DNA from: Minisyncoccota bacterium
GTDB taxonomy: Bacteria; Patescibacteriota; Minisyncoccia; Phycocordibacterales; UBA9973
Length of the DNA stretch: 54,025 bases
NCBI GenBank assembly: GCA_018063015.1
Contig: JAGORC010000002.1
Coordinates: 1-54,025, forward strand
Direction: 5' to 3'
Shown here: piece after piece, positions 1 through 54,025 of the stretch
How positions within the stretch are numbered: position 1 is the stretch's first letter
How the letters are laid out: each line of letters begins with the position of its first letter
Made by a program: the position numbers and the translations under genes
The notes under the pieces: model-generated
Told to the model about the DNA's origin: nothing
Databases searched by the model: none
What the model saw: the letters and a program-made list of their open reading frames with translations, nothing else

Positions 1-102
1 TAATCAGTAATCTAAAAATTAGATACAAATGAAAATCCGAAGCTTCTCAGCTTTGTCTATATATAACAATTCATTTTTAACTTCTTTATAAATTAAATAG
101 TT

Positions 103-582
103 ATGCGAAAATTAGAACTCAAACAGGAAATCTTCGAATGTATATTCGGGGAACTCCCTCCTGACGAACAGGAATTAATTCTGGCAGCCAGAAAAGCAAC
201 GGGTAAGTCTTATTCACCTTATTCAAAATTTACCGTAGGCTGTGCTATAAAGCTTCATCATGGAGTTGTTTATAGCGGAGCAAACAAAGAAAATGCGTCT
301 TACTCTGTTGTTGCTTGTGCCGAAAGGACTACACTGGATATGATTCACAACTTCGGTCACACAAAGGATGTGGAAAAAATCGCAGTGACAGGTAAGTCAG
401 TATTGCCAGTAAGCCCCTGTGGTGTATGCCGGCAGGAAATTAACGAGACTGAACAAGTGGCAGGTCATCCAATAACAATCCTTATGGATTGCTTCAATGA
501 TGATATTATCTACAAGGTTGTAGGGATTAAAAACCTTCTTCCACTTGCATTCGGACCCAAAGATTTGGGAATTTCTATCTAA
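103..582 (+). CDS. cdd: cytidine deaminase
   Basis: 159-aa ORF. Zinc-ligand motifs of the small cytidine deaminase family are visible (VVACAERTTL and PCGVCRQ). It sits next to a nucleoside phosphorylase. Confidence 0.85.
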   Translation: MRKLELKQEIFECIFGELPPDEQELILAARKATGKSYSPYSKFTVGCAIKLHHGVVYSGANKENASYSVVACAERTTLDMIHNFGHTKDVEKIAVTGKSVLPVSPCGVCRQEINETEQVAGHPITILMDCFNDDIIYKVVGIKNLLPLAFGPKDLGISI

Positions 583-614
583 AAAATATTTTCTAACCTT
601 TAATTTATGTTTTT

Positions 615-1349
615 ATGAGTACACACATTGGAGCGAAGAGGGGACAAATCGCAAAAAAAGTCCTCCTTCCTGGAGATCCTTTACGGGCAGAATGGATAGC
701 AAAGAACTTCCTTAAGGATGTAACTTGTTATTCCAAAGTTCGTAACATGTTCGGTTTCACCGGCATTTCGCCTACAGGAGAAAGAGTTTCCGTACAGGGA
801 GCTGGAATGGGTCAGGCATCCATGTCTATTTATGTGAATGAACTGATCCGCGATTTTCATGTGGAGAAGATTATCCGGGTGGGGACTGCGGGTTCCCTCC
901 AGAAAAATATTCCACTGAAAAGCATTATCATTGCTCAGTCTGCTTCGACCGATTCTTCGATGGTTCCGAATCGGTTCTATCAGGCGGGACCGACAATGAC
1001 CTACGCACCTATACCTTCATGGAAACTTCTCCATAAAGCCGTCCAGGTTGCTGATCAGAAAGGCATTGAAGCAATTGTTGGGGGAATTGTATCGACGGAT
1101 TCATTTTACGAATTCGTTTACAAAGGAGACAAGAAGATTCCGGCATCCTGGGAGGCATTTGCTAATTACGGCGCTGTTGCAATCGAGATGGAATCCTCAG
1201 AGCTTTTCACATTGGGAGCTCAGTACAAAATCCAGACCGCAACAATCCTGATGGTGAGTGATCATCTTATATTCCTTCACCAGAAGTTGTCTGCAGAAGA
1301 AAGACAAACAGGTTTGAGTGATGTGGTGCGCATCGCTCTTGAAATTTAA
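615..1349 (+). CDS. deoD: purine nucleoside phosphorylase, DeoD type
   Basis: 244-aa ORF with DeoD-like blocks: LLPGDPLRAEWIA, VRNMFGFTG, SVQGAGMGQASMSIY, IIRVGTAGS, AIEMESSELF, VSDH. Confidence 0.85.
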   Translation: MSTHIGAKRGQIAKKVLLPGDPLRAEWIAKNFLKDVTCYSKVRNMFGFTGISPTGERVSVQGAGMGQASMSIYVNELIRDFHVEKIIRVGTAGSLQKNIPLKSIIIAQSASTDSSMVPNRFYQAGPTMTYAPIPSWKLLHKAVQVADQKGIEAIVGGIVSTDSFYEFVYKGDKKIPASWEAFANYGAVAIEMESSELFTLGAQYKIQTATILMVSDHLIFLHQKLSAEERQTGLSDVVRIALEI

Positions 1350-1368
1350 TTTTTAACAAACAACGTAA

Positions 1369-1401
1369 CAAAAATGGCCGTTCGGAAATCCGAGCGGCCA
1401 T
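1369..1401 (-). terminator. rho-independent terminator (12-bp stem 1374-1385/1390-1401, loop AAAT)
   Basis: ATGGCCGTTCGG-AAAT-CCGAGCGGCCAT. An A-run lies on the plus side, so a T-run follows the hairpin on the minus strand. It sits between convergent deoD and the small minus-strand ORF. Confidence 0.6.
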
Positions 1402-1420
1402 AATACGTTATGGGCGGGGT

Positions 1421-1558
1421 TTAAAGATAGAACCCGCCTTTCTGCTTAACATGCTTCACTCCCTGACAATCCCTTTTCGTAGAGGCACAGGAGGGGAGAA
1501 TAATTGAGGCTGTAAAAACACTGATGAGCAGAATGAGAACATACTTTTTCATAAACAT
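1421..1558 (-). CDS. small putative lipoprotein (45 aa), absent from the ORF track because it is <60 aa
   Basis: Hand translation of the minus strand gives MFMKKYVLILLISVFTASIILPSCASTKRDCQGVKHVKQKGGFYL*. It has a hydrophobic signal peptide followed by a lipobox-like L-P-S-C. The terminator lies just downstream. An alternative start is at 1552. Confidence 0.45.
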   Translation of the reverse strand: MFMKKYVLILLISVFTASIILPSCASTKRDCQGVKHVKQKGGFYL

Positions 1559-1702
1559 GATTTAAATGAAACAACTAATTTACCTATACATTATACCACT
1601 ATTTTATACTAATGTCAATGATATAAAACCCTTATCAAATAAGGCTCATTTTTGAGGGTTTTCCTCTCGCAAAAGGTAAATATTTTTGATATCATATATG
1701 CT

Positions 1703-3544
1703 ATGTGCGGAATAGTTGGATACATAGGAAAAAGAGATGCTTGGCCTATCCTTGTTAAGGGTCTAGAGAGACTTGAGTACAGAGGATATGACTCAGCCGG
1801 AGTAGCGCTTATGGGGAAGGGCGTTCTTTCTGTTTACAAGAAAAAGGGTAAAGTATCCGAGCTATCTAAGTTTGTTAAGGATAAAGATATAACAGGAGCA
1901 ATAGGTATTGCTCATACAAGATGGGCAACTCACGGTGAACCATCAGACAGAAATGCTCATCCGCAAACTTCTAACGGAGGAAATATTGCAATCATACATA
2001 ATGGAATAATAGAAAATTATGGAACTCTTAAGAAAGCTCTAATAGAAAAGGGTTATAAATTTGAAAGTGATACAGATACAGAAGTTCTCGCTAATTTAAT
2101 TGAAGATGTAAAGAAAAATAATAAAGTTGAGATTGATGAAGCAGTGAGACTCGCTCTTATTCAAGCAGTAGGTGCATATGCTATCGCAGTATTATCTAAA
2201 GAAGATCCTGATACAGTAATAGTAGCCAAAAAAGGAAGCCCTGTTGTGTTGGGAATAGGAGAAGGAGAATATTTCATTGCATCCGACGCGACTCCGATAA
2301 TTGAATATACAGACAAAGTTATCTATCTAGACGAAAGTGAAATGGCGGTAATAAAGGGAGAAGAGCTAACAATAAAATCTATAGAGAAAAACGAAACCAA
2401 GAGTCCATATATACAAAAACTAGAAATGAAAATAGAAGAACTAGAGAAGGGCGGATTTCCTCATTTCATGTTGAAAGAAATCTATGAACAACCTAGATCA
2501 ATCAAGGATTCTATGCGAGGTCGTATTGATAGTAAGGATGGCTTAGTGAAGTTAGGTGGAATAGAGAAATACGAAAGTGCATTACTTAATGCAAAGAGGA
2601 TAATAATTATTGCTTGTGGTACATCATGGCATGCTGGACTTGAGGCAAAATATTTCTTTGAAGAATTTGCTCGTACTCCTGTATCAGTAGAATATGCTTC
2701 TGAATTTAGATATAGAAATCCTGTTATATATGAAAACGATCTTGTGATAGCTATCTCTCAATCAGGTGAAACAGCAGATACCCTAGCGGCACTTAATCTG
2801 GCTAAAGAAAAGGGAGCTACGGTGTTCGGCGTATGCAATGTCGTAGGATCCTCCATCCCTAGGGTTACTCATGCAGGAAGTTATACTCACGCAGGACCAG
2901 AGATAGGTGTTGCTTCAACTAAAGCATTCACTGCTCAGATCACAGTGCTTCTCTTAATGTGTTTGTGGCTAGCTAAAGAAAAGGATTTGTTGGGAGAAAA
3001 AGAGATGAAGAAAATCCTAGAAGAACTAGAAGGAATTCCAAAGAAAGTAGAGAAGGCACTAGAAACAAATGACGAAGTAATAAAGATTGCAGAAAAATTT
3101 AAAGACAGCAAGAACTTCATTTATCTAGGACGAGGATACGGTTTCCCTTTAGCGCTTGAAGGCGCACTAAAGCTTAAAGAGATTTCTTATATTCATGCAG
3201 AAGGCTATCCAGCAGCAGAAATGAAACATGGACCAATAGCGCTCGTTGATGAAAACATGCCTGTTGTATTTATAGCTAATCAGGGTCCAACTTATGAGAA
3301 AGTCATAAGTAATATGATGGAAGTAAAGGCTCGTAAGGGAGTAATAATAGCAATAATCACAAAAGGAGATGAGAATGCTAAGAAGCTTGCAGATTATTCT
3401 ATAGAGATTCCAGAAACAAGTGATGTGTTAATGCCGTTCGTAGCTTCTGTTCCTATTCAACTTCTTGCTTATCATATAGCACGACTACGAGGGTGTGATA
3501 TAGATAAGCCTAGAAATTTAGCAAAGAGTGTAACTGTAGAATAA
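1703..3544 (+). CDS. glmS: glutamine--fructose-6-phosphate aminotransferase
   Basis: MCGIVGYIG N-terminus (catalytic Cys2), two SIS domains, C-terminal KPRNLAKSVTVE. I moved the start from the track's 1652 to the ATG at 1703 because Cys must be residue 2. Confidence 0.92.
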   Translation: MCGIVGYIGKRDAWPILVKGLERLEYRGYDSAGVALMGKGVLSVYKKKGKVSELSKFVKDKDITGAIGIAHTRWATHGEPSDRNAHPQTSNGGNIAIIHNGIIENYGTLKKALIEKGYKFESDTDTEVLANLIEDVKKNNKVEIDEAVRLALIQAVGAYAIAVLSKEDPDTVIVAKKGSPVVLGIGEGEYFIASDATPIIEYTDKVIYLDESEMAVIKGEELTIKSIEKNETKSPYIQKLEMKIEELEKGGFPHFMLKEIYEQPRSIKDSMRGRIDSKDGLVKLGGIEKYESALLNAKRIIIIACGTSWHAGLEAKYFFEEFARTPVSVEYASEFRYRNPVIYENDLVIAISQSGETADTLAALNLAKEKGATVFGVCNVVGSSIPRVTHAGSYTHAGPEIGVASTKAFTAQITVLLLMCLWLAKEKDLLGEKEMKKILEELEGIPKKVEKALETNDEVIKIAEKFKDSKNFIYLGRGYGFPLALEGALKLKEISYIHAEGYPAAEMKHGPIALVDENMPVVFIANQGPTYEKVISNMMEVKARKGVIIAIITKGDENAKKLADYSIEIPETSDVLMPFVASVPIQLLAYHIARLRGCDIDKPRNLAKSVTVE

Positions 3545-3550
3545 TTTAAA

Positions 3551-4279
3551 ATGAATACAAAAGAAAAGTTAGAAAAATTAAAGAATTTAAATACACTAGT
3601 AGAATCTCTGTCCTCTGGAAAGGAGGAAGTAGAACAGGGTGTGTTTTTAGGTAAGAATGTAGTTCGTGAACCAAATATATTTTTCGATACTAAACCAGGT
3701 AAGATTGTAATAGGAGACAACGTAATAATTCGTGCAGGATCTGTACTTCGGGGGCCACTACTTATTGGAGATAATTGTAAAATAGGTGGAGAGATTGAAC
3801 ACTCTATCTTTGAGAATTATTCAAACAAACAACACTATGGTTACGTAGGTCATAGTTACATAGGGGCTTGGGTAAATATTGGTGGGGGGACAAGTATAGC
3901 TACGCTTAAAAATACTTACTCCACTATCAAACTCGAAGGAGAGGACACAGGGGAGCAATTTCTAGGTGCAATTATAGAAGATGGGGTTAAGACTTCTGTA
4001 AATTCATCAATTTTCTGCGGAAAGGTTATAGGAGCTCACTCACATCTATACGGTACTGTCACAGAAGATGTGCCACCGTTTACAAGCCATGTTTCTACTG
4101 GTAACTTATTTGAACTTCCAATCGAAATAGCAATAAAAGTGGCGAAGGCCATGATGGCAAGAAGGAATAAAGATTTTACAGACCAAGACGAGAAGCAAAT
4201 GAGAGATTTATTTCAGAATACACAAGATAAAAGAATTAAATTAGGAGTTAAAAAGGATAAATTAAATTTTTCAGCCTAA
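3551..4279 (+). CDS. hexapeptide-repeat (left-handed beta-helix) transferase-like protein, resembling the GlmU C-terminal domain
   Basis: 242-aa ORF with imperfect hexapeptide repeats (IGDNVIIRAGSVL, IGDNCKIGGEI, IGAWVNIGGGT). It lies 6 nt after glmS. Substrate unknown. Confidence 0.5.
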   Translation: MNTKEKLEKLKNLNTLVESLSSGKEEVEQGVFLGKNVVREPNIFFDTKPGKIVIGDNVIIRAGSVLRGPLLIGDNCKIGGEIEHSIFENYSNKQHYGYVGHSYIGAWVNIGGGTSIATLKNTYSTIKLEGEDTGEQFLGAIIEDGVKTSVNSSIFCGKVIGAHSHLYGTVTEDVPPFTSHVSTGNLFELPIEIAIKVAKAMMARRNKDFTDQDEKQMRDLFQNTQDKRIKLGVKKDKLNFSA

Positions 4280-4315
4280 GGCTGATCCGCCTAGTCGCGG
4301 AAAATAATAATCAAT

Positions 4316-5266
4316 ATGAAAAAAATTTTAGTTATAGGTGCGTGTGGTCAAATAGGGGTAGAGTTAACACTTGCTCTCCGGAATAAGTTTGGTGGTGAAA
4401 ATGTAATAGCAACCGATATCCGTGACGAACACGAAATGCTAAAAGGTACAGGACCTTTTACTATACTAGATGCACAAGATGCTAACGCGACTCGAGATTT
4501 AGTAAAAAAGGAAGGTGTCACAGATATTTATCTTCTTGCAGCATTACTGTCAGCAACAGGAGAGAAGAATCCTAAGCTTGCATGGGACTTAAATATGGGC
4601 AGTCTTCGTCAGATACTTGATTTAGGAGTTGATGAAAAGATAAAAATATTCTGGCCTTCATCTATTGCAGTCTTCGGTCCTACAACCCCAAGAGACAATA
4701 CTCAACAAAAGACAGTAGTAGAGCCGACAACAATGTATGGAATTACTAAGTATGCAGGAGAGTTGCTGTGCCAGTATTACAACAAACGCTTCGGCTTAGA
4801 TGTGCGGAGTGTTCGCTATCCAGGACTTATAAGCTGGAAGAGTGAGCCTGGAGGAGGAACAACTGACTACGCAGTAGAAATATTCTATGGTGCATTGAAA
4901 GAAGGTAAATACACTTCATTCTTGTCCGATAATACATATCTACCCATGATGTATATGGATGATGCCATTAGAGCCACAATAGAGCTTATGGAAGTAGATG
5001 CAAGTAAACTAAATTCAAGGATGGCTTACAATCTATCAGCTATAAGCTTCTCACCAAAGGAGATTGGAGAAGAAATAAAAAAGCATATTCCTAATTTTCA
5101 ACTAAGTTATGTAACCGAAGATCCAAGACAGAAGATTGCTGACGGCTGGCCTAAATCAATAGATGACTCTTCTGCGCGCAGTGACTGGGGATGGAAGCAG
5201 GAGTTTGATCTATCCAAGATGACTGAAGTAATGCTTAAGAACTTAAAAGATAAATTGAAATTATAA
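4316..5266 (+). CDS. tdh: L-threonine 3-dehydrogenase, SDR/epimerase-like type
   Basis: N-terminal Rossmann motif ILVIGACGQIG and YGITKYAGE (YxxxK). It lies directly upstream (1 nt) of a kbl-like gene. Confidence 0.7.
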   Translation: MKKILVIGACGQIGVELTLALRNKFGGENVIATDIRDEHEMLKGTGPFTILDAQDANATRDLVKKEGVTDIYLLAALLSATGEKNPKLAWDLNMGSLRQILDLGVDEKIKIFWPSSIAVFGPTTPRDNTQQKTVVEPTTMYGITKYAGELLCQYYNKRFGLDVRSVRYPGLISWKSEPGGGTTDYAVEIFYGALKEGKYTSFLSDNTYLPMMYMDDAIRATIELMEVDASKLNSRMAYNLSAISFSPKEIGEEIKKHIPNFQLSYVTEDPRQKIADGWPKSIDDSSARSDWGWKQEFDLSKMTEVMLKNLKDKLKL

Positions 5267-5267
5267 T

Positions 5268-6467
5268 ATGTACTCAAAAGAATTACAGGATAATATAAAC
5301 AAAGAACTAGAAAACCTGAAAGGAGCAGGGAAGTTTAAAGTTGAAAGAGAATTACAAGGAGCTCAAGGTGGAGAGGTAGAGATAAATGGGAAAAAAGTTC
5401 TAATGTTCGCATCAAACAATTATCTAGGGCTTGCAAACCATCCTGAAATTGTAGCTTCAGCAAGTGATGCATTAAAAGAATATGGATTTGGTTTATCTTC
5501 AGTAAGGTTTATTTCTGGAACTGAAACAATTCATAAGGAGTTAGAGAAGAAACTTGCAGAATTTCTGGGCGTTGAAGATACGATTCTTTATTCTACTAAT
5601 TTTATGTCTAACTTAGGATTCTTCGCATCGCTTACTAACGAACCCTTTGGACAGGAGAAATGGATGGATGCAATATATAGTGATGAGTTAAATCATGCTT
5701 CCATTATTGACGCTTTTAAGCTTTGCAAGAAAGATAATGTAGTAAAGAGAATTTATCCGCACGGAGACGTGGCAACTCTCGAGAAATTCTTAGAAGAAGA
5801 CAAAGACAAGGGTTATAGATTTAAGATAATAGTGACCGATGGTGTTTTCTCTATGGAAGGTTATCTAGCTGATTTACCTAAAATAAAAAATTTAGCAGAT
5901 AAATATGGAGCACTGCTTTTCGTTGATGATGCACATGCTGTAGGAGTCTTAGGGGAAAATGGGGCAGGTACACCTGAACATTTTGGTCTACATGGTCAGA
6001 TTGATGTACTCTCCGGAACTTTCGGCAAGGCTCTCGGTGGAGCAGTAGGAGGATATATTGCAGGAAAGCGTGAACTAATAGAACTACTTCGTCAGAAATC
6101 AAGAACTTACATGTTTTCTAATTCATTACCGCCCTCTGTAGTAGTTGCAACAATGAAGGCTCTGGATTTACTAACCCCAGAGTTACTAAATAAAGGAAAA
6201 GAAAATGCGAAATATTTCAGAGAAGAAGTGAAGAAGCTTGGATATGATGTATTAGATGGAGAACATGCGATAGTTCCTGTAATGCTAGGGGATGCTAAGA
6301 AGACTCAAGAAATGAGCAAGCTACTCTTAGAGAAAGGAATATATGTTGTGGGACTATGGTTCCCGGTTGTGCCTGAAGGTAAAGCCCGACTTCGATTCCA
6401 AGTATCTGCATCTCACACAAAAGACCAACTAGATAAAGCAATAAGCGTACTAAAAGAAATAAGATAA
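5268..6467 (+). CDS. kbl: 2-amino-3-ketobutyrate CoA ligase (glycine C-acetyltransferase)
   Basis: Alpha-oxoamine synthase family with PLP-lysine context SGTFGKALGG and DDAHAVG. Pairing with tdh favours Kbl over BioF. Confidence 0.8.
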   Translation: MYSKELQDNINKELENLKGAGKFKVERELQGAQGGEVEINGKKVLMFASNNYLGLANHPEIVASASDALKEYGFGLSSVRFISGTETIHKELEKKLAEFLGVEDTILYSTNFMSNLGFFASLTNEPFGQEKWMDAIYSDELNHASIIDAFKLCKKDNVVKRIYPHGDVATLEKFLEEDKDKGYRFKIIVTDGVFSMEGYLADLPKIKNLADKYGALLFVDDAHAVGVLGENGAGTPEHFGLHGQIDVLSGTFGKALGGAVGGYIAGKRELIELLRQKSRTYMFSNSLPPSVVVATMKALDLLTPELLNKGKENAKYFREEVKKLGYDVLDGEHAIVPVMLGDAKKTQEMSKLLLEKGIYVVGLWFPVVPEGKARLRFQVSASHTKDQLDKAISVLKEIR

Positions 6468-6546
6468 TTTTGCTTTAAAGAGTTTTGTATGTTATTATTA
6501 AACGAAAGCCCTGCAAGGGTTTTTGTTTTACTTAAATAAAAAAATT

Positions 6547-8355
6547 ATGGAAATTAGAAATTTAGCTATTATCGCTCACGTTGACCATGGTAAGACCACT
6601 CTTACTGATGCTTTAATGAAGCAAAATGGTGCAATAGTTGAAGAAGGAGTATCAATGGATTCAAACGCTCTAGAAAAAGAGCGAGGTATTACTATATATT
6701 CCAAGAACACTTCCATTTACTACAAAGACACCAAAATAAACATAGTAGATACTCCAGGCCACGCTGACTTCGGTTCTGAGGTTGAGCGAGTACTTCGAGC
6801 TATCGATTCAGTGCTTCTTCTAGTAGATGCTGTAGAGGGACCAATGCCTCAGACTAGATTCGTTCTTAAGAAGTCACTAGAGTTAGGACTTAAGCCAATC
6901 GTTGTAATAAACAAAATAGATAAGCCAGCTGCAGATATAAATAGAGTTCATGATGAAATCTTTGAACTTTTCTTAGAGCTTGGTGCAGATGATAACCAGT
7001 TAAATTTCGAAACTATATATGCGATAGGAAGAGAGGGGAAAGCATTCAAGAAAGTTGGAGACGAATCAAGTGATCTATCCCCAATACTAGATTTAATACT
7101 AGAGAAGGTAAGCCCTGCATCTGTAAACGAAGAAGGCAAGATGTCAGCCCAAGTCTTCAATCTTGCTTATGACAACTTCCTAGGAAGAATGGCTATTTCT
7201 AGAATATATTCCGGAAAAGTTAAATCAGGTAGTCAGGTATTCGTAAAAGGCGACAAGGCGACAAGAGGAGGTAAGATAACCAAGCTTTTTACATTTGAAG
7301 GTATAAACAGAAAAGAAGTAAATGAGGCTACCTCAGGTGATATAGTTTTGATTGCAGGTATCCCAGACATATTTATCGGAGAAACTATCTGTGAAGATGA
7401 TAGCGTAGAGGTGATGCCTCATATTGCTATTGATGAACCAACACTATCACTTAATTTTTTAGTTAATGATTCTCCATTTGCAGGTAAAGAAGGAAAATTT
7501 GTAACATCACGACAGCTGAAAGAAAGATTAGAGAAAGAACTAGAGGTGAACGTAGGACTAAGAGTAGAATTTTCTCCTGATCAAGGGAATCACGATGGTC
7601 CATCATTCTTCAAGATTTATGGAAGAGGAGAATTACACCTAGCAGTTCTCTTAGAGAATATGAGACGTGAAGGTTACGAAATGCAAGTATCACAACCAGA
7701 GGTTATCGTGAAGGAAGTTGACGGTAAGACAGTAGAGCCTTACGAAGAACTTGTGATTGATGTGCCTATGGAGTTCTCAGGTACTGTTATAGAGAAGATA
7801 GGTAAGCGTAGGGGAATAATGAGCAACATGCTTGAGAAGCACGGTGTAGCTAGGGTTATATTTGATATTCCAACTAGAGGATTACTTGGTTATAGAAATG
7901 AATTTATAATAGATACAAAAGGAGAAGGCATTATGTCTTCTAGGTTTGTAGGGTTCAAGGAGCATGCTGGTGAAATAAAGAAAAGGGAATATGGATCAAT
8001 GACTTCTATGGTAGCTGGTAAGGCGGTAGCCTTTGCCCTTGCAAATTTACAAGAACGTGGTATACTATATGTTGAACACGGTACCGAAATATACGAAGGT
8101 ATGGTGGTAGGTAATGTTTTGAAAGGTGAAGATATGTCTGTGAATCCTTCAAAAGGTAAGCAATTAACAAATATGCGAGCCTCAGGTACGGATGAAGCTA
8201 TATATCTCGCACCTGCTTTTATTCTTAATATAGAAAGAGGTCTTGAGGTTATGGGAGAAGATGAATATCTCGAAGTAACACCAAAATCAGTTCGATTAAG
8301 AAAGAAATATCTAACAGAACTTGATCGTGTTCGAGCTAACAGGAACAGAGGTTAG
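6547..8355 (+). CDS. typA: translational GTPase TypA/BipA
   Basis: [29 protein letters not shown] and a BipA-type C-terminal domain. Start moved from the TTG at 6523 to the ATG at 6547. Confidence 0.9.
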
Positions 8356-8363
8356 TCTATAAT

Positions 8364-8391
8364 TTGACAGTATGCGTCAAATGTGTATAAT
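8364..8391 (+). promoter_or_regulatory. sigma70-like promoter TTGACA-16 nt-TATAAT
   Basis: TTGACA at 8364-8369 and TATAAT at 8386-8391. It overlaps the inverted repeat TTTGAC-N7-GTCAAA (8363-8381) and lies 55 nt upstream of the 8446 ATG. Confidence 0.4.
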
Positions 8392-8445
8392 TAAAACATA
8401 AGTTTTTGTTTCAATAATTTTCAAATTTATTTTTAAAAATTTTTT

Positions 8446-9474
8446 ATGTCAACTATAACGTTTAAACCTAAACAAGTAACAAAAAGAATCACTTCTCACT
8501 TACATGACAGAGCTCGCGACGTAATAATGAATCGTTTCGGGCTTGATTCGTCTTTAGAAAAGAAAACTCTTGAAGAAATCGGCAAGAAATACAATATAAC
8601 AAGAGAAAGAGTAAGACAGATTGAAGATGTTGCACTTAATTTAATAAAAAAAGGAGATGCTTTCAAGAAAGAACAAGCTGTTTTCGAGGAACTTAAGGCA
8701 TTAATACACTCTTTAGGTTCTGTTGTTGCTGAACACGAGCTTTTAGCACATGTTTCTAAGGACAAGGCAACACAGAATCATATACACTTTTACTTAGTAC
8801 TAGGAGAGTCTTTTAAGCGACATCGAGAAGATGATCATTTTCATGCAAGATGGAGCGTAGATGATGAAATGGCAGACAAGGTACACGATTCTCTTAAGAA
8901 ACTTTACGGAAGTTTAAACGATGAAGACTTGGTTCCAGAAACAGAAATGATTAAAAAGTTTTTTGACCATATGAAGGATGTTGCTGAACATTACAAGAAT
9001 GATGAAATAGCAAAACGATGGTTATCAATGTCTAAGACAATTTCCAAGAATCCATTAGGAGAATGGGGTAAATCAATATCTCCAAACGTTAGAACACGAG
9101 GAGTAAAGGATTATGCTTTCTTGGTTATGAGACGTCATGGTTCTCCAATGCACTTCAAGGAAGTAGCTGATGCTATATCTAAGACTTTCGGTAAGAAGAC
9201 TCACTATGCAACTTGCCACAATGAACTTATAAAGGATTCTAGATTTGTGTTAGTAGGACGTGGACTCTACGCACTTGCTGAATGGGGTTACAAGACAGGA
9301 ATTGCTCGTGATGTAATAAAAGATATCCTTAAGAAAGAAGGTCCAATGTCAAAAGAAGATGTAGTAGATAAAGTAATGAAAGAAAGATACTTCAAGAGAA
9401 ACACAATCCTTGTAAACCTAGCAAATCCTAAATACTTCAAGAAGAACAAAACAGGTTTATACACAGCAGTTTAA
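8446..9474 (+). CDS. sigma-70 region-4-like HTH plus HARE-HTH (RNAP delta N-terminal-like) domain protein
   Basis: LEEIGKKYNITRERVRQIEDVAL matches a sigma region 4.2 HTH. The C-terminal HFKEVADAI...LVGRGLYALAEWGY resembles HARE-HTH. Confidence 0.5.
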   Translation: MSTITFKPKQVTKRITSHLHDRARDVIMNRFGLDSSLEKKTLEEIGKKYNITRERVRQIEDVALNLIKKGDAFKKEQAVFEELKALIHSLGSVVAEHELLAHVSKDKATQNHIHFYLVLGESFKRHREDDHFHARWSVDDEMADKVHDSLKKLYGSLNDEDLVPETEMIKKFFDHMKDVAEHYKNDEIAKRWLSMSKTISKNPLGEWGKSISPNVRTRGVKDYAFLVMRRHGSPMHFKEVADAISKTFGKKTHYATCHNELIKDSRFVLVGRGLYALAEWGYKTGIARDVIKDILKKEGPMSKEDVVDKVMKERYFKRNTILVNLANPKYFKKNKTGLYTAV

Positions 9475-9491
9475 GATAGTACTTGATTACT

Positions 9492-9518
9492 AACCCCGCC
9501 CCCTAGGCGGGGTTTTAC
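9492..9518 (+). terminator. rho-independent terminator
   Basis: AACCCCGCC-CCCTA-GGCGGGGTT followed by TTACTT. Confidence 0.7.
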
Positions 9519-9549
9519 TTTAGATACCCAATGTATTAAAATATAGTTA

Positions 9550-10836
9550 ATGATTAATGATTTTTTTTATTTTCTAGGACAAGTACCTTTCGGTTTTTGG
9601 ATGTTTTGGATTACTGTCTTTCTTGGATTTGTCGCATGGAAAATGTGGGTACACTATATTCAACAAGATTTCATATCCGGTATTGATTTCGTGCTACTAG
9701 AAATAATTCCTCCAAGAGAAGTTGTCCGTTCGCCACAAGCCATGGAGCTTTTCTTATCCAATGCCCTTTATCATTGGAGCTTAAAAGGAGGAATAGAGGA
9801 ATACTGGCAAGGTGCAGTGTGGTTCTGGTTTTCACTCGAGATTGTTTCCATAGAAGGGCAGGTTCACTTCTATGTCCGCACACCTACACGTGTAAGAGAA
9901 CTCATAGAAACTCAAATGTATGCTCAGTATCCTCAAGCACAGATAAGAGAAGTTCCTGACTATACTCTAGCTGTTGACGAAATCAGCGAGAAGAGTAATT
10001 GGAGAATGTGGGGATGTGAATTCGGCTTTGTAAAAGAAGATCCTTATCCAATCAAGACTTACGTAGATTTCGGCTTAGATGAAGATCCTAAGGAAGAGTA
10101 TAAAGTTGATCCTATATCTCCGGTTATAGAATTTTTCGGTTCTCTTAAGAAAGGAGAACAGGCGTGGCTACAGATAGTAATCACTCCATCCAAGAAGACA
10201 TATAAACACCACGGCAAGAAGGTTGACTGGATAGAGCACGGACACCTTACGCTTGAAAAGGTTGCAGCACCATTCACCAAGTACAGTGAAAACAAGAAGG
10301 AAGGTGGTTGGTCTAAAGAAATGCGTATGCCTAAGTGGCTTGAAAATCAGGTTACAGGTATCAATGCTAAAATTTCTAAATTAGGTTTCGATACTGGGAT
10401 ACGAGTTTGCTACGTAGCTACCAAGGATGCATGGAATATGAACAACAGAAGAAATATCCGTCTTATCTTCCGTCAGTATGCGAATCCTTACATGAATCAA
10501 TTCTGGAGAATGAACTCAACTCAGGGAGACGCTTACGGCGGTATATTCTCTATAGGTTCTAAGAAAGTCACAAAGCTTGCTGATAGAATGCTTCATGAAT
10601 ATAGAGAAAGGAATTTCTTCCATCTCCCACTTAGACACAAAATATTCTGTGAACACAACATACCTTGGCCTATATCCCCAGCTATTTTTATGGCTTATAA
10701 GCACCCTCCTGTAATAGTGTTAAATCTAGAAGAGATAGCTACTATATGGCACTTTCCTGGACAAATACTCAAGGTTCCTACACTTGAACGTATTGAATCT
10801 AAAGAGGCTTCTCCTCCACCTAATCTTCCTTCATAA
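9550..10836 (+). CDS. membrane-anchored hypothetical protein (lineage-specific)
   Basis: 428-aa ORF with an N-terminal TM helix (FGFWMFWITVFLGFVAW). I recognised no family. Confidence 0.5.
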   Translation: MINDFFYFLGQVPFGFWMFWITVFLGFVAWKMWVHYIQQDFISGIDFVLLEIIPPREVVRSPQAMELFLSNALYHWSLKGGIEEYWQGAVWFWFSLEIVSIEGQVHFYVRTPTRVRELIETQMYAQYPQAQIREVPDYTLAVDEISEKSNWRMWGCEFGFVKEDPYPIKTYVDFGLDEDPKEEYKVDPISPVIEFFGSLKKGEQAWLQIVITPSKKTYKHHGKKVDWIEHGHLTLEKVAAPFTKYSENKKEGGWSKEMRMPKWLENQVTGINAKISKLGFDTGIRVCYVATKDAWNMNNRRNIRLIFRQYANPYMNQFWRMNSTQGDAYGGIFSIGSKKVTKLADRMLHEYRERNFFHLPLRHKIFCEHNIPWPISPAIFMAYKHPPVIVLNLEEIATIWHFPGQILKVPTLERIESKEASPPPNLPS

Positions 10837-10842
10837 AACTAT

Positions 10843-11784
10843 ATGGACAACATAGAGAACAATGATCCTTTATCTAACGAAAAGGTTTTAACCAATAAGT
10901 CTTCCTATTTCAAGAAAATAATTACATATTTATTCTTTTTCGTTTGCATCTTGATTGCTTCCTTGTTTTTCTTTTTAAGTCCGCCAGCTAATTTCCCTGA
11001 AGGGGAAATCTACAACATAGAAGAAGGTTCCAGCCTAAGGAAAGTTTCTCTTACTTTGCAAGAAGGGAAATTCATTCGTTCTAGAGTTATGTTTGAATCG
11101 TTCGTAATAATGTATGGTGGAGAAAAGCACATAATACCTGGAGATTATTTGTTCGACAGGAAATCCTCTGTGTTTGAGGTTGCCAGAAGAATATCTCTAG
11201 GTAAGAAAAATTTATCTTCCCTTAAGGTGACCATCCCTGAAGGATTTAGTAATTCTGAAATCAGAGATACATTTTCTTCTAAATTATCTAAATTTAATCC
11301 TCTACTATTTACCGAGAAGGCTAGGGATAAAGAAGGATACCTTTTCCCAGATACTTATTTTTTCTTAACTACAGACACAGAGGATCAAGTTATAAAAGTA
11401 ATGAATGATAACTTCAACAAGAAGATAGAAAAACTTTCTTCTAAAATAGATTCTTCCGGCAAGAGCAAGGAAGACATAATAACAATGGCGTCTATTGTAG
11501 AGAAGGAAGCAAAAGGGGATTCAGATAGAGAATATATAGCAGGCATACTCTGGAAGAGATTAAGTATCAATATGCCTCTACAAGTTGATGCAGCCCCGAT
11601 TACATACAAAGAAAGGGGATTACCAGAGAGTCCTATAGCTAACCCTGGGCTTGAGGCAGTAATAGCAACCCTAAACCCTAAGAGTTCACCGTATTTATAT
11701 TATCTACATGATACTGACGGCAACATACACTATGCAAAAAACTTTGAAGAACATAAATCAAACAAATCGAAATACTTAAAATAA
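10843..11784 (+). CDS. mltG: endolytic murein transglycosylase MltG (YceG-like)
   Basis: N-terminal TM, YceG signature EGYLFPDTYFF, and later SIVEKEA. Confidence 0.8.
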   Translation: MDNIENNDPLSNEKVLTNKSSYFKKIITYLFFFVCILIASLFFFLSPPANFPEGEIYNIEEGSSLRKVSLTLQEGKFIRSRVMFESFVIMYGGEKHIIPGDYLFDRKSSVFEVARRISLGKKNLSSLKVTIPEGFSNSEIRDTFSSKLSKFNPLLFTEKARDKEGYLFPDTYFFLTTDTEDQVIKVMNDNFNKKIEKLSSKIDSSGKSKEDIITMASIVEKEAKGDSDREYIAGILWKRLSINMPLQVDAAPITYKERGLPESPIANPGLEAVIATLNPKSSPYLYYLHDTDGNIHYAKNFEEHKSNKSKYLK

Positions 11785-12311
11785 TGAAAAAGAATAAATT
11801 AGTTTTTATAGATATAGAGACAACAGGATTAAATGTTATTAAACATGAAATTATTGAAATTGGTTGCGTAATCTCTACACCTGAGTTTGAATTTATAGAA
11901 GAATTTGAACTCAAAATAAAACCAGAACGGATAGAAGACGCTGATCCAACATCAATAAAAATAAATCACTACAAAGAAGAAGAATGGCAAGATGCGATTA
12001 GCTTACAAGAAGCAATGAAAATTCTAAGTGAAAAGACAAAAGGGTGCATTATGGTTGGCCAGAATGTTGCTTTCGATTCTTTATTTTTAGAATATAATTT
12101 TAGTAAATTAGGCATTATAAATGAGATGCATTACCACAAACTAGATACTATCTCTATTGCCTGGGCTAAATTACATAGAGAGCCTGACTTAACTCATTTT
12201 TCTCTACGAGAAATGTGCGTTAGATTCGGTATAAGTAACAAACATTCTCACACTGGATTATCTGATGCTCACGCCACTTACGAGCTTTACAAAAAGCTTA
12301 TGGCAATATAG
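11784..12311 (+). CDS. DEDDh 3'-5' exonuclease (DnaQ/epsilon-like)
   Basis: FIDIETTGL (ExoI), GQNVAFDSLFL (ExoII), HTGLSDAHAT (ExoIII). ATGA-type overlap with mltG. Confidence 0.7.
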   Translation: MKKNKLVFIDIETTGLNVIKHEIIEIGCVISTPEFEFIEEFELKIKPERIEDADPTSIKINHYKEEEWQDAISLQEAMKILSEKTKGCIMVGQNVAFDSLFLEYNFSKLGIINEMHYHKLDTISIAWAKLHREPDLTHFSLREMCVRFGISNKHSHTGLSDAHATYELYKKLMAI

Positions 12312-12321
12312 ATTCATTCTT

Positions 12322-13449
12322 ATGAAGAAGACAGTATTTGTAGGTATGTCGGGTGGGGTAGATAGCTCACTCTCTGCAGCTCTGCTTAAGAAGCAGGGTT
12401 TTGAAGTCGTGGGGGTTTTTATTAGAACATGGCATCCGGAATTTATAGAATGCAACGAAGAGGAAGAGAAGCGTGATGCTATGAGAGTAGCAGCTCACTT
12501 AGATATTCCATTTCTGACGTTTGACCTAGAGGATGTTTACAAGAAAGAAGTAGCAGATTATATGATAAGTGAATACAAGAAAGGAAGAACTCCTAATCCA
12601 GACGTAATGTGTAATAAATATGTTAAGTTCGGAGCTTTCCTCAAAAAAGCTATTTCTATGGGAGCTGATTATGTTGCTACAGGGCATTATTCCCAAGTCC
12701 GACAATCTTTTAAAAAAGAGTCTTTTGTGAATGGTGACGTTGGCTTGCCAGGATATTCTGAACAAAAGAGCTCTTTTTTTGAATTACTGAAGGGGAATGA
12801 TGCGAGTAAAGATCAAAGTTATTTTCTGTGGACATTAAATCAAGATCAGCTTTCTAAGATTTTATTTCCTGTGGGCAGTTTACAGAAGAGTGAAGTTAGG
12901 TCTCTTGCTCGTAAATTCAAGATACCTGTAGCAAATAAGAAAGATAGCCAGGGTATTTGTTTCTTAGGGCCTATAGATTTAAAAGAATTCTTAGCACATT
13001 ATATAAAAGAGAAAAAAGGTAATGTATTAAACGAAAAAGGCGAAGTGGTAGGGCATCACCTGGGAGCAACTTTTTTTACAATGGGGGAACGACATGGGTT
13101 CACTCTTACTAAAAAGTCTCCAAGTGATAAACCATTTTATGTAATTGCTAAAGATATAAAGAATAATACGATAACAGTTTCAGATACACCCAAGAAACTA
13201 CCCAACAAAGAATCTCTAAAGGTTTATGAAATAGAAAATGTGAATTGGATATCTGGAACCCCTAAAGAATCAAAAAAGTATTCTGCTCAAATTAGATATC
13301 ACGGAGAAAGCTTACCTTGTCGTGTATTTTATAATGAAAAAAGAAAAATATATTCCGTTAGCTTCGACAAACCTATCTTGGTGTCAGAAGGCCAGTCTAT
13401 AGTCATTTACGATAAAGACGTAACAATGGGTGGTGGCATAGTTAAGTAA
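12322..13449 (+). CDS. mnmA: tRNA 2-thiouridine(34) synthase
   Basis: VFVGMSGGVDSS PP-loop, PNPDVMCN, ATGHY, KDQSYFL. Start moved to the ATG at 12322. Confidence 0.9.
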   Translation: MKKTVFVGMSGGVDSSLSAALLKKQGFEVVGVFIRTWHPEFIECNEEEEKRDAMRVAAHLDIPFLTFDLEDVYKKEVADYMISEYKKGRTPNPDVMCNKYVKFGAFLKKAISMGADYVATGHYSQVRQSFKKESFVNGDVGLPGYSEQKSSFFELLKGNDASKDQSYFLWTLNQDQLSKILFPVGSLQKSEVRSLARKFKIPVANKKDSQGICFLGPIDLKEFLAHYIKEKKGNVLNEKGEVVGHHLGATFFTMGERHGFTLTKKSPSDKPFYVIAKDIKNNTITVSDTPKKLPNKESLKVYEIENVNWISGTPKESKKYSAQIRYHGESLPCRVFYNEKRKIYSVSFDKPILVSEGQSIVIYDKDVTMGGGIVK

Positions 13450-13469
13450 TATTTTGATATAATACAGAT

Positions 13470-13952
13470 ATGGAAAATTTATTTGATCAAGCAACACTCA
13501 ACGTAACACTTCGTTTGTTTGTGGCTTTAATATTGGGAATGGTTATAGGTATAGAGCGTGTTTGGGCTCATAAAACGGCAGGAATGCGTACCTACGCCCT
13601 TGTTTCTATGGGTTCTGCATTATTTGTAATCGTTTCTGAAATAATAGCAGCTAGGTATGTTGAATTTGGAGGATTTGATGCATCAAGAATTGCTTCACAG
13701 ATAATAGTTGGTATTGGATTCCTTGGTGCAGGTTCAATAATGCTTCAGGGGTCTCGCATAAGTGGCCTTACTACCGCTAGTGGATTTTGGGTTACAGCAG
13801 GTATTGGTATGACTGTAGGATTTGGACTTTTTGATATTGCATTCATTGCTACGATACTCGCTTTGTTTATATTTGTTGTGCTTTGGTTTATAGAAGATAA
13901 ATTAAGAAATACTAAATTCTTTCAGGACAAGGAACCAGAAGAAACTAATTAA
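13470..13952 (+). CDS. MgtC/SapB family membrane protein
   Basis: 160 aa, 4-5 TM helices, with GIERVWAHKTAGMRTY and GFLGAGSI blocks. Confidence 0.7.
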   Translation: MENLFDQATLNVTLRLFVALILGMVIGIERVWAHKTAGMRTYALVSMGSALFVIVSEIIAARYVEFGGFDASRIASQIIVGIGFLGAGSIMLQGSRISGLTTASGFWVTAGIGMTVGFGLFDIAFIATILALFIFVVLWFIEDKLRNTKFFQDKEPEETN

Positions 13953-13955
13953 CCT

Positions 13956-15569
13956 ATGACATCAGGAGAGGTAAGAGAAAAATTTTTGAAGTTTTTTGAA
14001 GAAAAGGGACACAAAATTGTAACCTCGTCTTCCTTAGTGCCTGTTGGAGATGATTCTGTTTTATTTACTACTGCAGGAATGCAACAATTCAAACCTTATT
14101 ACACAGGAGCAAAAGACGCTATGGCTGACTTCGGAGCACTAAACACAACTTCATCTCAGAAATGTGTTCGTACTGGTGACATAGACGAAGTTGGAGATGA
14201 CACTCACCTTACTTTTTTTGAGATGTTAGGAAATTTTTCTTTTGGTGGTTATTGGAAGAAAGAAGCGATTACTTATGCTCATGAATTTATTACCAAAGAG
14301 ATGGGTCTAACTATAGATTACGTATCTGTTTTTAAAGATGATGAAAGTGGAATTCCTGCTGACGAAGAATCAAGACAAATCTGGTTATCAATCGATCCTA
14401 GTCTAATAGTAAAAGATCATAAAAAAGAAGATAACTTCTGGGGTCCTACAGGGGAGGAAGGTCCATGTGGACCAACAACAGAAATATATATAAATGGAGT
14501 TGAAATTTGGAATATAGTTTTTAATGAGTATTACAAGAGTAACGATGGAAAATTTAACCCTCTTCCTACAAAAGGAATAGATACAGGTATGGGGCTTGAG
14601 AGACTGCTTGTGCAAGTTCAGAATAAAAATAATGTATATGAAACTGATTTATTTAATGGTGAAATTTCTAAAGAAGAAAGAATTGTAACAGACCACATAA
14701 AGGCGTCATTGTTTATGATTTCAGATGGAGTGTTACCATCAAATTCTAGTAGGGGGTATATATTACGAAGGCTTATTCGTAGAGCCGTTAGATTTTCTAA
14801 AGTTCCCCTAGAAAATATTATTTCCAAAATAAAGGGTACTTATGAAGGTTTCTACGATTTAAATGATAAAGGAGAAATAAAGAAAGAAGAAAACAAGTTT
14901 AAAGAAACACTAGAGAAAGGTATGAAAGAATTTGAAAAAGGAGTAGACCCTTTTATTCTGTTTACAACTTACGGTTTCCCTATTGAATTCACAGAAGAAT
15001 TAGCAAAAGAAAAGGGTATAAGCATAGATCTAAATGAATTCAATAAAAAAATGGAAGAGCACCAGAAGCTTTCTCAGACCTCATCTGCTGGAATGTTCAA
15101 AGGAGGATTGCAGAACCATGAGCCGAAGACCATTAAGCTTCATACAGCGCATCACTTACTTCTAGCTGGGCTTAAGGAGATTGTGGACAAGAATATAAAA
15201 CAAAGAGGCAGTAACATAAACGAAGAAAGATTGCGAATAGATTTTCTATGTGATCATAAATTAACAGACGAAGAGAAGAAGCTAGTTGAAGACTGGGTTA
15301 ATGACAAGATACAGAAAAGTTTAAATGTAGTAAGAAAAGAAATGCCTAAAGAAGAGGCAGAGAAGCTCGGGGCAGAGATGGAATTTGGAGCAAAGTATCC
15401 TGATATTGTGTCTGTCTATGTGATAGAAGGTAAGGACGGAAATCTAATTTCAAAGGAATTCTGCGGTGGACCACATGTGTCTAACACTTCTGAACTAGGA
15501 GTATTCAAAATCCAAAAGGAAGAAGCAGTAGCTTCTGGCATAAGACGTATTAAAGCTATACTTTCCTAG
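13956..15569 (+). CDS. alaS: alanine--tRNA ligase, shortened form (537 aa)
   Basis: FFEEKGH, TTAGMQQFKP, FFEMLGNFSFG, WGPTG..GPCGP, DTGMGLERL, then editing/SAD-type HTAHHLL and CGGPHV. No C-Ala domain. Confidence 0.85.
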   Translation: MTSGEVREKFLKFFEEKGHKIVTSSSLVPVGDDSVLFTTAGMQQFKPYYTGAKDAMADFGALNTTSSQKCVRTGDIDEVGDDTHLTFFEMLGNFSFGGYWKKEAITYAHEFITKEMGLTIDYVSVFKDDESGIPADEESRQIWLSIDPSLIVKDHKKEDNFWGPTGEEGPCGPTTEIYINGVEIWNIVFNEYYKSNDGKFNPLPTKGIDTGMGLERLLVQVQNKNNVYETDLFNGEISKEERIVTDHIKASLFMISDGVLPSNSSRGYILRRLIRRAVRFSKVPLENIISKIKGTYEGFYDLNDKGEIKKEENKFKETLEKGMKEFEKGVDPFILFTTYGFPIEFTEELAKEKGISIDLNEFNKKMEEHQKLSQTSSAGMFKGGLQNHEPKTIKLHTAHHLLLAGLKEIVDKNIKQRGSNINEERLRIDFLCDHKLTDEEKKLVEDWVNDKIQKSLNVVRKEMPKEEAEKLGAEMEFGAKYPDIVSVYVIEGKDGNLISKEFCGGPHVSNTSELGVFKIQKEEAVASGIRRIKAILS

Positions 15570-15593
15570 GTTATTTTGTGATATAATTTTCTT

Positions 15594-16769
15594 ATGGGAA
15601 TTTTTTCCAATTTCAAAAAAGAAGGTCAACTGGCTTTGGTTTTTGATGTTGGTTCTTCGTCTGTAGGAGGCGCACTGTTTAGGTTAGAAAAAGAAGGGTC
15701 TCCTAAGATAATCTATTCTTATAGAGAACCTATTGTTTTAGAAGAGAAGATAAGTTCTAGTCGTTTACTGTTTCTAACTATCAAGTCCCTTAAATCTGTT
15801 GCTTCCAATATTGCTTCTTCTGGAAAGGGTGCACCGCACAAGGTTTTCTGCGTGCTTTCGTCTCCTTGGTTTGCTTCTCAGACAAGAATAATTAAATTAG
15901 AGAAGAATACCCCTTTCGTGTTTACTACCAAGCTAGCAGATAGTCTCTTAGAAAAAGAAATGAATCTCTTTAAAGAAGAGCATCTAAAGAAATATGAAGG
16001 TACCGATGAGGAACTACGCCCAATTGAGTTTAAAAACATGAAGACAGTATTGAACGGTTACCCAACCCACTCTCCAATTAACCAGAAAGCTCACGAACTC
16101 GAAATGAGTGTATTTATATCCATGGCTTCATCCTTGATATTAGATAAGATAGAAGAAGTTGTGTTTAAGTATTTCCATGAAAGGGAAGTGAAGTTCTCTT
16201 CATTCATGATGACCTCGTTTGCTGTAGCTCGAGATGTATTTGTTAATCAGGATAATTTCTTGTTGGTAAATATTGGAGGAGAGATGACTGATATATCAAT
16301 GATAAAGAAAGATACTTTAAACGAATCAATCTCATTTCCACTAGGTAGAAACTTCATAATAAGGGGAGTAGCTGAAAAAATGGGAATACCTCTAGTTGAT
16401 GCTCAGGCATACTTGTCTTTATATAAAGATGAACATGCTGATCCTACAACCAAGGCTAAACTAGACCCTATTGTAGGCAAGCTAAAGAAAGAATGGGTAG
16501 ATAAGTTTCAGATTGCATTAGCAAATATATCGACCGATATTTCTATCCCTGCAACAATTTTCATAACAGTTGATAGTTATTTAACCGAGTTTTTCTCTGA
16601 AATAATAAAAACAGAACAGTTTAATCAGTACACTCTAACTGAATCTAAGTTCAGAGTAGTTTTCCTGGGAACTCAAGCTCTTCATGGGATAGCTATGTTT
16701 GAGAATGATGCTACTCGTGACCCATTTCTAATCATAGAATCTATTTACATTAATCGTTTTCTAAACTAA
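15594..16769 (+). CDS. actin-like ATPase fold protein (FtsA/PilM-like), function unknown
   Basis: LVFDVGSSSVGGALF (phosphate-1-like) and LLVNIGGEMTDIS (phosphate-2-like). Weak assignment. Confidence 0.4.
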   Translation: MGIFSNFKKEGQLALVFDVGSSSVGGALFRLEKEGSPKIIYSYREPIVLEEKISSSRLLFLTIKSLKSVASNIASSGKGAPHKVFCVLSSPWFASQTRIIKLEKNTPFVFTTKLADSLLEKEMNLFKEEHLKKYEGTDEELRPIEFKNMKTVLNGYPTHSPINQKAHELEMSVFISMASSLILDKIEEVVFKYFHEREVKFSSFMMTSFAVARDVFVNQDNFLLVNIGGEMTDISMIKKDTLNESISFPLGRNFIIRGVAEKMGIPLVDAQAYLSLYKDEHADPTTKAKLDPIVGKLKKEWVDKFQIALANISTDISIPATIFITVDSYLTEFFSEIIKTEQFNQYTLTESKFRVVFLGTQALHGIAMFENDATRDPFLIIESIYINRFLN

Positions 16770-16778
16770 AATATATTT

Positions 16779-18077
16779 ATGGTTAAGAACTTATTGCAAG
16801 ACATGGTAGTAAATAAATCCTCAAAGAGTGGAACTTACTCAAATCCACCAAAGAAAAAGATCTGGGAAGAAATGAGAGAAAGCAAAGAAGAAAAATACGA
16901 GGAAGAAGAGCCAGACTATAATTCTTACAGATACGACAATGAAGAAGGCAAACCAAAGTATAGACTCTGGGTTGTGGCGCTGTTCGCAGTAGTCATGCTT
17001 TTATTTGCATTATCTTTTCTTTTTGCTAAAGCAACCATAAACATAAATCCTAAAACTAAACCAATAGAACTAAGCGACACATTCTCTGCAATTAAAGAAA
17101 GTAATTCTGAAGGTCTAACATTTGACCTTATAGCTATTTCTGGAGAAGAATCTAGGTTAATTACAGGAACAGAGAGAAAGGATGGTAGTGAAAGAGCAAA
17201 GGGTACTGTTGTTATTTACAACTCCTTCAGCACCTCACCTCAAGCACTAGCGATAGATACAAGACTTGAGGGTTCTAATGGGAAGATATACAAAACAGAA
17301 ACTAAACTAACAGTTCCAGGTATGAAAAACGGCGTCCCGGGTTCAGTAGAAGTTAAGGTTTATGCAGCTGACCCAGGTGAAGAATATAATGCTTCTCCTT
17401 TAGACTTCAAAATATTTGGATTTAAGGGCACCCCTAAGTATGAGAAATTCTATGCGAGAAGTAAGGGTAACATGACAGGAGGGTTTACTGGGAGCTCCTT
17501 CACTATTCCTGAAGAAGAAAAATCTAAACATCTCCTAGAACTAAAGAATACATTACAAGACAAACTTATAGCTAAGGCACGAGAACAGATACCAAGCGGT
17601 TTTATCCTATTTAAGGATGCAGTATCTCTAAGTATCGACAGCGAATCAACAGACTTTGTCTCCAAGGATTCTAATATAGTCATAAGCATGAAGGGCACAC
17701 TTTATGGATTTCTTCTAGATGAAGCTAAATTAACAGATTCAATAGCTAAGGGTGAGATAGGGAACTATGATGGAGGACCAGCCCATATAACAAATATTAC
17801 TGATTTGAATTTCTCTATTCCTAATAAGAACACAATTTCATTTAAAGACGCAAAGAGTTTAGTTTTTAGAATTGAAGGCAAATCTAATATTGTTTGGGAT
17901 GTTGATAAGGAGAAATTACTGTCTCAGATTATTGGTAAAAAGAAGAAAGATTTCTATCAGGTATTAGCAGAGTATCCTAATATAGATGGGGCAGAGCTAG
18001 TTATTAAGCCAGTATGGAAGAATTCCTTCCCTGAAGAAGAAAACAAAATCACAATAACAGTAAACGAGCCTAAATAA
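16779..18077 (+). CDS. single-pass membrane hypothetical protein
   Basis: 432 aa with a charged N-terminus, then a TM helix (LWVVALFAVVMLLFALSFLFA). It lies 9 nt after the actin-like gene. Confidence 0.4.
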   Translation: MVKNLLQDMVVNKSSKSGTYSNPPKKKIWEEMRESKEEKYEEEEPDYNSYRYDNEEGKPKYRLWVVALFAVVMLLFALSFLFAKATININPKTKPIELSDTFSAIKESNSEGLTFDLIAISGEESRLITGTERKDGSERAKGTVVIYNSFSTSPQALAIDTRLEGSNGKIYKTETKLTVPGMKNGVPGSVEVKVYAADPGEEYNASPLDFKIFGFKGTPKYEKFYARSKGNMTGGFTGSSFTIPEEEKSKHLLELKNTLQDKLIAKAREQIPSGFILFKDAVSLSIDSESTDFVSKDSNIVISMKGTLYGFLLDEAKLTDSIAKGEIGNYDGGPAHITNITDLNFSIPNKNTISFKDAKSLVFRIEGKSNIVWDVDKEKLLSQIIGKKKKDFYQVLAEYPNIDGAELVIKPVWKNSFPEEENKITITVNEPK

Positions 18078-18089
18078 TACTTATTTTAT

Positions 18090-18118
18090 TTGACTAAATC
18101 TATTTATTTTGTTAGTAT
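18090..18118 (+). promoter_or_regulatory. candidate promoter TTGACT-17 nt-TAGTAT for the infA/ribosomal protein operon
   Basis: TTGACT at 18090-18095 and TAGTAT at 18113-18118. Confidence 0.3.
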
Positions 18119-18130
18119 TTGAATACAAAA

Positions 18131-18373
18131 ATGAGTGAACCTAAAAACGAAAAAGTTCTTACTGCAAGGGGAGTAGTTACAGAAGCTTTGCCTTCCACAT
18201 TGTTTAGAGTAAAGATTGAAGGAAAGCAAAAAGAAGAAGAAAATGATGAAGAAATTCTTGCGTATCTTTCCGGTAAGATGAGAATGAATAGAATAAAGGT
18301 ATTGGTCGGAGATTTGGTAGAAATTGTACTTGATCCATACGGTGGAAAAGGACGTATAGTTAAAAGGTTGTAA
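18131..18373 (+). CDS. infA: translation initiation factor IF-1
   Basis: GVVTEALPSTLFRV...LSGKMRMNRIKVLVGDLVEIVLDPY..KGRIVKR. Start moved to the ATG at 18131. Confidence 0.85.
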   Translation: MSEPKNEKVLTARGVVTEALPSTLFRVKIEGKQKEEENDEEILAYLSGKMRMNRIKVLVGDLVEIVLDPYGGKGRIVKRL

Positions 18374-18477
18374 TTTTTTTCAATATAGTGTATTATAGAT
18401 ATTACGTTTCGTAAAAACAAAAAAAGCATTGAAAAATAAGGATTATTCCTTGTTTTTGTTTTGCACTTAAGATATAT

Positions 18478-18588
18478 ATGAAAATAAAAGCATCAGTAAA
18501 GAAAATATGTGATAACTGCAAACTAGTTAGACGAGCTAGGCATTTAAGAGTTATCTGTTCTAACCCTAAACATAAGCAAAAACAATAA
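18478..18588 (+). CDS. rpmJ: 50S ribosomal protein L36 (absent from the ORF track because it is <60 aa)
   Basis: Hand translation gives [36 protein letters not shown]. It occupies the canonical position between infA and rpsM. Confidence 0.88.
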
Positions 18589-18589
18589 T

Positions 18590-18970
18590 ATGCGTATACT
18601 TGGAATAACAGTACCAAACGAAAAGAGATTAGAATTTTCATTGACATGTCTTTACGGCATAGGAGTTTCTTCTGCTAGAAAGATATTAGATCAGATAGGT
18701 ATTGCTCATGATAAAAAGGCGAAAGATTTAACAGACGCAGAAGAAAACAAAATCAGAGCAATAATCGAAGGTATAACCATAGAAGGAAACCTAAAAAGAG
18801 AAATCGGTGCAAATATAAAAAGATTAAAAGATATTAAAACCTATAGAGGAGTTCGTCATATGCGAAGACTTCCAGTAAGAGGACAGAGAACAAAGACAAA
18901 TTCTCGTACTGTTCGTGGAAACGTAAGAAAGACGATGGCATCCGGTAGAAGAAAGGAAAGTAAGACATAA
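18590..18970 (+). CDS. rpsM: 30S ribosomal protein S13
   Basis: MRILGITVPNEKR...YRGVRHMRRLPVRGQRTKTNSRT. Confidence 0.95.
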   Translation: MRILGITVPNEKRLEFSLTCLYGIGVSSARKILDQIGIAHDKKAKDLTDAEENKIRAIIEGITIEGNLKREIGANIKRLKDIKTYRGVRHMRRLPVRGQRTKTNSRTVRGNVRKTMASGRRKESKT

Positions 18971-18979
18971 AATAATTAT

Positions 18980-19426
18980 ATGGGTAAAGTAAAAATAACA
19001 AACAAAGAAGAAGCCTCAAAAGAAGAAATTCTTAAAGAAGAAGGAGAGGCAAAGACAGTTGCCAAATCTTCTAAGAAGAAGATAACTTCAGGTATTTTAT
19101 TTATTGACGCAACATTTAATAACACAAAGGTTTTATTTGCTGACAAGATTGGTAACACATTATTCTGGTCAAGTTCTGGAAGTTTAGGTTTCAAGGGAGC
19201 TAAGAAAGGAACACCATTCGCAGCTTCTAAGGTTGGAGACATCATAGGTACCAAGGCAAGTGCATTAGGAGTTAAAGATGCAGATGTCGTAGTACGTGGG
19301 GTTGGTTCAGGACGTGAGCCAGCAATTCGTGCTTTCATGGCTTATGGTATTGAAATCACAGGAATAAAAGATGCTACACCTGTACCACACAATGGTCCTA
19401 AACCTAAGAAACCAAGAAGAGTTTAA
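18980..19426 (+). CDS. rpsK: 30S ribosomal protein S11
   Basis: GILFIDATFNNT...GFKGAKKGTPFAA...VRGVGSGRE...ITDATPVPHNG, with a Lys/Glu-rich N-terminal extension. Confidence 0.95.
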   Translation: MGKVKITNKEEASKEEILKEEGEAKTVAKSSKKKITSGILFIDATFNNTKVLFADKIGNTLFWSSSGSLGFKGAKKGTPFAASKVGDIIGTKASALGVKDADVVVRGVGSGREPAIRAFMAYGIEITGIKDATPVPHNGPKPKKPRRV

Positions 19427-19440
19427 TTTTTTAAAAAAAT

Positions 19441-20043
19441 ATGATAAAGAAGAAAAAATTTAAAGTTGGAAGAAGATTGGGCGCTGGAGTATATGACAAA
19501 TGTCAGACTCCTAAGTTTTCTGCTTCTTCAGCAAAGTTTGGACCAGGAAGCCGAAGACCTAAGGCTCTTTCTGAATATGGAGCTCAGCTTATTGAAAAGC
19601 AGAAGATTCGATTTTCTTATGGAATAACTGAGAAGCAACTTTCAAATTATGTTAAGAAAGCATCTCAAACAAAAGGTTCAGGTACCGCTGTTAAATTCTA
19701 TGAAGAATTAGAATCTAGACTAGATAACGTTGTTTACAGAATGGGATTGGCTCTATCAAGACGAGGAGCAAGACAGATGGTTTCTCATGGACATTTCGTA
19801 GTTAACAACAACAAAGTTACTATCCCATCTTTCTCAGTTAAGACTGGTGACTTAATAAAAGTTAGAGAAGGTTCAAAGAGTAAAAAGCTTTTCGAGAATT
19901 TACCAGCAAGATTGAAAGAATATAATTTTCCGAATTGGCTTTCTTTTGATCCAGAGAAAATGGAAGGAAAGATTTCAGCTAAACCTAAGAATACAGATAC
20001 ATTCCTTGACTTAAACGCTGTGCTTGAATTCTATAGTCGTTAG
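19441..20043 (+). CDS. rpsD: 30S ribosomal protein S4
   Basis: YGAQLIEKQKIRFSYGI, LESRLDNVVYRMG, ARQMVSHGHF. Confidence 0.95.
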   Translation: MIKKKKFKVGRRLGAGVYDKCQTPKFSASSAKFGPGSRRPKALSEYGAQLIEKQKIRFSYGITEKQLSNYVKKASQTKGSGTAVKFYEELESRLDNVVYRMGLALSRRGARQMVSHGHFVVNNNKVTIPSFSVKTGDLIKVREGSKSKKLFENLPARLKEYNFPNWLSFDPEKMEGKISAKPKNTDTFLDLNAVLEFYSR

Positions 20044-20093
20044 TTTGTTTAATAATTTTGTAATTTTATTATAAATTTTAATATTTAAAAAAT

Positions 20094-21068
20094 ATGCCTG
20101 AATATAAAATAATTATGCCTTCTAAACCTCGTGTTGTGGAAGAGGTTGGAAATAAGGGAGTTTTTGAAATAGACGGTCTTTATCCTGGGTATGGCCATAC
20201 TCTAGGTAACAGTTTGCGTCGAATAATACTTTCATCACTTCCAGGCGCAGGCCTTACATCTATCAAGATAGATGGTATCACTCATGAATTTCAGACAGTA
20301 GAGGGAATCAAGGAAGATGTTATTATAATGATTCTTAATCTAAAGAAGATTCGTTTCAAGATGGCTTCCGATGAGCCTCAGACTGTAACCTTGTCTATAA
20401 AAGGACCGAAAGAAGTTACTGCTTCTGACATAACCACAACAGGTCAGGTTGAAGTTTTAAATCCTGAACTATACCTAGCTACAGTTACTGGCAAGATCAA
20501 TTTAAATATTGAAATGAAAGTAGAAAAAGGACTTGGTTTCATTCCTAAGGAAGTAATGCAGAAAGAAAAGGTTGATATAGGCACAATAGCAGTAGATGCA
20601 ATATTTACTCCTATCAGAAGAGTTTCTTATGAAGTTGAGAACATGCGAGTAGGAGATAAAACCAACCACAACAGACTTAGAATTTCTATAGAGACTGATG
20701 GAACCCTAACTCCACGTGAAGCACTCTCACAGGCTATTGTTATAATGATAAACCAACTTAAGGCTATAGTTGATTTTAAAGAAAAAGAAGAAATAGAAGT
20801 AGAGAAGAAATCTTCAAAATCTGAAGACAAAGAAAAGGAAGAAGAGAAGAAAGGAGAAGATTTTACAGATGTACTTAAGACTAGAACTGATTCACTTGAT
20901 TTATCAACAAGAACTCTTAATGCGTTAACTCAGGCTAACATAAGAACTCTTGGAGGTCTTGCTCGAAAGAAAAGAGAAGATCTACTAGAAGTAGAAGGTA
21001 TAGGCGAGAAAGGTATTACAGAGATAAAGAAAATTTTAGCTAAATACGGCTTAAATTTAAAAGATTAA
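20094..21068 (+). CDS. rpoA: DNA-directed RNA polymerase subunit alpha
   Basis: GHTLGNSLRRILLSS-type motif, and an alpha-CTD LDLSTRTLNAL...LLEVEGIGEKG after a Lys/Glu-rich linker. Confidence 0.95.
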   Translation: MPEYKIIMPSKPRVVEEVGNKGVFEIDGLYPGYGHTLGNSLRRIILSSLPGAGLTSIKIDGITHEFQTVEGIKEDVIIMILNLKKIRFKMASDEPQTVTLSIKGPKEVTASDITTTGQVEVLNPELYLATVTGKINLNIEMKVEKGLGFIPKEVMQKEKVDIGTIAVDAIFTPIRRVSYEVENMRVGDKTNHNRLRISIETDGTLTPREALSQAIVIMINQLKAIVDFKEKEEIEVEKKSSKSEDKEKEEEKKGEDFTDVLKTRTDSLDLSTRTLNALTQANIRTLGGLARKKREDLLEVEGIGEKGITEIKKILAKYGLNLKD

Positions 21069-21069
21069 T

Positions 21070-21423
21070 ATGAGACACCATAATTCAAAAAGAAAATTCG
21101 GAAGAACAAAGAATCTAAGAAACGCACTCTTGAAGTCACTTGCGCTTAGTTTGATAATGCGCGGAAAAATCAAGACAACAGAAGCTAAAGCTAAAGAACT
21201 TAAACCTTATGTTGAAAAGATGATTACAGTTGCTAAGAAGAATACACAAGCTGGCAAGAGAATAACTGCATCTAAGATGTACAACAACAAGAAATTAGTA
21301 AAGAAACTTTTTGATGAAGTGGCTCCTAAGTACGCTGACCGAAAAGGAGGATATATTAGGATTATTAAGCTTGGAGTTAGAAAGTCAGACAGCGCAAAGA
21401 TGGCTCAAATAGAGTTTGTGTAA
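21070..21423 (+). CDS. rplQ: 50S ribosomal protein L17
   Basis: MRHHNSKRKFGRT...GGYIRIIKLG.R..D.AKMA.IEFV. Confidence 0.92.
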   Translation: MRHHNSKRKFGRTKNLRNALLKSLALSLIMRGKIKTTEAKAKELKPYVEKMITVAKKNTQAGKRITASKMYNNKKLVKKLFDEVAPKYADRKGGYIRIIKLGVRKSDSAKMAQIEFV

Positions 21424-21453
21424 TTTATAATAATGTTTTAGTATAGCAATACA

Positions 21454-21822
21454 ATGAAAGAAAAAAACAAAGCAAAAGAAGAGAAAGTAATAGACGCAAG
21501 CGGAATGTCATTAGGCCGTGTGGCTTCATCTATTGCTATGAGCCTTATGGGTAAGACTAAACCAACTTTCGAGAGAAACGTATATAGCGGTATGCCAGTT
21601 AAGGTTGTTAACGCAAGTAAGCTTAAGATTACAGCTAAGAAACTAGATGAAATATTCCATACTAGATATTCAGGATATCCAGGAGGACTTCGTGTAATAA
21701 AGGGTACAGAAACTAAAGAAAAAAGAGGATTAAAAGAATTAATCAAACTTGCTGTTTACAGAATGTTACCTTCAAATAAACTAAGAAAGGAAATGATGAA
21801 AAATTTAAAAGTTGAAGATTAA
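21454..21822 (+). CDS. rplM: 50S ribosomal protein L13
   Basis: LGRVAS.IA..L.GK.KP.F......G..V.V.NA........K......Y.R.SGYPGGL pattern is present. Confidence 0.9.
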   Translation: MKEKNKAKEEKVIDASGMSLGRVASSIAMSLMGKTKPTFERNVYSGMPVKVVNASKLKITAKKLDEIFHTRYSGYPGGLRVIKGTETKEKRGLKELIKLAVYRMLPSNKLRKEMMKNLKVED

Positions 21823-21833
21823 TAAAGAACAAT

Positions 21834-22241
21834 ATGTCTGAGAAAAAAGATGAAAAATACATAGAGGCGGTTGGTAGAAGAAAAACTTCTACTGCTCGCG
21901 TAAGAATCAAGGATGCCAGCAAGGCGAGCTTTGTTGTTAATGGAATCGATGCAAAGGATTACTTCAAGACAGAAGAACAGAAGCGTCTCATACAAGATCC
22001 AGTAGTAAAAGGTAAACCAGGAACCAAACTTCATGTTGAAGTTAAGGTAACAGGCGGAGGTATACATTCTCAAGCAGAAGCAATTCGTCATGGACTTGCT
22101 CGTGCGCTTGTTCTACAAGATGGAGAAATCCGTTCAAAGATGAAAACCCTAGGATTCCTAAAAAGAGATGCTAGAGCTAAAGAAAGAAGAAAATTCGGAT
22201 TGAAGAAAGCTAGAAAATCTCCACAGTGGTCTAAACGTTAA
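21834..22241 (+). CDS. rpsI: 30S ribosomal protein S9
   Basis: AVGRRKTSTARVR..., GGG.HSQAEAIRHGLARAL, LKRDARAKERRKFGLKKARKSPQWSKR. Confidence 0.95.
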   Translation: MSEKKDEKYIEAVGRRKTSTARVRIKDASKASFVVNGIDAKDYFKTEEQKRLIQDPVVKGKPGTKLHVEVKVTGGGIHSQAEAIRHGLARALVLQDGEIRSKMKTLGFLKRDARAKERRKFGLKKARKSPQWSKR

Positions 22242-22244
22242 TCA

Positions 22245-22270
22245 AAAACTCCCCGAAAGGGGAGTTTTCT
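22245..22270 (+). terminator. rho-independent terminator after rpsI
   Basis: AAAACTCCCC-GAAA-GGGGAGTTTT followed by CTGTT. Confidence 0.75.
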
Positions 22271-22326
22271 GTTATAAAAGCTTAACCACCTTTGGCGGAG
22301 GATTTTTTTATGTTAATATAAAATTT

Positions 22327-22911
22327 ATGAACGAAGAAGATAAAAAAGAAACAAAAGAAGAACCAGAGGATGATATTGTAGAATTTGAATATAACGTTGA
22401 TGGCGAAGAAGACTTAAAAAAGACTCTAAAGAAATTAAGAGGTGATTTAAAGGAGGCTAGAAAAGAAAAAGAAGAATACCTGACTGGTTGGCAGAAGGAG
22501 AGAGCAGACTTCGCTAATTATAAAAAAGATGAAGAGAGTAGAAAGGCGATGTTCTCAGAATCAGTTCGAGAAAGAATCCTAACTAAATTTCTAGATGTTA
22601 TTGATAGCTTCAATATGGCATTTGCTAATAAAGATGCTTGGGAGAAGGTGGACAAGAACTGGAGGATTGGAGTAGAGCATATTTACTCTCAACTAGAAGG
22701 AGTATTTGAAGAATACGGAGTTAAATCTTTCGGCGCTGAGGGTGATAATTTTGACCCTAATTTATATCACAGCATGGACACAATGGAGACAGATAAAAAA
22801 GACTTAGATCATAAAGTAGCCAAGGTTATTCAAAAAGGTTACAAGCTTGGTGAACGAGTAATTCGCCCAGCCAACGTAAACGTGTACGAATATCATGGAG
22901 AGTCAAACTAA
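22327..22911 (+). CDS. grpE: nucleotide exchange factor GrpE
   Basis: Coiled N-terminus, RERADFANYKK, and a C-terminal beta-domain ..GYKLGERVIRPANV. Confidence 0.9.
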   Translation: MNEEDKKETKEEPEDDIVEFEYNVDGEEDLKKTLKKLRGDLKEARKEKEEYLTGWQKERADFANYKKDEESRKAMFSESVRERILTKFLDVIDSFNMAFANKDAWEKVDKNWRIGVEHIYSQLEGVFEEYGVKSFGAEGDNFDPNLYHSMDTMETDKKDLDHKVAKVIQKGYKLGERVIRPANVNVYEYHGESN

Positions 22912-24616
22912 AACATATTCGACGAACAGAGTACGTGCTTGCCAGAATTGTAAGCTTGATTTCACAATAGAATCTGAAGATTTTAATTTCTATGAAAAAA
23001 TAAAAGTTCCTCCACCGACTTGGTGTCCGGAGTGTAGACAACAGAGACGTTATGCTTGGAGAAACGAGCGTACCTTATATAGAAGGAACTGTGATTTGTG
23101 TAATAAAAGTACTGTAACAATATATTCTCCAAACAAATCTTATAAAGTATATTGCAATTTTTGCTGGTGGAGTGATGGATGGGATTCGGCTTCTTACGGT
23201 AGAGATTTTGATTTTTCTCGTCCATTCTTTGAACAATTTAGAGAACTTCAACTAGACACTCCACGGATGGCTTTATTAAATAAAAATAGTACTAATTCAG
23301 AATACACAAATCATTCAGCTAATAACAAAGATGTCTATCTTTCGTTTTGTGTTTTTGACGGTGAGAATGTAATGAATAGTACTTGGGTTATGAAAAATTC
23401 TAGGGATTGTCTTGATTGTAGTTTTATTTATGAGAAAGGAGAGAGGCTGTATGAATGCATAGATTCTCGGTCTTCATATGGATCTCAGTATAGTTTATTT
23501 TTAAAGGATTGTTCAAACGTTTTTTATTCATTTGATTGTAGAAGTTCGAATGATTGCTTCTTATCTTCTAACTTACGTAATAAAAGTTATGTTTTTAAAA
23601 ACAAGCAGTATTCTAGGGAGGAGTATTTTGAAAAATTAAAAGAGTATAATCTTTCTTCATTTGAGACTAGAGAGAGATTAAATAAAGAATTTAAAGATAT
23701 GCTTGAGAATAGTGCTATATTTCGTTATGTAATCAGTGAAAGAAATATAAATTCTACAGGTTCATTAATGTTTGATTGTCGAAATGTTAAGTATTCTTTT
23801 GAAGTAGAAAAAGATGAAAATTGTAAATATATTTACGGAGGCCCTGAGCTAAAGGATTGTATGGACTTGTATCACGTAGGATACAATACAGAGCTTTGTT
23901 ATGAATGTCAGGGATGCACGAGGCTTTCTAATTGTCAGTTTTGTCATCTGTGTTATGACAATATGAACGTTATGTATTCTGACACTTGCCAAAATAGCCA
24001 GAATTTATTTGGTTGTGTATCTGTTAAAAAAGGGGAGTATATGATTTTCAATAAAAAATATTCCAAGGAAGACTTTCTGGTTCTTAAAGAAAAAATAATT
24101 GAACATATGAAAAAAACAGGTGAGTATGGAGAATTCTTCCCTCCTCAGATTGCACCTGTTTATTACAATGAGACACAGGGTAATCTTTATGCACCTATGA
24201 CCAAAGAGAAGGTTTTATCTTTAGGCTGGCAATGGGAAGATAACACTCCAGGAACCGTAGGCAAAGAAACAATAGATATTTTCTCTATACCAGACAGAAT
24301 AGAGGATGCACCAGATTCGTATTTAAAAGAAATTTTTGCCTGCATGGAATGCTCAAAGAACTACAATATATCTCAAAATGAGTTACTTTTTTATAAAAAA
24401 GAAAAAATTCCATTACCAAGAAGATGTCCAAACTGTAGATACAAAAGAAGATTTAATTTACGCCCTTTAAGACAACTTTGGCATAGAGAGTGTATGTGTG
24501 ACAAGAAACATTCTCATCATGAAGGAAAATGCGTAGAAGAATTTGAAACTTGTTATGCTCCAGATAGACCTGAGATAGTTTATTGCGAGAAGTGTTATAA
24601 CTCAGAGGTATATTGA
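22895..24616 (+). CDS. Cys-rich double-zinc-ribbon protein, paralog 1 (function unknown)
   Basis: 573 aa. Its ATG lies 17 nt inside the grpE 3' end. N-terminal CQNC...CPECR plus CDLC-x17-CNFC; Cys-ladder core; C-terminal CMEC...CPNCR plus ...YCEKCY. No signal peptide or TM. Confidence 0.85.
   Translation: MESQTKTYSTNRVRACQNCKLDFTIESEDFNFYEKIKVPPPTWCPECRQQRRYAWRNERTLYRRNCDLCNKSTVTIYSPNKSYKVYCNFCWWSDGWDSASYGRDFDFSRPFFEQFRELQLDTPRMALLNKNSTNSEYTNHSANNKDVYLSFCVFDGENVMNSTWVMKNSRDCLDCSFIYEKGERLYECIDSRSSYGSQYSLFLKDCSNVFYSFDCRSSNDCFLSSNLRNKSYVFKNKQYSREEYFEKLKEYNLSSFETRERLNKEFKDMLENSAIFRYVISERNINSTGSLMFDCRNVKYSFEVEKDENCKYIYGGPELKDCMDLYHVGYNTELCYECQGCTRLSNCQFCHLCYDNMNVMYSDTCQNSQNLFGCVSVKKGEYMIFNKKYSKEDFLVLKEKIIEHMKKTGEYGEFFPPQIAPVYYNETQGNLYAPMTKEKVLSLGWQWEDNTPGTVGKETIDIFSIPDRIEDAPDSYLKEIFACMECSKNYNISQNELLFYKKEKIPLPRRCPNCRYKRRFNLRPLRQLWHRECMCDKKHSHHEGKCVEEFETCYAPDRPEIVYCEKCYNSEVY
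22976..23038 (+). repeat. conserved 63-nt tract at the 5' end of paralog 1 (62/63 identical to 24670-24732)
   Basis: GAAGATTTTAATTTCTATGAAAAAATAAAAGTTCCTCCACCGACTTGGTGTCCGGAGTGTAGA, compared with the paralog 2 copy by hand. Confidence 0.9.
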
Positions 24617-24618
24617 TT

Positions 24619-26340
24619 ATGGAAACACGAAATTGTCAAAATTGTAAGAACGACTTTGTCATAGAACCTGAAGATTTTAATTTCTATGAAAAGATAAAAG
24701 TTCCTCCACCGACTTGGTGTCCGGAGTGTAGAATGATAAGAAGAATGTCTTGGAGAAACGTCAGATCACTCTATAAGCGTGAATGTGATTTGTGCAAAAA
24801 GTCCATTATAACAATGTATGATGAAAGTATGACTTCGCCTATTTATTGTCGAAGTTGTTTCTATGGTGATGGGTGGAACCCGATGGACTACGGAGTAGAC
24901 ATTGATTGGACTAAACCATTTCTTACTCAATGGAAAGAGCTCTGGGATAAAATTCCCAAGTACTCGCTTCTTTCTTGGAAAAATTCTCAAAATTCTGATT
25001 ATGCAAACATAGTAATTAATTCTAAAGATTGTTACTTGTCTTATTCTATTGTTGAGTCTGAAAAAATTCTTTATTCCGAAAACATAGATAACTCTCAAGA
25101 ATTAGTAGATTGTTATATGTGCATTGAAGGATGTGATTCTTGCTACTATACCCAAGGCAGAGGGAATTATGGAGGGAAATATTTATCACAATGCGTTAAC
25201 TGTGTTAACGTAAATTTTTGCTTTGATTGTAATAATTGCCAAGATTGCTTCATGTCTTATAACTTAAGAAACAAGAAATACGTATTTCGTGGAGTACAGC
25301 TTGGTGCAGAAGAATACAAGGAAGCTCTTGAAAAAGAGAATTTAGCAAGTCGTATGTCCTTAGATAAATTATATACAGAGTGGGTTAGTATGATTGAAGA
25401 GAAGGCGATACATCAGTATGCAAGAATAATCTTAGGTAAGGATTCCACAGGTAACTTCCTAAAGGGTGTAAAGAATATAAAGCATTGTTTCAATACATAT
25501 GATTCAGAAAATCTAGCATATGGAGCAAGAGGTATAAAATCAAAAGACGCATACGATTTTTATGGGTTAGTTGGGGAACTTACTTATGAGACCGTAGGGT
25601 GCTCATTTGGTGCATATGGGAATTTATTCTCTTTTAACTGCGATGCCAACAGAAGCATAGAGTACACTGCACTGTCATCAAATAGTTCTGATCTGTATGG
25701 TTGTGTCTCCTTACAGAAGAAACAACATTGTATCTTAAATAAACAATATTCTAAAGATGAATATTTTTCTCTTGTAGATAAAATAAGGAAGCATATGGAT
25801 GAAATGCCTTATATTGACGAGAAGGGAAGAGTATATAAATATGGTGAATTTTTCCCATTCGAGTTTTCTCCCTTTGGATATAACGAAACTTTCTGCCTGG
25901 ACTTCTTTACAACGACAGAGGTCGAAGCAAAAAATATGGGATATAAATGGAGAACTCAAAAAGAAAGAAATCATCTTGTTGATATAAAGACACAAGATGT
26001 TCCAGATAAAATATCAATAGTAGATGAAGCTATTTTAAATAAAGTTATAGAATGTAAACATTATGCAAGTGGATCGTTATCCTGTAATCATCAATGTACA
26101 GAAGCATTCAGGATTACTTATGATGAATTATTGTTCTATAAAAAATGGAATATACCACTTCCTAGACTTTGTCCAAATTGTAGGCATTACGAGAGGTTGC
26201 CTGTTTTTATGCAACCGATGAAACTCTGGCATCGAAAATGTATGAAGGATGGATGTACAAATGAATTTGAAACCTCATATTCTCCTGATAGGCCGGAAAT
26301 AGTATATTGCGAAACTTGTTATAACGCTGAAGTTTACTAA
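24619..26340 (+). CDS. Cys-rich double-zinc-ribbon protein, paralog 2
   Basis: Starts METRNCQNCK at an ATG 2 nt after the paralog 1 stop (the track's TTG at 24613 is rejected). Same architecture as paralog 1. Confidence 0.85.
   Translation: METRNCQNCKNDFVIEPEDFNFYEKIKVPPPTWCPECRMIRRMSWRNVRSLYKRECDLCKKSIITMYDESMTSPIYCRSCFYGDGWNPMDYGVDIDWTKPFLTQWKELWDKIPKYSLLSWKNSQNSDYANIVINSKDCYLSYSIVESEKILYSENIDNSQELVDCYMCIEGCDSCYYTQGRGNYGGKYLSQCVNCVNVNFCFDCNNCQDCFMSYNLRNKKYVFRGVQLGAEEYKEALEKENLASRMSLDKLYTEWVSMIEEKAIHQYARIILGKDSTGNFLKGVKNIKHCFNTYDSENLAYGARGIKSKDAYDFYGLVGELTYETVGCSFGAYGNLFSFNCDANRSIEYTALSSNSSDLYGCVSLQKKQHCILNKQYSKDEYFSLVDKIRKHMDEMPYIDEKGRVYKYGEFFPFEFSPFGYNETFCLDFFTTTEVEAKNMGYKWRTQKERNHLVDIKTQDVPDKISIVDEAILNKVIECKHYASGSLSCNHQCTEAFRITYDELLFYKKWNIPLPRLCPNCRHYERLPVFMQPMKLWHRKCMKDGCTNEFETSYSPDRPEIVYCETCYNAEVY
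24670..24732 (+). repeat. conserved 63-nt tract at the 5' end of paralog 2
   Basis: One mismatch (A/G) against 22976-23038. Confidence 0.9.
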
Positions 26341-26855
26341 CTTTTCATTGCTTCAAGAAAAGACTTCGTTGTCTCTGGGTCAAGCTTGTCGGTGACTATT
26401 ATCATAAGCTCAGTAGTAAGATCTAGATCCTTTTTAATATTTGTGAAAAGGTGTTCATATGGGTAGGGTGATATCCAAACTGTATTTTTCACACAGACAA
26501 AGTTTGCCTTCTTTAGTAAGTAACGAAGTGCTTCTCGCTCACTCTTTCTATCTTCACCAATATCCAAAATTATTATCCTCCAAAGTCCATCCCAGGTAAG
26601 GGGAGCCAGAGCTTCTCCTGTCTCAAGTCGCAGGCTATTTACCTTCACCTTACCTTTTTTTGTTATTTTTACGTAGTCTTCACGTCCGGAACTATGTACC
26701 TCAGCGTAACCGCCTTCTATGAGGTTTTTAAGGGCCCTAGAGAGTGCATAGCAGGTTTTAGGATCATCTGCACCCTTTATATTATCTAGAGAGATAGCTG
26801 GCTTTTCAGCCAAAATCTTCAATATTTTCTTGGAATATCCTGATTTACTTGACAT
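26337..26855 (-). CDS. PaaX-like winged-helix transcriptional regulator (tentative)
   Basis: 172 aa. N-terminal wHTH-like segment (ILKILAEKPAISL...ALSRALKNLIEGGY), then WDGLWRIIILDIGEDRKSEREALRYLLKKANFVCVKNTVWISPYP, which resembles the PaaX middle domain. Its stop overlaps the paralog 2 stop by 4 nt, convergently. Confidence 0.45.
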   Translation of the reverse strand: MSSKSGYSKKILKILAEKPAISLDNIKGADDPKTCYALSRALKNLIEGGYAEVHSSGREDYVKITKKGKVKVNSLRLETGEALAPLTWDGLWRIIILDIGEDRKSEREALRYLLKKANFVCVKNTVWISPYPYEHLFTNIKKDLDLTTELMIIVTDKLDPETTKSFLEAMKS

Positions 26856-26881
26856 GGATATATTTTAGCATATATACTGTC

Positions 26882-26919
26882 TTTGACAAGTATTTTGCGA
26901 CCACGAAAAACTTGTCAAA
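26882..26919. promoter_or_regulatory. perfect 10-bp inverted repeat TTTGACAAGT-N18-ACTTGTCAAA (candidate operator)
   Basis: Arms at 26882-26891 and 26910-19. It lies in the divergent intergenic region between the PaaX-like gene and the DUF3467-like/dnaK unit. Each arm contains a -35-like hexamer. Confidence 0.55.
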
Positions 26920-26940
26920 ATAAGTAAGTTTGTATATAAT
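26912..26940 (+). promoter_or_regulatory. candidate promoter TTGTCA-17 nt-TATAAT for the small ORF + dnaK
   Basis: The -35 hexamer at 26912-26917 is the right arm of the inverted repeat. TATAAT lies at 26935-26940. Confidence 0.4.
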
Positions 26941-26978
26941 AGGTGGGTCAAAGGTTATTAACATAAAATATTAAAAAT

Positions 26979-27257
26979 ATGATAGATCCAAAAAAAGTAG
27001 ATTTTAATCAATTACCAAAGAAGTTCTGTGATGGAGCTCTTGGAGCTTTCGGGAAGGATGCAGTTATGTTTGCCATAACTTCTGGGAGCAATCTTGATCC
27101 ATATGCAACTACTCCCAGGATGGCAAAAAATATTGCAATATTTTTCAACCAACAAATTGAGAAATACGAAAAGCAATTCGGAGTAATAGATATGAGCCCA
27201 CCACTGATCCCAAGTCCCATTCAAGCAACTGACTTAGGTGATGAAAATAAAAAATAA
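26979..27257 (+). CDS. small conserved hypothetical protein (DUF3467-like, from memory)
   Basis: 92 aa. ...MAKNIAIFFNQQIEKYEKQFGVI resembles the C-terminal block I associate with DUF3467. It lies 36 nt upstream of dnaK. Confidence 0.4.
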   Translation: MIDPKKVDFNQLPKKFCDGALGAFGKDAVMFAITSGSNLDPYATTPRMAKNIAIFFNQQIEKYEKQFGVIDMSPPLIPSPIQATDLGDENKK

Positions 27258-27293
27258 ATTAAAATTATAAGTTTAATAAAAAATAAAAAACAT

Positions 27294-29222
27294 ATGAGTA
27301 AAATTTTAGGTATAGATTTAGGAACAACAAACTCTGCTTTCGCTATTATCGAAGGTGGAGAACCAAAGATATTAGAAAATGCAGAAGGTGCACGAACTAC
27401 ACCTTCTATCGTAGCTACTGCTAAAAACGGCGATAGGCTTGTTGGAGTACTTGCTAAGCGTCAGTCTGTTACAAATCCTAAGAATACTATTTTCCAAATA
27501 AAGAGATTCGTAGGACATTCGTTCGATGAAGCAGATGTTCAGAAGGATATTCAAGCAGTTCCGTTTGAGGTTAAGAAATCTGATAATGGAGGTATTGATG
27601 TAAAAATGGGAGATAAGTATTACAGACCAGAAGAACTTTCTGCAATGATTCTTCAGAAAATAAAGGCAGATGCTGAAGCTAAAACAGGGGAGAAAATTAC
27701 AGAAGCTGTTATTACAGTTCCAGCATATTTCAACGATGCGCAAAGAAAGGCAACTAAGGATGCAGGACAGATTGCAGGACTTGATGTAAAGAGAATAATC
27801 AATGAGCCAACAGCTGCAGCGCTTGCTTATGGATTTAACAAAAAGAAAAATGAGAAGGTAGCAGTTTTTGACTTTGGAGGTGGAACATTCGATGTTTCTA
27901 TACTTGAGGTTGGGGAGGATGTGGTAGAGGTTAAGTCTACCGATGGAGATAGTCACCTAGGAGGTAAGGACATCGACCAGAAGATAATAAATTGGCTTGC
28001 TGATGGATTCCAGAAAGAGCACGGTATAGATCTAAGAAAAGATGCTTTGTCTAAGCAGAGACTAGATGATGCAGCAGAGAAGGCAAAGATAGAACTCTCT
28101 ACTGCAGTTGAATCTGAAATAAATATCCCATTCATAACATCTAGTGATGCAGGACCTCTGCACCTTGTTCGTACAATGAAACGTGCTGACTTAGAAGAAG
28201 TTTGTCGTGAATTCGTAGATCGTGCAATGATGATTACCAAGCGCGCTATAGAAGCTTCACCATTTAAGGTAGGTGATATAAATGAAGTAATACTTGTAGG
28301 TGGTCAGACTAGAATGCCTATGATTCAGAGCGAAGTTGAGAAATTCTTCGGCAAGAAGCCTCATATGGGAGTAAACCCTGATGAAGTTGTAGCATTAGGT
28401 GCTGCAGTTCAAGCTGGAGTTCTACAAGGAGATGTTAAGGATGTGCTACTTTTAGACGTTATTCCACTTTCACTAGGCATCGAGACATTAGGAGGAGTAG
28501 CTACAAAGCTAATAGAAAGAAATACAACAATTCCAGCTAGTAAATCTCAAGTATTCTCAACAGCAGCTGATAATCAGACATCTGTTGAAATACATATAGT
28601 TCAAGGTGAGCGACCAATGGCAACCGACAACAAATCTCTAGGACGATTTATCCTAGACGGAATCCCGCCAGCACCTCGAGGTATGCCTCAGGTTGAGGTA
28701 TCATTTGATGTGGATGCAAACGGAATTCTAAATGTGACAGCCAAGGATAAAGCATCAGGCAAAACTCAATCAATCAAGATTGAAGCAAGTTCAGGATTAA
28801 AGGAAGAAGACATCAAGAAGATGCAGTCTGATGCAGAAGCTCATGCAGAAGAAGACAAGAAGAAGAAAGAACTCGCTGATGCCAAGAATAATGCTGAGAT
28901 GATGATTTACACCGCTGAGAAAGCAGTGAAGGATAATGAAGCAAAGATTCCTGAAGACTTGAAGAAGAGCGTACATATAAAGATTGAAGAACTAAAAGCA
29001 GTTAAGGATGGAACAGATGGACAAATGATAAAGACAAAGAGTGATGAGCTCTCTACTGAGATGTCTAAGATAGGTGAAGCGGTTCAGAAGGCAGGAGGAC
29101 CAACTCCAGAAGGAAATGAAACCAACCCTTCGACAGGATCAGGGCAAGCAGAAGAACCAGCAAAAACTACAGACGCTGAGTTTAAAGAAACTCCACCAGA
29201 AGGTGAAGCACCAAAAGCTTAA
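27294..29222 (+). CDS. dnaK: molecular chaperone DnaK (Hsp70)
   Basis: [17 protein letters not shown]-type [23 protein letters not shown], and a substrate-binding domain and lid. Confidence 0.97.
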
Positions 29223-29232
29223 TACACTAACT

Positions 29233-29256
29233 AAAGGCCCCGAAAGGGGCTTTTTA
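29233..29256 (+). terminator. rho-independent terminator after dnaK
   Basis: AAAGGCCCC-GAAA-GGGGCTTTTT. Confidence 0.75.
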
Positions 29257-29270
29257 GTTTGAGTTTTTAT

Positions 29271-29279
29271 TGATATAAT
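29271..29279 (+). promoter_or_regulatory. extended -10 element TGATATAAT only 8 nt before the ATPase-1 ATG
   Basis: TGn at 29271-29273 and TATAAT at 29274-29279; the ATG is at 29288. This implies a leaderless or near-leaderless transcript if the element is functional. Confidence 0.3.
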
Positions 29280-29287
29280 TAAACAAT

Positions 29288-31432
29288 ATGGAATTTAAAG
29301 ATTTACCTGAGAATAGGGACCTTACCTATATTGGGATGACTACCTATAGAGAGGAGCATAAGCTTTTCGGCATTAAGCGAAAGGACCGTCGTCAGCATGT
29401 CTACATACTAGGTAAATCAGGAACAGGTAAATCTGTACTTATGTTCAACATGATAATTCAGAACATCAAGAATGGTGAAGGTGTTTGTGTTGTTGACCCA
29501 CACGGAGAGCTTGTAGAAGGAGTGCTGTCCGCAATACCTCCTGAAAGAGTAAAGGATGTTGTCTACTTCAATCCTGCAGACACAGGATATCATATAGGGT
29601 TTAATGTTCTTGAACTTGTTGATTCTAAGTATAAACATCTTGTGGCTTCAGGACTCATGGGAATATTTACCAAGATTTGGGCAAACGCATGGAGTGCCAG
29701 AATGGAATATATTCTAAACAATGCTATCTTGGCCTTACTCGACACACCAGGTTCCACACTTCTCGGTATTCCTAGAATGCTTGTGGATAAAGATTATCGT
29801 CAGCAGATTATCTCTAATCTTAAAGATCCAGTTATTAAAGCTTTCTGGGTTCATGAATACGAAGCTTGGCAGGATAAATTTAGAAATGAAGCTATTGCTC
29901 CTATTCAGAACAAGGTGGGTCAGTTCCTCTCTACTTCAATAATAAGAAACGTCGTCGGCCAGTCTCAAAGTACCATAAATGTTTTCGACATAATGAACAC
30001 TGGTAAAATTTTCCTAGTAAATGTATCTAAGGGTAGAATAGGTGAAGACAACTCAGCACTTCTAGGAGGTATGATAATCACCAAGGTTCAACTTGCAGCG
30101 ATGGAACGTGTTCGTATTCCAGAAGAAGAAAGAAGAGATTTCTATCTATATGTCGACGAGTTTCAAAACTTCGTAACCGATGCCTTTGCCGGAATTCTTT
30201 CTGAGGCTCGTAAATACAGATTAAATCTAACTATAGCTCACCAGTATACAGCTCAGCTTGCCACTAAGGACAGCTCAGCAATGAGAGATGCAGTTTTCGG
30301 TAACGTTGGAACAATGATTATATTTAGAGTAGGTGCTGATGATGCGGAATTCCTAGAGAAAGAATTTGAGCCAGAATTTACTCCACAAGATATAGTCAAC
30401 CTTCCAAACTATAAAATTTATCTCAAGCTTATGATAGATGGTATAACTTCTCGTCCTTTTTCATCCAAGACTCTTCCTCCTTTAGTAAAATCTGGAAATA
30501 AGGAAATTGAAGACGAAGTAATCAAATCTTCTAGAGCACTTTATTGTAGGCCAAAGGAAGTGGTTGAAGAAGAAATAAATACATGGAGTGGAATGATGAC
30601 CGGGGATGATCTAGCTACAGGAGAGAAGTTCGACGCTGTGTGTTCTATCTGCAAGAAAGCAGCCACAGTTCCGTTTAAACCAGAGCCAGGAAGGCCTGTT
30701 TATTGTAAAGACTGTATAGGTAAAATAAAGTCTGGAGATTTCAAAGCCAAGAGGGGAGCTGGAGGTAAGATTGAATATGATGAATCAACATTTTATAAAC
30801 CTCTTTCAGATTTAGGTATTGAATTTCAAGCTAAGGATAGTAATCTAAATCAATCACCTTATAAACAAGATTCAAGACCTGTATCACCTAGAGGTAATGG
30901 TGTATTTTCAAAAATCAAAAACACCTTCATACCTCCAAAGAAAGATGCAACAGGGCAATCAATTAAACACAAAGAAGTGTATATCAATCCAAGGACTAAA
31001 GAACAACCAAAAGATAAACCAAGAGATAATTCTGCATTAAGAGAAATATTAAACAAAACTCTAAATGAGAATAAGGTATTCGAAGACAAGAAACCAGAAG
31101 TAAAACTTGAAGAGAGGCCTACTCCAGAACCAATATCTCTGGACTCTCTTAAGTCTAAGCCAGAGATTAATAAAATAACTCCAGCCAAAGACAGAAGCGC
31201 AAATGCTGAAGAAATGAATAAGCTGAAGGATCTTATTTCAGGTCAAACAGAAGTAAATTCTCCTCTACCAAAAGTAGAACCAAAGGTTGAACCTAAGCCT
31301 CAGCCAAAGGCTGATCAGCCTCCGGTTGAAGAACCCCCGAAAGTAGCACAATCAATCCCTAGCCAACCAGAACAACCTAAGACTAATGTTCGAGAAGTCC
31401 CAGAGGATGTATTAAAGAAAATCTTAGAATAA
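29288..31432 (+). CDS. soluble VirD4/TraD-like P-loop ATPase with C-terminal CxxC-x17-CxxC zinc ribbon and a long low-complexity tail (ATPase 1)
   Basis: Walker A ILGKSGTGKS at about residue 42 with no preceding TM helix. Also DPHGEL, Walker [26 protein letters not shown], then CSICKKAATVPFKPEPGRPVYCKDC, then a Lys/Pro/Glu-rich tail. Confidence 0.8.
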   Translation: MEFKDLPENRDLTYIGMTTYREEHKLFGIKRKDRRQHVYILGKSGTGKSVLMFNMIIQNIKNGEGVCVVDPHGELVEGVLSAIPPERVKDVVYFNPADTGYHIGFNVLELVDSKYKHLVASGLMGIFTKIWANAWSARMEYILNNAILALLDTPGSTLLGIPRMLVDKDYRQQIISNLKDPVIKAFWVHEYEAWQDKFRNEAIAPIQNKVGQFLSTSIIRNVVGQSQSTINVFDIMNTGKIFLVNVSKGRIGEDNSALLGGMIITKVQLAAMERVRIPEEERRDFYLYVDEFQNFVTDAFAGILSEARKYRLNLTIAHQYTAQLATKDSSAMRDAVFGNVGTMIIFRVGADDAEFLEKEFEPEFTPQDIVNLPNYKIYLKLMIDGITSRPFSSKTLPPLVKSGNKEIEDEVIKSSRALYCRPKEVVEEEINTWSGMMTGDDLATGEKFDAVCSICKKAATVPFKPEPGRPVYCKDCIGKIKSGDFKAKRGAGGKIEYDESTFYKPLSDLGIEFQAKDSNLNQSPYKQDSRPVSPRGNGVFSKIKNTFIPPKKDATGQSIKHKEVYINPRTKEQPKDKPRDNSALREILNKTLNENKVFEDKKPEVKLEERPTPEPISLDSLKSKPEINKITPAKDRSANAEEMNKLKDLISGQTEVNSPLPKVEPKVEPKPQPKADQPPVEEPPKVAQSIPSQPEQPKTNVREVPEDVLKKILE

Positions 31433-31433
31433 A

Positions 31434-33137
31434 ATGCAACCTGAAACCAGAAATTGCCAGAATTGTAAAAATGATTTCATAATAGAAACTGAAGATTTTA
31501 ATTTCTACGAAAAGATAAAAGTCCCTCCACCGACTTGGTGTCCAGAATGTCGTGTTGAAAGAAGACTTTCTTTTGTTAATGCTTGGAACATATTTTGGCG
31601 TAATTGTGATAAATGTGGGAACAAGACAATGTCTGCATATCATCCAGATGAAAAAATGAAAGTTTTTTGTCAGCCTTGTTGGTGGAAAGATGATTGGGAT
31701 GGTACAGAGTATGCAATGGAATATAACCCTAATAAACCATTTCTAGAACAGGTAAAGGAACTCCAAGATAAAACTCCTCATGTAGCTCTTGAAACTAACT
31801 ATACTACTTTAAAAAATTCAGAATATTGTAATGGGGTAGCATGGGTTAAGGATTGCTATCTTACTTTCTGGGCTGATTATTGCGATAACGTTTTTTATTC
31901 CTCAATATTAAATAACTTAAAATATAGTTCGGATTGTTTAAGAGCTCAAGATTCCGAGCTATGTTATGAAGCTATCGGTATAAGCAAGTGTTACCAAACT
32001 TTCTTTTCTGAAGAATGCGATGCATGTGTAGATGTTTGGTTTTCCCGTAATTGTTACAGTTGCACAAATTGCATCGGATGTGCCAATCTTAGAGGAGCAT
32101 CATATTGCATTTTTAATATTAAATACAGTAAGGAGGAATTTGAACAGAAAGTAAAAGAATTAAGATTAGATTCATGGCGAGGACTACAAGAATTAAAGGA
32201 AGAAGCTAGAAAATTTTGGGTTACAAAACCAAAAAGAGAATACAATGGTAACACTTTAAATAAAAATGTTACTGGTGAATATGTTTTTAATTCAAAAAAT
32301 GCAAAAGAGATGTATGTATGTGTTGGTGCCGAGGATTGTAAATGGTGTCAATTTATAAGTGTAGGCCCAGCTAAAGAATGTATTGACTATTCAGGATGGG
32401 GTAATAACGTCAGCCAGATGTATGAGTGCGGTAATGTAGGGGAAAACGCAGCACAATGTAAATTTTCTTTTTACTGTTTTCCAGATAGTTTAAATCTTGA
32501 GTATTGCGGGTGGTGTACATCTGGTAAAAATAATCTCGGATGTATGAACCTAAAAAGAAAACAATACTGTATTTTAAATAAACAATATTCAAAAGAAGAA
32601 TTTGAAAAGCTAAAACTTAAAATTTTAGAAGATATGAAAGTTAACCCTTATGTTGATAAATTAGGACGGAATTTTTTTTATGGAGAATTTTTTCCACTTG
32701 AATTTAGTAAGTTTCCTTATAATAAATCAAACGCGATAAGATTTTTTCCAAAAAAGAAAGAAGACGCTATAACTCAAGGGTATTATTGGTTAGAGTCAGA
32801 AAATTTATCGTCAAACATCTCCATAGAATCATCTAGCTTACCAGACAGTATTAATGATACTAATGAATTAATTTTGAATGATATTATATCCTGTTCTCTA
32901 TGTAGAAAGGGATATAAGGTAACAAAGGGAGAGCTTGATTTACTAAGAAAATTAAAAATTCCATTACCCCACGAATGTCCAAAATGTAGAGAAAACGATA
33001 GATTTAATAGATGTAACTCACCTAAGCTGTACCAAAGAAGTTGCGATAAGTGCAAAAAGGAAATTAGTAGTGCTTTCTCACCAAATCGAGCAGAGATAGT
33101 TTATTGCGTTGAGTGTTATCAAGCAGAATTTTTATAA
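31434..33137 (+). CDS. Cys-rich double-zinc-ribbon protein, paralog 3
   Basis: 567 aa, starting 1 nt after the ATPase-1 stop. Same architecture; CDKC-x17-CQPC and CDKC-x17-CVEC. Confidence 0.85.
   Translation: MQPETRNCQNCKNDFIIETEDFNFYEKIKVPPPTWCPECRVERRLSFVNAWNIFWRNCDKCGNKTMSAYHPDEKMKVFCQPCWWKDDWDGTEYAMEYNPNKPFLEQVKELQDKTPHVALETNYTTLKNSEYCNGVAWVKDCYLTFWADYCDNVFYSSILNNLKYSSDCLRAQDSELCYEAIGISKCYQTFFSEECDACVDVWFSRNCYSCTNCIGCANLRGASYCIFNIKYSKEEFEQKVKELRLDSWRGLQELKEEARKFWVTKPKREYNGNTLNKNVTGEYVFNSKNAKEMYVCVGAEDCKWCQFISVGPAKECIDYSGWGNNVSQMYECGNVGENAAQCKFSFYCFPDSLNLEYCGWCTSGKNNLGCMNLKRKQYCILNKQYSKEEFEKLKLKILEDMKVNPYVDKLGRNFFYGEFFPLEFSKFPYNKSNAIRFFPKKKEDAITQGYYWLESENLSSNISIESSSLPDSINDTNELILNDIISCSLCRKGYKVTKGELDLLRKLKIPLPHECPKCRENDRFNRCNSPKLYQRSCDKCKKEISSAFSPNRAEIVYCVECYQAEFL
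31454..31531 (+). repeat. 78-nt 5' tract, 75/78 identical to 33159-33236 (paralog 4)
   Basis: TTGCCAGAATTGTAAAAATGATTTCA[T/C]AATAGAAACTGAAGATTTTAATTTCTACGAAAAGATAAAAGT[CC/TT]CTCCACC, aligned by hand. Confidence 0.9.
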
Positions 33138-33138
33138 T

Positions 33139-34845
33139 ATGAAACCCGAAAATAAAACTTGCCAGAATTGTAAAAATGATTTCACAATAGAAACTGAAGA
33201 TTTTAATTTCTACGAAAAGATAAAAGTTTCTCCACCAACCTTTTGCCCTAGGTGTAGGCTTATTCGTAGAATGACGAATACAAACGAACGTGTCTTATAC
33301 AAGAGGAAGTGTGATTTAACAGGGGAGTCCATTCTAAGCATGTTTCCTGAGGACGCTCCATTTCCAGTATATAAATCAGAAGCTTGGTATTCTGATGATT
33401 GGGATCCATATAAATACGGCATGGAGTATGATTTCTCTCGACCATTCTTCGAACAATTTCAGAAATTACTAAATAAAGTTCCCCGAATGGCTCTTGTAAA
33501 ACAAGGATTATCTAAGAATAGTGAATACACTCATAGGGTTCATGATATGAAGGATTCTTATATGGTCTTTCGTATGAGTGGAAGTCAGGATTCTATGTAT
33601 TCTTATGTTGGGAAAAATATTATAAATTGTGTTGATTGTTTAAGTATTTGGGATTCTGAGCTATGTTATGAGTGCATAGATTGTAACAACTGCTATAAGG
33701 TTAGATTTACAGAAGAGAGTCACGATTGTCGAGATTCTTTCTTCTTGTATGCATGCAGGAATTGTTCTGATTGTGTCGGATGTATTAATTTAGTAAATCA
33801 GCAATACTGTATTTTAAATCAAAAATATACAAAAGAAGAATATCAAGAAAAAATAAAAGAATTAAGATTAAACACCTTTTCGGGCATTGAAAGTTTTAAA
33901 GAAAAGTTTGAAGAATTCAAAAAAGATTTTCCAATCAAGGCAGTACATTCTCTAAAGTCAAATAATATTTCAGGTAATTGGATTGTGAATTGTCAAAATG
34001 TAAAAAACTCCTTTGGCTGTCTAAATGTAAAGGATGGTAAGAACCTATTTTGGATATTCAATGCACAAGACTGTATGGATTATTTCCAGTGGGGCAACAG
34101 TGCAGAGCTCGTGTATGAATCTGAGAATGTAGGAATAAACGTGTCTAGAATAAAATTCTCTTCTCAATGCTGGATGGGAGCACACGATTTGACTTACTGT
34201 GACTCATGTCCTGGAGCTAAGAATTGCTTTGGTTGTATAGGTACTAAACAAGGAGAATATTCAATTTTGAATAAAAAATACACCAAAGAAGAATATGAAG
34301 CTATGTTGCCTAAAGTAATAGAACATATGAACAATATGCCTTATATAGACGAACAGGGAATAGTATATAAATATGGAGAAAATTTCCCAATTTCTTTATC
34401 ACCATTTGCCTACAACGAAACCGCAGCAATGGATTTCTTCCCATTAACCAAGAATGAAATAGAAAATCTTGGGTATAAATGGAAAGAGAAGGAAAAGAAG
34501 AATTATCAAACAACAATAAAGAGTAATGATTTACCAGAAACGATATTAGAGACAGGAGAAAATATACTAAATGAGGTTATAGAGTGTGCCGAAAAAGATA
34601 AAGAATATTCAGTTGGAGCATATAAGATAACAGAGAATGAGCTCTCTTTTTACAAAAGAATGGACTTACCTTTACCTAGGGTATGTTTCGATGTAAGGCA
34701 CAAGAGACGTTTGATTAGACGTCCACAGCCTAATTTGTATGATAGAGTATGTACTAAGTGTAACGCAGAAGTAAAAACTGTTTACGATCAATCCCGTGCA
34801 CCAATAGTTTATTGCGAGAAATGTTATCAGCAAGAAGTATATTAA
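33139..34845 (+). CDS. Cys-rich paralog 4, with two partly degenerate zinc ribbons
   Basis: Starts MKPENKTCQNCK at an ATG 1 nt after the paralog 3 stop (the track start at 33109 is rejected). The N-terminal second ribbon and the C-terminal first ribbon have lost cysteines. Confidence 0.85.
   Translation: MKPENKTCQNCKNDFTIETEDFNFYEKIKVSPPTFCPRCRLIRRMTNTNERVLYKRKCDLTGESILSMFPEDAPFPVYKSEAWYSDDWDPYKYGMEYDFSRPFFEQFQKLLNKVPRMALVKQGLSKNSEYTHRVHDMKDSYMVFRMSGSQDSMYSYVGKNIINCVDCLSIWDSELCYECIDCNNCYKVRFTEESHDCRDSFFLYACRNCSDCVGCINLVNQQYCILNQKYTKEEYQEKIKELRLNTFSGIESFKEKFEEFKKDFPIKAVHSLKSNNISGNWIVNCQNVKNSFGCLNVKDGKNLFWIFNAQDCMDYFQWGNSAELVYESENVGINVSRIKFSSQCWMGAHDLTYCDSCPGAKNCFGCIGTKQGEYSILNKKYTKEEYEAMLPKVIEHMNNMPYIDEQGIVYKYGENFPISLSPFAYNETAAMDFFPLTKNEIENLGYKWKEKEKKNYQTTIKSNDLPETILETGENILNEVIECAEKDKEYSVGAYKITENELSFYKRMDLPLPRVCFDVRHKRRLIRRPQPNLYDRVCTKCNAEVKTVYDQSRAPIVYCEKCYQQEVY
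33159..33236 (+). repeat. 78-nt 5' tract matching paralog 3
   Basis: See 31454-31531. Confidence 0.9.
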
Positions 34846-34847
34846 TT

Positions 34848-36512
34848 ATGGAAACAAGAGAATGCAAAAAATGTAATAAAAGTTTCTCCATGGATAAAGA
34901 CGAACTTGGGTTCTATGAGAAGATGAATGTTCCAATACCTAAGGTTTGTCCTGATTGTCGATTTGTTATGAAAGCTCTTTTTAGAAATGAGACAACTCTC
35001 TATTCAGGTAGAAAATGTGATTTATGTGGCAAATCTATAATATCAATCTATCATCCAAAATCCCCATATACTATTTACTGTTATGATTGCTTTTATTCTG
35101 AAAAATGGGACGCAAAAAATTATGCACTAGATTATGATGAGTCCAAGCCATTCTTAGATCAGTTCAAGGAATTAATGTTAAAAGTTCCTAAAATCAATAC
35201 TTACGTTTCTCTCGGCGGCGGTCCCAACATAAATAGTGATTATACAAATATGACTAGTGGAGCAAGGAATTCTTATCTTATTTTTAATACTACGGTTGCT
35301 GAAGATACTATGTATACAAGAGGTCTGAGGAACGTGAAAGATTCTTGTGATCTTTATTTTGGAACAAATGTTGAACGTTGCTACGACTCTATTAATGTTC
35401 AAGAATCTAATGGGATTCTGTGGAGTCAGAATGTTAGTGGATGTGTTGATTCAGCTTTTATATTAAATGGGCGAGGGCTAATCAATTGTTTTGGTTGCGT
35501 TAATTTAAACAATAAATCATATTATTTTCTTAATAAACAACTCACCCCAGAAGAATATCAAGAAAAAGTTAAGGAAATAATGGGCTCATATGAAAAGATA
35601 GAAAAATTTAAACAAGAGTTTAAAGAATTTGCTTCTAAATTTCCAAGAAGAGAAAACAATAATATACAAACAAAAGATTCTTCAGGAGATTATATTTTTA
35701 GATCCAAAAATGTAAAAGACTCATTTGAAGTAGCAAATAGTGAATATTGCCGGTACGCTTATTCTTCTAAAGAGATGAAAGATTCCTATGGCATCATAGG
35801 TTATGGTGTAAAATCAGAAAAAATGCTTGAAGTAGTTGCAACTGGATTTTCAAGTAATGTAATAGGTTCTTACGGACTAGAAAATTCTACAAATACTTTG
35901 TACGGATTTTATATACGTGGTTGCAATAATTGTATTGGTTGTGATGGACTACACCACGCGGATTATGCGATTTTAAATAAAACTTACTTAAGAGAAGAAT
36001 ATGAGCGATTAAAAAATAAAATTATTAAAGAACTTACTGACCAAGACCTGTATGGATTAATGATACCTCCACAACTTGCACCTTTTGCATACAATGAAAC
36101 CATTGCTCTATATGAGTCTCCATTAGAAAAAGAGGAAGTCATTAAAACGGGTTGGAGATGGGAAGATGATGTTCAGAAAACCGAAGGACAAGAAACTATT
36201 AAATCAGAAAATATTACAGATAATATTAAAAATATTAATAATTCTATAATTAAAGAAATCCTCAAATGTATTGATTGTTTTAGAAATTACAAAATTACCG
36301 AACAGGAATTTATTTTTTACAAAAAGATGAATATTCCCATACCTAGAAAATGTTTCTTTTGTCGTCACAAAGATCGAATACAGAAAAGGGGACCATATAA
36401 ATTCTGGGATAGAAAATGTGTTAAATGCGATAAGGGTATAGTAACTAACTATTCCCCAGAAAGGCCAGAGATAGTTTATTGCGAGAAATGTTATCAGCAA
36501 GAGGTTTATTAG
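34848..36512 (+). CDS. Cys-rich double-zinc-ribbon protein, paralog 5 (most divergent N-terminus)
   Basis: Starts METRECKKCNK at an ATG 2 nt after the paralog 4 stop. CDLC-x17-CYDC and CVKC-x17-CEKC. Confidence 0.85.
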   Translation: METRECKKCNKSFSMDKDELGFYEKMNVPIPKVCPDCRFVMKALFRNETTLYSGRKCDLCGKSIISIYHPKSPYTIYCYDCFYSEKWDAKNYALDYDESKPFLDQFKELMLKVPKINTYVSLGGGPNINSDYTNMTSGARNSYLIFNTTVAEDTMYTRGLRNVKDSCDLYFGTNVERCYDSINVQESNGILWSQNVSGCVDSAFILNGRGLINCFGCVNLNNKSYYFLNKQLTPEEYQEKVKEIMGSYEKIEKFKQEFKEFASKFPRRENNNIQTKDSSGDYIFRSKNVKDSFEVANSEYCRYAYSSKEMKDSYGIIGYGVKSEKMLEVVATGFSSNVIGSYGLENSTNTLYGFYIRGCNNCIGCDGLHHADYAILNKTYLREEYERLKNKIIKELTDQDLYGLMIPPQLAPFAYNETIALYESPLEKEEVIKTGWRWEDDVQKTEGQETIKSENITDNIKNINNSIIKEILKCIDCFRNYKITEQEFIFYKKMNIPIPRKCFFCRHKDRIQKRGPYKFWDRKCVKCDKGIVTNYSPERPEIVYCEKCYQQEVY

Positions 36513-36541
36513 ATGTATAATTTGTGTTAAAATAGCTTTAT

Positions 36542-37993
36542 ATGCCAAGGCAGAATAGGGTTCAAATAATCAAATACGGTCCACCACCACCAGAGCTTCC
36601 TGTTTTCGGGAAAGTTGACCCCGAAGAAACATCTTTTATAGGACGAACGAACTACGTAGCTTCTCTTGAAGAAAAGAAGTTTATTTTTGGTATTAAGCGT
36701 GTAGATAGAAGAAGACACTTATATATCATAGGTAAGTCAGGAGTAGGAAAGACTAAACTCCTAGAGCTTCTAATTCGTCAGGATGTGACTTACAAACATG
36801 GGCTTTGTCTTATTGACCCGCATGGAGACGTCATTGATGCGATACTAGATTATATTCCTAAAGATCGAATTGAAGATGTGTGTCTTATTGACCCATCAGA
36901 TGTAGATTATCCCGCATCATTTAATCCTCTTGCAAACGTTGACCCAGCATTTAAATTTATTCTTACTCAAGGTTTGATAGAAGTTCTAGAGAAACAGTTC
37001 GGTGCGAACTGGACTCCTCGTCTTGAACACGTATTCCGATTTACTTGTCTTGCGTTGCTTGACTATCCTCATGCGACGATGCGTGGAATGATATCCATGC
37101 TTACTGATAGAAACTACAGACAGAAGGTTGTGGAATATATAACAGACGACATGGTTAAGAGATTCTTCGCAATAGAATTCGCTGATTGGTCTGAGAAATT
37201 CGATACCGACGCGATCATTCCGCTTGTTAACAAGCTAGGTCAGTTCCTGTCTGATCCACTCCTTCGAAACATATTCGGACAGAAAGAAAACAAAATTGAC
37301 ATAACTAGGCTTATGAATGAAGAGAAGATAGTACTGATAAATCTTTCAAAGGGACGAATCGGAGAAGAGAACTCTAGCTTCTTCGGTTCTATGTTCTTGA
37401 CCAAGATTAAGCAAGCTGGAATGGAACGTCAAAATATTCCAGAGAAAGACCGTAAAGATTTCTATCTATACATAGACGAGTTCCACAATATAGTCACTCA
37501 AACATTTGAAAACATTCTTTCCGAGGCTCGTAAGTATGCACTCAACTTAACAATAGCTCATCAATACATTGGTCAGCTTATTCCTCAGGTTCAACACGCA
37601 GTACTAGGAAATACAGGAAGTCTAATATGCTTTCGAGTTGGAGGTGAAGATGCAGTTAAGCTTAAACCAGAATTTGCACCACTTTTCGACGTCAAAGATA
37701 TGATCAATCTTGCTGTTACAGAATTCTACGTGAAGATGACAATAGATGGAGAATCCTATGATCCATTTTCAGCTGAGACTCTCAAAGTCTTACCACCACC
37801 ACATGTTTCCTATAGAGAGGAAATTTTAGAATCATCAAGAACAAAATATTCTATTCCTAAAGATGCTGCAGCCAAACTGATTGCCGAAGAAGAGTCCACA
37901 ATAATAAGAAGTGCAGAAGAAAAGGCAATCATAGAGGGTAAGCCAAGAAAAGACGACAAAATATCTTCACAAGAGGCTGAGCCTATGATATAG
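36542..37993 (+). CDS. soluble VirD4/TraD-like P-loop ATPase, ATPase 2 (no zinc ribbon or tail)
   Basis: [41 protein letters not shown]. It is collinear with the ATPase-1 core and ends about 60 residues after the core. Confidence 0.8.
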
Positions 37994-38003
37994 TTTTTTA
38001 ACT

Positions 38004-39101
38004 ATGAAGAAAGATTATTATGAAATTTTAGGCGTTAATAAGGGCGCTTCAAAAGACGAGATAAAAAAGGCTTTTTATAAGCTTGCTCATAAATATCACC
38101 CTGACAAGAAGGAAGGGGATGAGAAGAAATTTAAAGAGGTAAACGAAGCCTACCAGGTCCTTTCTGATGACTCTAAACGTTCAAAATATGACCAATTTGG
38201 CTCTGGATTTGAAAATATGGGTGGATTCCAGGGTGGAGGCCAACAAGGTGGATTTGGAGGGTTTGAGGGCTTTGATTTCGGAGGATTTCAGAATGGTGGA
38301 GCTGATTTTGACTTTGGGAATTTAAACGACATATTCAGTGATTTCTTTGGCGGAGGAATGGGTGGAGGACAACAGACCAAGAGAGGAAGAGACATATCAA
38401 CAGAACTGCAGATATCTTTTGAGGATTCTATATTTGGTGTTACTAGAAAAGTTTTAATAACCAAAACATCAAACTGTGACACATGTAGTGCTACTGGTTC
38501 TAAACCAGGAACCAAGATGGAGTCATGTAAGAAGTGTAACGGGCAAGGTAGAATTAGAGAAACCAAGAAATCTTTCTTAGGCACAATATCAAGTACTAAA
38601 GTCTGTGAAGATTGTTTCGGTAGAGGAGAAATTCCAAAAGAGAAATGTGATAAATGTAAGGGTGCTGGAGTCTTAAGAAAAGAAGAAGAAATATCCATCA
38701 TAATTCCTTCTGGAATAAGAGATGGAGAAATGATACGAATGACTGGTATGGGAGAAGCTATATCTCATGGAACACCTGGTGACTTGTATATAAAGATTAA
38801 TGTATTACCTCACTCTGTGTTTAGAAGAGAGGGTAGTGACTTAGTAATGACTCTGGATCTTAAACTTTCAGAAGCTTTACTAGGATTAGAACACAACATT
38901 ACAACTCTTGATGGAAATATAAAAGTAAAGATTCCAGAAGGTGTTTCAGTAAACGAAATTCTAAGAGTAAAAGGTAGAGGTGTCCCTACCGCTAAAGGCA
39001 AGAGAGGAGATATACTTATAAAACTTAATATTAAACTTCCTTCAAAGCTCTCTAAGAAGTCTAAAGAATTAATAGAAGAGTTAAAGAAAGAAGGAATATA
39101 A
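38004..39101 (+). CDS. dnaJ: molecular chaperone DnaJ
   Basis: J domain with HPD (KYHPDK), a G/F-rich region, and four CxxCxGxG repeats ([32 protein letters not shown]). Confidence 0.95.
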
Positions 39102-39103
39102 AA

Positions 39104-39970
39104 ATGAAAAACAAATCAATCAAAATAGGGTTAATTCAATCTAAGGTTTCTAAAAATCAAGAAGCAAATTTAAAACACACCAAGGACTTGGTAATCAAAG
39201 CTGCTAAACAAGGAGCAAAGGTTATTTGTTTACAAGAACTCTATAAGACTATATATTTCCCTCAATATAGCAGGATCAGTAAAGACCAATTTTCTGAATC
39301 AATACCAGGAGAATCAAGCAATGTGTTTAAAGAGATAGCAAAGAAATATAAAGTTGTTATTGTTGTGCCAATTTTTGAAAAGGACAGCAAGGGTAAATTT
39401 CATAATTCAGCGGTAGTTATAGACGAGAATGGTAAACTACTCCCCACTTACAGAAAGATACACATTCCTCAAGATCCTCTGTTTTACGAGAAAAATTATT
39501 TTGAAGATGGTGATAGTGGATACAAGGTATATAAGACAAAACACGCAACTTTTGCCGTGCTTATTTGTTACGATCAATGGTTCCCAGAAGCTGCAAGGTC
39601 AGTAAAGTTAGCTGGAGCTGATTTAGTATTTTATCCTACAGCAATAGGTAATATAAATGGTGTGAAAGAAAGTGAAGGTGACTGGCATAATGCATGGGAG
39701 ACTGTGATGCGAGGACATGCCATCGCTAATAGCTTATATGTGGCTGCTGTTAACAGAGTAGGAACAGAAGACAAGCTCACATTCTGGGGTCAATCCTTCG
39801 TAGCGGATTCTTTCGGCAAGGTTCTTAAAAGAGCTACAAAGTCTAAAGAAGAAATTCTTATAGCGGAAGTCAATTTAGACAATAATAAAAGAATAAGTAA
39901 TGAATGGGGATTTATGAGAAATCGCCGAACAGATACCTATAATACTCTCACAAAGAAGAAATCAAAATAA
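39104..39970 (+). CDS. aguB: N-carbamoylputrescine amidase (carbon-nitrogen hydrolase)
   Basis: CLQELY, YRKIHIP, ICYDQWFPE (catalytic Cys). Adjacent to agmatine deiminase. Confidence 0.75.
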   Translation: MKNKSIKIGLIQSKVSKNQEANLKHTKDLVIKAAKQGAKVICLQELYKTIYFPQYSRISKDQFSESIPGESSNVFKEIAKKYKVVIVVPIFEKDSKGKFHNSAVVIDENGKLLPTYRKIHIPQDPLFYEKNYFEDGDSGYKVYKTKHATFAVLICYDQWFPEAARSVKLAGADLVFYPTAIGNINGVKESEGDWHNAWETVMRGHAIANSLYVAAVNRVGTEDKLTFWGQSFVADSFGKVLKRATKSKEEILIAEVNLDNNKRISNEWGFMRNRRTDTYNTLTKKKSK

Positions 39971-41002
39971 ATGTCTCAAGAATTACAAAAAGATAATTCT
40001 ATAATAATGCCTGGAGAGTGGGAAGAACACGTAGCTACTTGGCTTGCATGGCCTAATGACAGAGATTTCTTTCAAGATAGATTTTCTAACGTAGAGAAAA
40101 TTTATACAGATATAATACATGCTATACATAGAAGTGAAGTAGTAAAGTTAGTAGTCTTAAACCTACAAGAAGAAAACAGGATTAAATCTTTACTTAAGGA
40201 TAGAGGTATTGATTTGTCTAGAATTGTATTTTTCCATACTGAATATGTGGATGTCTGGATGCGAGACTACGGACCTACTTTTATAAAGAATGATCTGAAA
40301 AATGAATGGGTTAAGTGGAATTATGATGGCTACGGTGGGACTTTTCCAGAATTATTTAAAGACGATAAAGTTTTTATTAGTCTCAAAGACTCAATACCTT
40401 TTGAAATGCATGGGGCAGAGTTTGCCATGGAAGGTGGAGCAATAGATGTAAACGGAAAAGGAACTGTTCTTACCACAAAAGAGTGCCTAATAGAAAATCG
40501 AAATTTGGGTAAATCAAAAGAAGAAACAGAAAATGTCCTTAAGAAGTACCTTGGAGTTAAAAATATAATTTGGCTTAATAAAGGGTTAACTAACGACCAC
40601 ACAGATGGTCACATAGATGAAGTTGCTCGATTTGTGAATCCTTCTAAGATTCTAATAGTCTCTGAAGACAATCCTGAAGATGAAAATTATGAAAGATTGT
40701 TAGAAAATTTTAATATAATTAGTGATTCTAAAGACCAGGATGGGAATAAGTTTGAGGTAATTAAATTACCAATGCCCCATATGAGGTATGACGATGGGAG
40801 CAAGGCACCTGTATCTTATGCTAACTTCTATATTACTAATAAAATAGTTCTTGTTTCTGTATTCCAAGATGAAAACGATGAAAAGGCTGTAAACATAATT
40901 AAATCTTGCTTCCCGGACAAGGAAATTGTAACTATAGATTGCAGAGATTTAATATATGGAGGAGGAGCAATACATTGTATTACTCAGCAAGAACCTGCTT
41001 AG
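39971..41002 (+). CDS. aguA: agmatine deiminase
   Basis: MPGEWEEH..TWLAWP, WMRDYGP, HIDE.ARF, C-terminal GGGAIHCITQQEP. Confidence 0.85.
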   Translation: MSQELQKDNSIIMPGEWEEHVATWLAWPNDRDFFQDRFSNVEKIYTDIIHAIHRSEVVKLVVLNLQEENRIKSLLKDRGIDLSRIVFFHTEYVDVWMRDYGPTFIKNDLKNEWVKWNYDGYGGTFPELFKDDKVFISLKDSIPFEMHGAEFAMEGGAIDVNGKGTVLTTKECLIENRNLGKSKEETENVLKKYLGVKNIIWLNKGLTNDHTDGHIDEVARFVNPSKILIVSEDNPEDENYERLLENFNIISDSKDQDGNKFEVIKLPMPHMRYDDGSKAPVSYANFYITNKIVLVSVFQDENDEKAVNIIKSCFPDKEIVTIDCRDLIYGGGAIHCITQQEPA

Positions 41003-42351
41003 AGCTTAGATATAACAGAACCATCCTCGGTATCCTTAACCTCATAGCCAAGTGAGTTAATTTTATTTCTTAGCTCATCTGATTTAAGAAAGTCTTTACT
41101 ACTTCTAGCAGTCTCTCTTTCAAGTTGTAAACCCTTTACTTCTTCTGGGATTTTCTCTTCTCTTATTTTGTCGAAACTAAGTCCTAATACCTTATCAAAA
41201 TCAAGCATAGTAGCTTTTTTGTCTTCGTTTGTTATCGAAGTGTCTTTAACTAAATCCCAAAGTAGGGCTAATGCCTTAGGTGTATCTAAATCATCGTTTA
41301 TATAATTTTTGAATTTTTCTTGATATTCTTTGTTGACCTTTCCTATACTTTCTCCAAGTTCAATATACGCATTATGTAATTTTCTTAAAGCAGTATCCGT
41401 ACCTTCTAAAGTTTCCCAAGTAAAATTTGTTCTTGTTCTGTAGTTTGCAGTTAGCAACCAGAGTCTAAAAGACAGGGGATTAATGCCTTTTTCTATTAGA
41501 TCTCTCAGGGTGTAGAAATTATTAGAAGACTTCGCCATTTTCTTACCTTCTACCATTAGGTGTTCATTGTGCATCCAGAATTTTGAGAAGTTTTTATTTG
41601 TTGTACCTTCAGATTGAGCTATTTCGTTTTCATGGTGGGGGAATATTAAATCAACTCCGCCTGTATGGATATCAATTTCTTCTCCTAAATTAGCCATAGC
41701 CATAGCAGAACATTCTATATGCCAGCCAGGCCTGCCCTTACCTAATCTTGTATCCCAGAATACTTCGCCATCCTTCTCATCCCATGCCTTCCATAAGGCG
41801 AAGTCTTGTATGTTGTCTTTTTCGTACTCATCAGTATTTATTCTGCCTTCTGCATTTTCTTTCTGATTGTCTAATTGTATTCCAGATAGTTTGCCGTAAT
41901 TATTGAACTTCTTTATGTTGAAATACACACTACCATCAGATGATTTGTAAGCTAAACTTTTTTCTATGAGTTTCTCTATTACCTCTACCATTTTGTCTAT
42001 ATAGTCGGTAGCTTTAGTGAATTTCTCTGGGTTTATTATATTTAATGAAGAAATATCTTTCTTGAATTCTTCAGAATAGAATTCTGTAAAGTCTTTTAAA
42101 GTTTTACCTTCTTTTTGTGATTCGCGAATTGTCTTGTCATCTACATCTGTCAGATTCATTATGTGTTTAACTTCATATCCGTTATAAGAGAGCGTCCTTT
42201 TCAATATGTCAGCAAATATATAAGATCGATAGTTTCCTATATGAGGATAGTTATACACAGTAGGACCACAGGTGTACATTTTCACCTCATTGTTATTTAC
42301 AGGAGAGAAGTCCTCTGCTACCTTACTTAGTGTGTTGTAGAATTTGAGCAT
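40999..42351 (-). CDS. cysS: cysteine--tRNA ligase
   Basis: YTCGPTVYNYPHIGN (HIGH), GWHIECS, KMAKSSNN (KMSKS). Confidence 0.92.
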   Translation of the reverse strand: MLKFYNTLSKVAEDFSPVNNNEVKMYTCGPTVYNYPHIGNYRSYIFADILKRTLSYNGYEVKHIMNLTDVDDKTIRESQKEGKTLKDFTEFYSEEFKKDISSLNIINPEKFTKATDYIDKMVEVIEKLIEKSLAYKSSDGSVYFNIKKFNNYGKLSGIQLDNQKENAEGRINTDEYEKDNIQDFALWKAWDEKDGEVFWDTRLGKGRPGWHIECSAMAMANLGEEIDIHTGGVDLIFPHHENEIAQSEGTTNKNFSKFWMHNEHLMVEGKKMAKSSNNFYTLRDLIEKGINPLSFRLWLLTANYRTRTNFTWETLEGTDTALRKLHNAYIELGESIGKVNKEYQEKFKNYINDDLDTPKALALLWDLVKDTSITNEDKKATMLDFDKVLGLSFDKIREEKIPEEVKGLQLERETARSSKDFLKSDELRNKINSLGYEVKDTEDGSVISKL

Positions 42352-42352
42352 A

Positions 42353-43369
42353 TTATATTTGAGTTTGTCTGTATTCGTTGCGGTAGATTGAAATAAGGGT
42401 ATAAAGGAGACTTACTACCAAGGGACCTATTAGTATTCCTACTGGGCCCAATAGTGATATACCACCTAGTACTGAAAATAATATTACAAAAGAAGGTACA
42501 TTTGTTCTGCTTCCTACGATTAATGGACTTAGGAAATTATCGACAGTACCCACTAAGGTCATTGCCCAAACAAGAAGCCCTATTGCATTTGCATTTTCTC
42601 CCATTGCTAGAAGATATATTATTGCGGGGATAGATACTAAAGATGTTCCTATGGTTGGTAGGAGGGACGCTACTGCGGCAACCATACCCCATAGTGCTGG
42701 GTTCGGAACCCCAAACATCCACAAACCTATCCCCATTAAAGTTCCTTGAACCAAGGCTATAAATAAATATCCTTTTATTACTCCATTTATTGCTTTAGAT
42801 AATCTTTTTATTATCTTCTCATCATCTTGATCCGACAGAGGAGATAGTACTATTAGCGCACGTCGGAAATGAGCCCCATCTTTAAATAAATAAAACATTA
42901 CTAGTAGTACAAGCATGAATGAGAAAAATGCAGAGAATGTAGAACTAAATATTGTTCCTATATTAGAACCTATACCAGATAAGAAAGTAGAAGCTTTTTC
43001 TTGGGCATTAAACACCACACCTTCCGGAAGATACTTATTAACTGTAGTTTCTATTCTAGAAAGGAAAACACCAGAATTTTCACCTTTTATGACTGTTTGA
43101 TAAGTGTTCTGAGCTTGGTTGAATACTACCTTTCCTATGCCAAATAGAGGTCCACACAAGACTATAACGAATATAATCACAGTTAGAAGGGATGCCAGCC
43201 AATCAGGCATTTTCTTGGTAAACCAAGCATAGATAGGGTATAAAACGACAGTAAAACAGGTTCCCAACACTAGTACCATCCAAAATGGTTGGAATATTAT
43301 AAAGGTTAAAATAAGGGTACCTATTAATAGTCCGAAAAAGAAGTAACGTTCAATAATTTTTGATTGCAT
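42353..43369 (-). CDS. AI-2E family transporter (PerM-like permease)
   Basis: 338 aa, about 8 TM helices, with family-typical G..D.FL.P.I.G near the C-terminus. Confidence 0.75.
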   Translation of the reverse strand: MQSKIIERYFFFGLLIGTLILTFIIFQPFWMVLVLGTCFTVVLYPIYAWFTKKMPDWLASLLTVIIFVIVLCGPLFGIGKVVFNQAQNTYQTVIKGENSGVFLSRIETTVNKYLPEGVVFNAQEKASTFLSGIGSNIGTIFSSTFSAFFSFMLVLLVMFYLFKDGAHFRRALIVLSPLSDQDDEKIIKRLSKAINGVIKGYLFIALVQGTLMGIGLWMFGVPNPALWGMVAAVASLLPTIGTSLVSIPAIIYLLAMGENANAIGLLVWAMTLVGTVDNFLSPLIVGSRTNVPSFVILFSVLGGISLLGPVGILIGPLVVSLLYTLISIYRNEYRQTQI

Positions 43370-43426
43370 AGCCTAATAATAACAAAAAGCTTGCTTTTTT
43401 CCAATATTTTGTATATTATTGTGCCT

Positions 43427-43744
43427 ATGGAATTCGCAGTAATACAAACAGGTGGAAAGCAATATAAGGTCTCAAAAGGGGCTGTTCTTTCTATCGAAAA
43501 GATAAAGGGTGAATACAAGAAAGGAGACAAAATATCTTTTGATAAGGTTCTTCTTGTTGATGACGGCAAAGACACAACAATAGGTGCACCTTATGTTACA
43601 GGAGCTAAGGTTGAAGCAGAAATATCAGAAATAGGCAGAGCTCGAAAGGTGTTAGTAATGAAATACAAACAGAAGTCTCGTTATCTACGCCGAAATGGAC
43701 ACAGACAACCATTCTTCAAAGTAAAGATCCTCGCTCTAAAATAA
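43427..43744 (+). CDS. rplU: 50S ribosomal protein L21
   Basis: MEFAVIQTGGKQYKV...KYKQKSRYLRRNGHRQPFFKVKI. Start moved to the ATG at 43427. Confidence 0.9.
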   Translation: MEFAVIQTGGKQYKVSKGAVLSIEKIKGEYKKGDKISFDKVLLVDDGKDTTIGAPYVTGAKVEAEISEIGRARKVLVMKYKQKSRYLRRNGHRQPFFKVKILALK

Positions 43745-43766
43745 AATCCCTGAAATCAGGGATTTT
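43743..43766. terminator. bidirectional hairpin between convergent rplU and the minus-strand ORF
   Basis: AAAATCCCTGA-AA-TCAGGGATTTT, with A/T runs on both sides. Confidence 0.6.
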
Positions 43767-44241
43767 ATTTTATGTAATTTTTACCTACATAACGCCAAGA
43801 TAATTTTAGTCCAAACTCAGGGAATTTATCTAAAATCCATTTTGCATAAGTGTTACTGTTTGGACCTAATCCTAAGTACTTATGACAATATGGATAAGTG
43901 TTTTTAGAATTTTCTATAAATTCAACCATTTGCTGAGCCGAGGAACCTTCTTCACCCTCAGTGTATTTTACAAGCTCGCTTTTCCAATACCATTTTATTA
44001 CAGGGAATAATCCTAACCCTCGTATTAAGGGGTAATGATTTTTATATAAATGTTCTTTTACGCTTTTATTACAACAATTATTATTCTGTATTAATATTTC
44101 CCATCTAGAAACTTCCCCTTTTTTATTTATCACAAACCAAGGATGTCTCGCAAAAAAGAAAGGTAAATGTGGGGGAGAGGAGAAAAAGAAGACCTGATAT
44201 TTATCTTTCTTTATTAGTTTTTCAAATTCATCAAGACTCAT
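43765..44241 (-). CDS. hypothetical protein (possibly DUF3750-like)
   Basis: 158-aa ORF. ARHPWFVINKKGEVSRWEIL resembles what I recall of DUF3750. Weak assignment. Confidence 0.35.
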   Translation of the reverse strand: MSLDEFEKLIKKDKYQVFFFSSPPHLPFFFARHPWFVINKKGEVSRWEILIQNNNCCNKSVKEHLYKNHYPLIRGLGLFPVIKWYWKSELVKYTEGEEGSSAQQMVEFIENSKNTYPYCHKYLGLGPNSNTYAKWILDKFPEFGLKLSWRYVGKNYIK

Positions 44242-44849
44242 TATTGTCTGTTCTTTAATGCGTTTTTTAATGTGTCGTTATCTGAGTATTCAAGCTCTGT
44301 CCCAGTTGAGAGTCCACGACCTAAAGATGAAATTTTAATATTATTTATTTCTATCACTTCCTTTAATTGGCTTCGGACATAGAAATCAGTATGGTCGCCC
44401 TGAGGAGACAGCGAGAAGGCGAGTATTATTTCTTTTAGATTTAAACCTTCCTTACTTATTCTATTTTTTAGTTCTTCAATACGAACTCTACTTTTTGTTG
44501 TTTTTTCAACTATAGGAACAAGTCCTCCAAGAATAAAATATTTTCCTAAATACACTCTGCTTTTTCTAACTGATTCTAGGTCTGAATCTTTCTCTACTAT
44601 CATTAAAAGAGAAGAATCAGTGTTCGGGTCCTTACATATATCACAAATTTTCCCATTATTAGAAATAAAGAATATGTAACACTCATTACATTGGCTTATT
44701 TCTTTTTTGAGCTCGGCAACAAGCCTTGTTAGATTACTAGCATACTCTCCATTACGAGACATTAGAAAATACACAAATCGTCTCGCTTGACGTTCTCCAA
44801 TGCCAGGAAATTCTTTAAAGATTTCTGTAAGCTTGTCTATCGTGTCCAT
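44241..44849 (-). CDS. recR: recombination protein RecR
   Basis: FPGIGERQARRF (HhH), a C4 zinc finger (CNEC...CDIC), and a Toprim region. Confidence 0.9.
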   Translation of the reverse strand: MDTIDKLTEIFKEFPGIGERQARRFVYFLMSRNGEYASNLTRLVAELKKEISQCNECYIFFISNNGKICDICKDPNTDSSLLMIVEKDSDLESVRKSRVYLGKYFILGGLVPIVEKTTKSRVRIEELKNRISKEGLNLKEIILAFSLSPQGDHTDFYVRSQLKEVIEINNIKISSLGRGLSTGTELEYSDNDTLKNALKNRQ

Positions 44850-44863
44850 TAGAGACTAGTATA

Positions 44864-46273
44864 TTAAAATTCATCCAAACTGTCACCTAGTTTAGAAGGA
44901 GCGAATTCACTTATGCTACTTTTCTCAAGGTTTAGGAATGTTGTAGTCTTTTCATCGAAATAGAGATCAATCTTACCAGTAGGACCATTTCTGTGTTTCT
45001 CTATTAGAATCTCAGCAATGTTTGTTTTCTCTGATTCATCTTTACCCTTATCTTCTCTGTGAATAAACATAACAATGTCGGCGTCCTGTTCAATAGATCC
45101 GGAATCTCTAAGATCAGATAGACGAGGCTTGCCACCTCTAGATTCTACAGCACGAGATAGCTGAGAGAGTGCAAGTACAGGAACATCAAGCTCCTTCGCT
45201 AGAGCTTTAAGTGATCTAGAGATTTCAGTCACTTGGTTAACCATAGAATCATAACTCTTTGAAGTAGTCATAAGCTGTAGATAGTCTACGATGATCATAT
45301 CAAGACCTTTCTCTGCTTTTAGACGTCGGGCTAGGGCCTTCATCCTTACGATAGAATTTCCTGGTTGATCATCAATAAATATTTTAGCTTTAGCTAATTT
45401 ATCAAGTGAGTCACGCAGTAGTGAGAACTCTCTATCAGAGGACAGTCTTCCTGTTCTAAGGTTCCAAGCATTAACACGAGATTCAGCAGACAACATACGA
45501 TCTACTAATTGTTGAGATGACATTTCAAGAGAGAATATAACTACAGATTTATCATGAAGAACAGAAGTCATACGAGCTATATCAAGAGCAAGTGCTGTCT
45601 TACCCATAGAAGGTCGGGCTGCAAGTATGATAAGGTCAGATCTCTGAAATCCAGACAGCATGTTATCCATATCACGAAATCCAGTAGGGATACCACGGAG
45701 CATACCTTTATGTTCATGAAGTTTCTCTAATCGCTCATATGCTTCAGGCAGAGCTTCTTTCATAGAAACATATTTCTGATTCTTGGGTGAAGATACAACA
45801 TTGAAAATAGTTTTCTCAGCTGTGTCTAGTATATCGTCTAAATGTTCATCACTTTCTTCAAAAGCTAGCTCAGACATATAATCTGCAGCATTTATAAGAC
45901 TTCTTAAAACATATTTCTTTTGAACAATTTCTGCGTAGTGTTTTACGTTAGTAGAAGAGGGAACTACGCTGACTATGTCAGCTAAGTATTGATTACCGCC
46001 TATCTTCTCTAGCATTTTTCTCTCACGGAGTTTGGTTGAGAGAGAAAGCATGTCTATTGGTTCATGTTTAAGATGTAGATCAAGCATAGCTTGATAGATT
46101 ATTGCATGCTTATCAACATAGAATGATTCCGGGGTTATGATGTCCTCTATTTCATGAATTGCGTCTTTTCGGAGCATTATAGAACCAAGTACTGCTTTCT
46201 CAGAATCGATACTCTGAGGAGGTATCCTTAGATTCGCTTTAGAATTGTTTTTTCTCTCTTGCATTAGGTACAT
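44864..46273 (-). CDS. dnaB: replicative DNA helicase DnaB
   Basis: PPQSIDSEKAVLGS, GFRDMD, AARPSMGKTA (Walker A), IIVDYLQLM, and a RecA-like C-terminal domain. Confidence 0.92.
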   Translation of the reverse strand: MYLMQERKNNSKANLRIPPQSIDSEKAVLGSIMLRKDAIHEIEDIITPESFYVDKHAIIYQAMLDLHLKHEPIDMLSLSTKLRERKMLEKIGGNQYLADIVSVVPSSTNVKHYAEIVQKKYVLRSLINAADYMSELAFEESDEHLDDILDTAEKTIFNVVSSPKNQKYVSMKEALPEAYERLEKLHEHKGMLRGIPTGFRDMDNMLSGFQRSDLIILAARPSMGKTALALDIARMTSVLHDKSVVIFSLEMSSQQLVDRMLSAESRVNAWNLRTGRLSSDREFSLLRDSLDKLAKAKIFIDDQPGNSIVRMKALARRLKAEKGLDMIIVDYLQLMTTSKSYDSMVNQVTEISRSLKALAKELDVPVLALSQLSRAVESRGGKPRLSDLRDSGSIEQDADIVMFIHREDKGKDESEKTNIAEILIEKHRNGPTGKIDLYFDEKTTTFLNLEKSSISEFAPSKLGDSLDEF

Positions 46274-46380
46274 TCTCTATTACTAGGACTTCTTTGTCAA
46301 AGCTAAAAGTTGGTAATTCTGTTTAAAAAATGTGGAGAAATACTCGTGCTCTAATGGTGAAGTATGATAATATATTAACT

Positions 46381-47346
46381 ATGGCAAATGAAACAAAGAA
46401 AATATTGCTTTCCGGCATACAGCCCTCAGGAAGGCCACATATTGGGAACTACTTCGGGATGATGAAGCAAATGGTTGATTATCAGAAGGAGCATGAAATG
46501 TATCTAATGATAGCTGATTATCACGCAATGAAATCAGTCCAGGACGCTAAATCAATGCGAGAAAATATAATAGGAGTGCTTTTGGATTTCCTAGCGATAG
46601 GACTTGATCCAAAGAAGGTAACTATATTTAAACAATCAGATGTATCAGAACACACAGAACTTGCTTGGATATTCGATACTATTACAACAATGCCTTATCT
46701 TATGCGTGCTCATGCCTTCAAGGATGCTGAAGCCAAGAACAAGGAAATAGATGTAGGTACATTTAACTATCCAATGCTTATGTCAGCTGATATTTTGATT
46801 TACAATGCAGACATTGTCCCAGTAGGCCAAGATCAGAAACAGCACATAGAAATAGCTAGAGATACAGCAATCAAATTCAATAATAAATTTGGCGAAACCT
46901 TCAAGATGCCTGATGCAATGATTATAAAAGATGTAGCCATAGTTCCTGGTACTGACGGACAGAAGATGAGTAAGAGTTATGGTAATACCATACCTCTTTT
47001 TGCAGAATACGAAGAAATAAAAAAGTGTGTGATGAGTATAGTCACTGATTCTAGTGGAGGAATTCCTAAGAATGTCTATGCTATTCATAACCTTCTAAGA
47101 CCGGCTTCTGAACTTCTGCCACTATATGAAAGCAAAGCAGGTAAATACAAAGAACTTAAAGATTTACTAGTAGAAGATCTAGAGAACTTTATTGCGCCAA
47201 TGAGAGAGAAGAGAAAGAAACTAGAGAAGACAATTCCTAAGGTTATAAAAATACTAAAAGATGGTGGGGTAAAGGCTAAGAAAGTAGCTTCTAAGAAGAT
47301 GCAGGAAGTAAAAAAGAAAGTAGGAGTTTCTGTATATGAAAAATAA
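46381..47346 (+). CDS. trpS: tryptophan--tRNA ligase
   Basis: SGIQPSGRPHIGNY (HIGH), VPVGQDQKQH, KMSKS. Start chosen at MANETKK (46381) rather than the track's 46330. Confidence 0.9.
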   Translation: MANETKKILLSGIQPSGRPHIGNYFGMMKQMVDYQKEHEMYLMIADYHAMKSVQDAKSMRENIIGVLLDFLAIGLDPKKVTIFKQSDVSEHTELAWIFDTITTMPYLMRAHAFKDAEAKNKEIDVGTFNYPMLMSADILIYNADIVPVGQDQKQHIEIARDTAIKFNNKFGETFKMPDAMIIKDVAIVPGTDGQKMSKSYGNTIPLFAEYEEIKKCVMSIVTDSSGGIPKNVYAIHNLLRPASELLPLYESKAGKYKELKDLLVEDLENFIAPMREKRKKLEKTIPKVIKILKDGGVKAKKVASKKMQEVKKKVGVSVYEK

Positions 47347-47629
47347 ACAAAAACTAGAAGAATACAAAAAAGAAATTGTTAATGTTTTTTCTCAAATTGG
47401 AGTTGATAAGAATTTAATGAAAGAACTTCTGGTGGATATTCTTACTCCAAAAGAGCTTGAAGAGGTCGCTCTAAGGTGGCAGATAGTAAAAAGACTAAAT
47501 AAAGGAGACAAGCACAGGGACGTAGCAGGGGAGCTCTGTATTGGGATAAGTACTGTTACTCGTGGTTCAAGAGAGCTAAGGAATAAGAAAGGAGGATTTG
47601 CACTCGTCCTTAACAAGCTAAGCAAATAA
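47336..47629 (+). CDS. TrpR-family (YerC/YecD-like) DNA-binding protein
   Basis: 97 aa. DILTPKELEEVALRWQIVKRL...GISTVTRGSRELR aligns with the E. coli TrpR block [20 protein letters not shown]...GIATITRGSNSLK. It overlaps the trpS 3' end by 11 nt. Confidence 0.75.
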   Translation: MKNKQKLEEYKKEIVNVFSQIGVDKNLMKELLVDILTPKELEEVALRWQIVKRLNKGDKHRDVAGELCIGISTVTRGSRELRNKKGGFALVLNKLSK

Positions 47630-47694
47630 TAAGTTTTAGTGGTTTTCCACATTTTTCTATAAAATACACTTGTATTATTTTTTTATTATACTAT

Positions 47695-47710
47695 CATGTA
47701 CTAGTACATG
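47695..47710. promoter_or_regulatory. perfect 16-bp palindrome CATGTACTAGTACATG (trp-operator-like)
   Basis: Contains TGTACTAGT, which matches the arm of the symmetric E. coli trp operator TGTACTAGTTAACTAGTAC (from memory). A -10-like TATACT lies at 47687-47692, immediately upstream. Confidence 0.5.
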
Positions 47711-47715
47711 GATAC

Positions 47716-47790
47716 AAAAATCAACAACGGTATAGGTTTCTGGTGGGGCGCAGATAGCTTGATGCTTTTGCGCTGATTTGTTGATTTCTT
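47716..47790 (+). ncRNA. candidate structured RNA or leader (class unknown)
   Basis: The 10-bp outer helix AAATCAACAA (47718-27) / TTGTTGATTT (47778-87) encloses an inner GCGCA (47748-52) / TGCGC (47769-73) helix. A terminator follows. Confidence 0.25.
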
Positions 47791-47814
47791 TCTCTAGATT
47801 TAAAGGAATTTATT

Positions 47815-47843
47815 AACCGGCCCAAAAGCCGGTTTTGTTATTT
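47815..47843 (+). terminator. rho-independent terminator
   Basis: AACCGGC-CCAAAA-GCCGGTT followed by TTGTTATTT. Confidence 0.7.
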
Positions 47844-47883
47844 GAAAACTAAATTAATAAATCTAAAAACAAAGGAGGAAAAA

Positions 47884-48141
47884 ATGACAACTTATTTTAG
47901 AACCAAGGTAAAAGTAGGCTTTGGCAGTAAAGAACACGACACAGGATATCCTGGACTAATTTGTAAGATTCCAGAATTAGAAATTCCTAAGGGCGAAGAG
48001 TTTTCTGTAGAGTATATGTATAATAACATGTGTATACTGAAATATAATTTACACTACCTTCCTGTTGAAATTTTTACAATAGGAAAGTTTTTACTTGAAG
48101 GTGACATTACACAGATAGATGCTCCTCGGGTAGACTGGTAG
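47884..48141 (+). CDS. small hypothetical protein (85 aa)
   Basis: ATG at 47884 preceded by AAAGGAGG (47871-47878) with good spacing. No recognisable family. Confidence 0.45.
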   Translation: MTTYFRTKVKVGFGSKEHDTGYPGLICKIPELEIPKGEEFSVEYMYNNMCILKYNLHYLPVEIFTIGKFLLEGDITQIDAPRVDW

Positions 48142-48193
48142 AAGTGATTAGTTTTCTAACTATGGAGTTTTTCAGGATTTAATTTCAGCTTTT

Positions 48194-48230
48194 ACAGTGA
48201 GCGAATAATAAAATTTGCTCACTGTTTTTA
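48194..48230 (+). terminator. rho-independent terminator
   Basis: ACAGTGAGC-(14-nt loop)-GCTCACTGT followed by TTTTTAATTT. Confidence 0.6.
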
Positions 48231-48316
48231 ATTTGACAGAAGTTACATCCTTATGTAATGTAGGGGTAGTTATTGTTGTCTTTTGTAAATAAAATCTATA
48301 AAATAAAACCACACGT

Positions 48317-49249
48317 ATGAAATCAAATTCAAAAATTTTCGGAGGTACTGCTTCAGAAGCATTAGCTAAACAAATAGCAAAAGGCCTCAGAAAGGCAAAT
48401 GGGAAAATTGTAATGAGAAGGTTCTCAGATGGAGAATTCTCTCCGTATTTCAATGAAAGCATCAGAGGTTCTGATGTATTTTTAGTTCAATCAACATTTT
48501 CTCCTACTGAAAACCTATTTGAGTTAATTATGTTGATTGATGCAGCCAAAAGAGCTTCGGCTCATTACATTATCCCTGTCATCCCTTATTTTGGCTTTGC
48601 TAGGCAGGACCGCAAGGATCGCCCTCGCACAGCGATTACCGCAAAGGTAATAGCCAATATGCTGGAAGGTGCTGGTGCAACCAGAGTTATAACAATGGAT
48701 TTGCATGCACCACAAATTCAGGGGTTCTTCGACATTCCGGTAGATCACCTTATGGCGTCAGCTGTTTTTGCTCCCTACATCAAGAAAATGAAGGTTCCAA
48801 ATCTTACATTTGCAGCACCTGACACAGGAAGTGCTGATAGGGTTCGGAAGTACGCAAACTATTTTAACGCTGACCTGGTGATTTGCGATAAGTTCCGCAA
48901 GAAGCCGAACGAAGTCGGGAAAATAACTGTAATCGGTGATGTTACTGACAGAAACGTTATCATTATTGATGACTTAGCTGATACAGCTGGTACATTATGC
49001 AAAACAGCTGAAGCTATCATGGCAAAAGGTGCAAAGAGTGTCAGAGCTTTCTGTACCCACCCAGTTCTGTCCGGCAATGCATACGAAAACATCGAGAATT
49101 CTCCACTCTTGGAGTTGATCACCACTGACACGATTCCACTGAAGCGAAAGAGTAAGAAGATTAAGGTTTTATCCGTAGCAGAGCTTTTTGCTACGGCCAT
49201 TGAAAGAGTTTATACCAACAAATCCGTAAATGGATTGTTTGTACTTTAA
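48317..49249 (+). CDS. prs: ribose-phosphate pyrophosphokinase
   Basis: FSDGEF, PYFGFARQDRKD, TMDLHAPQIQGFF, IIIDDLADTAGTL (PRPP loop). Confidence 0.92.
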   Translation: MKSNSKIFGGTASEALAKQIAKGLRKANGKIVMRRFSDGEFSPYFNESIRGSDVFLVQSTFSPTENLFELIMLIDAAKRASAHYIIPVIPYFGFARQDRKDRPRTAITAKVIANMLEGAGATRVITMDLHAPQIQGFFDIPVDHLMASAVFAPYIKKMKVPNLTFAAPDTGSADRVRKYANYFNADLVICDKFRKKPNEVGKITVIGDVTDRNVIIIDDLADTAGTLCKTAEAIMAKGAKSVRAFCTHPVLSGNAYENIENSPLLELITTDTIPLKRKSKKIKVLSVAELFATAIERVYTNKSVNGLFVL

Positions 49250-49260
49250 ATTCTAAGTAA

Positions 49261-49296
49261 GAAGGGTATCGTTTATACGGTGCCCTTCTTTTTTTA
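49261..49296 (+). terminator. rho-independent terminator after prs
   Basis: GAAGGGTATCG-TTTATA-CGGTGCCCTTC (11 bp including 2 G-U pairs) followed by TTTTTTTT. Confidence 0.7.
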
Positions 49297-49324
49297 TTTA
49301 TTTAAAATGATATACTAAAAATCT

Positions 49325-50674
49325 ATGAAAAACAGAGTTTATATTAAAGATTTAAAGGATAATGTCGGCAAAGAAGTAATAATAGCGGGCTGGGTTAATG
49401 TCAGACGTGATCAAGGAAAGATGGTTTTCTTTGATATGCGAGACATGACAGGATTAGTTCAGTGTGTAGCTCTTCCTTCTAGAACTGAGGTAATAGATAA
49501 AGCCAAAGAGATTCGTCCTGAATGGGTACTAAAGATAGTAGGAATGGTAAATAAGCGCCCAGAGAAAAATATAAATAAAGATGTTCTAAATGGAGATGTT
49601 GAACTTGAAGTTTTAAATATTGAAATATTAAGTAAGGCACATGAGCTACCATTCGACATGTCACTTGAGGGTTACAACCTAGAGCTTACGACCGAGTTGG
49701 ATAATAGGTCATTGGTATTTCGTCATCCTAAAGTTCAGGCAGTATTCAAGGTTCAGGAAACAATAATAGATTCCTTTAGAGAGTTTATGAAGCAGAATAA
49801 TTTCTTTGAATTTCAGGCACCAGCAATAACTCCAGCAACAGCAGAGGGGGGAGCAGAAGTGTTCCAGGTTAACTATTTCGACAAGAAAGCATACCTAACT
49901 CAATCACCTCAACTATACAAACAAATAGTAATGTCTGCTTTCGAGAGATGTTTCTCTGTGAATAAAGTATTTCGTGCTGAACCATCTTCTACTACTAGAC
50001 ATCTTACAGAGATAGTATCTCTTGACGCAGAGATGGGATTTATAGATTCATGGACTGACGTTAGAGATATGGCAGAGGAAACTGTCAGATTTATACTTAA
50101 ACAAGTAGAAGCTAAGAATCAAGAACATTTAAAGACACTAAACGCTACTATCCCAGTAATGATAGACAAAACTCCAACTCTATCTCTAAGAGAAGTACAG
50201 GAAAAGATTTTTCAGAAATTTGGTAGAGATGTAAGAGGAGAGAAAGATACTAATCCTCAAGACGAAAGAGAAATTTGTGAAATCATAAAGGAGGAAACAG
50301 GTTCTGATTTCGTATTTATATACGGATATCCTACTAAGAAGAAGCCTTTCTATGTTTATCCAAATCCAGAAGAACCAGAATACAATGAAGGAATGGATTT
50401 ACTATGTAGAGGAGTAGAGTGGCTTTCAGGAGGAAGAAGAATAAATGATTACGAACAACTCATAAAGCATGTTGAGCTATGGAACATGGATCCAGCTAAG
50501 GTAAAGACGTTCTTAGAAGCTTTCAAATACGGAGTACCACCAGAAGGTGGGTTCGCATTCGGAGCAGAACGTATAACAATGCAATTACTAGGACTCAAGA
50601 ATATTCGTGAAGCATCAATGTTCCCACGAGATATGAACAGAATCGACGAGAAATTAAGTAGCGAAGGTTACTAA
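49325..50674 (+). CDS. aspS: aspartate--tRNA ligase, archaeal/eukaryotic-type (class IIb)
   Basis: 449 aa. OB-fold N-terminus, YLTQSPQLYKQ, FRAEPSSTTRHLTE (motif 2), GFAFGAERI (motif 3). Confidence 0.8.
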   Translation: MKNRVYIKDLKDNVGKEVIIAGWVNVRRDQGKMVFFDMRDMTGLVQCVALPSRTEVIDKAKEIRPEWVLKIVGMVNKRPEKNINKDVLNGDVELEVLNIEILSKAHELPFDMSLEGYNLELTTELDNRSLVFRHPKVQAVFKVQETIIDSFREFMKQNNFFEFQAPAITPATAEGGAEVFQVNYFDKKAYLTQSPQLYKQIVMSAFERCFSVNKVFRAEPSSTTRHLTEIVSLDAEMGFIDSWTDVRDMAEETVRFILKQVEAKNQEHLKTLNATIPVMIDKTPTLSLREVQEKIFQKFGRDVRGEKDTNPQDEREICEIIKEETGSDFVFIYGYPTKKKPFYVYPNPEEPEYNEGMDLLCRGVEWLSGGRRINDYEQLIKHVELWNMDPAKVKTFLEAFKYGVPPEGGFAFGAERITMQLLGLKNIREASMFPRDMNRIDEKLSSEGY

Positions 50675-50689
50675 AATAAATTCCTTAAA

Positions 50690-51313
50690 ATGGGAACTGA
50701 AGATTTAATAAAAGAACTAGGCACACTATCTTATATAGGTGTTTTCGGAGTTGCACTTATCTCGAATGTTTTCATTCCTGTTCCAGAGGAGATCGTTGTT
50801 CTTGTGCTTGGGTATTTATCTGGAGGACCTGTATTTAGTGGAGCGCTGATTCTTCCTGTTGTAATACTTGGATTGCTTACTTCAGATATAGCAATGTATT
50901 TCCTTTCCAAAAGAGGCAATAAATTAATTACTGCATTTTACGACAAGGTTTTCGCTGGAAGACTTGCTAGCCGAACAGAATGGCTTCGAAAACATATTTA
51001 TAAAGTTATCTTCTTCTCTAGGTTCCTGGTTCAGCTCAGGTTCCTGGGACCATTTCTAGCTGGGCAGATGGGGGTGTCGTTTAGGAAGTTTTTCTTCTTA
51101 GATTTAGCTGCACTACTTATCTATGTGCCACTTTATTTGTTTGCTGGGTTTTACTTTAGAAGTAGGCTTGATTATATAGTTTCAGGAATAGGCACATTGA
51201 AGAATATAATTCTAAGCGTAGTCGTTTTCCTAGTTTTGATTTCTATCTCTAGAGCTGTTCGTAAATACTTAATAAAAGAAAACGCTAAATTCGAAAAAGC
51301 AAAAAATGAGTAA
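50690..51313 (+). CDS. DedA/VTT (SNARE-associated) family membrane protein
   Basis: FIPVPEEIVVLVLGYL, multiple TM helices, and FFSRFLVQLRFLGPFLAG. Confidence 0.7.
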   Translation: MGTEDLIKELGTLSYIGVFGVALISNVFIPVPEEIVVLVLGYLSGGPVFSGALILPVVILGLLTSDIAMYFLSKRGNKLITAFYDKVFAGRLASRTEWLRKHIYKVIFFSRFLVQLRFLGPFLAGQMGVSFRKFFFLDLAALLIYVPLYLFAGFYFRSRLDYIVSGIGTLKNIILSVVVFLVLISISRAVRKYLIKENAKFEKAKNE

Positions 51314-51665
51314 ATTTATAATTTCTGGGAAGGTTATAAAAGGGGAGAATTACGGTAGAAAAATAGGTTTTCCTACTGCTAACTTAGACAGAAGACAATT
51401 CGTAAAACTAACAACTCAACCTAAGTTTGGTGTTTATTCTGGTATTGCAGAGGTTGGAAATAAATCATACAGGGCGGGGATAGTAATAGGCCCACTAGAT
51501 AAGAGAGGACTACCGAAGCTAGAGGCTCATTTGCTTAAGTTCAAGGGCAATCTATATGGAAAGAAATTAATTCTAAGTACAAATAGTTTCATCAGACCTT
51601 ATAAAAAATTTAAATCAGAAAAAGAACTAATATCTCAAATAGGCAAGGATTTAAAGAAATGCTAA
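51306..51665 (+). CDS. stand-alone riboflavin kinase domain protein
   Basis: GKVIKGENYGRKIGFPTANL, GVY, LEAHLL.F.GNLYGK. It has no FAD synthetase domain and overlaps the DedA gene by 8 nt. Confidence 0.7.
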   Translation: MSKFIISGKVIKGENYGRKIGFPTANLDRRQFVKLTTQPKFGVYSGIAEVGNKSYRAGIVIGPLDKRGLPKLEAHLLKFKGNLYGKKLILSTNSFIRPYKKFKSEKELISQIGKDLKKC

Positions 51666-51674
51666 TATAGGTTT

Positions 51675-52592
51675 ATGAAAAATTATTCAGGTCCGATATT
51701 TATAATCATTGCAGCATTACTCTGGGCGTTTGATGGACTTATTCGTCAGCACCTATACACTCTTCCACCCATTACTATAATATTCTTCGAGCACTTGATA
51801 GGATTTCTATTACTTTATCCTTTTGTATTTAAACTTGTATTTAAAACAAAACTAACCAACAGGGAATGGTGGCTGGTTGCCCTAGTGGCTGTGCTTTCAG
51901 GTCTACTTGGAACGCTATGGTTCACTACAGCTCTGGGTAAGGTGCACTTCATATCTATTTCTGTAGTATTTTTACTTCAGAAACTTCAACCGATATTCGC
52001 TATCACAACAGCGAGTATTTTCTTAAAAGAAAAGTTAGACAAGAGATATATCAAGTGGGCAATTCTTGCTCTTCTATCTGCATACTTTGTCACATTTAAA
52101 AATGGAGTGGTAAATCTAGAAACAGGAGAGGGTACAGCCATAGCAGCTCTATATGCTCTTCTAGCCGCTATGGCTTGGGGATCTTCTACTACGTTTTCTA
52201 AGATGCTTCTAGGTAAGGTAGACTCCAAAGTCAGCACCTTCTATAGATTCCTAGTGACTACTGTTATAGCCCTTCCATTAATGCTTATATTAGGCAAAAC
52301 AGGTGAAGGTGCTATAGCACTACCTAATACTTCACAATTCGGCCTTTTAGGGCTTATAGCTGTATCTACGGGCATGGTAGCGCTACTTATATACTACAGA
52401 GGCTTGGCCAAGACTTCTGTGCATGTTTCTACTATCCTAGAGCTCACTTTCCCATTTGTAGCTATCGTGCTTGATATGGTTGTAAACAATACAATTCTGG
52501 GAGCTTCTCAGTGGGTGGCTTCCTTCCTGCTTGTTTTTGCAATTTACAAAATAGCCAAGTTGCGAGAAAATATTTCCGCAAATCTGGTATAA
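51675..52592 (+). CDS. EamA/DMT superfamily transporter
   Basis: 305 aa, about 10 TM helices in two repeats, with an AALLWAFDG-type start. Confidence 0.7.
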   Translation: MKNYSGPIFIIIAALLWAFDGLIRQHLYTLPPITIIFFEHLIGFLLLYPFVFKLVFKTKLTNREWWLVALVAVLSGLLGTLWFTTALGKVHFISISVVFLLQKLQPIFAITTASIFLKEKLDKRYIKWAILALLSAYFVTFKNGVVNLETGEGTAIAALYALLAAMAWGSSTTFSKMLLGKVDSKVSTFYRFLVTTVIALPLMLILGKTGEGAIALPNTSQFGLLGLIAVSTGMVALLIYYRGLAKTSVHVSTILELTFPFVAIVLDMVVNNTILGASQWVASFLLVFAIYKIAKLRENISANLV

Positions 52593-52599
52593 TACCAAT

Positions 52600-52929
52600 A
52601 TGGAAGATTTAACAAAAAAGAAATGTATCCCGTGCGAAGTAGGAAGTATCGAACCTATGGAGAGATCGATGGCAGAGAGTTATATGTCTATGACTCCTCT
52701 CTGGGTGTTGAATGAAAAAGCTGATGCGATATCCAAGGATTACAAGTTTAAAGACTTCGTAGAAGCAATGGCGTTTGTAAACAAAGTTGCTGATGTAGCA
52801 GAATCAGAAGGTCACCACCCTGACATTCAAATTTCTTACAATAAAGTTCACATAGACCTAACAACCCACGCTATAAAAGGCCTATCAGAAAACGACTTCA
52901 TTGTCGCTAGTAAAATAGATAAGATTTAA
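52600..52929 (+). CDS. 4a-hydroxytetrahydrobiopterin dehydratase (PCD/DCoH)
   Basis: F.DF.EAMAFVNKVA..AE.EGHHPD....YNKV...L.TH signature. Confidence 0.8.
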   Translation: MEDLTKKKCIPCEVGSIEPMERSMAESYMSMTPLWVLNEKADAISKDYKFKDFVEAMAFVNKVADVAESEGHHPDIQISYNKVHIDLTTHAIKGLSENDFIVASKIDKI

Positions 52930-53348
52930 TTATCACTAAATTTTAGCTCTTCTGGAGGATTTTCTGCGTCATATATTTTAGCCATATACTGTGAAAATTG
53001 TTCATGGAGTTTTCTATCCTTTGAAAGTGTTTCCATTAAATCTCTACTTATTTCTATTTCTCTATTCTGTACATCTCTTAGTTGTTTCTCTAGATTGTCT
53101 AAGATTGCTTCGTCTTCTTGATTTTTTAGACTTTTCCTTGTTTCACTTATAGCATCTTTTATTTTAGATTCTTCTTCTCCTAATCTTTCAATTCTACTTA
53201 GAATATCCTGAATATGAGGAGGGAACTTAGCCCTCTCACGTATGTCTCTACGCGTCTCTGCTTGCTCAGGGTTTTTTACCTCTTCACTATCATAACCTAG
53301 AGCTTTGTTCATTATTCCTTCAAATTTATTCATAGATGTATTATACAA
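52926..53348 (-). CDS. coiled-coil hypothetical protein
   Basis: 140 aa, Glu/Lys/Arg-rich with a heptad-like character. No family recognised. Confidence 0.4.
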   Translation of the reverse strand: MYNTSMNKFEGIMNKALGYDSEEVKNPEQAETRRDIRERAKFPPHIQDILSRIERLGEEESKIKDAISETRKSLKNQEDEAILDNLEKQLRDVQNREIEISRDLMETLSKDRKLHEQFSQYMAKIYDAENPPEELKFSDN

Positions 53349-53349
53349 C

Positions 53350-54025
53350 TTACTTTAGGAACTTCTCAATGGCCTTGCCGTCTCGCGTAAGCCAAGCGAC
53401 ATTAGATTCTAGACGTTCTATAACTTGATCAACTGACCGCTTAGCTCCGGGGGCATCATGGGTTGCGAAGAATTTCTTGAAGTCATCTAGATGTTTCTTC
53501 TCAGCACTTCCTCCTATTGCTTTCACCATCCTACCTAGCGCCATGCCTCCATCACCGTATCGGGTTACAAGCATTTTCCAATTTTGTTTTAGAGATTTGA
53601 GCCAGATGTTTCGGCCTAGAGGATTTGCTCCTATTCCAGAGAATATTCCTATTGTGTCCTGAATTCTAACTTCGTTTGAGAGTGCGAAGTGCATAGATAG
53701 GCAAAGTATTTTATCATCTCTGAAGTCGCCTAAAGCACTACCTATACGATTCTTTTCTTCATGAAGGGTTTCCGCTTTATATTTCTTGATTAGTGCCTTG
53801 TATTCTTTCATTCCACTATGAGTTGCTACTATTCCATATATAGCTCCACGAATATCAGGATGTATTTGTTCTCCTTTCTGCATTGCTTTGAACAGGTCTC
53901 TGGCGAAGGTTATAGTCTTCTTGTCTCCTGATCTTCCTAACCTAGATATGACAAGTGAACGAAGTAGTGCATCAGCGTGAGCCTCACCACTCTTTGCTTC
54001 CCAGCCTAGGCGTTTAATAGAAGGT
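53350..54025 (-). CDS. M1-family aminopeptidase, C-terminal (ERAP1-C-like) domain; 5' end lies outside the window
   Basis: The frame stays open upstream of the track's Met to the window edge (PSIKRLGWEAKSGEAHADALLRSLVISRLGRSGDKKTITFARDLF...). This LGWE...GE.H...LLR pattern is typical of aminopeptidase N C-terminal domains. Confidence 0.6.
   Translation of the reverse strand, partial: PSIKRLGWEAKSGEAHADALLRSLVISRLGRSGDKKTITFARDLFKAMQKGEQIHPDIRGAIYGIVATHSGMKEYKALIKKYKAETLHEEKNRIGSALGDFRDDKILCLSMHFALSNEVRIQDTIGIFSGIGANPLGRNIWLKSLKQNWKMLVTRYGDGGMALGRMVKAIGGSAEKKHLDDFKKFFATHDAPGAKRSVDQVIERLESNVAWLTRDGKAIEKFLK

What the first reader, a model, noticed from the sequence alone, without database searches (positions are those of the whole stretch)
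30641..30715. ATPase 1 carries the same CxxC-x17-CxxC ribbon found at both ends of the Cys-rich paralogs
After the ATPase core, ATPase 1 reads CSIC-KKAATVPFKPEPGRPVY-CKDC. That is exactly 17 residues between the two CxxC pairs, and it ends in the same P..VYC..C context as the paralog termini (SPDRPEIVYCEKC). A shared small domain between a motor and the neighbouring array links the two gene sets independently of gene order. It could act as a common docking or oligomerisation element or as a shared ligand-binding element. I recall that a 'CxxC-x17-CxxC domain' model exists in TIGRFAMs, but I cannot verify the accession. ATPase 2 lacks this ribbon.
Basis: partly seen in the sequence, partly recalled or inferred. 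Interest (0 to 1): 0.7.

Follow-up and report, generated by a model that had tools for sequence, protein, structure and literature searches.

The report
Known zinc finger on orphan ATPase
The flagged 75 bases encode a real but already catalogued small zinc finger that nearly all candidate-phyla-radiation bacteria carry on this orphan motor ATPase, and it occurs in too many other proteins to show that the motor touches the neighbouring cysteine-rich proteins.

Summary
ATPase 1 (29288-31432) reads CSIC-x17-CKDC at 30641-30715. It passes the curated cut-offs of TIGR04272 (47.8 bits, cut-off 36) and Pfam PF23477 zf_Tbcl_2 (46.7 bits, cut-off 27). ATPase 2 has no CxxC. The five paralogs carry seven exact and three degenerate x17 ribbons. 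Each is the second half of a two-finger module (CxxC-x24-CxxC, 18-19 residues, CxxC-x17-CxxC) present at both ends.

The ribbons are homologous but not the same subtype. The ATPase ribbon is the canonical form found in small basic multi-ribbon proteins of Patescibacteria and Archaea (54.8 bits against their profile). It scores only 14-21 bits against the paralog ribbon profiles.

The ribbon sits on ATPase-1 orthologues in 65 of 80 species loci, and 52 of those 65 have no paralog within 10 kb. Paralog arrays adjoin the ribbon-less ATPase 2 at least as often. Public annotation already names the orthologues 'CxxC-x17-CxxC domain-containing protein'.

So the shared ribbon is weak evidence of a link. 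The gene-order link itself is real: a recurrent ATPase1-(paralog)n-ATPase2 cassette, here inserted in grpE-dnaK-dnaJ. The ATPase core is a soluble TrwB-like coupling-protein homologue. The ribbon most likely heads a flexible C-terminal recruitment arm.

The parts
29288..31432 (+). ATPase 1: soluble TrwB/VirD4-like P-loop ATPase, 714 aa. Walker A GKSGTGKS at 29411-29434, Walker B FYLYVDE at 30140-30160.
   Evidence: PF10412 41.9 bits, PF02534, PF01935. The AF2 model's best PDB match is TrwBdeltaN70 1e9s, E 1e-12, TM 0.6. No TM segment, max KD(19) 1.12.
30593..30628 (+). Flexible linker (aa 436-447) between the ATPase core and the ribbon.
   Evidence: AF2 pLDDT below 50 for residues 436-447.
30641..30715 (+). 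The flagged ribbon: CSIC-x17-CKDC (aa 452-476), a canonical PF23477/TIGR04272 treble-clef zinc finger. Pfam envelope 30626-30721.
   Evidence: Exact x17 ribbon in 120 of 120 closest homologues. The AF2 model shows a hairpin at 448-451/458-461 and a helix at 474-481.
30728..31429 (+). Disordered K/E/P-rich tail of ATPase 1 (aa 481-714) with conserved short motifs (F.KPL.DLGIEF, N.AL.E.LNK.L, KDR.A..EDM.KLK, C-terminal EVPEDVL[RK]KILE).
   Evidence: Composition K 15%, P 12%, E 10%. Motif conservation in orthologues. pLDDT below 50 after residue 487.
23090..23164 (+). P1 N-module x17 ribbon (CDLC-x17-CNFC).
   Evidence: PF23477 21.9 bits.
24784..24858 (+). P2 N-module x17 ribbon.
   Evidence: PF23477 13.2 bits.
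31605..31679 (+). P3 N-module x17 ribbon.
   Evidence: PF23477 27.1 bits, at the gathering score.
33042..33116 (+). P3 C-module x17 ribbon.
   Evidence: PF23477 30.1 bits, TIGR04272 33.5 bits.
34750..34824 (+). P4 C-module x17 ribbon.
   Evidence: PF23477 15.4 bits.
35016..35090 (+). P5 N-module x17 ribbon.
   Evidence: PF23477 16.9 bits.
36417..36491 (+). P5 C-module x17 ribbon.
   Evidence: PF23477 19.3 bits.
24491..24595 (+). P1 C-module ribbon, degenerate. The first knuckle is replaced by CMC plus an insertion with His and Cys. The second knuckle CEKC is intact.
   Evidence: No Pfam hit. 41.4 bits against the paralog-C profile.
26239..26319 (+). P2 C-module ribbon, variant with first knuckle CxxxxC.
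   Evidence: PF23477 16.6 bits.
33310..33384 (+). P4 N-module ribbon relic. Three of the four Cys ligands are lost (CDLTGES...VYKSEA).
   Evidence: 40.6 bits against the paralog-N profile, 1.4 bits against the canonical profile.
22940..23035 (+). P1 N-terminal x24 ribbon, a different finger (weak PF13451). Equivalent exact copies at 24341-24436, 24634-24729, 31455-31550, 32892-32987, 33160-33255, 34863-34958 and 36267-36362. Degenerate copies at 26053-26181 and 34585-34695.
   Evidence: Not homologous to the x17 ribbon by hhalign.
22895..26340 (+). Cys-rich paralogs P1 (22895-24616) and P2 (24613-26340).
   Evidence: Family of more than 7,000 'hypothetical' proteins.
31434..36512 (+). Cys-rich paralogs P3 (31434-33137), P4 (33109-34845) and P5 (34812-36512), lying between the two ATPases.
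   Evidence: AF2 model of P3 has pTM 0.80 and no PDB fold match.
36542..37993 (+). ATPase 2: ribbon-less and tail-less paralogue of ATPase 1 (483 aa, no CxxC, Walker A and B intact).
   Evidence: Orthologues never carry the ribbon.
22327..22911 (+). grpE (context: the cassette is inserted in the chaperone operon).
   Evidence: PF01025 124.8 bits.
27294..29222 (+). dnaK, immediately upstream of ATPase 1.
   Evidence: translation. 71-75% identical in L001-L009.
38004..39101 (+). dnaJ, immediately downstream of ATPase 2.
   Evidence: PF00226, PF00684, PF01556.

Best explanation
The segment encodes a canonical Zn(Cys)4 treble-clef finger of the PF23477/TIGR04272 'CxxC-x17-CxxC' family. It is an old, Patescibacteria-wide appendage of a soluble, membrane-anchor-less TrwB/VirD4-like ATPase (an 'orphan T4CP'). 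A disordered linker of about 12 residues tethers it behind the motor. A ~230-residue disordered K/E/P-rich tail with conserved short motifs follows it. I infer that the finger is the folded head of a C-terminal recruitment arm, the role that C-terminal extensions play in bona fide coupling proteins. I also infer that its ligand is a general one, most likely nucleic acid or a nucleoprotein partner, rather than the neighbouring paralogs specifically. The paralogs carry a diverged relative of the same finger, always as the second half of a two-finger module (x24 then x17) at each end. Shown here: domain identity, conservation, subtype relationships, tethering and gene-neighbourhood statistics. 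Inferred: zinc binding (by homology), the recruitment role and the ligand class.
For: Domain identity above curated cut-offs. An exact x17 ribbon occurs right after the core in 120 of 120 close homologues and in 65 of 80 species-level loci across many Patescibacteria lineages. Ribbon residues are as invariant as the motor. The core is nearest to TrwBdeltaN70, then Cag-beta, DotL and HerA, with Walker A and B intact and no TM segment. The AF2 model shows linker 436-447 and the tail after 487 with pLDDT below 50, and the ribbon as a hairpin plus a helix starting at the second CxxC. The canonical ribbon subtype is the only folded element of small RG- and K-rich proteins in Patescibacteria and Archaea. 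The ATPase ribbon scores 54.8 bits against that profile, and hhalign gives 99.6%. ATPase ribbons carry a mean net charge of +2.8. M. mazei CxxC-x17-CxxC small proteins bind zinc by ICP-MS (PMC12704099). Patescibacteria hold 5,713 VirD4-like T4CP homologues, of which only 148 lie near virB4, and exaptation has been suggested (PMC12102498). From established knowledge: the C-terminal extensions of TraD, DotL and VirD4 recruit substrates or adaptors.
Against: No experiment or structure shows what any PF23477 finger binds. Treble-clef fingers bind proteins as readily as nucleic acids. Ribbon pLDDT in the ATPase model is only 57-75. The charge argument is weak, since small-protein ribbons average +0.8. 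The paralog arrays really are enriched next to this ATPase, so a protein partner among them is not excluded.
Confidence: 0.6

Rival explanations
1. The ribbon is a shared docking or oligomerisation element through which ATPase 1 contacts the paralogs, either ribbon to ribbon or through a common partner. On this view the domain sharing itself marks a functional unit.
For: The ribbons are homologous. Within 1.34 Mb of ATPase-centred sequence the ribbon occurs only in ATPase orthologues and paralogs. The cassette ATPase1-(paralog)n-ATPase2 recurs despite rearrangements.
Against: Of 65 ribbon-bearing ATPase-1 loci, 52 have no paralog within 10 kb, and Fisher p = 0.45. The ribbon shows no paralog-specific signature. 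The ATPase ribbon is far closer to the ribbons of unrelated small proteins than to paralog ribbons. Ribbon-less ATPase 2 adjoins arrays more often, 17 loci versus 12. L022 and L127 keep the cassette without an intact ATPase-1 ribbon.
Confidence: 0.15
2. The paralogs are trans-acting, ribbon-bearing adaptors or clients of the ribbon-less ATPase 2. ATPase 1 carries the equivalent finger in cis. The two motors would then recognise the same ligand class by different routes.
For: ATPase 2 lacks both ribbon and tail. ATPase 2 and the paralogs are both confined to the Paceibacteria-like subset of loci, and they co-occur in 11 of the 14 paralog-positive ATPase-1-centred loci. Six paralog-centred loci have ATPase 2 only.
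Against: This is purely a neighbourhood inference. More than half of the large paralog-centred loci have no ATPase nearby. No interaction data exist.
Confidence: 0.12
3. The ribbon, and the Cys-rich paralogs, are redox- or metal-responsive elements tied to proteostasis, in the manner of the Hsp33 zinc centre or the DnaJ zinc fingers. This would explain their position inside grpE-dnaK-dnaJ.
For: The cassette sits between grpE, dnaK and dnaJ and keeps that position in L001-L009 and L153. The paralogs are 4.4-7.2% Cys.
Against: Most ribbon-bearing ATPase-1 orthologues are not near dnaK. There is no similarity to the Hsp33 or DnaJ zinc domains. The operon insertion is lineage-specific.
Confidence: 0.08
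4. The ribbon is a purely structural zinc staple that stabilises the ATPase C-terminus or hexamer and has no ligand.
For: Small zinc ribbons often play structural roles. The finger is strongly conserved.
Against: The model separates it from the core by a disordered linker. The same finger exists as stand-alone tandem repeats in small proteins with no enzyme to stabilise. It was lost repeatedly without loss of the ATPase, in 15 of 80 loci.
Confidence: 0.05

Closest known systems
TIGR04272 cxxc_cxxc_Mbark / Pfam PF23477 zf_Tbcl_2 ('CxxC-x17-CxxC domain', probable treble-clef zinc finger)
   Same: The ATPase-1 ribbon is a full-length, above-threshold member. It has four Cys with the exact x17 spacing, the VPFKP...RPVYC core, and a predicted hairpin plus helix. 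Orthologues are already named after this domain by NCBI and JGI.
   Different: Nothing differs for the ATPase ribbon. The paralog ribbons are diverged: only 2 of 10 reach the Pfam gathering score, and each is fused behind an x24 finger.
Small basic multi-ribbon proteins: ~200-aa double-ribbon proteins of Patescibacteria, and 90-340-aa proteins with 2-6 ribbons in Thermoplasmatota, Nitrosopumilaceae and Methanosarcina
   Same: They carry the same canonical ribbon subtype. ATPase 1 shows 51% mean and 68% maximum core identity, 54.8 bits, and hhalign 99.6%. The ribbon is flanked by disordered, charged sequence in both. M. mazei members bind zinc (PMC12704099).
   Different: They have no ATPase. 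The ribbons are in tandem, with RG-rich linkers and a Lys-rich tail. They are stand-alone genes. Their function is also unknown.
Type IV coupling proteins (TrwB, VirD4, TraD, DotL, Cag-beta)
   Same: The ATPase core fold and motifs match. Coupling proteins also have a C-terminal extension that serves as the substrate or adaptor recruitment site. This is established knowledge for TraD-TraM and DotL-IcmSW.
   Different: There is no N-terminal membrane anchor. No VirB4, relaxase or other T4SS gene is in the window. Scores are far below every NCBIfam equivalog cut-off. The genes sit in a housekeeping chaperone operon. This matches the 'orphan T4CP homologues' of Patescibacteria noted in PMC12102498.
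Pfam PF13451 zf_Tbcl (probable treble-clef domain)
   Same: It is the best Pfam match for the paralogs' outer CxxC-x24-CxxC finger, which has the FYEK...PP..CP.CR motif and a basic helix.
   Different: Scores of 17-19 bits lie below the gathering score of 24. It is not present in ATPase 1 and is not homologous to the x17 ribbon.

Membership tests
PF23477 zf_Tbcl_2 / TIGR04272 CxxC-x17-CxxC domain (ATPase-1 ribbon) | Profile score above the curated cut-off | tested here: met
   TIGR04272 47.8 bits against 36. PF23477 46.7 bits (whole protein) and 53.6 bits (isolated ribbon) against 27.
PF23477 zf_Tbcl_2 / TIGR04272 CxxC-x17-CxxC domain (ATPase-1 ribbon) | Two CxxC knuckles separated by exactly 17 residues | tested here: met
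   CSIC-x17-CKDC at aa 452-476. The same spacing occurs in 120 of 120 close homologues.
PF23477 zf_Tbcl_2 / TIGR04272 CxxC-x17-CxxC domain (ATPase-1 ribbon) | Treble-clef topology: knuckle, beta-hairpin, and a helix starting at the second CxxC | tested here: met
   The AF2 model has strands 448-451 and 458-461 and helix 474-481, with ribbon pLDDT only 57-75. The same topology appears in the better-resolved P3 ribbons.
PF23477 zf_Tbcl_2 / TIGR04272 CxxC-x17-CxxC domain (ATPase-1 ribbon) | Binds one zinc ion through the four Cys | not testable with these tools
   Known only by homology: M. mazei CxxC-x17-CxxC small proteins bind Zn by ICP-MS (PMC12704099).
PF23477 zf_Tbcl_2 (paralog x17 ribbons) | Profile score above the gathering score | tested here: inconclusive
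   Only P3 N (27.1 bits) and P3 C (30.1 bits) reach 27. The others score 13-22 bits or give no hit. PF23477 is still the top hit for 8 of 10. Profile-profile comparison supports homology: 96.8% with the ATPase ribbons and 96.9-97.2% with the canonical small-protein ribbons.
Type IV coupling protein (VirD4/TrwB/TraD) | TrwB-like nucleotide-binding core with Walker A and B | tested here: met
   PF10412 41.9 bits against 20.5 and PF02534 31.7 bits against 20.1. Foldseek matches 1e9s at E 1e-12. Motifs found.
Type IV coupling protein (VirD4/TrwB/TraD) | N-terminal transmembrane anchor | tested here: not met
   Walker A starts at residue 42. The maximum Kyte-Doolittle 19-residue mean is 1.12.
Type IV coupling protein (VirD4/TrwB/TraD) | Encoded with VirB4, a relaxase or other T4SS or conjugation genes | tested here: not met
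   All other window ORFs are housekeeping: ribosomal proteins, RpoA, GrpE, DnaK, DnaJ, tRNA synthetases, DnaB, RecR.
Type IV coupling protein (VirD4/TrwB/TraD) | Reaches an NCBIfam equivalog or subfamily cut-off for TraD or VirD4 | tested here: not met
   The best is TIGR03743 at 48.3 bits against 366, then NF045973 at 48.5 bits against 250.
PF13451 zf_Tbcl (paralog x24 ribbons) | Profile score above the gathering score | tested here: not met
   17.2-18.7 bits against 24. It is the nearest family only.
Known anti-phage defence systems (PADLOC) | Significant match of the paralogs or ATPases to a defence-system protein model | tested here: not met
   The paralogs give no hit. The ATPases give only generic P-loop and HerA-type matches (mad8 51 bits, HerA 32 bits).

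The most novel reading that the evidence does not exclude
ATPase1-(Cys-rich paralog)n-ATPase2 is a Paceibacteria-specific machine built from exapted, soluble type-IV-coupling-protein motors and co-expressed with GrpE, DnaK and DnaJ. In this reading the double-finger end-modules of the paralogs act as trans adaptors or clients for the ribbon-less ATPase 2, while ATPase 1 carries the equivalent finger in cis. The CxxC-x17-CxxC finger would then be the common handle for one ligand class, either nucleic acid or an unfolded or zinc-loaded protein.
Probability: 0.15. Interest if true: 0.6.

Novelty: already known. Interest (0 to 1): 0.3.

Why it matters
The ribbon itself adds little. It is a catalogued domain in an architecture that public pipelines already name. 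The value here is mostly negative and clarifying: sharing a small zinc finger should not be counted as independent evidence that two gene sets work together.

The context is the worthwhile lead. Patescibacteria encode thousands of VirD4-like ATPases away from any secretion system, and their function is an acknowledged open question (PMC12102498). This window shows a pair of them, anchor-less, one with a zinc-finger arm. They flank arrays of a large uncharacterised Cys-rich family and sit inside the grpE-dnaK-dnaJ operon. That arrangement gives concrete, testable partners for the orphan motors.

Tried and rejected
- **PDB sequence search with the ribbon profile.** Only non-significant LIM, TFIIB and PCF11-like matches appeared (E >= 0.05), so no structural homologue is available by sequence.
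- **Foldseek of the P3 model against the PDB.** No match, so the paralog fold remains unassigned.
- **Literature search for the accessions** (PF23477, TIGR04272, zf_Tbcl_2, IPR026363, PF13451, zf-trcl). No papers were found.
- **NCBIfam and PADLOC on the paralogs.** Nothing beyond sub-threshold TIGR04272 hits. A defence-system reading is rejected. The orthologues are also conserved at constant length (62-70% identity, 567 aa), so they are not diversifying.
- **Genomic context of a small double-ribbon protein (P0481).** It is a stand-alone gene next to unrelated genes and is uninformative.
- **CIRCE operator search.** No match with up to 3 mismatches.
- **Inverted repeat upstream of dnaK.** The pattern was not found in any fetched locus.
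- **LIM-domain reading of the two-finger module.** Rejected, because the fingers are 18-19 residues apart rather than 2, and the LIM scores are non-significant.
- **Recent domain transfer between ATPase 1 and the paralogs.** Rejected, because the ribbons are only 24-40% identical and belong to different subtypes.
- **Limit of the neighbourhood test.** Only 10 kb flanks could be fetched, so I could not check whether paralogs lie elsewhere in genomes whose ATPase-1 locus lacks them.
Full report
**1. The observation**

The ORF 29288-31432 (+, 714 aa) reads CSIC-KKAATVPFKPEPGRPVY-CKDC at residues 452-476, which is nucleotides 30641-30715. There are exactly 17 residues between the two CxxC pairs. 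The protein has only six cysteines. None of 300,000 random placements of six Cys in 714 residues reproduced the pattern.

TIGR04272 'cxxc_cxxc_Mbark, CxxC-x17-CxxC domain' scores 47.8 bits against a curated cut-off of 36. Pfam PF23477 zf_Tbcl_2 ('probable treble clef zinc finger') scores 46.7 bits on the protein and 53.6 bits on the isolated ribbon, against a gathering score of 27. ATPase 2 (36542-37993) contains no CxxC at all.

**2. The paralog ribbons**

A six-frame scan finds the exact C..C-x17-C..C pattern eight times in the 54 kb window. One is in ATPase 1 and seven are in the five Cys-rich paralogs. Three further paralog sites are degenerate:
- P1 C-terminus has an insertion in the first knuckle.
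- P2 C-terminus has CxxxxC.
- P4 N-terminus has lost three of its four Cys ligands, keeping one.

Each paralog end carries a two-finger module: CxxC-x24-CxxC, then 18-19 residues rich in Arg, then CxxC-x17-CxxC. The outer x24 finger matches Pfam PF13451 zf_Tbcl only weakly (17-19 bits, gathering score 24). It is not homologous to the x17 finger, with hhalign probability 2-39%.

In 120 orthologues of P3 the four zinc sites are almost always intact: x17 in 120 (N) and 113 (C), x24 in 117 (N) and 120 (C).

**3. Same family, different subtype**

PF23477 is the best Pfam hit for 8 of the 10 paralog ribbons tested (the degenerate P4 N-terminal copy was not scanned). Only two reach the gathering score: P3 N at 27.1 bits and P3 C at 30.1 bits.

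Profiles built from many orthologues align in full register. ATPase ribbons against paralog-N or paralog-C ribbons give 96.8% hhalign probability, so they are homologous.

A scan of 1.84 billion representative proteins with a mixed 8-ribbon profile returned 2,633 clusters. Beside the paralog family, the list holds many small (90-340 aa), very basic proteins. These consist of 2-6 tandem ribbons with the consensus MFDATCDKCGKECEVPFKPTGGKPVYCRDCF, separated by RG-rich linkers.

The ATPase-1 ribbon scores 54.8 bits against a profile of those ribbons, which did not include it. It scores only 20.6 and 14.5 bits against the paralog-N and paralog-C profiles. Core identity is 51% on average (maximum 68%) with small-protein ribbons, and 24-40% with the window's paralog ribbons. 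ATPase against small-protein ribbons gives hhalign 99.6%.

The small proteins include archaeal ones from Thermoplasmatota and Nitrosopumilaceae. They also include a family of at least 1,317 double-ribbon proteins in Patescibacteria such as Falkowbacteria, Kerfeldbacteria and Paceibacterota, all annotated PF23477. The ribbon is therefore a mobile, promiscuous module. ATPase 1 carries its canonical form and the paralogs a derived one.

**4. Distribution of the ribbon on the ATPase**

The 120 best homologues of ATPase 1 (65-98% identical) all carry PF23477 and the exact spacing. Many are already named 'CxxC-x17-CxxC domain-containing protein' by NCBI or JGI.

A scan of one genome per species found at least 598 species with an orthologue. 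The 80 best loci come from many Patescibacteria lineages. In 65 of these loci the ATPase-1 orthologue has the exact ribbon directly behind the core.

Paralogs lie within 10 kb in only 14 of the 80 loci. All 14 are of the Paceibacteria/Parcubacteria type. Ribbon presence is not associated with a paralog neighbour: 13 of 65 against 1 of 15, Fisher p = 0.45. The ribbon consensus is the same with and without paralog neighbours.

**5. The gene-order link is real but does not depend on the ribbon**

Paralog-positive loci show the same genes in rearranged orders. Examples are ATPase2|ATPase1|Cys|Cys, six Cys genes followed by ATPase1, ATPase1|Cys(-)|ATPase2(-), and Cys|ATPase1|Cys|Cys|Cys.

In 80 paralog-centred metagenome loci, 18 have such an ATPase. 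Among the 31 loci of at least 12 kb, 13 do. My estimate of the chance expectation is about 5%, assuming two ATPase genes and 20 kb windows in a genome of about 0.8 Mb. This figure is an inference.

The ribbon-less ATPase-2 type is the commoner neighbour: 17 loci against 12, with six loci holding ATPase 2 only. L022 and L127 keep ATPase1-Cys-ATPase2 with an ATPase 1 that has no intact ribbon. L002 retains a 53-aa relic of a paralog C-terminus between ATPase 1 and ATPase 2, which shows that arrays turn over at this site.

**6. The ATPase**

Both ATPases have intact Walker A and B motifs and no hydrophobic segment (maximum KD(19) 1.12). An AF2 model of residues 1-510 (pLDDT 74.9, pTM 0.73) is closest to TrwBdeltaN70 (1e9s, E 1e-12, TM about 0.6). 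Cag-beta, DotL and HerA follow.

In the model, residues 436-447 and everything after 487 are disordered. The ribbon forms a hairpin (448-451 and 458-461) and a helix (474-481) that starts at the second CxxC. The remaining ~230 residues are K/E/P-rich, with short motifs conserved among orthologues, including the C-terminal EVPEDVL[RK]KILE.

No NCBIfam TraD or VirD4 model comes near its cut-off. The window has no VirB4, relaxase or other T4SS gene.

This matches the published observation of 5,713 VirD4-like T4CP homologues in 2,918 Patescibacteria genomes, of which only 148 lie near virB4. That study suggested possible exaptation (PMC12102498).

**7. Context**

The gene order is as follows:
- grpE (22327-22911)
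- P1 and P2
- a PaaX-like regulator on the minus strand (26337-26855)
- a 92-aa ORF
- dnaK (27294-29222)
- ATPase 1
- P3, P4 and P5
- ATPase 2
- dnaJ (38004-39101)

The same frame recurs in L001-L009 and L153. It occurs with or without paralogs: L002, L007 and L009 have none.

**8. Interpretation**

The ribbon is a canonical PF23477 finger, and zinc binding is inferred from characterised M. mazei homologues (PMC12704099). It sits on a flexible tether behind a TrwB-like motor and ahead of a motif-bearing disordered tail.

By analogy with the C-terminal extensions of TraD, DotL and VirD4 (established knowledge), it most likely acts as the folded head of a recruitment arm. Three points make nucleic acid or a nucleoprotein the most likely ligand class:
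- its kinship with the fingers of RG- and K-rich small proteins;
- its positive charge (+2.8 on average);
- the DNA-translocase ancestry of the motor.

None of this is demonstrated. Docking to the paralogs is not excluded but has no specific support. A more interesting possibility is that the paralogs serve the ribbon-less ATPase 2 as trans adaptors or clients.

**9. Verdict**

The ribbon and its architecture are already known in public annotation. The unexplained item worth follow-up is the ATPase1-(paralog)n-ATPase2 cassette in the chaperone operon, not the ribbon.

Noticed in passing
window 22327-39101: The two T4CP-like ATPases and all five Cys-rich paralogs are inserted inside the chaperone operon. 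The order is grpE | P1 P2 | PaaX-like regulator (-) | small ORF | dnaK | ATPase1 | P3 P4 P5 | ATPase2 | dnaJ. The frame grpE-regulator-dnaK-ATPase1-(paralogs)-ATPase2-dnaJ is conserved in L001-L009 and L153.
   Followed up: partly
L002 11392-11550: A 53-aa ORF between ATPase 1 and ATPase 2 is a relic of a paralog C-terminus (...EFETSYAPERPEIVYCEKCYQQEVY). The locus otherwise has no paralogs. This suggests arrays are gained and lost at this exact site.
   Followed up: partly
window 24613, 33109, 34812 (ORF starts): The mechanical TTG starts of P2, P4 and P5 overlap the preceding gene. Internal ATGs at 24619, 33139 and 34848 give N-termini METRxC.../MKPENKTC... that match P3 and the orthologues. 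On these starts the x24 finger begins 6-8 residues from the true N-terminus.
   Followed up: partly
window 26875-26926: A 21-nt inverted repeat (TTTGACAAGT ... ACTTGTCAAA) lies in the divergent intergenic region between the PaaX-like regulator and dnaK. It overlaps a TTGTCA-N17-TATATAAT promoter-like site and is a candidate operator. No CIRCE element is present in the window. The exact repeat was not found in other loci.
   Followed up: partly
window 26979-27257: A 92-aa ORF directly upstream of dnaK has no Pfam, NCBIfam or PADLOC hit. It gave no tblastn match (E <= 1e-5) in any of the 160 related loci searched. It may be lineage-specific or not a gene.
   Followed up: partly
window 30728-31429 (ATPase 1 aa 481-714): The disordered K/E/P-rich tail contains several short motifs conserved across orthologues (F.KPL.DLGIEF, N.AL.E.LNK.L, ISL..LK, KDR.A..EDM.KLK, C-terminal EVPEDVL[RK]KILE). 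N.AL.E.LNK.L loosely resembles the LN.KLDKI helix that follows the ribbons in the small double-ribbon proteins.
   Followed up: partly
L116 (metagenome contig Ga0080064_1000616), also L118, L125, L133, L138: Tandem arrays of six to eight (nine ORF fragments in L116) Cys-rich paralogs, all on one strand. Individual paralogs have their own conserved orthologous groups: P3 orthologues are 62-70% identical at a constant 567 aa. The family is therefore old and not rapidly diversifying.
   Followed up: partly
window 31434-33137 (P3): The centre of the paralog is an internal duplication of Cys-rich repeats, each ending in a C.lNK.YsKEEY helix motif. The AF2 model is confident overall (pTM 0.80), but Foldseek finds no PDB relative. 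The fold appears undescribed.
   Followed up: partly
P0340 (192 aa), P0366 (61 aa), P0390 (260 aa): Shortened versions of the paralog family exist. They keep only the N- and/or C-terminal finger modules, with the Cys-rich centre missing or shortened. This suggests the end-modules can function or persist on their own, though some may be fragments.
   Followed up: no

Follow-up and report, generated by a model that had tools for sequence, protein, structure and literature searches.

A family of predicted zinc-finger proteins with duplicated end modules and a duplicated repeat core, encoded beside a soluble ATPase pair in Patescibacteria

The window, the whole stretch of 54,025 nucleotides of Minisyncoccota DNA that was analysed, includes a run of genes that, with one exception, are on the forward strand. 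The end of grpE (22327–22911; PF01025, E 3.5e-36) is overlapped by the start of P1 (22895–24616; 573 aa), the first of five paralogous genes, which is followed by P2 (24613–26340; 575 aa counted from a TTG, with an ATG at 24619). A gene for a winged-helix protein with a PaaX_M domain lies on the reverse strand (26337–26855), divergent from dnaK (27294–29222), which encodes HSP70. Downstream are ATPase1 (29288–31432), encoding a soluble TraD/VirD4/HerA-like P-loop ATPase with a long low-complexity tail, then P3 (31434–33137; 567 aa), P4 (33139–34845; 568 aa), P5 (34848–36512; 554 aa) and ATPase2 (36542–37993), a paralog of ATPase1 that is likewise soluble and TraD/VirD4/HerA-like. ATPase2 is directly upstream of dnaJ (38004–39101), whose product has the canonical CXXCXGXG domain. 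Gene junctions within the window are tight, with gaps of 1–2 nt or overlaps, and 1 nt separates the end of ATPase1 from the start of P3. The conserved placement of the PaaX_M winged-helix gene makes its product a candidate regulator of the operon. The top promoter-like sites were at 26849–26940, and a promoter and terminator scan gave counts not above those for shuffled sequence.

The paralogs share 38–43% identity with P1, and P1 orthologs were 71–90% identical. P3, which is identical to a 'hypothetical protein' from a Patescibacteria MAG at NCBI, contains 41 Cys and has the complete architecture, namely a double Cys4 module with predicted treble-clef fingers, two repeat halves (A and B), a conserved connector and a second double Cys4 module. 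This architecture can be assigned to P3 and its paralogs with high confidence. The N-terminal module (31434–31718; aa 1–95) includes finger 1 (C8, C11, C36 and C39), which is zf_Tbcl-like, and finger 2 (C58, C61, C79 and C82), which has the form CxxC-x17-CxxC. Core half 1 (31719–32189; aa 96–252) is made up of a conserved lead-in, approximately ten 9-residue repeats (aa 128–226; pattern x-S-x-D/N-C/S/V-x-x-x-F/Y), the motif NLxxxxY.I.N..Y.KEE and then a helix, and the homologous core half 2 (32190–32648; aa 253–405) ends in GCMNLKRKQYCILNKQYSKEEF. The connector (32649–32864; aa 406–477) has the conserved motif YGEFFP...F.YN...G.xW and no family assignment, and was modelled with pLDDT mostly 89–95. 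The C-terminal module (32865–33134; aa 478–567), homologous to the N-terminal one, includes finger 3 (C487, C490, C515 and C518) and finger 4 (C537, C540, C558 and C561). The 16 terminal Cys, including those of the N-terminal module, are 99–100% conserved in 115 sequences.

Duplication within the protein gave rise to the end modules and likewise to the two core halves. When sub-alignments of the 115 sequences were compared using hhalign, the N- and C-terminal modules matched with a probability of 99.7% (E 3e-25; 84 columns), and core half 1 matched half 2 with a probability of 99.6% (E 5.5e-24; 139 columns), whereas control comparisons of module with core gave a probability of 1% or less. Smith-Waterman scores for the two modules of all five paralogs had z values of 6.4–23.3, and those for the core halves 8.1–15.0, with the observed score reached by 0 of 500 shuffles in both tests. 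Both duplications had been proposed in an earlier note on this DNA and are upheld, and the four 17-residue spacers quoted there were all found to be exact in a regular-expression search. The ending GC..L....Y.I.NK.Y[ST].EE[YF] reported for both halves, judged by eye on the paralog alignment, occurred twice in each of the five paralogs, once per half, although half 1 of P1 and of P2 lacks the GC. The C-terminal C..CY is followed by five residues (QAEFL in P3) before the stop, rather than four. Two modules of four CxxC pairs were expected in every protein, but all eight pairs were found only in P3 and P5. The C-terminal modules of P1 and P2 have variant spacings (CMCDKKHSHHEGKC and CMKDGC), and P4 retains four intact pairs, with no Cys in fingers 2 and 3. 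This loss is conserved among P4 orthologs, and as one conserved orthogroup has lost the two inner fingers these appear to be dispensable.

The end modules had also been described as double zinc-ribbons. Two-finger Cys4 modules are indeed present but are not new, and correspond to zf_Tbcl (PF13451) followed by zf_Tbcl_2 (PF23477), the latter being the same CxxC-x17-CxxC domain as TIGR04272 (cxxc_cxxc_Mbark). With PF23477, P3 scored 31.4 bits (cut-off 27), finger 4 being above the threshold, and P1 scored 16.9 bits, with no match for P2, P4 and P5; the TIGR04272 score for P3 was 33.5 against a cut-off of 36. The exact CxxC-x17-CxxC motif was found at aa 58–82 and 537–561 in P3, at the N-terminus of P1 and P2, at the C-terminus of P4 and at both termini of P5. 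PF13451 matched P1–P3 at 17.2–18.7 bits, under the 24-bit gathering threshold, and did not match P4 or P5, and a match to it is precomputed for some orthologs; kinship of the end modules to PF13451 is likely, with the sequences examined here formally sub-threshold. In the AF2 model, each finger has a beta-hairpin knuckle and a CxxC where a helix begins (pLDDT ~90), which fits a treble clef. Models of phage 'zinc-ribbon domain' proteins superposed on the module with a probability of 1.00 and an rmsd of 0.7 Å over 44 columns, and matches among the BFVD viral structures were confined to the zinc fingers. Small proteins of Methanosarcina mazei that have the TIGR04272-type CxxC-x17-CxxC motif bind Zn, as measured by ICP-MS (PMC12704099). 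The four Cys4 sites are thus putative structural zinc sites, the zinc being assigned by family membership.

For the core, the beta-solenoid fold that had been suggested is plausible. The full-length AF2 model of P3 had a pLDDT of 82 and a pTM of 0.84, and a core-only model built from a more diverse alignment of 149 sequences was worse (pLDDT 71; repeat region 46–64). Across the two models the repeat region had a pLDDT of only 46–72. When the PDB was searched using Foldseek, the full-length model had one match (E 8.7) and every match of the low-confidence core-only model was non-significant. Nearly all of the 35 sub-threshold matches (E 1.0–10; TM ~0.1) are left-handed beta-helix proteins, which is a hint and not evidence, and a beta-helix is not claimed here. 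The core had no match in Pfam, NCBIfam or PADLOC, and PDB sequence searches with P3 alone or with the family profile found only sub-threshold LIM matches, located on the C-terminal module. Given its lack of recognisable relatives in Pfam, NCBIfam and the PDB, the core is a good target for structure determination.

Clustering at 50% identity gave at least 2238 clusters for the family, which was seen only in Patescibacteria, with orthologs 60–78% identical across lineages. No description of it was found in the literature on the domain names or on Cys-rich and zinc-ribbon families of Patescibacteria. It is a very large, unstudied family, and its size, tandem arrays and flanking by ATPases are new here. 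A set of 80 species-level loci had 207 copies in total, of which 205 were on the same strand, and 50 of the loci had at least two copies, with a maximum of nine within 22 kb or less. ATPase1 or ATPase2 was present in 29 of the 80, and both flanked the array in 16. Of 31 full-length loci, 12 had only one copy and lacked an ATPase within 10 kb, and P3 orthologs are often solitary among housekeeping genes. The arrays are often flanked by the two ATPases, frequently in the order grpE-P-dnaK-ATPase1-P(n)-ATPase2-dnaJ, though nesting with dnaK/dnaJ occurred in only 12 of the 80 loci, and in more distant lineages dnaK and dnaJ are missing from the arrays, which retain the ATPases. No match was found using tblastn in phage and plasmid collections, which gives no sign that mobile elements carry the family. 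Patescibacteria genomes are roughly 1 Mb or smaller, and in some lineages an array holds up to nine copies of 1.7 kb; the coding capacity spent on these copies implies an important, lineage-defining function.

The ATPases are 64–90% identical across lineages, and ATPase1 itself carries a CxxC-x17-CxxC finger (nt 30641–30715) that scored above the cut-offs of both PF23477 and TIGR04272 (46.7 and 47.8 bits, respectively). A reciprocal survey found 80 loci with an ATPase2 that was 81–96% identical to the query, and hence from closely related lineages. A family member was directly upstream of ATPase2 in 56 of 64 testable cases and dnaJ directly downstream in 61 of 62, while in eight loci no family gene separated ATPase1 from ATPase2. 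The ATPases matched TrwB_AAD_bind, T4SS-DNA_transf and, weakly, CedD. Their assignment as type IV coupling proteins (T4CP) is not supported, as the NCBIfam TraD/VirD4 matches reached 48 bits against cut-offs of 250–650, and no virB4 or relaxase gene was present among the genes examined around the array.

P3 is predicted to be a cytoplasmic protein. The best explanation for these data is that the paralogs would be zinc-stabilised partner or adaptor subunits of the conserved, soluble, orphan TraD/VirD4-like ATPase pair, with each paralog supplying a different specificity. Taken as a whole, with the architecture and the ATPase link blended, this explanation is tentative and falls just short of being probable. 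The functional link between the family and the ATPase pair, viewed separately and drawn from gene neighbourhood only, is possible but on balance doubtful. The presence of the same CxxC-x17-CxxC finger in ATPase1 suggests a common binding partner or direct contact, and as the system appears to be co-transcribed with GrpE, DnaK and DnaJ, a role within or in parallel with protein quality control or the stress response is probable. In a broader and more speculative proposal, which is unlikely as it stands, the paralogs would supply the partners so far missing for the orphan ATPase pair present in nearly every Patescibacterium, and together with GrpE, DnaK and DnaJ would form an unrecognised, Patescibacteria-specific, ATP-driven machine in which interchangeable zinc-finger/solenoid subunits select protein or nucleic-acid cargo for remodelling or export.

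Nucleic-acid binding is common among treble-clef and zinc-ribbon fingers, and the paralogs could instead be factors whose fingers bind DNA or RNA and pass it to, or regulate, TraD/FtsK/HerA-type translocases, with DNA uptake, repair and segregation as possible settings. In favour of this, the families matched by the ATPases are coupling proteins that translocate DNA, and several solitary copies are surrounded by genes for translation or RNA functions. However, all of the ATPase matches are far under the curated cut-offs, and the neighbours in the operon encode chaperones rather than proteins of DNA metabolism. A transcription-related role was suggested for the M. mazei CxxC-x17-CxxC proteins by the authors of that study (PMC12704099), which also favours this alternative, but the family gave no scoring match to a recognised DNA- or RNA-binding domain and there is no nuclease or helicase partner, making this alternative unlikely.

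It is less likely still that the paralogs are effectors recruited by T4CP-like ATPases for type IV secretion, with DnaK and DnaJ maintaining their secretion competence. The paralog arrays adjoin coupling-protein homologues, a conserved C-terminal tail (...CYQQEVY) is common to all paralogs and a Saccharibacterium was found to require other T4SS genes for its epibiotic growth (PMC12102498). However, neither ATPase1 nor ATPase2 has an apparent N-terminal transmembrane segment or hydrophobic N-terminus when examined by eye, genes for Patescibacteria T4CP homologues seldom lie close to virB4, and the only such homologue tested was non-essential for epibiotic growth (PMC12102498). Ortholog identity of 60–78% with 16 invariant Cys would be unusually high conservation for effectors, a tightly folded zinc protein is poorly suited to translocation, and no signal peptide was evident by eye, the N-terminus opening directly with a zinc-finger module.

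A role as Hsp70 co-chaperones, holdases or redox switches resembling the DnaJ zinc finger or Hsp33, with the ATPases incidental, is similarly improbable. The location of family genes inside grpE-dnaK-dnaJ in many Nomurabacteria-like genomes and the Cys-rich nature of proteins with predicted zinc centres are in keeping with it, but the arrays of distant lineages keep the ATPases and lose dnaK/dnaJ, and the paralogs have no J-domain, no similarity to Hsp33 and, as the earlier note stated and a regular-expression search confirmed, no CxxCxGxG motif.

The possibility raised previously that the Cys ladder of the core is a multi-metal (Zn or Fe-S) scaffold is very remote since, despite dense periodic Cys in core half 1 of P3 and P4, including CxxCxxCxxC, and conservation of core Cys at 90% or more inside an orthogroup, only C213 and C370 are universal across three orthogroups, the remainder being replaced by S, A, V, L, I, G or N at equivalent positions in another orthogroup, P1 and P5 have few core Cys though the same fold is inferred for them, and there is no radical-SAM-type motif, no ferredoxin motif (CxxCxxCxxxCP; any paralog, regular-expression search) and no ferredoxin Pfam match. 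A 9-residue Cys period reached significance in the first core half of P3 and P4 (in P3, 8 Cys pairs at lag 9 against 1.5 expected, p<0.001) but not in P1 and P5, and CxxCxxCxxC, thought to be frequent, occurs four times across the five proteins and in neither P1 nor P5. The core Cys therefore probably represent small, buried packing positions of the 9-residue repeat, which is itself probably solenoid-like, and not a conserved metal cluster.

Fingers 2 and 4 of P3 resemble the M. mazei CxxC-x17-CxxC proteins in motif and spacing. However, the M. mazei members are stand-alone small proteins of unassigned function, whereas each such finger of P3 is half of a double module that is duplicated at both ends around a novel core. 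Fingers 1 and 3, with the motif C..C...F.I...E..FY.K..IP.P..CP.CR, align with PF13451 (zf_Tbcl, a 'probable treble clef domain' found in phage and bacterial 'putative zinc-ribbon domain' proteins), but in the P3 family they are always fused to a zf_Tbcl_2 finger. The LIM domain, a protein-interaction module with the consensus C-x2-C-x16-23-H/C-x2-C-x2-C-x2-C-x16-21-C-x2-C/H/D, is likewise built from two treble-clef fingers in succession, with eight ligands in all. The P3 module departs from this consensus, as its ligands are all Cys and its inter-finger linker is ~18 residues rather than 2, and PDB matches of the C-terminal module to the LIM domains of CRP and PINCH were weak (E 0.04–0.3), making the resemblance an analogy at best.

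The P3 core shares short periodic repeats with the left-handed beta-helix (LbH) of LpxD, GlmU and gamma-carbonic anhydrase, and two of its 9-residue units (18 residues) equal one LbH coil. Its period is 9 and not 6, however, and there was no Hexapep Pfam match at E ≤1; with Foldseek matches at E ≥1 and TM ~0.1 for a low-confidence model, membership of the LbH (hexapeptide) class is unsupported. Beta-helical antifreeze proteins with a Cys ladder provide a further short-repeat comparison.

For the ATPases, the closest known counterparts are the orphan VirD4-type T4CP homologues, of which there are approximately two per Patescibacteria genome, rarely near virB4 and possibly exapted (PMC12102498). 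ATPase1 and ATPase2 match these in number and, among the genes examined around the array, in their location away from virB4. Zinc and DnaK are absent from the text of that study and cysteine appears in an unrelated context only, and the link between the ATPase pair and the Cys-rich family had no precedent in the literature searched. Tying the orphan ATPases to this family and to an Hsp70 operon turns their possible exaptation into a testable question.

The gene under study, P3 (31434–33137, forward strand), is a single ORF encoding a 567-aa protein with 41 Cys residues (7.2%), and a sequence search found it to be identical to a 'hypothetical protein' of a Patescibacteria MAG. Four paralogs are encoded on the same strand, P1 (22895–24616), P2 (24613–26340), P4 (33139–34845) and P5 (34848–36512); identity to P1 is 38–43%, and the alignment of the five window proteins includes 79 invariant columns. 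Each paralog searched was found to have its own orthogroup at 60–78% identity (90% for the single closest relative of P1), so the paralogs are old and each is conserved in its own right. In a near-identical genome (GCA_030917775.1; locus L003, coordinates 3165–4916), one 583-aa gene occupies the place of P1 and P2 (window 22895–26340). It is a chimera in which P1 residues 1–26 are joined to the body of P2 (98.6% identity to P2), indicating recombination or deletion inside the conserved N-terminal module, or else assembly collapse.

A search with the P3 sequence alone gave 7065 matches among 8000 scored candidate representatives (90%-identity clusters), and a profile search returned 2238 clusters (50% identity) at E ≤1e-30; nearly all of the 150 profile matches listed were full length, about 530–610 aa. 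Nearly every named source was a Paceibacteria-type member of the Patescibacteria (Nomura-, Jorgensen-, Giovannoni-, Staskawicz-, Niyogi-, Lipton- and Sungiibacteria), with other labels confined to a few generic or doubtful bins, including one contig labelled Gammaproteobacteria. No homologues were found in phage or plasmid collections, and the source records carried only the annotations 'hypothetical', 'zinc-ribbon domain containing' or 'CxxC-x17-CxxC domain-containing'.

Each protein has an N-module (fingers 1 and 2) and a C-module (fingers 3 and 4) either side of a core of two halves. The earlier note had proposed that the modules are homologous and the core internally duplicated, and both proposals were borne out. 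Using sub-alignments cut out of a 115-sequence family alignment, hhalign matched the N-module to the C-module with 99.7% probability (E 3e-25, 84 columns), and core half 1 matched half 2 with 99.6% probability (E 5.5e-24, 139 columns). The Smith-Waterman score for N- versus C-module was above 500 shuffles in all five paralogs (z = 6.4–23.3), the shuffle test of the core halves gave z = 8.1–15.0, and module versus core controls reached hhalign probabilities of at most 1%. The two duplications are therefore genuine, far above any effect of Cys-rich composition, and the architecture is a solid observation. All four 17-residue spacers counted previously were exact, though five residues rather than four separate the last C..CY from the stop codon. 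Eight CxxC pairs per protein were found in P3 and P5 only, not in P1, P2 or P4; the finger 4 pairs are expanded in P1 and P2, and those of finger 3 also in P2.

Fingers 2 and 4 matched Pfam zf_Tbcl_2 (PF23477; 31.4 bits for the P3 C-terminus against a cut-off of 27), fingers 1 and 3 weakly matched zf_Tbcl (PF13451; 17–19 bits, cut-off 24), and P3 scored 33.5 bits with NCBIfam TIGR04272 ('CxxC-x17-CxxC domain'; cut-off 36). In the AF2 model of P3, where the end modules have a pLDDT of ~90, each finger has its first CxxC on a beta-hairpin and its second at a helix start, a predicted arrangement compatible with the treble-clef pattern. The module superposes with models of a phage 'putative zinc-ribbon domain' (probability 1.00, rmsd 0.7 Å, 44 columns), and the 16 terminal Cys are 99–100% conserved across the 115 sequences. 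As two small M. mazei proteins with a TIGR04272-type CxxC-x17-CxxC motif bind zinc, as measured by ICP-MS (PMC12704099), these features together suggest four structural Zn(Cys)4 sites, with zinc assigned by family membership. With these sites, a LIM-like double finger would be held at each end of a repeat scaffold with pseudo-twofold symmetry. In P4, and likewise in three of its orthologs from further species (L076, L080 and L082; 63–66% identical), fingers 2 and 3, which lie nearest the core, have lost their Cys and the outermost fingers alone are kept, hence both sites are dispensable in one stable orthogroup.

The canonical grpE-dnaK-dnaJ operon (22327–39101) is broken up in the window by the five Cys-rich paralogs and two ATPase genes. 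The order is grpE, P1, P2, a PaaX_M-like gene (minus strand), a small DUF3467-like ORF and dnaK, then ATPase1 (29288–31432, forward strand), P3, P4, P5, ATPase2 (36542–37993, forward strand) and dnaJ, with operon junctions of 1–2 nt or overlapping. The 92-aa ORF just upstream of dnaK (26979–27257; weak DUF3467 match, E 0.004) is found again in the near-identical genome (L003) and in two or more metagenome loci (L087 and L139). Directly after dnaJ are CN_hydrolase and PAD_porph (agmatine deiminase-type) genes (39104–41002), Pfam labels taken from L003, and the pair looks like an agmatine-to-putrescine pathway.

ATPase1 is a paralog of ATPase2; both are P-loop ATPases in the TraD/VirD4/HerA class, with all curated-family scores sub-threshold, and no transmembrane segment was apparent in either by eye. 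ATPase1 carries its own CxxC-x17-CxxC finger (30641–30715; CSICKKAATVPFKPEPGRPVYCKDC; PF23477 46.7 bits, TIGR04272 47.8 bits), followed by a ~235-aa low-complexity tail rich in K, E and P, so this finger type is common to the ATPase and the Cys-rich family. The 172-aa PaaX_M (Cas2-like) domain protein (26337–26855, minus strand; weak, sub-threshold winged-helix match) is encoded divergently from dnaK, a placement kept in many loci, and may be a heat-shock regulator in place of HrcA. The intergenic space between these genes contains the region's two best sigma-70-like sites (26849–26940).

The gene neighbourhood is striking. Across 80 loci, each from a different GTDB species, 205 of 207 family copies were co-directional, with at least two copies in 50 loci, at least four in 18, and up to nine within ≤22 kb. 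An ATPase of one of the two types (64–90% identity between lineages) was present in 29 of the 80, both flanked the array in 16, and dnaK, dnaJ or grpE was present in 12. The dnaK-ATPase1-P(0-4)-ATPase2-dnaJ layout was found again in dozens of metagenome loci. In a reciprocal survey of 80 metagenome loci retrieved using ATPase2, the gene immediately upstream of ATPase2 was a family member in 56 of 64 testable loci and ATPase1 in 5, and dnaJ was immediately downstream in 61 of 62; as these loci are 81–96% identical to the query ATPase2, they sample closely related rather than independent lineages. However, 12 of 31 full-length loci contain just one copy and have no ATPase close by, and P3 orthologs in particular are often lone among housekeeping genes.

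On the favoured reading, the paralogs would be partners or adaptors for the pair of soluble ATPases. They would be expressed together with the Hsp70 system, probably under the control of the divergently encoded PaaX_M-like protein. It is also possible that they handle nucleic acid for a DNA translocase, or that they are T4SS substrates. A role as Hsp70 co-chaperones or redox switches is a further possibility.

The core gave no match in Pfam, NCBIfam, PADLOC or PDB sequence searches. Each half comprises about ten 9-residue units, x-S/N-x-D/N-[C/S/V/A]-x-x-x-[F/Y], in a register discernible in all five paralogs. In half 1, the autocorrelation of Cys shows maxima at lags 3, 9 and 18, and at lag 9 P3 has 8 Cys-Cys pairs against 1.5 expected (p<0.001), P4 being similar; half 1 of P1 and P5 lacked this periodicity because they have few core Cys. 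The CxxCxxCxxC motif, described earlier as frequent, does occur, but just four times across the five proteins. Only C213 and C370 are universal (three orthogroups, 149 sequences), and at the remaining ladder positions the Cys of one orthogroup gives way to V, L, I, A, S, G or N elsewhere, a pattern that reads as a signature of small interior packing residues rather than obligate metal ligands. The conserved multi-metal (Zn or Fe-S) scaffold suggested earlier is thus not supported, and a core metal cluster, though possible, fits the conservation data least of all the alternatives; an additional orthogroup-specific metal site, e.g. CYSCTNCIGC in P3, is possible. Core half 2 is joined to the C-module by a connector (aa 406–477; 32649–32864; YGEFFP...F.YN...G.xW) that ranks with the best conserved and most confidently modelled stretches of the protein (pLDDT mostly 89–95) and matched no known family.

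Full-length AF2 of P3 gave pLDDT 82 and pTM 0.84, with repeat regions at just 50–73 (46–64 in a core-only run). Foldseek against the PDB returned no significant match, and the 35 sub-threshold matches (TM ~0.1) were nearly all left-handed beta-helix proteins, among them LpxD, GlmU, LpxA, gamma-carbonic anhydrase, serine acetyltransferase and eIF2B. As such helices have an 18-residue coil, equal to two 9-residue units, a solenoid is plausible but unproven.

The P3 family is classed as a multi-zinc-finger repeat scaffold. Its zinc fingers belong to domain families already known (zf_Tbcl, zf_Tbcl_2/TIGR04272); none of the literature searched describes the doubled architecture, the repeat domain of the core or the extent of the paralog expansion, nor the link to orphan coupling-protein-like ATPases and to the dnaK operon. 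A survey of 2,918 Patescibacteria genomes found 5,713 VirD4-type homologues, just 148 of them near virB4, and its authors considered exaptation possible (PMC12102498); the ATPase1/ATPase2 pair matches this picture.

Follow-up and report, generated by a model that had tools for sequence, protein, structure and literature searches.

A predicted two-layer tryptophan switch of the E. coli trp type next to trpS-trpR in a CPR genome

Results

Organization of the trpS-trpR locus

The window analysed here is a stretch of 54,025 nt from a Minisyncoccota bacterium (GCA_018063015.1, contig JAGORC010000002.1), and all coordinates refer to it; the features described lie on the forward strand, apart from the palindromic operator, which has no strand. 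The locus begins with trpS, which encodes tryptophan--tRNA ligase and occupies 46381-47346, the ATG at 46381 being its likely start. Its assignment rests on matches to Pfam tRNA-synt_1b (E 4e-62) and to NCBIfam TIGR00233 trpS (274.5 bits, cutoff 176.75). The gene is the first of a trpS-trpR pair. Its 3' end overlaps by 11 nt (47336-47346) a trpR homologue of 97 aa at 47336-47629, whose stop codon is followed, after 65 nt (47630-47694), by the perfect 16-bp palindrome CATGTACTAGTACATG at 47695-47710. The overlap, the spacing and the palindrome had all been reported in a preliminary description of this DNA, and our coordinates agree with it. Further downstream are a short leader ORF, a predicted attenuator, an orphan ORF of 85 aa and prs. 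The same description held that trp biosynthesis genes are missing from the window, and indeed tblastn searches of the window with CPR TrpA, TrpB, TrpC, TrpD, TrpE and TrpG gave no match. A tRNA/tmRNA scan likewise returned no match. Four candidate RNA-seq runs had zero RNA coverage of the locus, the sequence being found in DNA metagenomes only; the samples in which this genome occurs are from wastewater or freshwater.

Identity of the TrpR homologue

The trpR product scores above the cutoff of Pfam PF01371 Trp_repressor (E 5e-15, 55.7 bits, cutoff 27) but below the equivalog cutoff of NCBIfam TIGR01321 TrpR (46.4 bits, cutoff 67.25), and we therefore regard it as a TrpR family member uncertified as an equivalog. 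It had been labelled "TrpR/YerC-type". The first half of that label stands, while the second does not: the YerC/YecD model TIGR02531 gave 19.6 bits (cutoff 42.2), and the best PDB sequence matches were E. coli TrpR (E 1e-5), with YerC/YecD entries at E ~0.1. Judged by these scores, true TrpR is the nearer relative of the protein, which is placed outside the YerC/YecD family. An AF2 monomer model (pLDDT 91) contains six helices, and the top 28 Foldseek matches to it were E. coli TrpR, with TM 0.74-0.76 to 1tro and 1trr. The model thereby predicts, with confidence, a TrpR-like six-helix fold in which helices D and E form the helix-turn-helix. The recognition helix reads GISTVTRGS in the window and GIATITRGS in E. 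coli TrpR, a near-identical match.

From the E. coli structures (1TRO, 1TRR work) we take Arg54, Arg84, Thr44, Thr81, Gly85 and Ser88 to form the TrpR corepressor pocket. The equivalents of T44, R54, R69, T81, T83, R84 and G85 are invariant among 32 CPR homologues, and two pocket substitutions relative to E. coli, Ser88 -> Glu and Leu41 -> Asp, occur in all or nearly all of them. Neither the window nor relatives showed an operator-like site 5' of trpS-trpR, which indicates that, unlike in E. coli, TrpR here would act without autoregulation. A candidate at this position, ATTACTAGGAC at 46281-46291, was dropped as unconserved.

Operator and promoter downstream of trpR

The palindrome occurs once in the window. 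Its previously noted likeness to the arm of the E. coli trp operator is borne out, since GTACTAGT/ACTAGTAC is common to both, and we confirmed the E. coli operator sharing this sequence 5' of trpL in 5421 of 5426 E. coli genomes. The palindrome by itself is not significant, because perfect palindromes of 16 bp are not rare in this AT-rich window (3 observed against an expected mean of 1.4 in first-order Markov simulations). Its significance derives instead from conservation across genomes and from association with TrpR genes. The core ATGTACTAGTAC (47696-47707) is invariant in 25/25 related CPR loci, where it lies just 3' of trpR and at a fixed position over the -10, and in ~20 CPR loci trpS is directly 5' of trpR. 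When TGTACTAGTACAYRRATACA was scanned against 185,579 species genomes it returned 111 stretches, with ~9 expected by chance. Among the 104 new loci, from CPR, Gammaproteobacteria and SAR116, the extended 20-nt site adjoins a TrpR-family gene in 84; that gene starts 20-140 nt downstream of the site in 67 of the new loci and ends 50-100 nt upstream of it in 17. In nearly all CPR and proteobacterial sites RRATACA follows the palindrome, represented here by the extension GATACA at 47711-47716. The half-site and tandem binding behaviour of E. coli TrpR is known from the 1TRO and 1TRR work, and GATACA, 8 bp from AGTACA, is possibly an extra half-site in tandem.

The predicted operator, GTACTAGTAC with ACTAG-containing half-sites, overlaps the -10 and the start site of a predicted promoter. 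The -35 hexamer is TTGTAT (47670-47675), its TTG being conserved at the same alignment position, and the -10 hexamer is TATCAT (47692-47697), which overlaps the left edge of the operator and is represented by TATCAT or TACTAT in the same column of 25 loci. The spacer of 16 nt recurs in two relatives' loci, L017 (TTGCTT) and L002 (TTGCAA), and the geometry is kept in 25 relatives. The -10 proposed in the preliminary description, TATACT at 47687-47692, is present in the sequence, but it lies just 11 nt from the conserved -35; on account of the conserved spacing in relatives we rejected it and chose TATCAT, 5 nt downstream. This leaves the predicted start site, at ~47703-47706, within the palindrome, where it had been placed before. 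Comparative genomics strongly supports the earlier proposal of a TrpR-family repressor gene paired with trpS and a putative operator over the downstream promoter in repression geometry. The invariance of Trp-pocket and DNA-reading residues and the confidently predicted TrpR-like fold add to this support.

A DnaA-box-like 9-mer, TTTTCCACA at 47643-47651 (TTATCCACA in most relatives), keeps a constant distance to the -35 downstream of it in all CPR loci aligned (25/25); within the window it is no general motif. A replication origin was considered as an explanation of the DnaA-box-like motifs and rejected, GC skew being positive throughout the region and tracking the coding strand with no nearby switch. 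We found no second copy of the operator or of the attenuator in the window.

Leader peptide and attenuator

By its arrangement of codons and pairing segments, the region 47708-47845 is a predicted trpL-type attenuator. The preliminary description had anticipated a "downstream small RNA or ORF" under control of the repressor; what lies there is predicted to be a leader peptide with tandem Trp codons together with a terminator/antiterminator switch, neither of which it had noticed. The trpL-like leader ORF (47708-47776) has 22 codons and would encode MDTKINNGIGFWWGADSLMLLR followed by a stop; its start codon sits within the operator. Translation of the leader would have to be leaderless-like, because this start codon lacks a Shine-Dalgarno sequence and is separated from the predicted start site by only ~2-5 nt. 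The tandem Trp codons TGG TGG at 47741-47746, the proposed sensor, occupy columns that are invariant or nearly so and yet remain unpaired in every structure model. Some 90 homologous leaders carry WW in frame, namely 70/70 metagenomic copies and those of 19 genome loci; a 20th locus reads W-R. The structurally different leaders of Peribacteria likewise have WW in frame.

The pairing segments follow directly on these codons: WW ends at 47746 and segment 1 begins at 47747. Hairpin 1:2 (47747-47758 pairing with 47764-47774) is part of the MFE fold of the window RNA, and the leader ORF terminates with TGA at 47774-47776, by the 3' end of segment 2. The antiterminator 2:3, in which 47764-47791 pairs with 47802-47829, emerged as the RNAalifold consensus with 95.5% of cells paired and compensatory change in 9 pairs, values that 0/500 shuffles reached. 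An intrinsic terminator 3:4 was identified by terminator scan at 47815-47845, with a stem of 47815-47821 and 47828-47834 followed by the T-run TTTTGTTATTT. Its stem pairs covary across relatives, and when the terminator and hairpin 1:2 are counted as a single structure 82% of cells are paired and 6 pairs are changed on both sides. When the window RNA is folded with parts of it masked, it switches between the mutually exclusive terminator and antiterminator helices: the antiterminator forms once the Trp-codon region is masked, and the terminator forms with the ribosome placed at the stop codon.

Two leader segments, TTGTTGATTTCT and GGAATCCATTAAG, are nearly invariant among relatives. Against the closest relative, identity is ~97% in the leader and ~80% in the coding DNA of the cargo (the ORF behind the attenuator). 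Rfam searches of the whole window at gathering score gave no match to any family, and at E up to 10 no family matched 47600-48330; after these results we abandoned T-box (RF00230), Trp_leader (RF00513) and riboswitches as readings. Overlapping the end of the terminator is GTTATTTGAAAA (47837-47848), a copy of a conserved (A)GTTCTTTGRAAA element located 5' of the cargo ribosome-binding site. Nearly all related loci, attenuator-less ones included, have this element, which the window does not carry as a general motif.

Cargo genes in the window and in relatives

The cargo in the window is the orphan 85-aa ORF at 47884-48141, preceded by the SD sequence GGAGG at 47874-47878. A search of 5.8 billion proteins yielded a single homologue, with 73% identity and a matching locus layout; Pfam and NCBIfam gave no match, and the AF2 model (pLDDT 52) was unusable. 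The ORF has no recognisable link to tryptophan, and the supply gene expected behind an attenuator is found in relatives and not in the window. The terminator scan also detected a 13-bp stem with a T-run behind it at 48194-48225; this terminator-like hairpin is probably where the regulated unit stops, ahead of prs, which has a promoter-like site of its own at 48276-48304.

The preliminary description had judged the arrangement unusual for a reduced genome. It is not peculiar to one genome but a conserved cassette in CPR of the Nomurabacteria, Saccharibacteria and Paceibacteria types. In relatives TrpE, TrpG, a TrpD-TrpC fusion and TrpA are encoded directly after the cassette. Further cargoes in relatives are a TrpB-like PLP enzyme (PALP domain; named TrpB from sequence motifs), an IGPS-like protein and an N-methyl-L-tryptophan oxidase (320 bits, cutoff 257). 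Wherever relatives have trp genes, these are always immediately downstream of the cassette. The cargo is more often uncharacterised than trp-related, and it differs in almost every lineage. Families of 478-483 aa, 427 aa and 343-347 aa, as well as a "CPDY" family with a phosphatase-like partner, had no Pfam or NCBIfam match.

Discussion

A two-layer tryptophan switch

Our interpretation is that the region from 47336 to ~48225 constitutes a two-layer tryptophan switch of the E. coli trp type that drives a non-trp gene in a CPR genome, a reading to which we assign a probability of roughly 85%. From sequence features that are conserved and covary, from the proximity of operator sites to TrpR genes and from the cargo that relatives carry, all of them observed, we infer the DNA binding, ligand, promoter activity, leader translation and regulatory outcome that make up the following scheme. 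In the first layer, the TrpR homologue would be co-transcribed with trpS and use L-tryptophan as corepressor. The complex would bind the palindrome and block initiation, because the operator covers both the -10 and the transcription start of the downstream promoter. In the second layer, transcripts that have been started there, and probably also read-through transcripts from trpS-trpR, would encode the leader with its two adjacent Trp codons. If charged tRNA-Trp is ample, the ribosome would reach the stop codon and cover segment 2, so that the terminator at 47815-47834 with its T-run forms and transcription stops. If it is scarce, the ribosome would stall on UGG UGG and cover segment 1, segments 2 and 3 would pair as the antiterminator, and RNA polymerase would continue into the 85-aa ORF.

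Alternative explanations

The replacement of Ser88 by Glu and of Leu41 by Asp, and the score under the TrpR equivalog cutoff, would be compatible with a repressor that responded to indole or a Trp derivative, or bound DNA ligand-free, leaving the attenuator alone to sense Trp; PDB entry titles also record indole-3-acetic acid as a ligand of E. coli TrpR variants altered at T44, T81 and S88. The Arg54/Arg84 pair, Thr44, Thr81 and Gly85 are nevertheless invariant, and Trp biosynthesis or salvage genes are among the cargo of relatives, and we consider a different ligand unlikely. A departure at the RNA level has even less in its favour. The palindrome can be folded as a 6-bp RNA hairpin, and UGGUGG superficially resembles the UGGN bulge that T-boxes carry, but a T-box, a TRAP-binding leader, a riboswitch or a 5' stability hairpin is hardly credible given that Rfam revealed no T-box, Trp_leader or riboswitch even at E 10, that there is no run of (G/U)AG triplets, that WW is in frame in all cases and that the identical DNA site overlaps the start codon at proteobacterial trpR promoters.

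Two further alternatives accept the leader as described and dispute its connection with the 85-aa ORF. According to one, the ~140-nt transcript (47704-47845) is mainly a free-standing sRNA, or the source of a trans-acting peptide, under TrpR, and the ORF is an unrelated neighbour. Conservation of the leader does far exceed what pairing alone needs, as TTGTTGATTTCT and GGAATCCATTAAG and the figures of 97% and ~80% for leader and cargo illustrate, the cargo changes in almost every lineage, and rnTrpL/peTrpL of Sinorhizobium meliloti offers a precedent (PMC6614838, PMC7298713). Against it, the frame of WW, the position of the stop codon and the mutually exclusive helices fit a cis-acting attenuator exactly, and the trp genes of relatives always stand immediately 3' of the cassette. 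A role in trans would supplement the cis switch and not supplant it, and we regard this explanation as improbable. The other would make the cassette a relic whose attenuator terminator merely ends the trpS-trpR operon, tryptophan control of the 85-aa ORF being without significance. Since trpR and the palindrome have no terminator between them, trpS-trpR transcripts must enter the leader, and a relic would also agree with an orphan cargo of no known function and with the absence of trp genes from the window. It is very improbable, in our view, for a locus whose operator, promoter, leader ORF and two helices are all intact and show hardly any change in the closest relative, and whose 85-aa ORF is preceded by a strong SD, is followed by a terminator of its own and shows 73% protein identity with many silent differences in its coding DNA.

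Implications

CPR/Patescibacteria are thought to be mostly auxotrophic and partner-dependent, and to our knowledge almost nothing is known about gene regulation in them; a literature search found, in the library covered, no paper linking CPR/Patescibacteria with TrpR or Trp attenuation. If our reading holds, TrpR repression and ribosome-mediated attenuation, the two layers known from the textbook case of the E. coli trp operon, would coexist in reduced CPR genomes, wired to the gene for the Trp-charging enzyme and driving a highly variable and mostly uncharacterised cargo. The attenuator would represent a new RNA family, absent from Rfam, and the operator motif is well defined and common to three phyla. 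Several uncharacterised protein families would acquire, through guilt by association, the label "induced on Trp starvation". It is conceivable, if rather less than an even bet, that the cassette is a portable Trp-starvation switch at a fixed trpS-trpR/aspS site whose cargoes are swapped in evolution and could serve, in ways so far unrecognised, to obtain or spare tryptophan in auxotrophic cells that depend on a host; should that be true, the cassette marks a set of candidate Trp-scavenging genes. For the window itself, the practical yield is the annotation of a TrpR operator, a promoter, a trpL-like leader, an attenuator and an orphan target gene, all of them predicted.

Comparison with known systems

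The E. coli trp operon likewise has two layers, a TrpR-family operator over the -10 and start and a leader with two adjacent Trp codons. The segment logic of its trpL is equal to that proposed here (1:2, 2:3 and 3:4): segment 1 comes right after the Trp codons, and the stop codon falls at segment 2. The window leader RNA has no detectable similarity to Rfam Trp_leader. The E. coli operator measures 18-20 bp and is centred on TTAA, whereas that of the window is a palindrome of 14-16 bp centred on CTAG; as length and centre differ, binding mode or stoichiometry may differ as well. In contrast to E. coli, the leader start codon of the window lies inside the operator, trpR shares an operon with trpS and lacks an operator of its own, and the controlled gene is an orphan ORF and not trpEDCBA. 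The YerC/YecD proteins of Firmicutes (TIGR02531; PDB 3g1c, 3frw, 3kor) resemble the window protein in fold and size but score much more weakly.

As described in two reports on Chlamydia trachomatis (PMC7755916, PMC6504234), trpRBA is another case from a reduced genome in which trpR is followed by an intergenic regulatory region and then Trp-supply genes, as in CPR, and in which repression plus Trp-dependent attenuation is common to both systems. According to these reports, the TrpR operator of Chlamydia lies 5' of trpR and the intergenic region is under the iron-dependent repressor YtgR, whereas the operator of the window lies 3' of trpR and attenuation looks classically ribosome-mediated. In Sinorhizobium meliloti the attenuator RNA rnTrpL and the leader peptide peTrpL act in trans (PMC6614838, PMC7298713). 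Its trpL is also a ribosome-dependent Trp attenuator, by analogy with which the RNA or peptide of the window could have functions of its own, but there is no sequence similarity and a trans function is not needed in the window.

A parallel to the operator itself is found at trpR of marine Gammaproteobacteria (Marinomonas, Marinobacter, Oceanospirillales, Cellvibrionales) and of SAR116 Alphaproteobacteria, which have an identical 20-nt site, TGTACTAGTACATGAATACA. Their TrpR proteins share 36-51% identity with CPR TrpR and are of similar size. Neither a WW leader nor a CPR-type attenuator was detected in 4 representative marine proteobacterial/SAR116 loci. In these bacteria the site lies on the promoter of a short autoregulated trpR, whose start codon in 55/65 loci is the ATG within the site. 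We may speculate that the head of the CPR leader (MNT/MDT, with its start codon inside the operator) descends from the 5' end of an autoregulated trpR such as that of the marine Proteobacteria.

The trpS-trpR gene pair

The trpS gene (46381 to 47346, plus strand, with an alternative upstream ATG at 46330; 274.5 bits with the NCBIfam trpS model against a cutoff of 176.75) overlaps by 11 nt the gene for a 97-aa TrpR homologue (47336-47629, plus strand; Pfam Trp_repressor, E 5e-15), as the preliminary description of this DNA had noted. Of the label "TrpR/YerC-type" given there, the TrpR half stood and the YerC half did not. The NCBIfam TrpR model scored 46.4 bits, below its equivalog cutoff of 67.25, and YerC/YecD 19.6 bits; in a search of solved structures E. 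coli TrpR was best (E ~1e-5) and the YerC-like 3g1c, 3frw and 3kor gave E ~0.1. The AlphaFold model (32 homologues as input) has six helices at pLDDT 91, and E. coli TrpR accounts for all of the 28 best fold matches, with TM scores of 0.74-0.76 to 1tro and 1trr. Thr44, Arg54, Arg69, Thr81, Thr83, Arg84 and Gly85 of E. coli TrpR sandwich the corepressor or read DNA; on alignment, their counterparts are invariant in 32/32 homologues from CPR bacteria (Patescibacteria), in all or nearly all of which Glu replaces Ser88 and Asp replaces Leu41. The family has 224 members in a large protein database, and all those labelled by organism are CPR/Patescibacteria.

An apparent extended -10 element (TATGATAAT) lies ~7 nt ahead of the trpS ATG (46365-46383), and relatives keep TATGMTAATATA immediately 5' of the start codon; this conserved proximity suggests that the trpS mRNA is leaderless or near-leaderless.

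A putative TrpR operator

The perfect 16-bp palindrome described previously, CATGTACTAGTACATG at 47695-47710, is unique in the window and begins 65 nt after the 97-aa ORF. The window holds three perfect 16-bp palindromes, against 1.4 on average in simulations of the same first-order composition, so the element is unremarkable by itself and our case rests on comparative evidence. (The other two, CTTTTTTATAAAAAAG and AAATATTGCAATATTT, lie at 24386-24401 and 27128-27143.) The preliminary description had asked whether trpS, the trpR-like gene and the palindrome stay together in relatives, and they do. In an alignment of 25 related loci labelled Nomurabacteria, Saccharibacteria, Paceibacterota or Patescibacteria, with TrpR 56-85% identical, ATGTACTAGTAC is invariant in 25/25, 60-100 nt past the trpR stop. 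Also conserved are a TTGCAT-like -35 (47670-47675, TTGTAT in the window) and, after a 16-nt spacer, a -10 (47692-47697, TATCAT or TACTAT) overlapping the palindrome's left edge. Given this geometry, the TATACT earlier proposed as the -10 is 5 nt too far upstream, but a start inside the palindrome is retained, at a predicted ~47703-47706.

Conservation extends past the 14-16 bp palindrome to GATACA (47711-47716), 8 bp on from AGTACA. Scanning 185,579 species, each represented by a single genome, with the extended site TGTACTAGTACAYRRATACA found 111 stretches, against our estimate of ~9 expected by chance. A TrpR-family gene begins 20-140 nt downstream in 67 of the 104 new loci (marine Gammaproteobacteria such as Marinomonas and Marinobacter, SAR116 Alphaproteobacteria and a few others) and ends 50-100 nt upstream, the CPR layout, in 17; in 18, none was found within the retrieved flanking DNA. 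In 55/65 loci with trpR downstream, the gene starts at the ATG embedded in the site. This association with TrpR-family genes in three phyla is the strongest available evidence that the palindrome is their operator, an assignment we regard as putative.

Among the marine gammaproteobacterial and SAR116 loci (L042-L145), an identical 20-nt site, TGTACTAGTACATGAATACA, sits on promoters of short trpR genes. The proteins opened by the embedded ATG in marine Proteobacteria, cultured genera of which include Marinomonas and Marinobacter, start MNT..., and in CPR the same ATG opens a leader peptide with tandem Trp codons (WW; MNT.../MDT...); extended-operator constraint or common descent could explain the shared codon. 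Some CPR genomes have two extended-operator copies on separate contigs (L118 and L044, from the same Harrisonbacteria MAG; L066 and L077, likewise from a single MAG). In L118 the copy lies upstream of trpR, an autoregulated layout, and together these duplicates indicate that multi-target TrpR regulons probably exist within CPR.

A DnaA-box-like 9-mer, TTTTCCACA at 47643-47651 (TTATCCACA in most relatives), is kept in 25/25 CPR loci, ~19 nt ahead of the -35 hexamer of the putatively TrpR-controlled promoter. Upstream of trpS there is an inverted copy (46331-46339), and an inverted TGTGGA(C/G)AA is conserved. The GC skew around the 9-mer did not point to a replication origin; the motif could be a site for an activator or for regulation by DnaA.

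A putative leader peptide and attenuator

Where the preliminary description had left open a downstream small RNA or ORF, we found a 22-codon leader ORF, a predicted attenuator and an 85-aa ORF. The leader ORF, MDTKINNGIGFWWGADSLMLLR, runs from an ATG at 47708, inside the palindrome, to a stop at 47774-47776, with two adjacent in-frame Trp codons at 47741-47746. Another 19 genome loci have homologous short ORFs with in-frame WW, and one more has a W-R variant (consensus MKNK..K.NK..KSWWGAK..AFA.FC), and WW is in frame in 70/70 metagenomic attenuator copies and in the Peribacteria leaders, which differ in structure. The TGGTGG columns show little or no variation, yet no structure model pairs them, making Trp coding the simplest reason for their conservation. 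In the W-R variant (L025, ~4013) TGG CGG (Trp-Arg) replaces TGG TGG and the attenuator is otherwise intact. In the Peribacteria loci L006, L010 and L015 the WW leaders behind the same operator are far shorter (MNKKSKIWWAKIE), and the terminator/antiterminator pair is another one; L015 has a 38%-identical trpR that runs divergently from the operator.

Directly 3' of the Trp codons lies hairpin 1:2 (47747-47758 with 47764-47774), whose segment 2 ends at the leader stop. Alternatively, this segment can pair in a long antiterminator helix, 2:3 (47764-47791 with 47802-47829), and segment 3 doubles as the 5' arm of an intrinsic terminator (47815-47834, then TTTTGTTATTT). In a 20-sequence alignment the RNAalifold consensus was the antiterminator, 95.5% paired with compensatory changes at 9 pairs, a level matched by 0/500 shuffles and compared with 33-51% in slid controls. 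The terminator and hairpin 1:2 were 82% paired, with 6 pairs altered on both sides; most misses trace to three sequences, the window among them, in which the terminator falls in a shifted alignment register. Unmasked, the window RNA folded into hairpin 1:2 and the terminator. With the bases under a ribosome stalled on the Trp codons masked, it formed a 24-pair antiterminator, and with the mask reaching to a ribosome at the stop codon it formed the terminator. The modelled switch logic is thus that of the E. coli trp attenuator.

No Rfam family matched the leader RNA. Our covariance model hit the window only once (83.8 bits), and its strong matches among the other loci searched were confined to CPR loci with trpR upstream. 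The attenuator is also found apart from the TrpR operator: for about half of the 70 copies on metagenome contigs (L147-L214), the 400 nt upstream contain no GTACTAGTAC. On L151 and on L213 there are two copies, 2.5 kb apart. Between attenuator and cargo ribosome-binding site an element (A)GTTCTTTGRAAA is conserved (for example in L022, L029, L031, L032 and L036; window copy GTTATTTGAAAA at 47837-47848). It is present also where a gene directly follows the operator without a WW leader, and was not found to be a general motif of the window.

We infer DNA binding, ligand, promoter use, leader translation and response as follows. Trp-bound TrpR on the operator, covering the -10 and start site, would block initiation. 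Transcripts escaping repression would reach the leader, as would trpS-trpR read-through, since no terminator was found in the sequence between trpR and the palindrome. Smooth leader translation would terminate them at 47835-47845, and ribosomes stalled at UGG UGG would let them extend into the cargo gene. Leader translation is the weakest step: no Shine-Dalgarno sequence precedes the start codon, which is only ~2-5 nt away from the predicted transcription start.

Cargo genes

Gene order is strongly conserved: dnaB (minus strand), trpS, trpR, operator and leader, a variable stretch, and aspS. In some relatives the variable stretch encodes TrpE, alone or with TrpG; a TrpD-TrpC fusion and TrpA; or a TrpB-like PLP enzyme (PALP domain; named TrpB from sequence motifs) and an IGPS-like protein. 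One relative has an N-methyl-L-tryptophan oxidase above the equivalog cutoff (320 vs 257 bits). Judged by sequence, these tryptophan-supply genes tie the cassette of operator, promoter and leader to tryptophan supply. The oxidase (SolA-type; 4553-5707 of the CPR locus L002), under the Trp switch and preceded by a 300-aa protein without family match, suggests Trp salvage from N-methyl-Trp. The cargo of L010 (Peribacteria) is a TrpE-like protein.

More often the stretch holds families without a Pfam/NCBIfam match or an evident Trp link: proteins of 478-483, 427 and 343-347 aa, a "CPDY" family with a phosphatase-like partner, prs-like paralogues, Asp/Glu racemase and a PEP-utilising enzyme. From leader to aspS the DNA behaves like a cargo island (L002, L017-L039, L147-L214; window 47850-49324). 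A strong Shine-Dalgarno sequence precedes the window's cargo ORF (85 aa, 47884-48141), and a terminator-like hairpin of its own follows at 48194-48225. The ORF's single homologue in 5.8 billion proteins, 73% identical, lies at a locus of the same layout in the closest relative. Pfam and NCBIfam searches and a structure model gave the ORF no function. Between these two loci the operator-to-Shine-Dalgarno region is ~97% identical and the cargo coding DNA ~80%, which argues for stronger constraint on the regulatory region. Consistent with the preliminary description, no trp biosynthesis genes were found within the 54-kb window.

Comparison with known systems

The components observed here, through sequence features, conservation, covariation, synteny and cargo identity in relatives, are of known kinds: a TrpR-family repressor with its operator and a trpL-type ribosome-mediated attenuator. 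Among known systems the closest is the E. coli trp operon. Its operator, confirmed upstream of trpL in 5421/5426 E. coli genomes, has GTACTAGT/ACTAGTAC in common with the window palindrome, bearing out the likeness to its arm proposed earlier. The architectures differ, with 14-16 bp centred on CTAG plus GATACA here and 18-20 bp centred on TTAA in E. coli. GTACTAGTAC is the core of the "half-site" DNA in PDB 1TRR, where two E. coli TrpR dimers are bound in tandem.

Our literature search found no paper linking CPR bacteria to TrpR or Trp attenuation, which is absence of evidence only. The mechanism is ordinary; the value of the locus lies in its annotation and in directing attention to genes that CPR cells would turn on when tryptophan is short. 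Among reduced genomes the nearest system is Chlamydia trpRBA (PMC7755916). Relative to it and to the E. coli trp operon, five things differ: the lineage is CPR, the leader RNA family is absent from Rfam, trpR is in an operon with trpS and has no operator of its own, the leader start codon lies within the operator, and the cargo is hypervariable and mostly uncharacterised.
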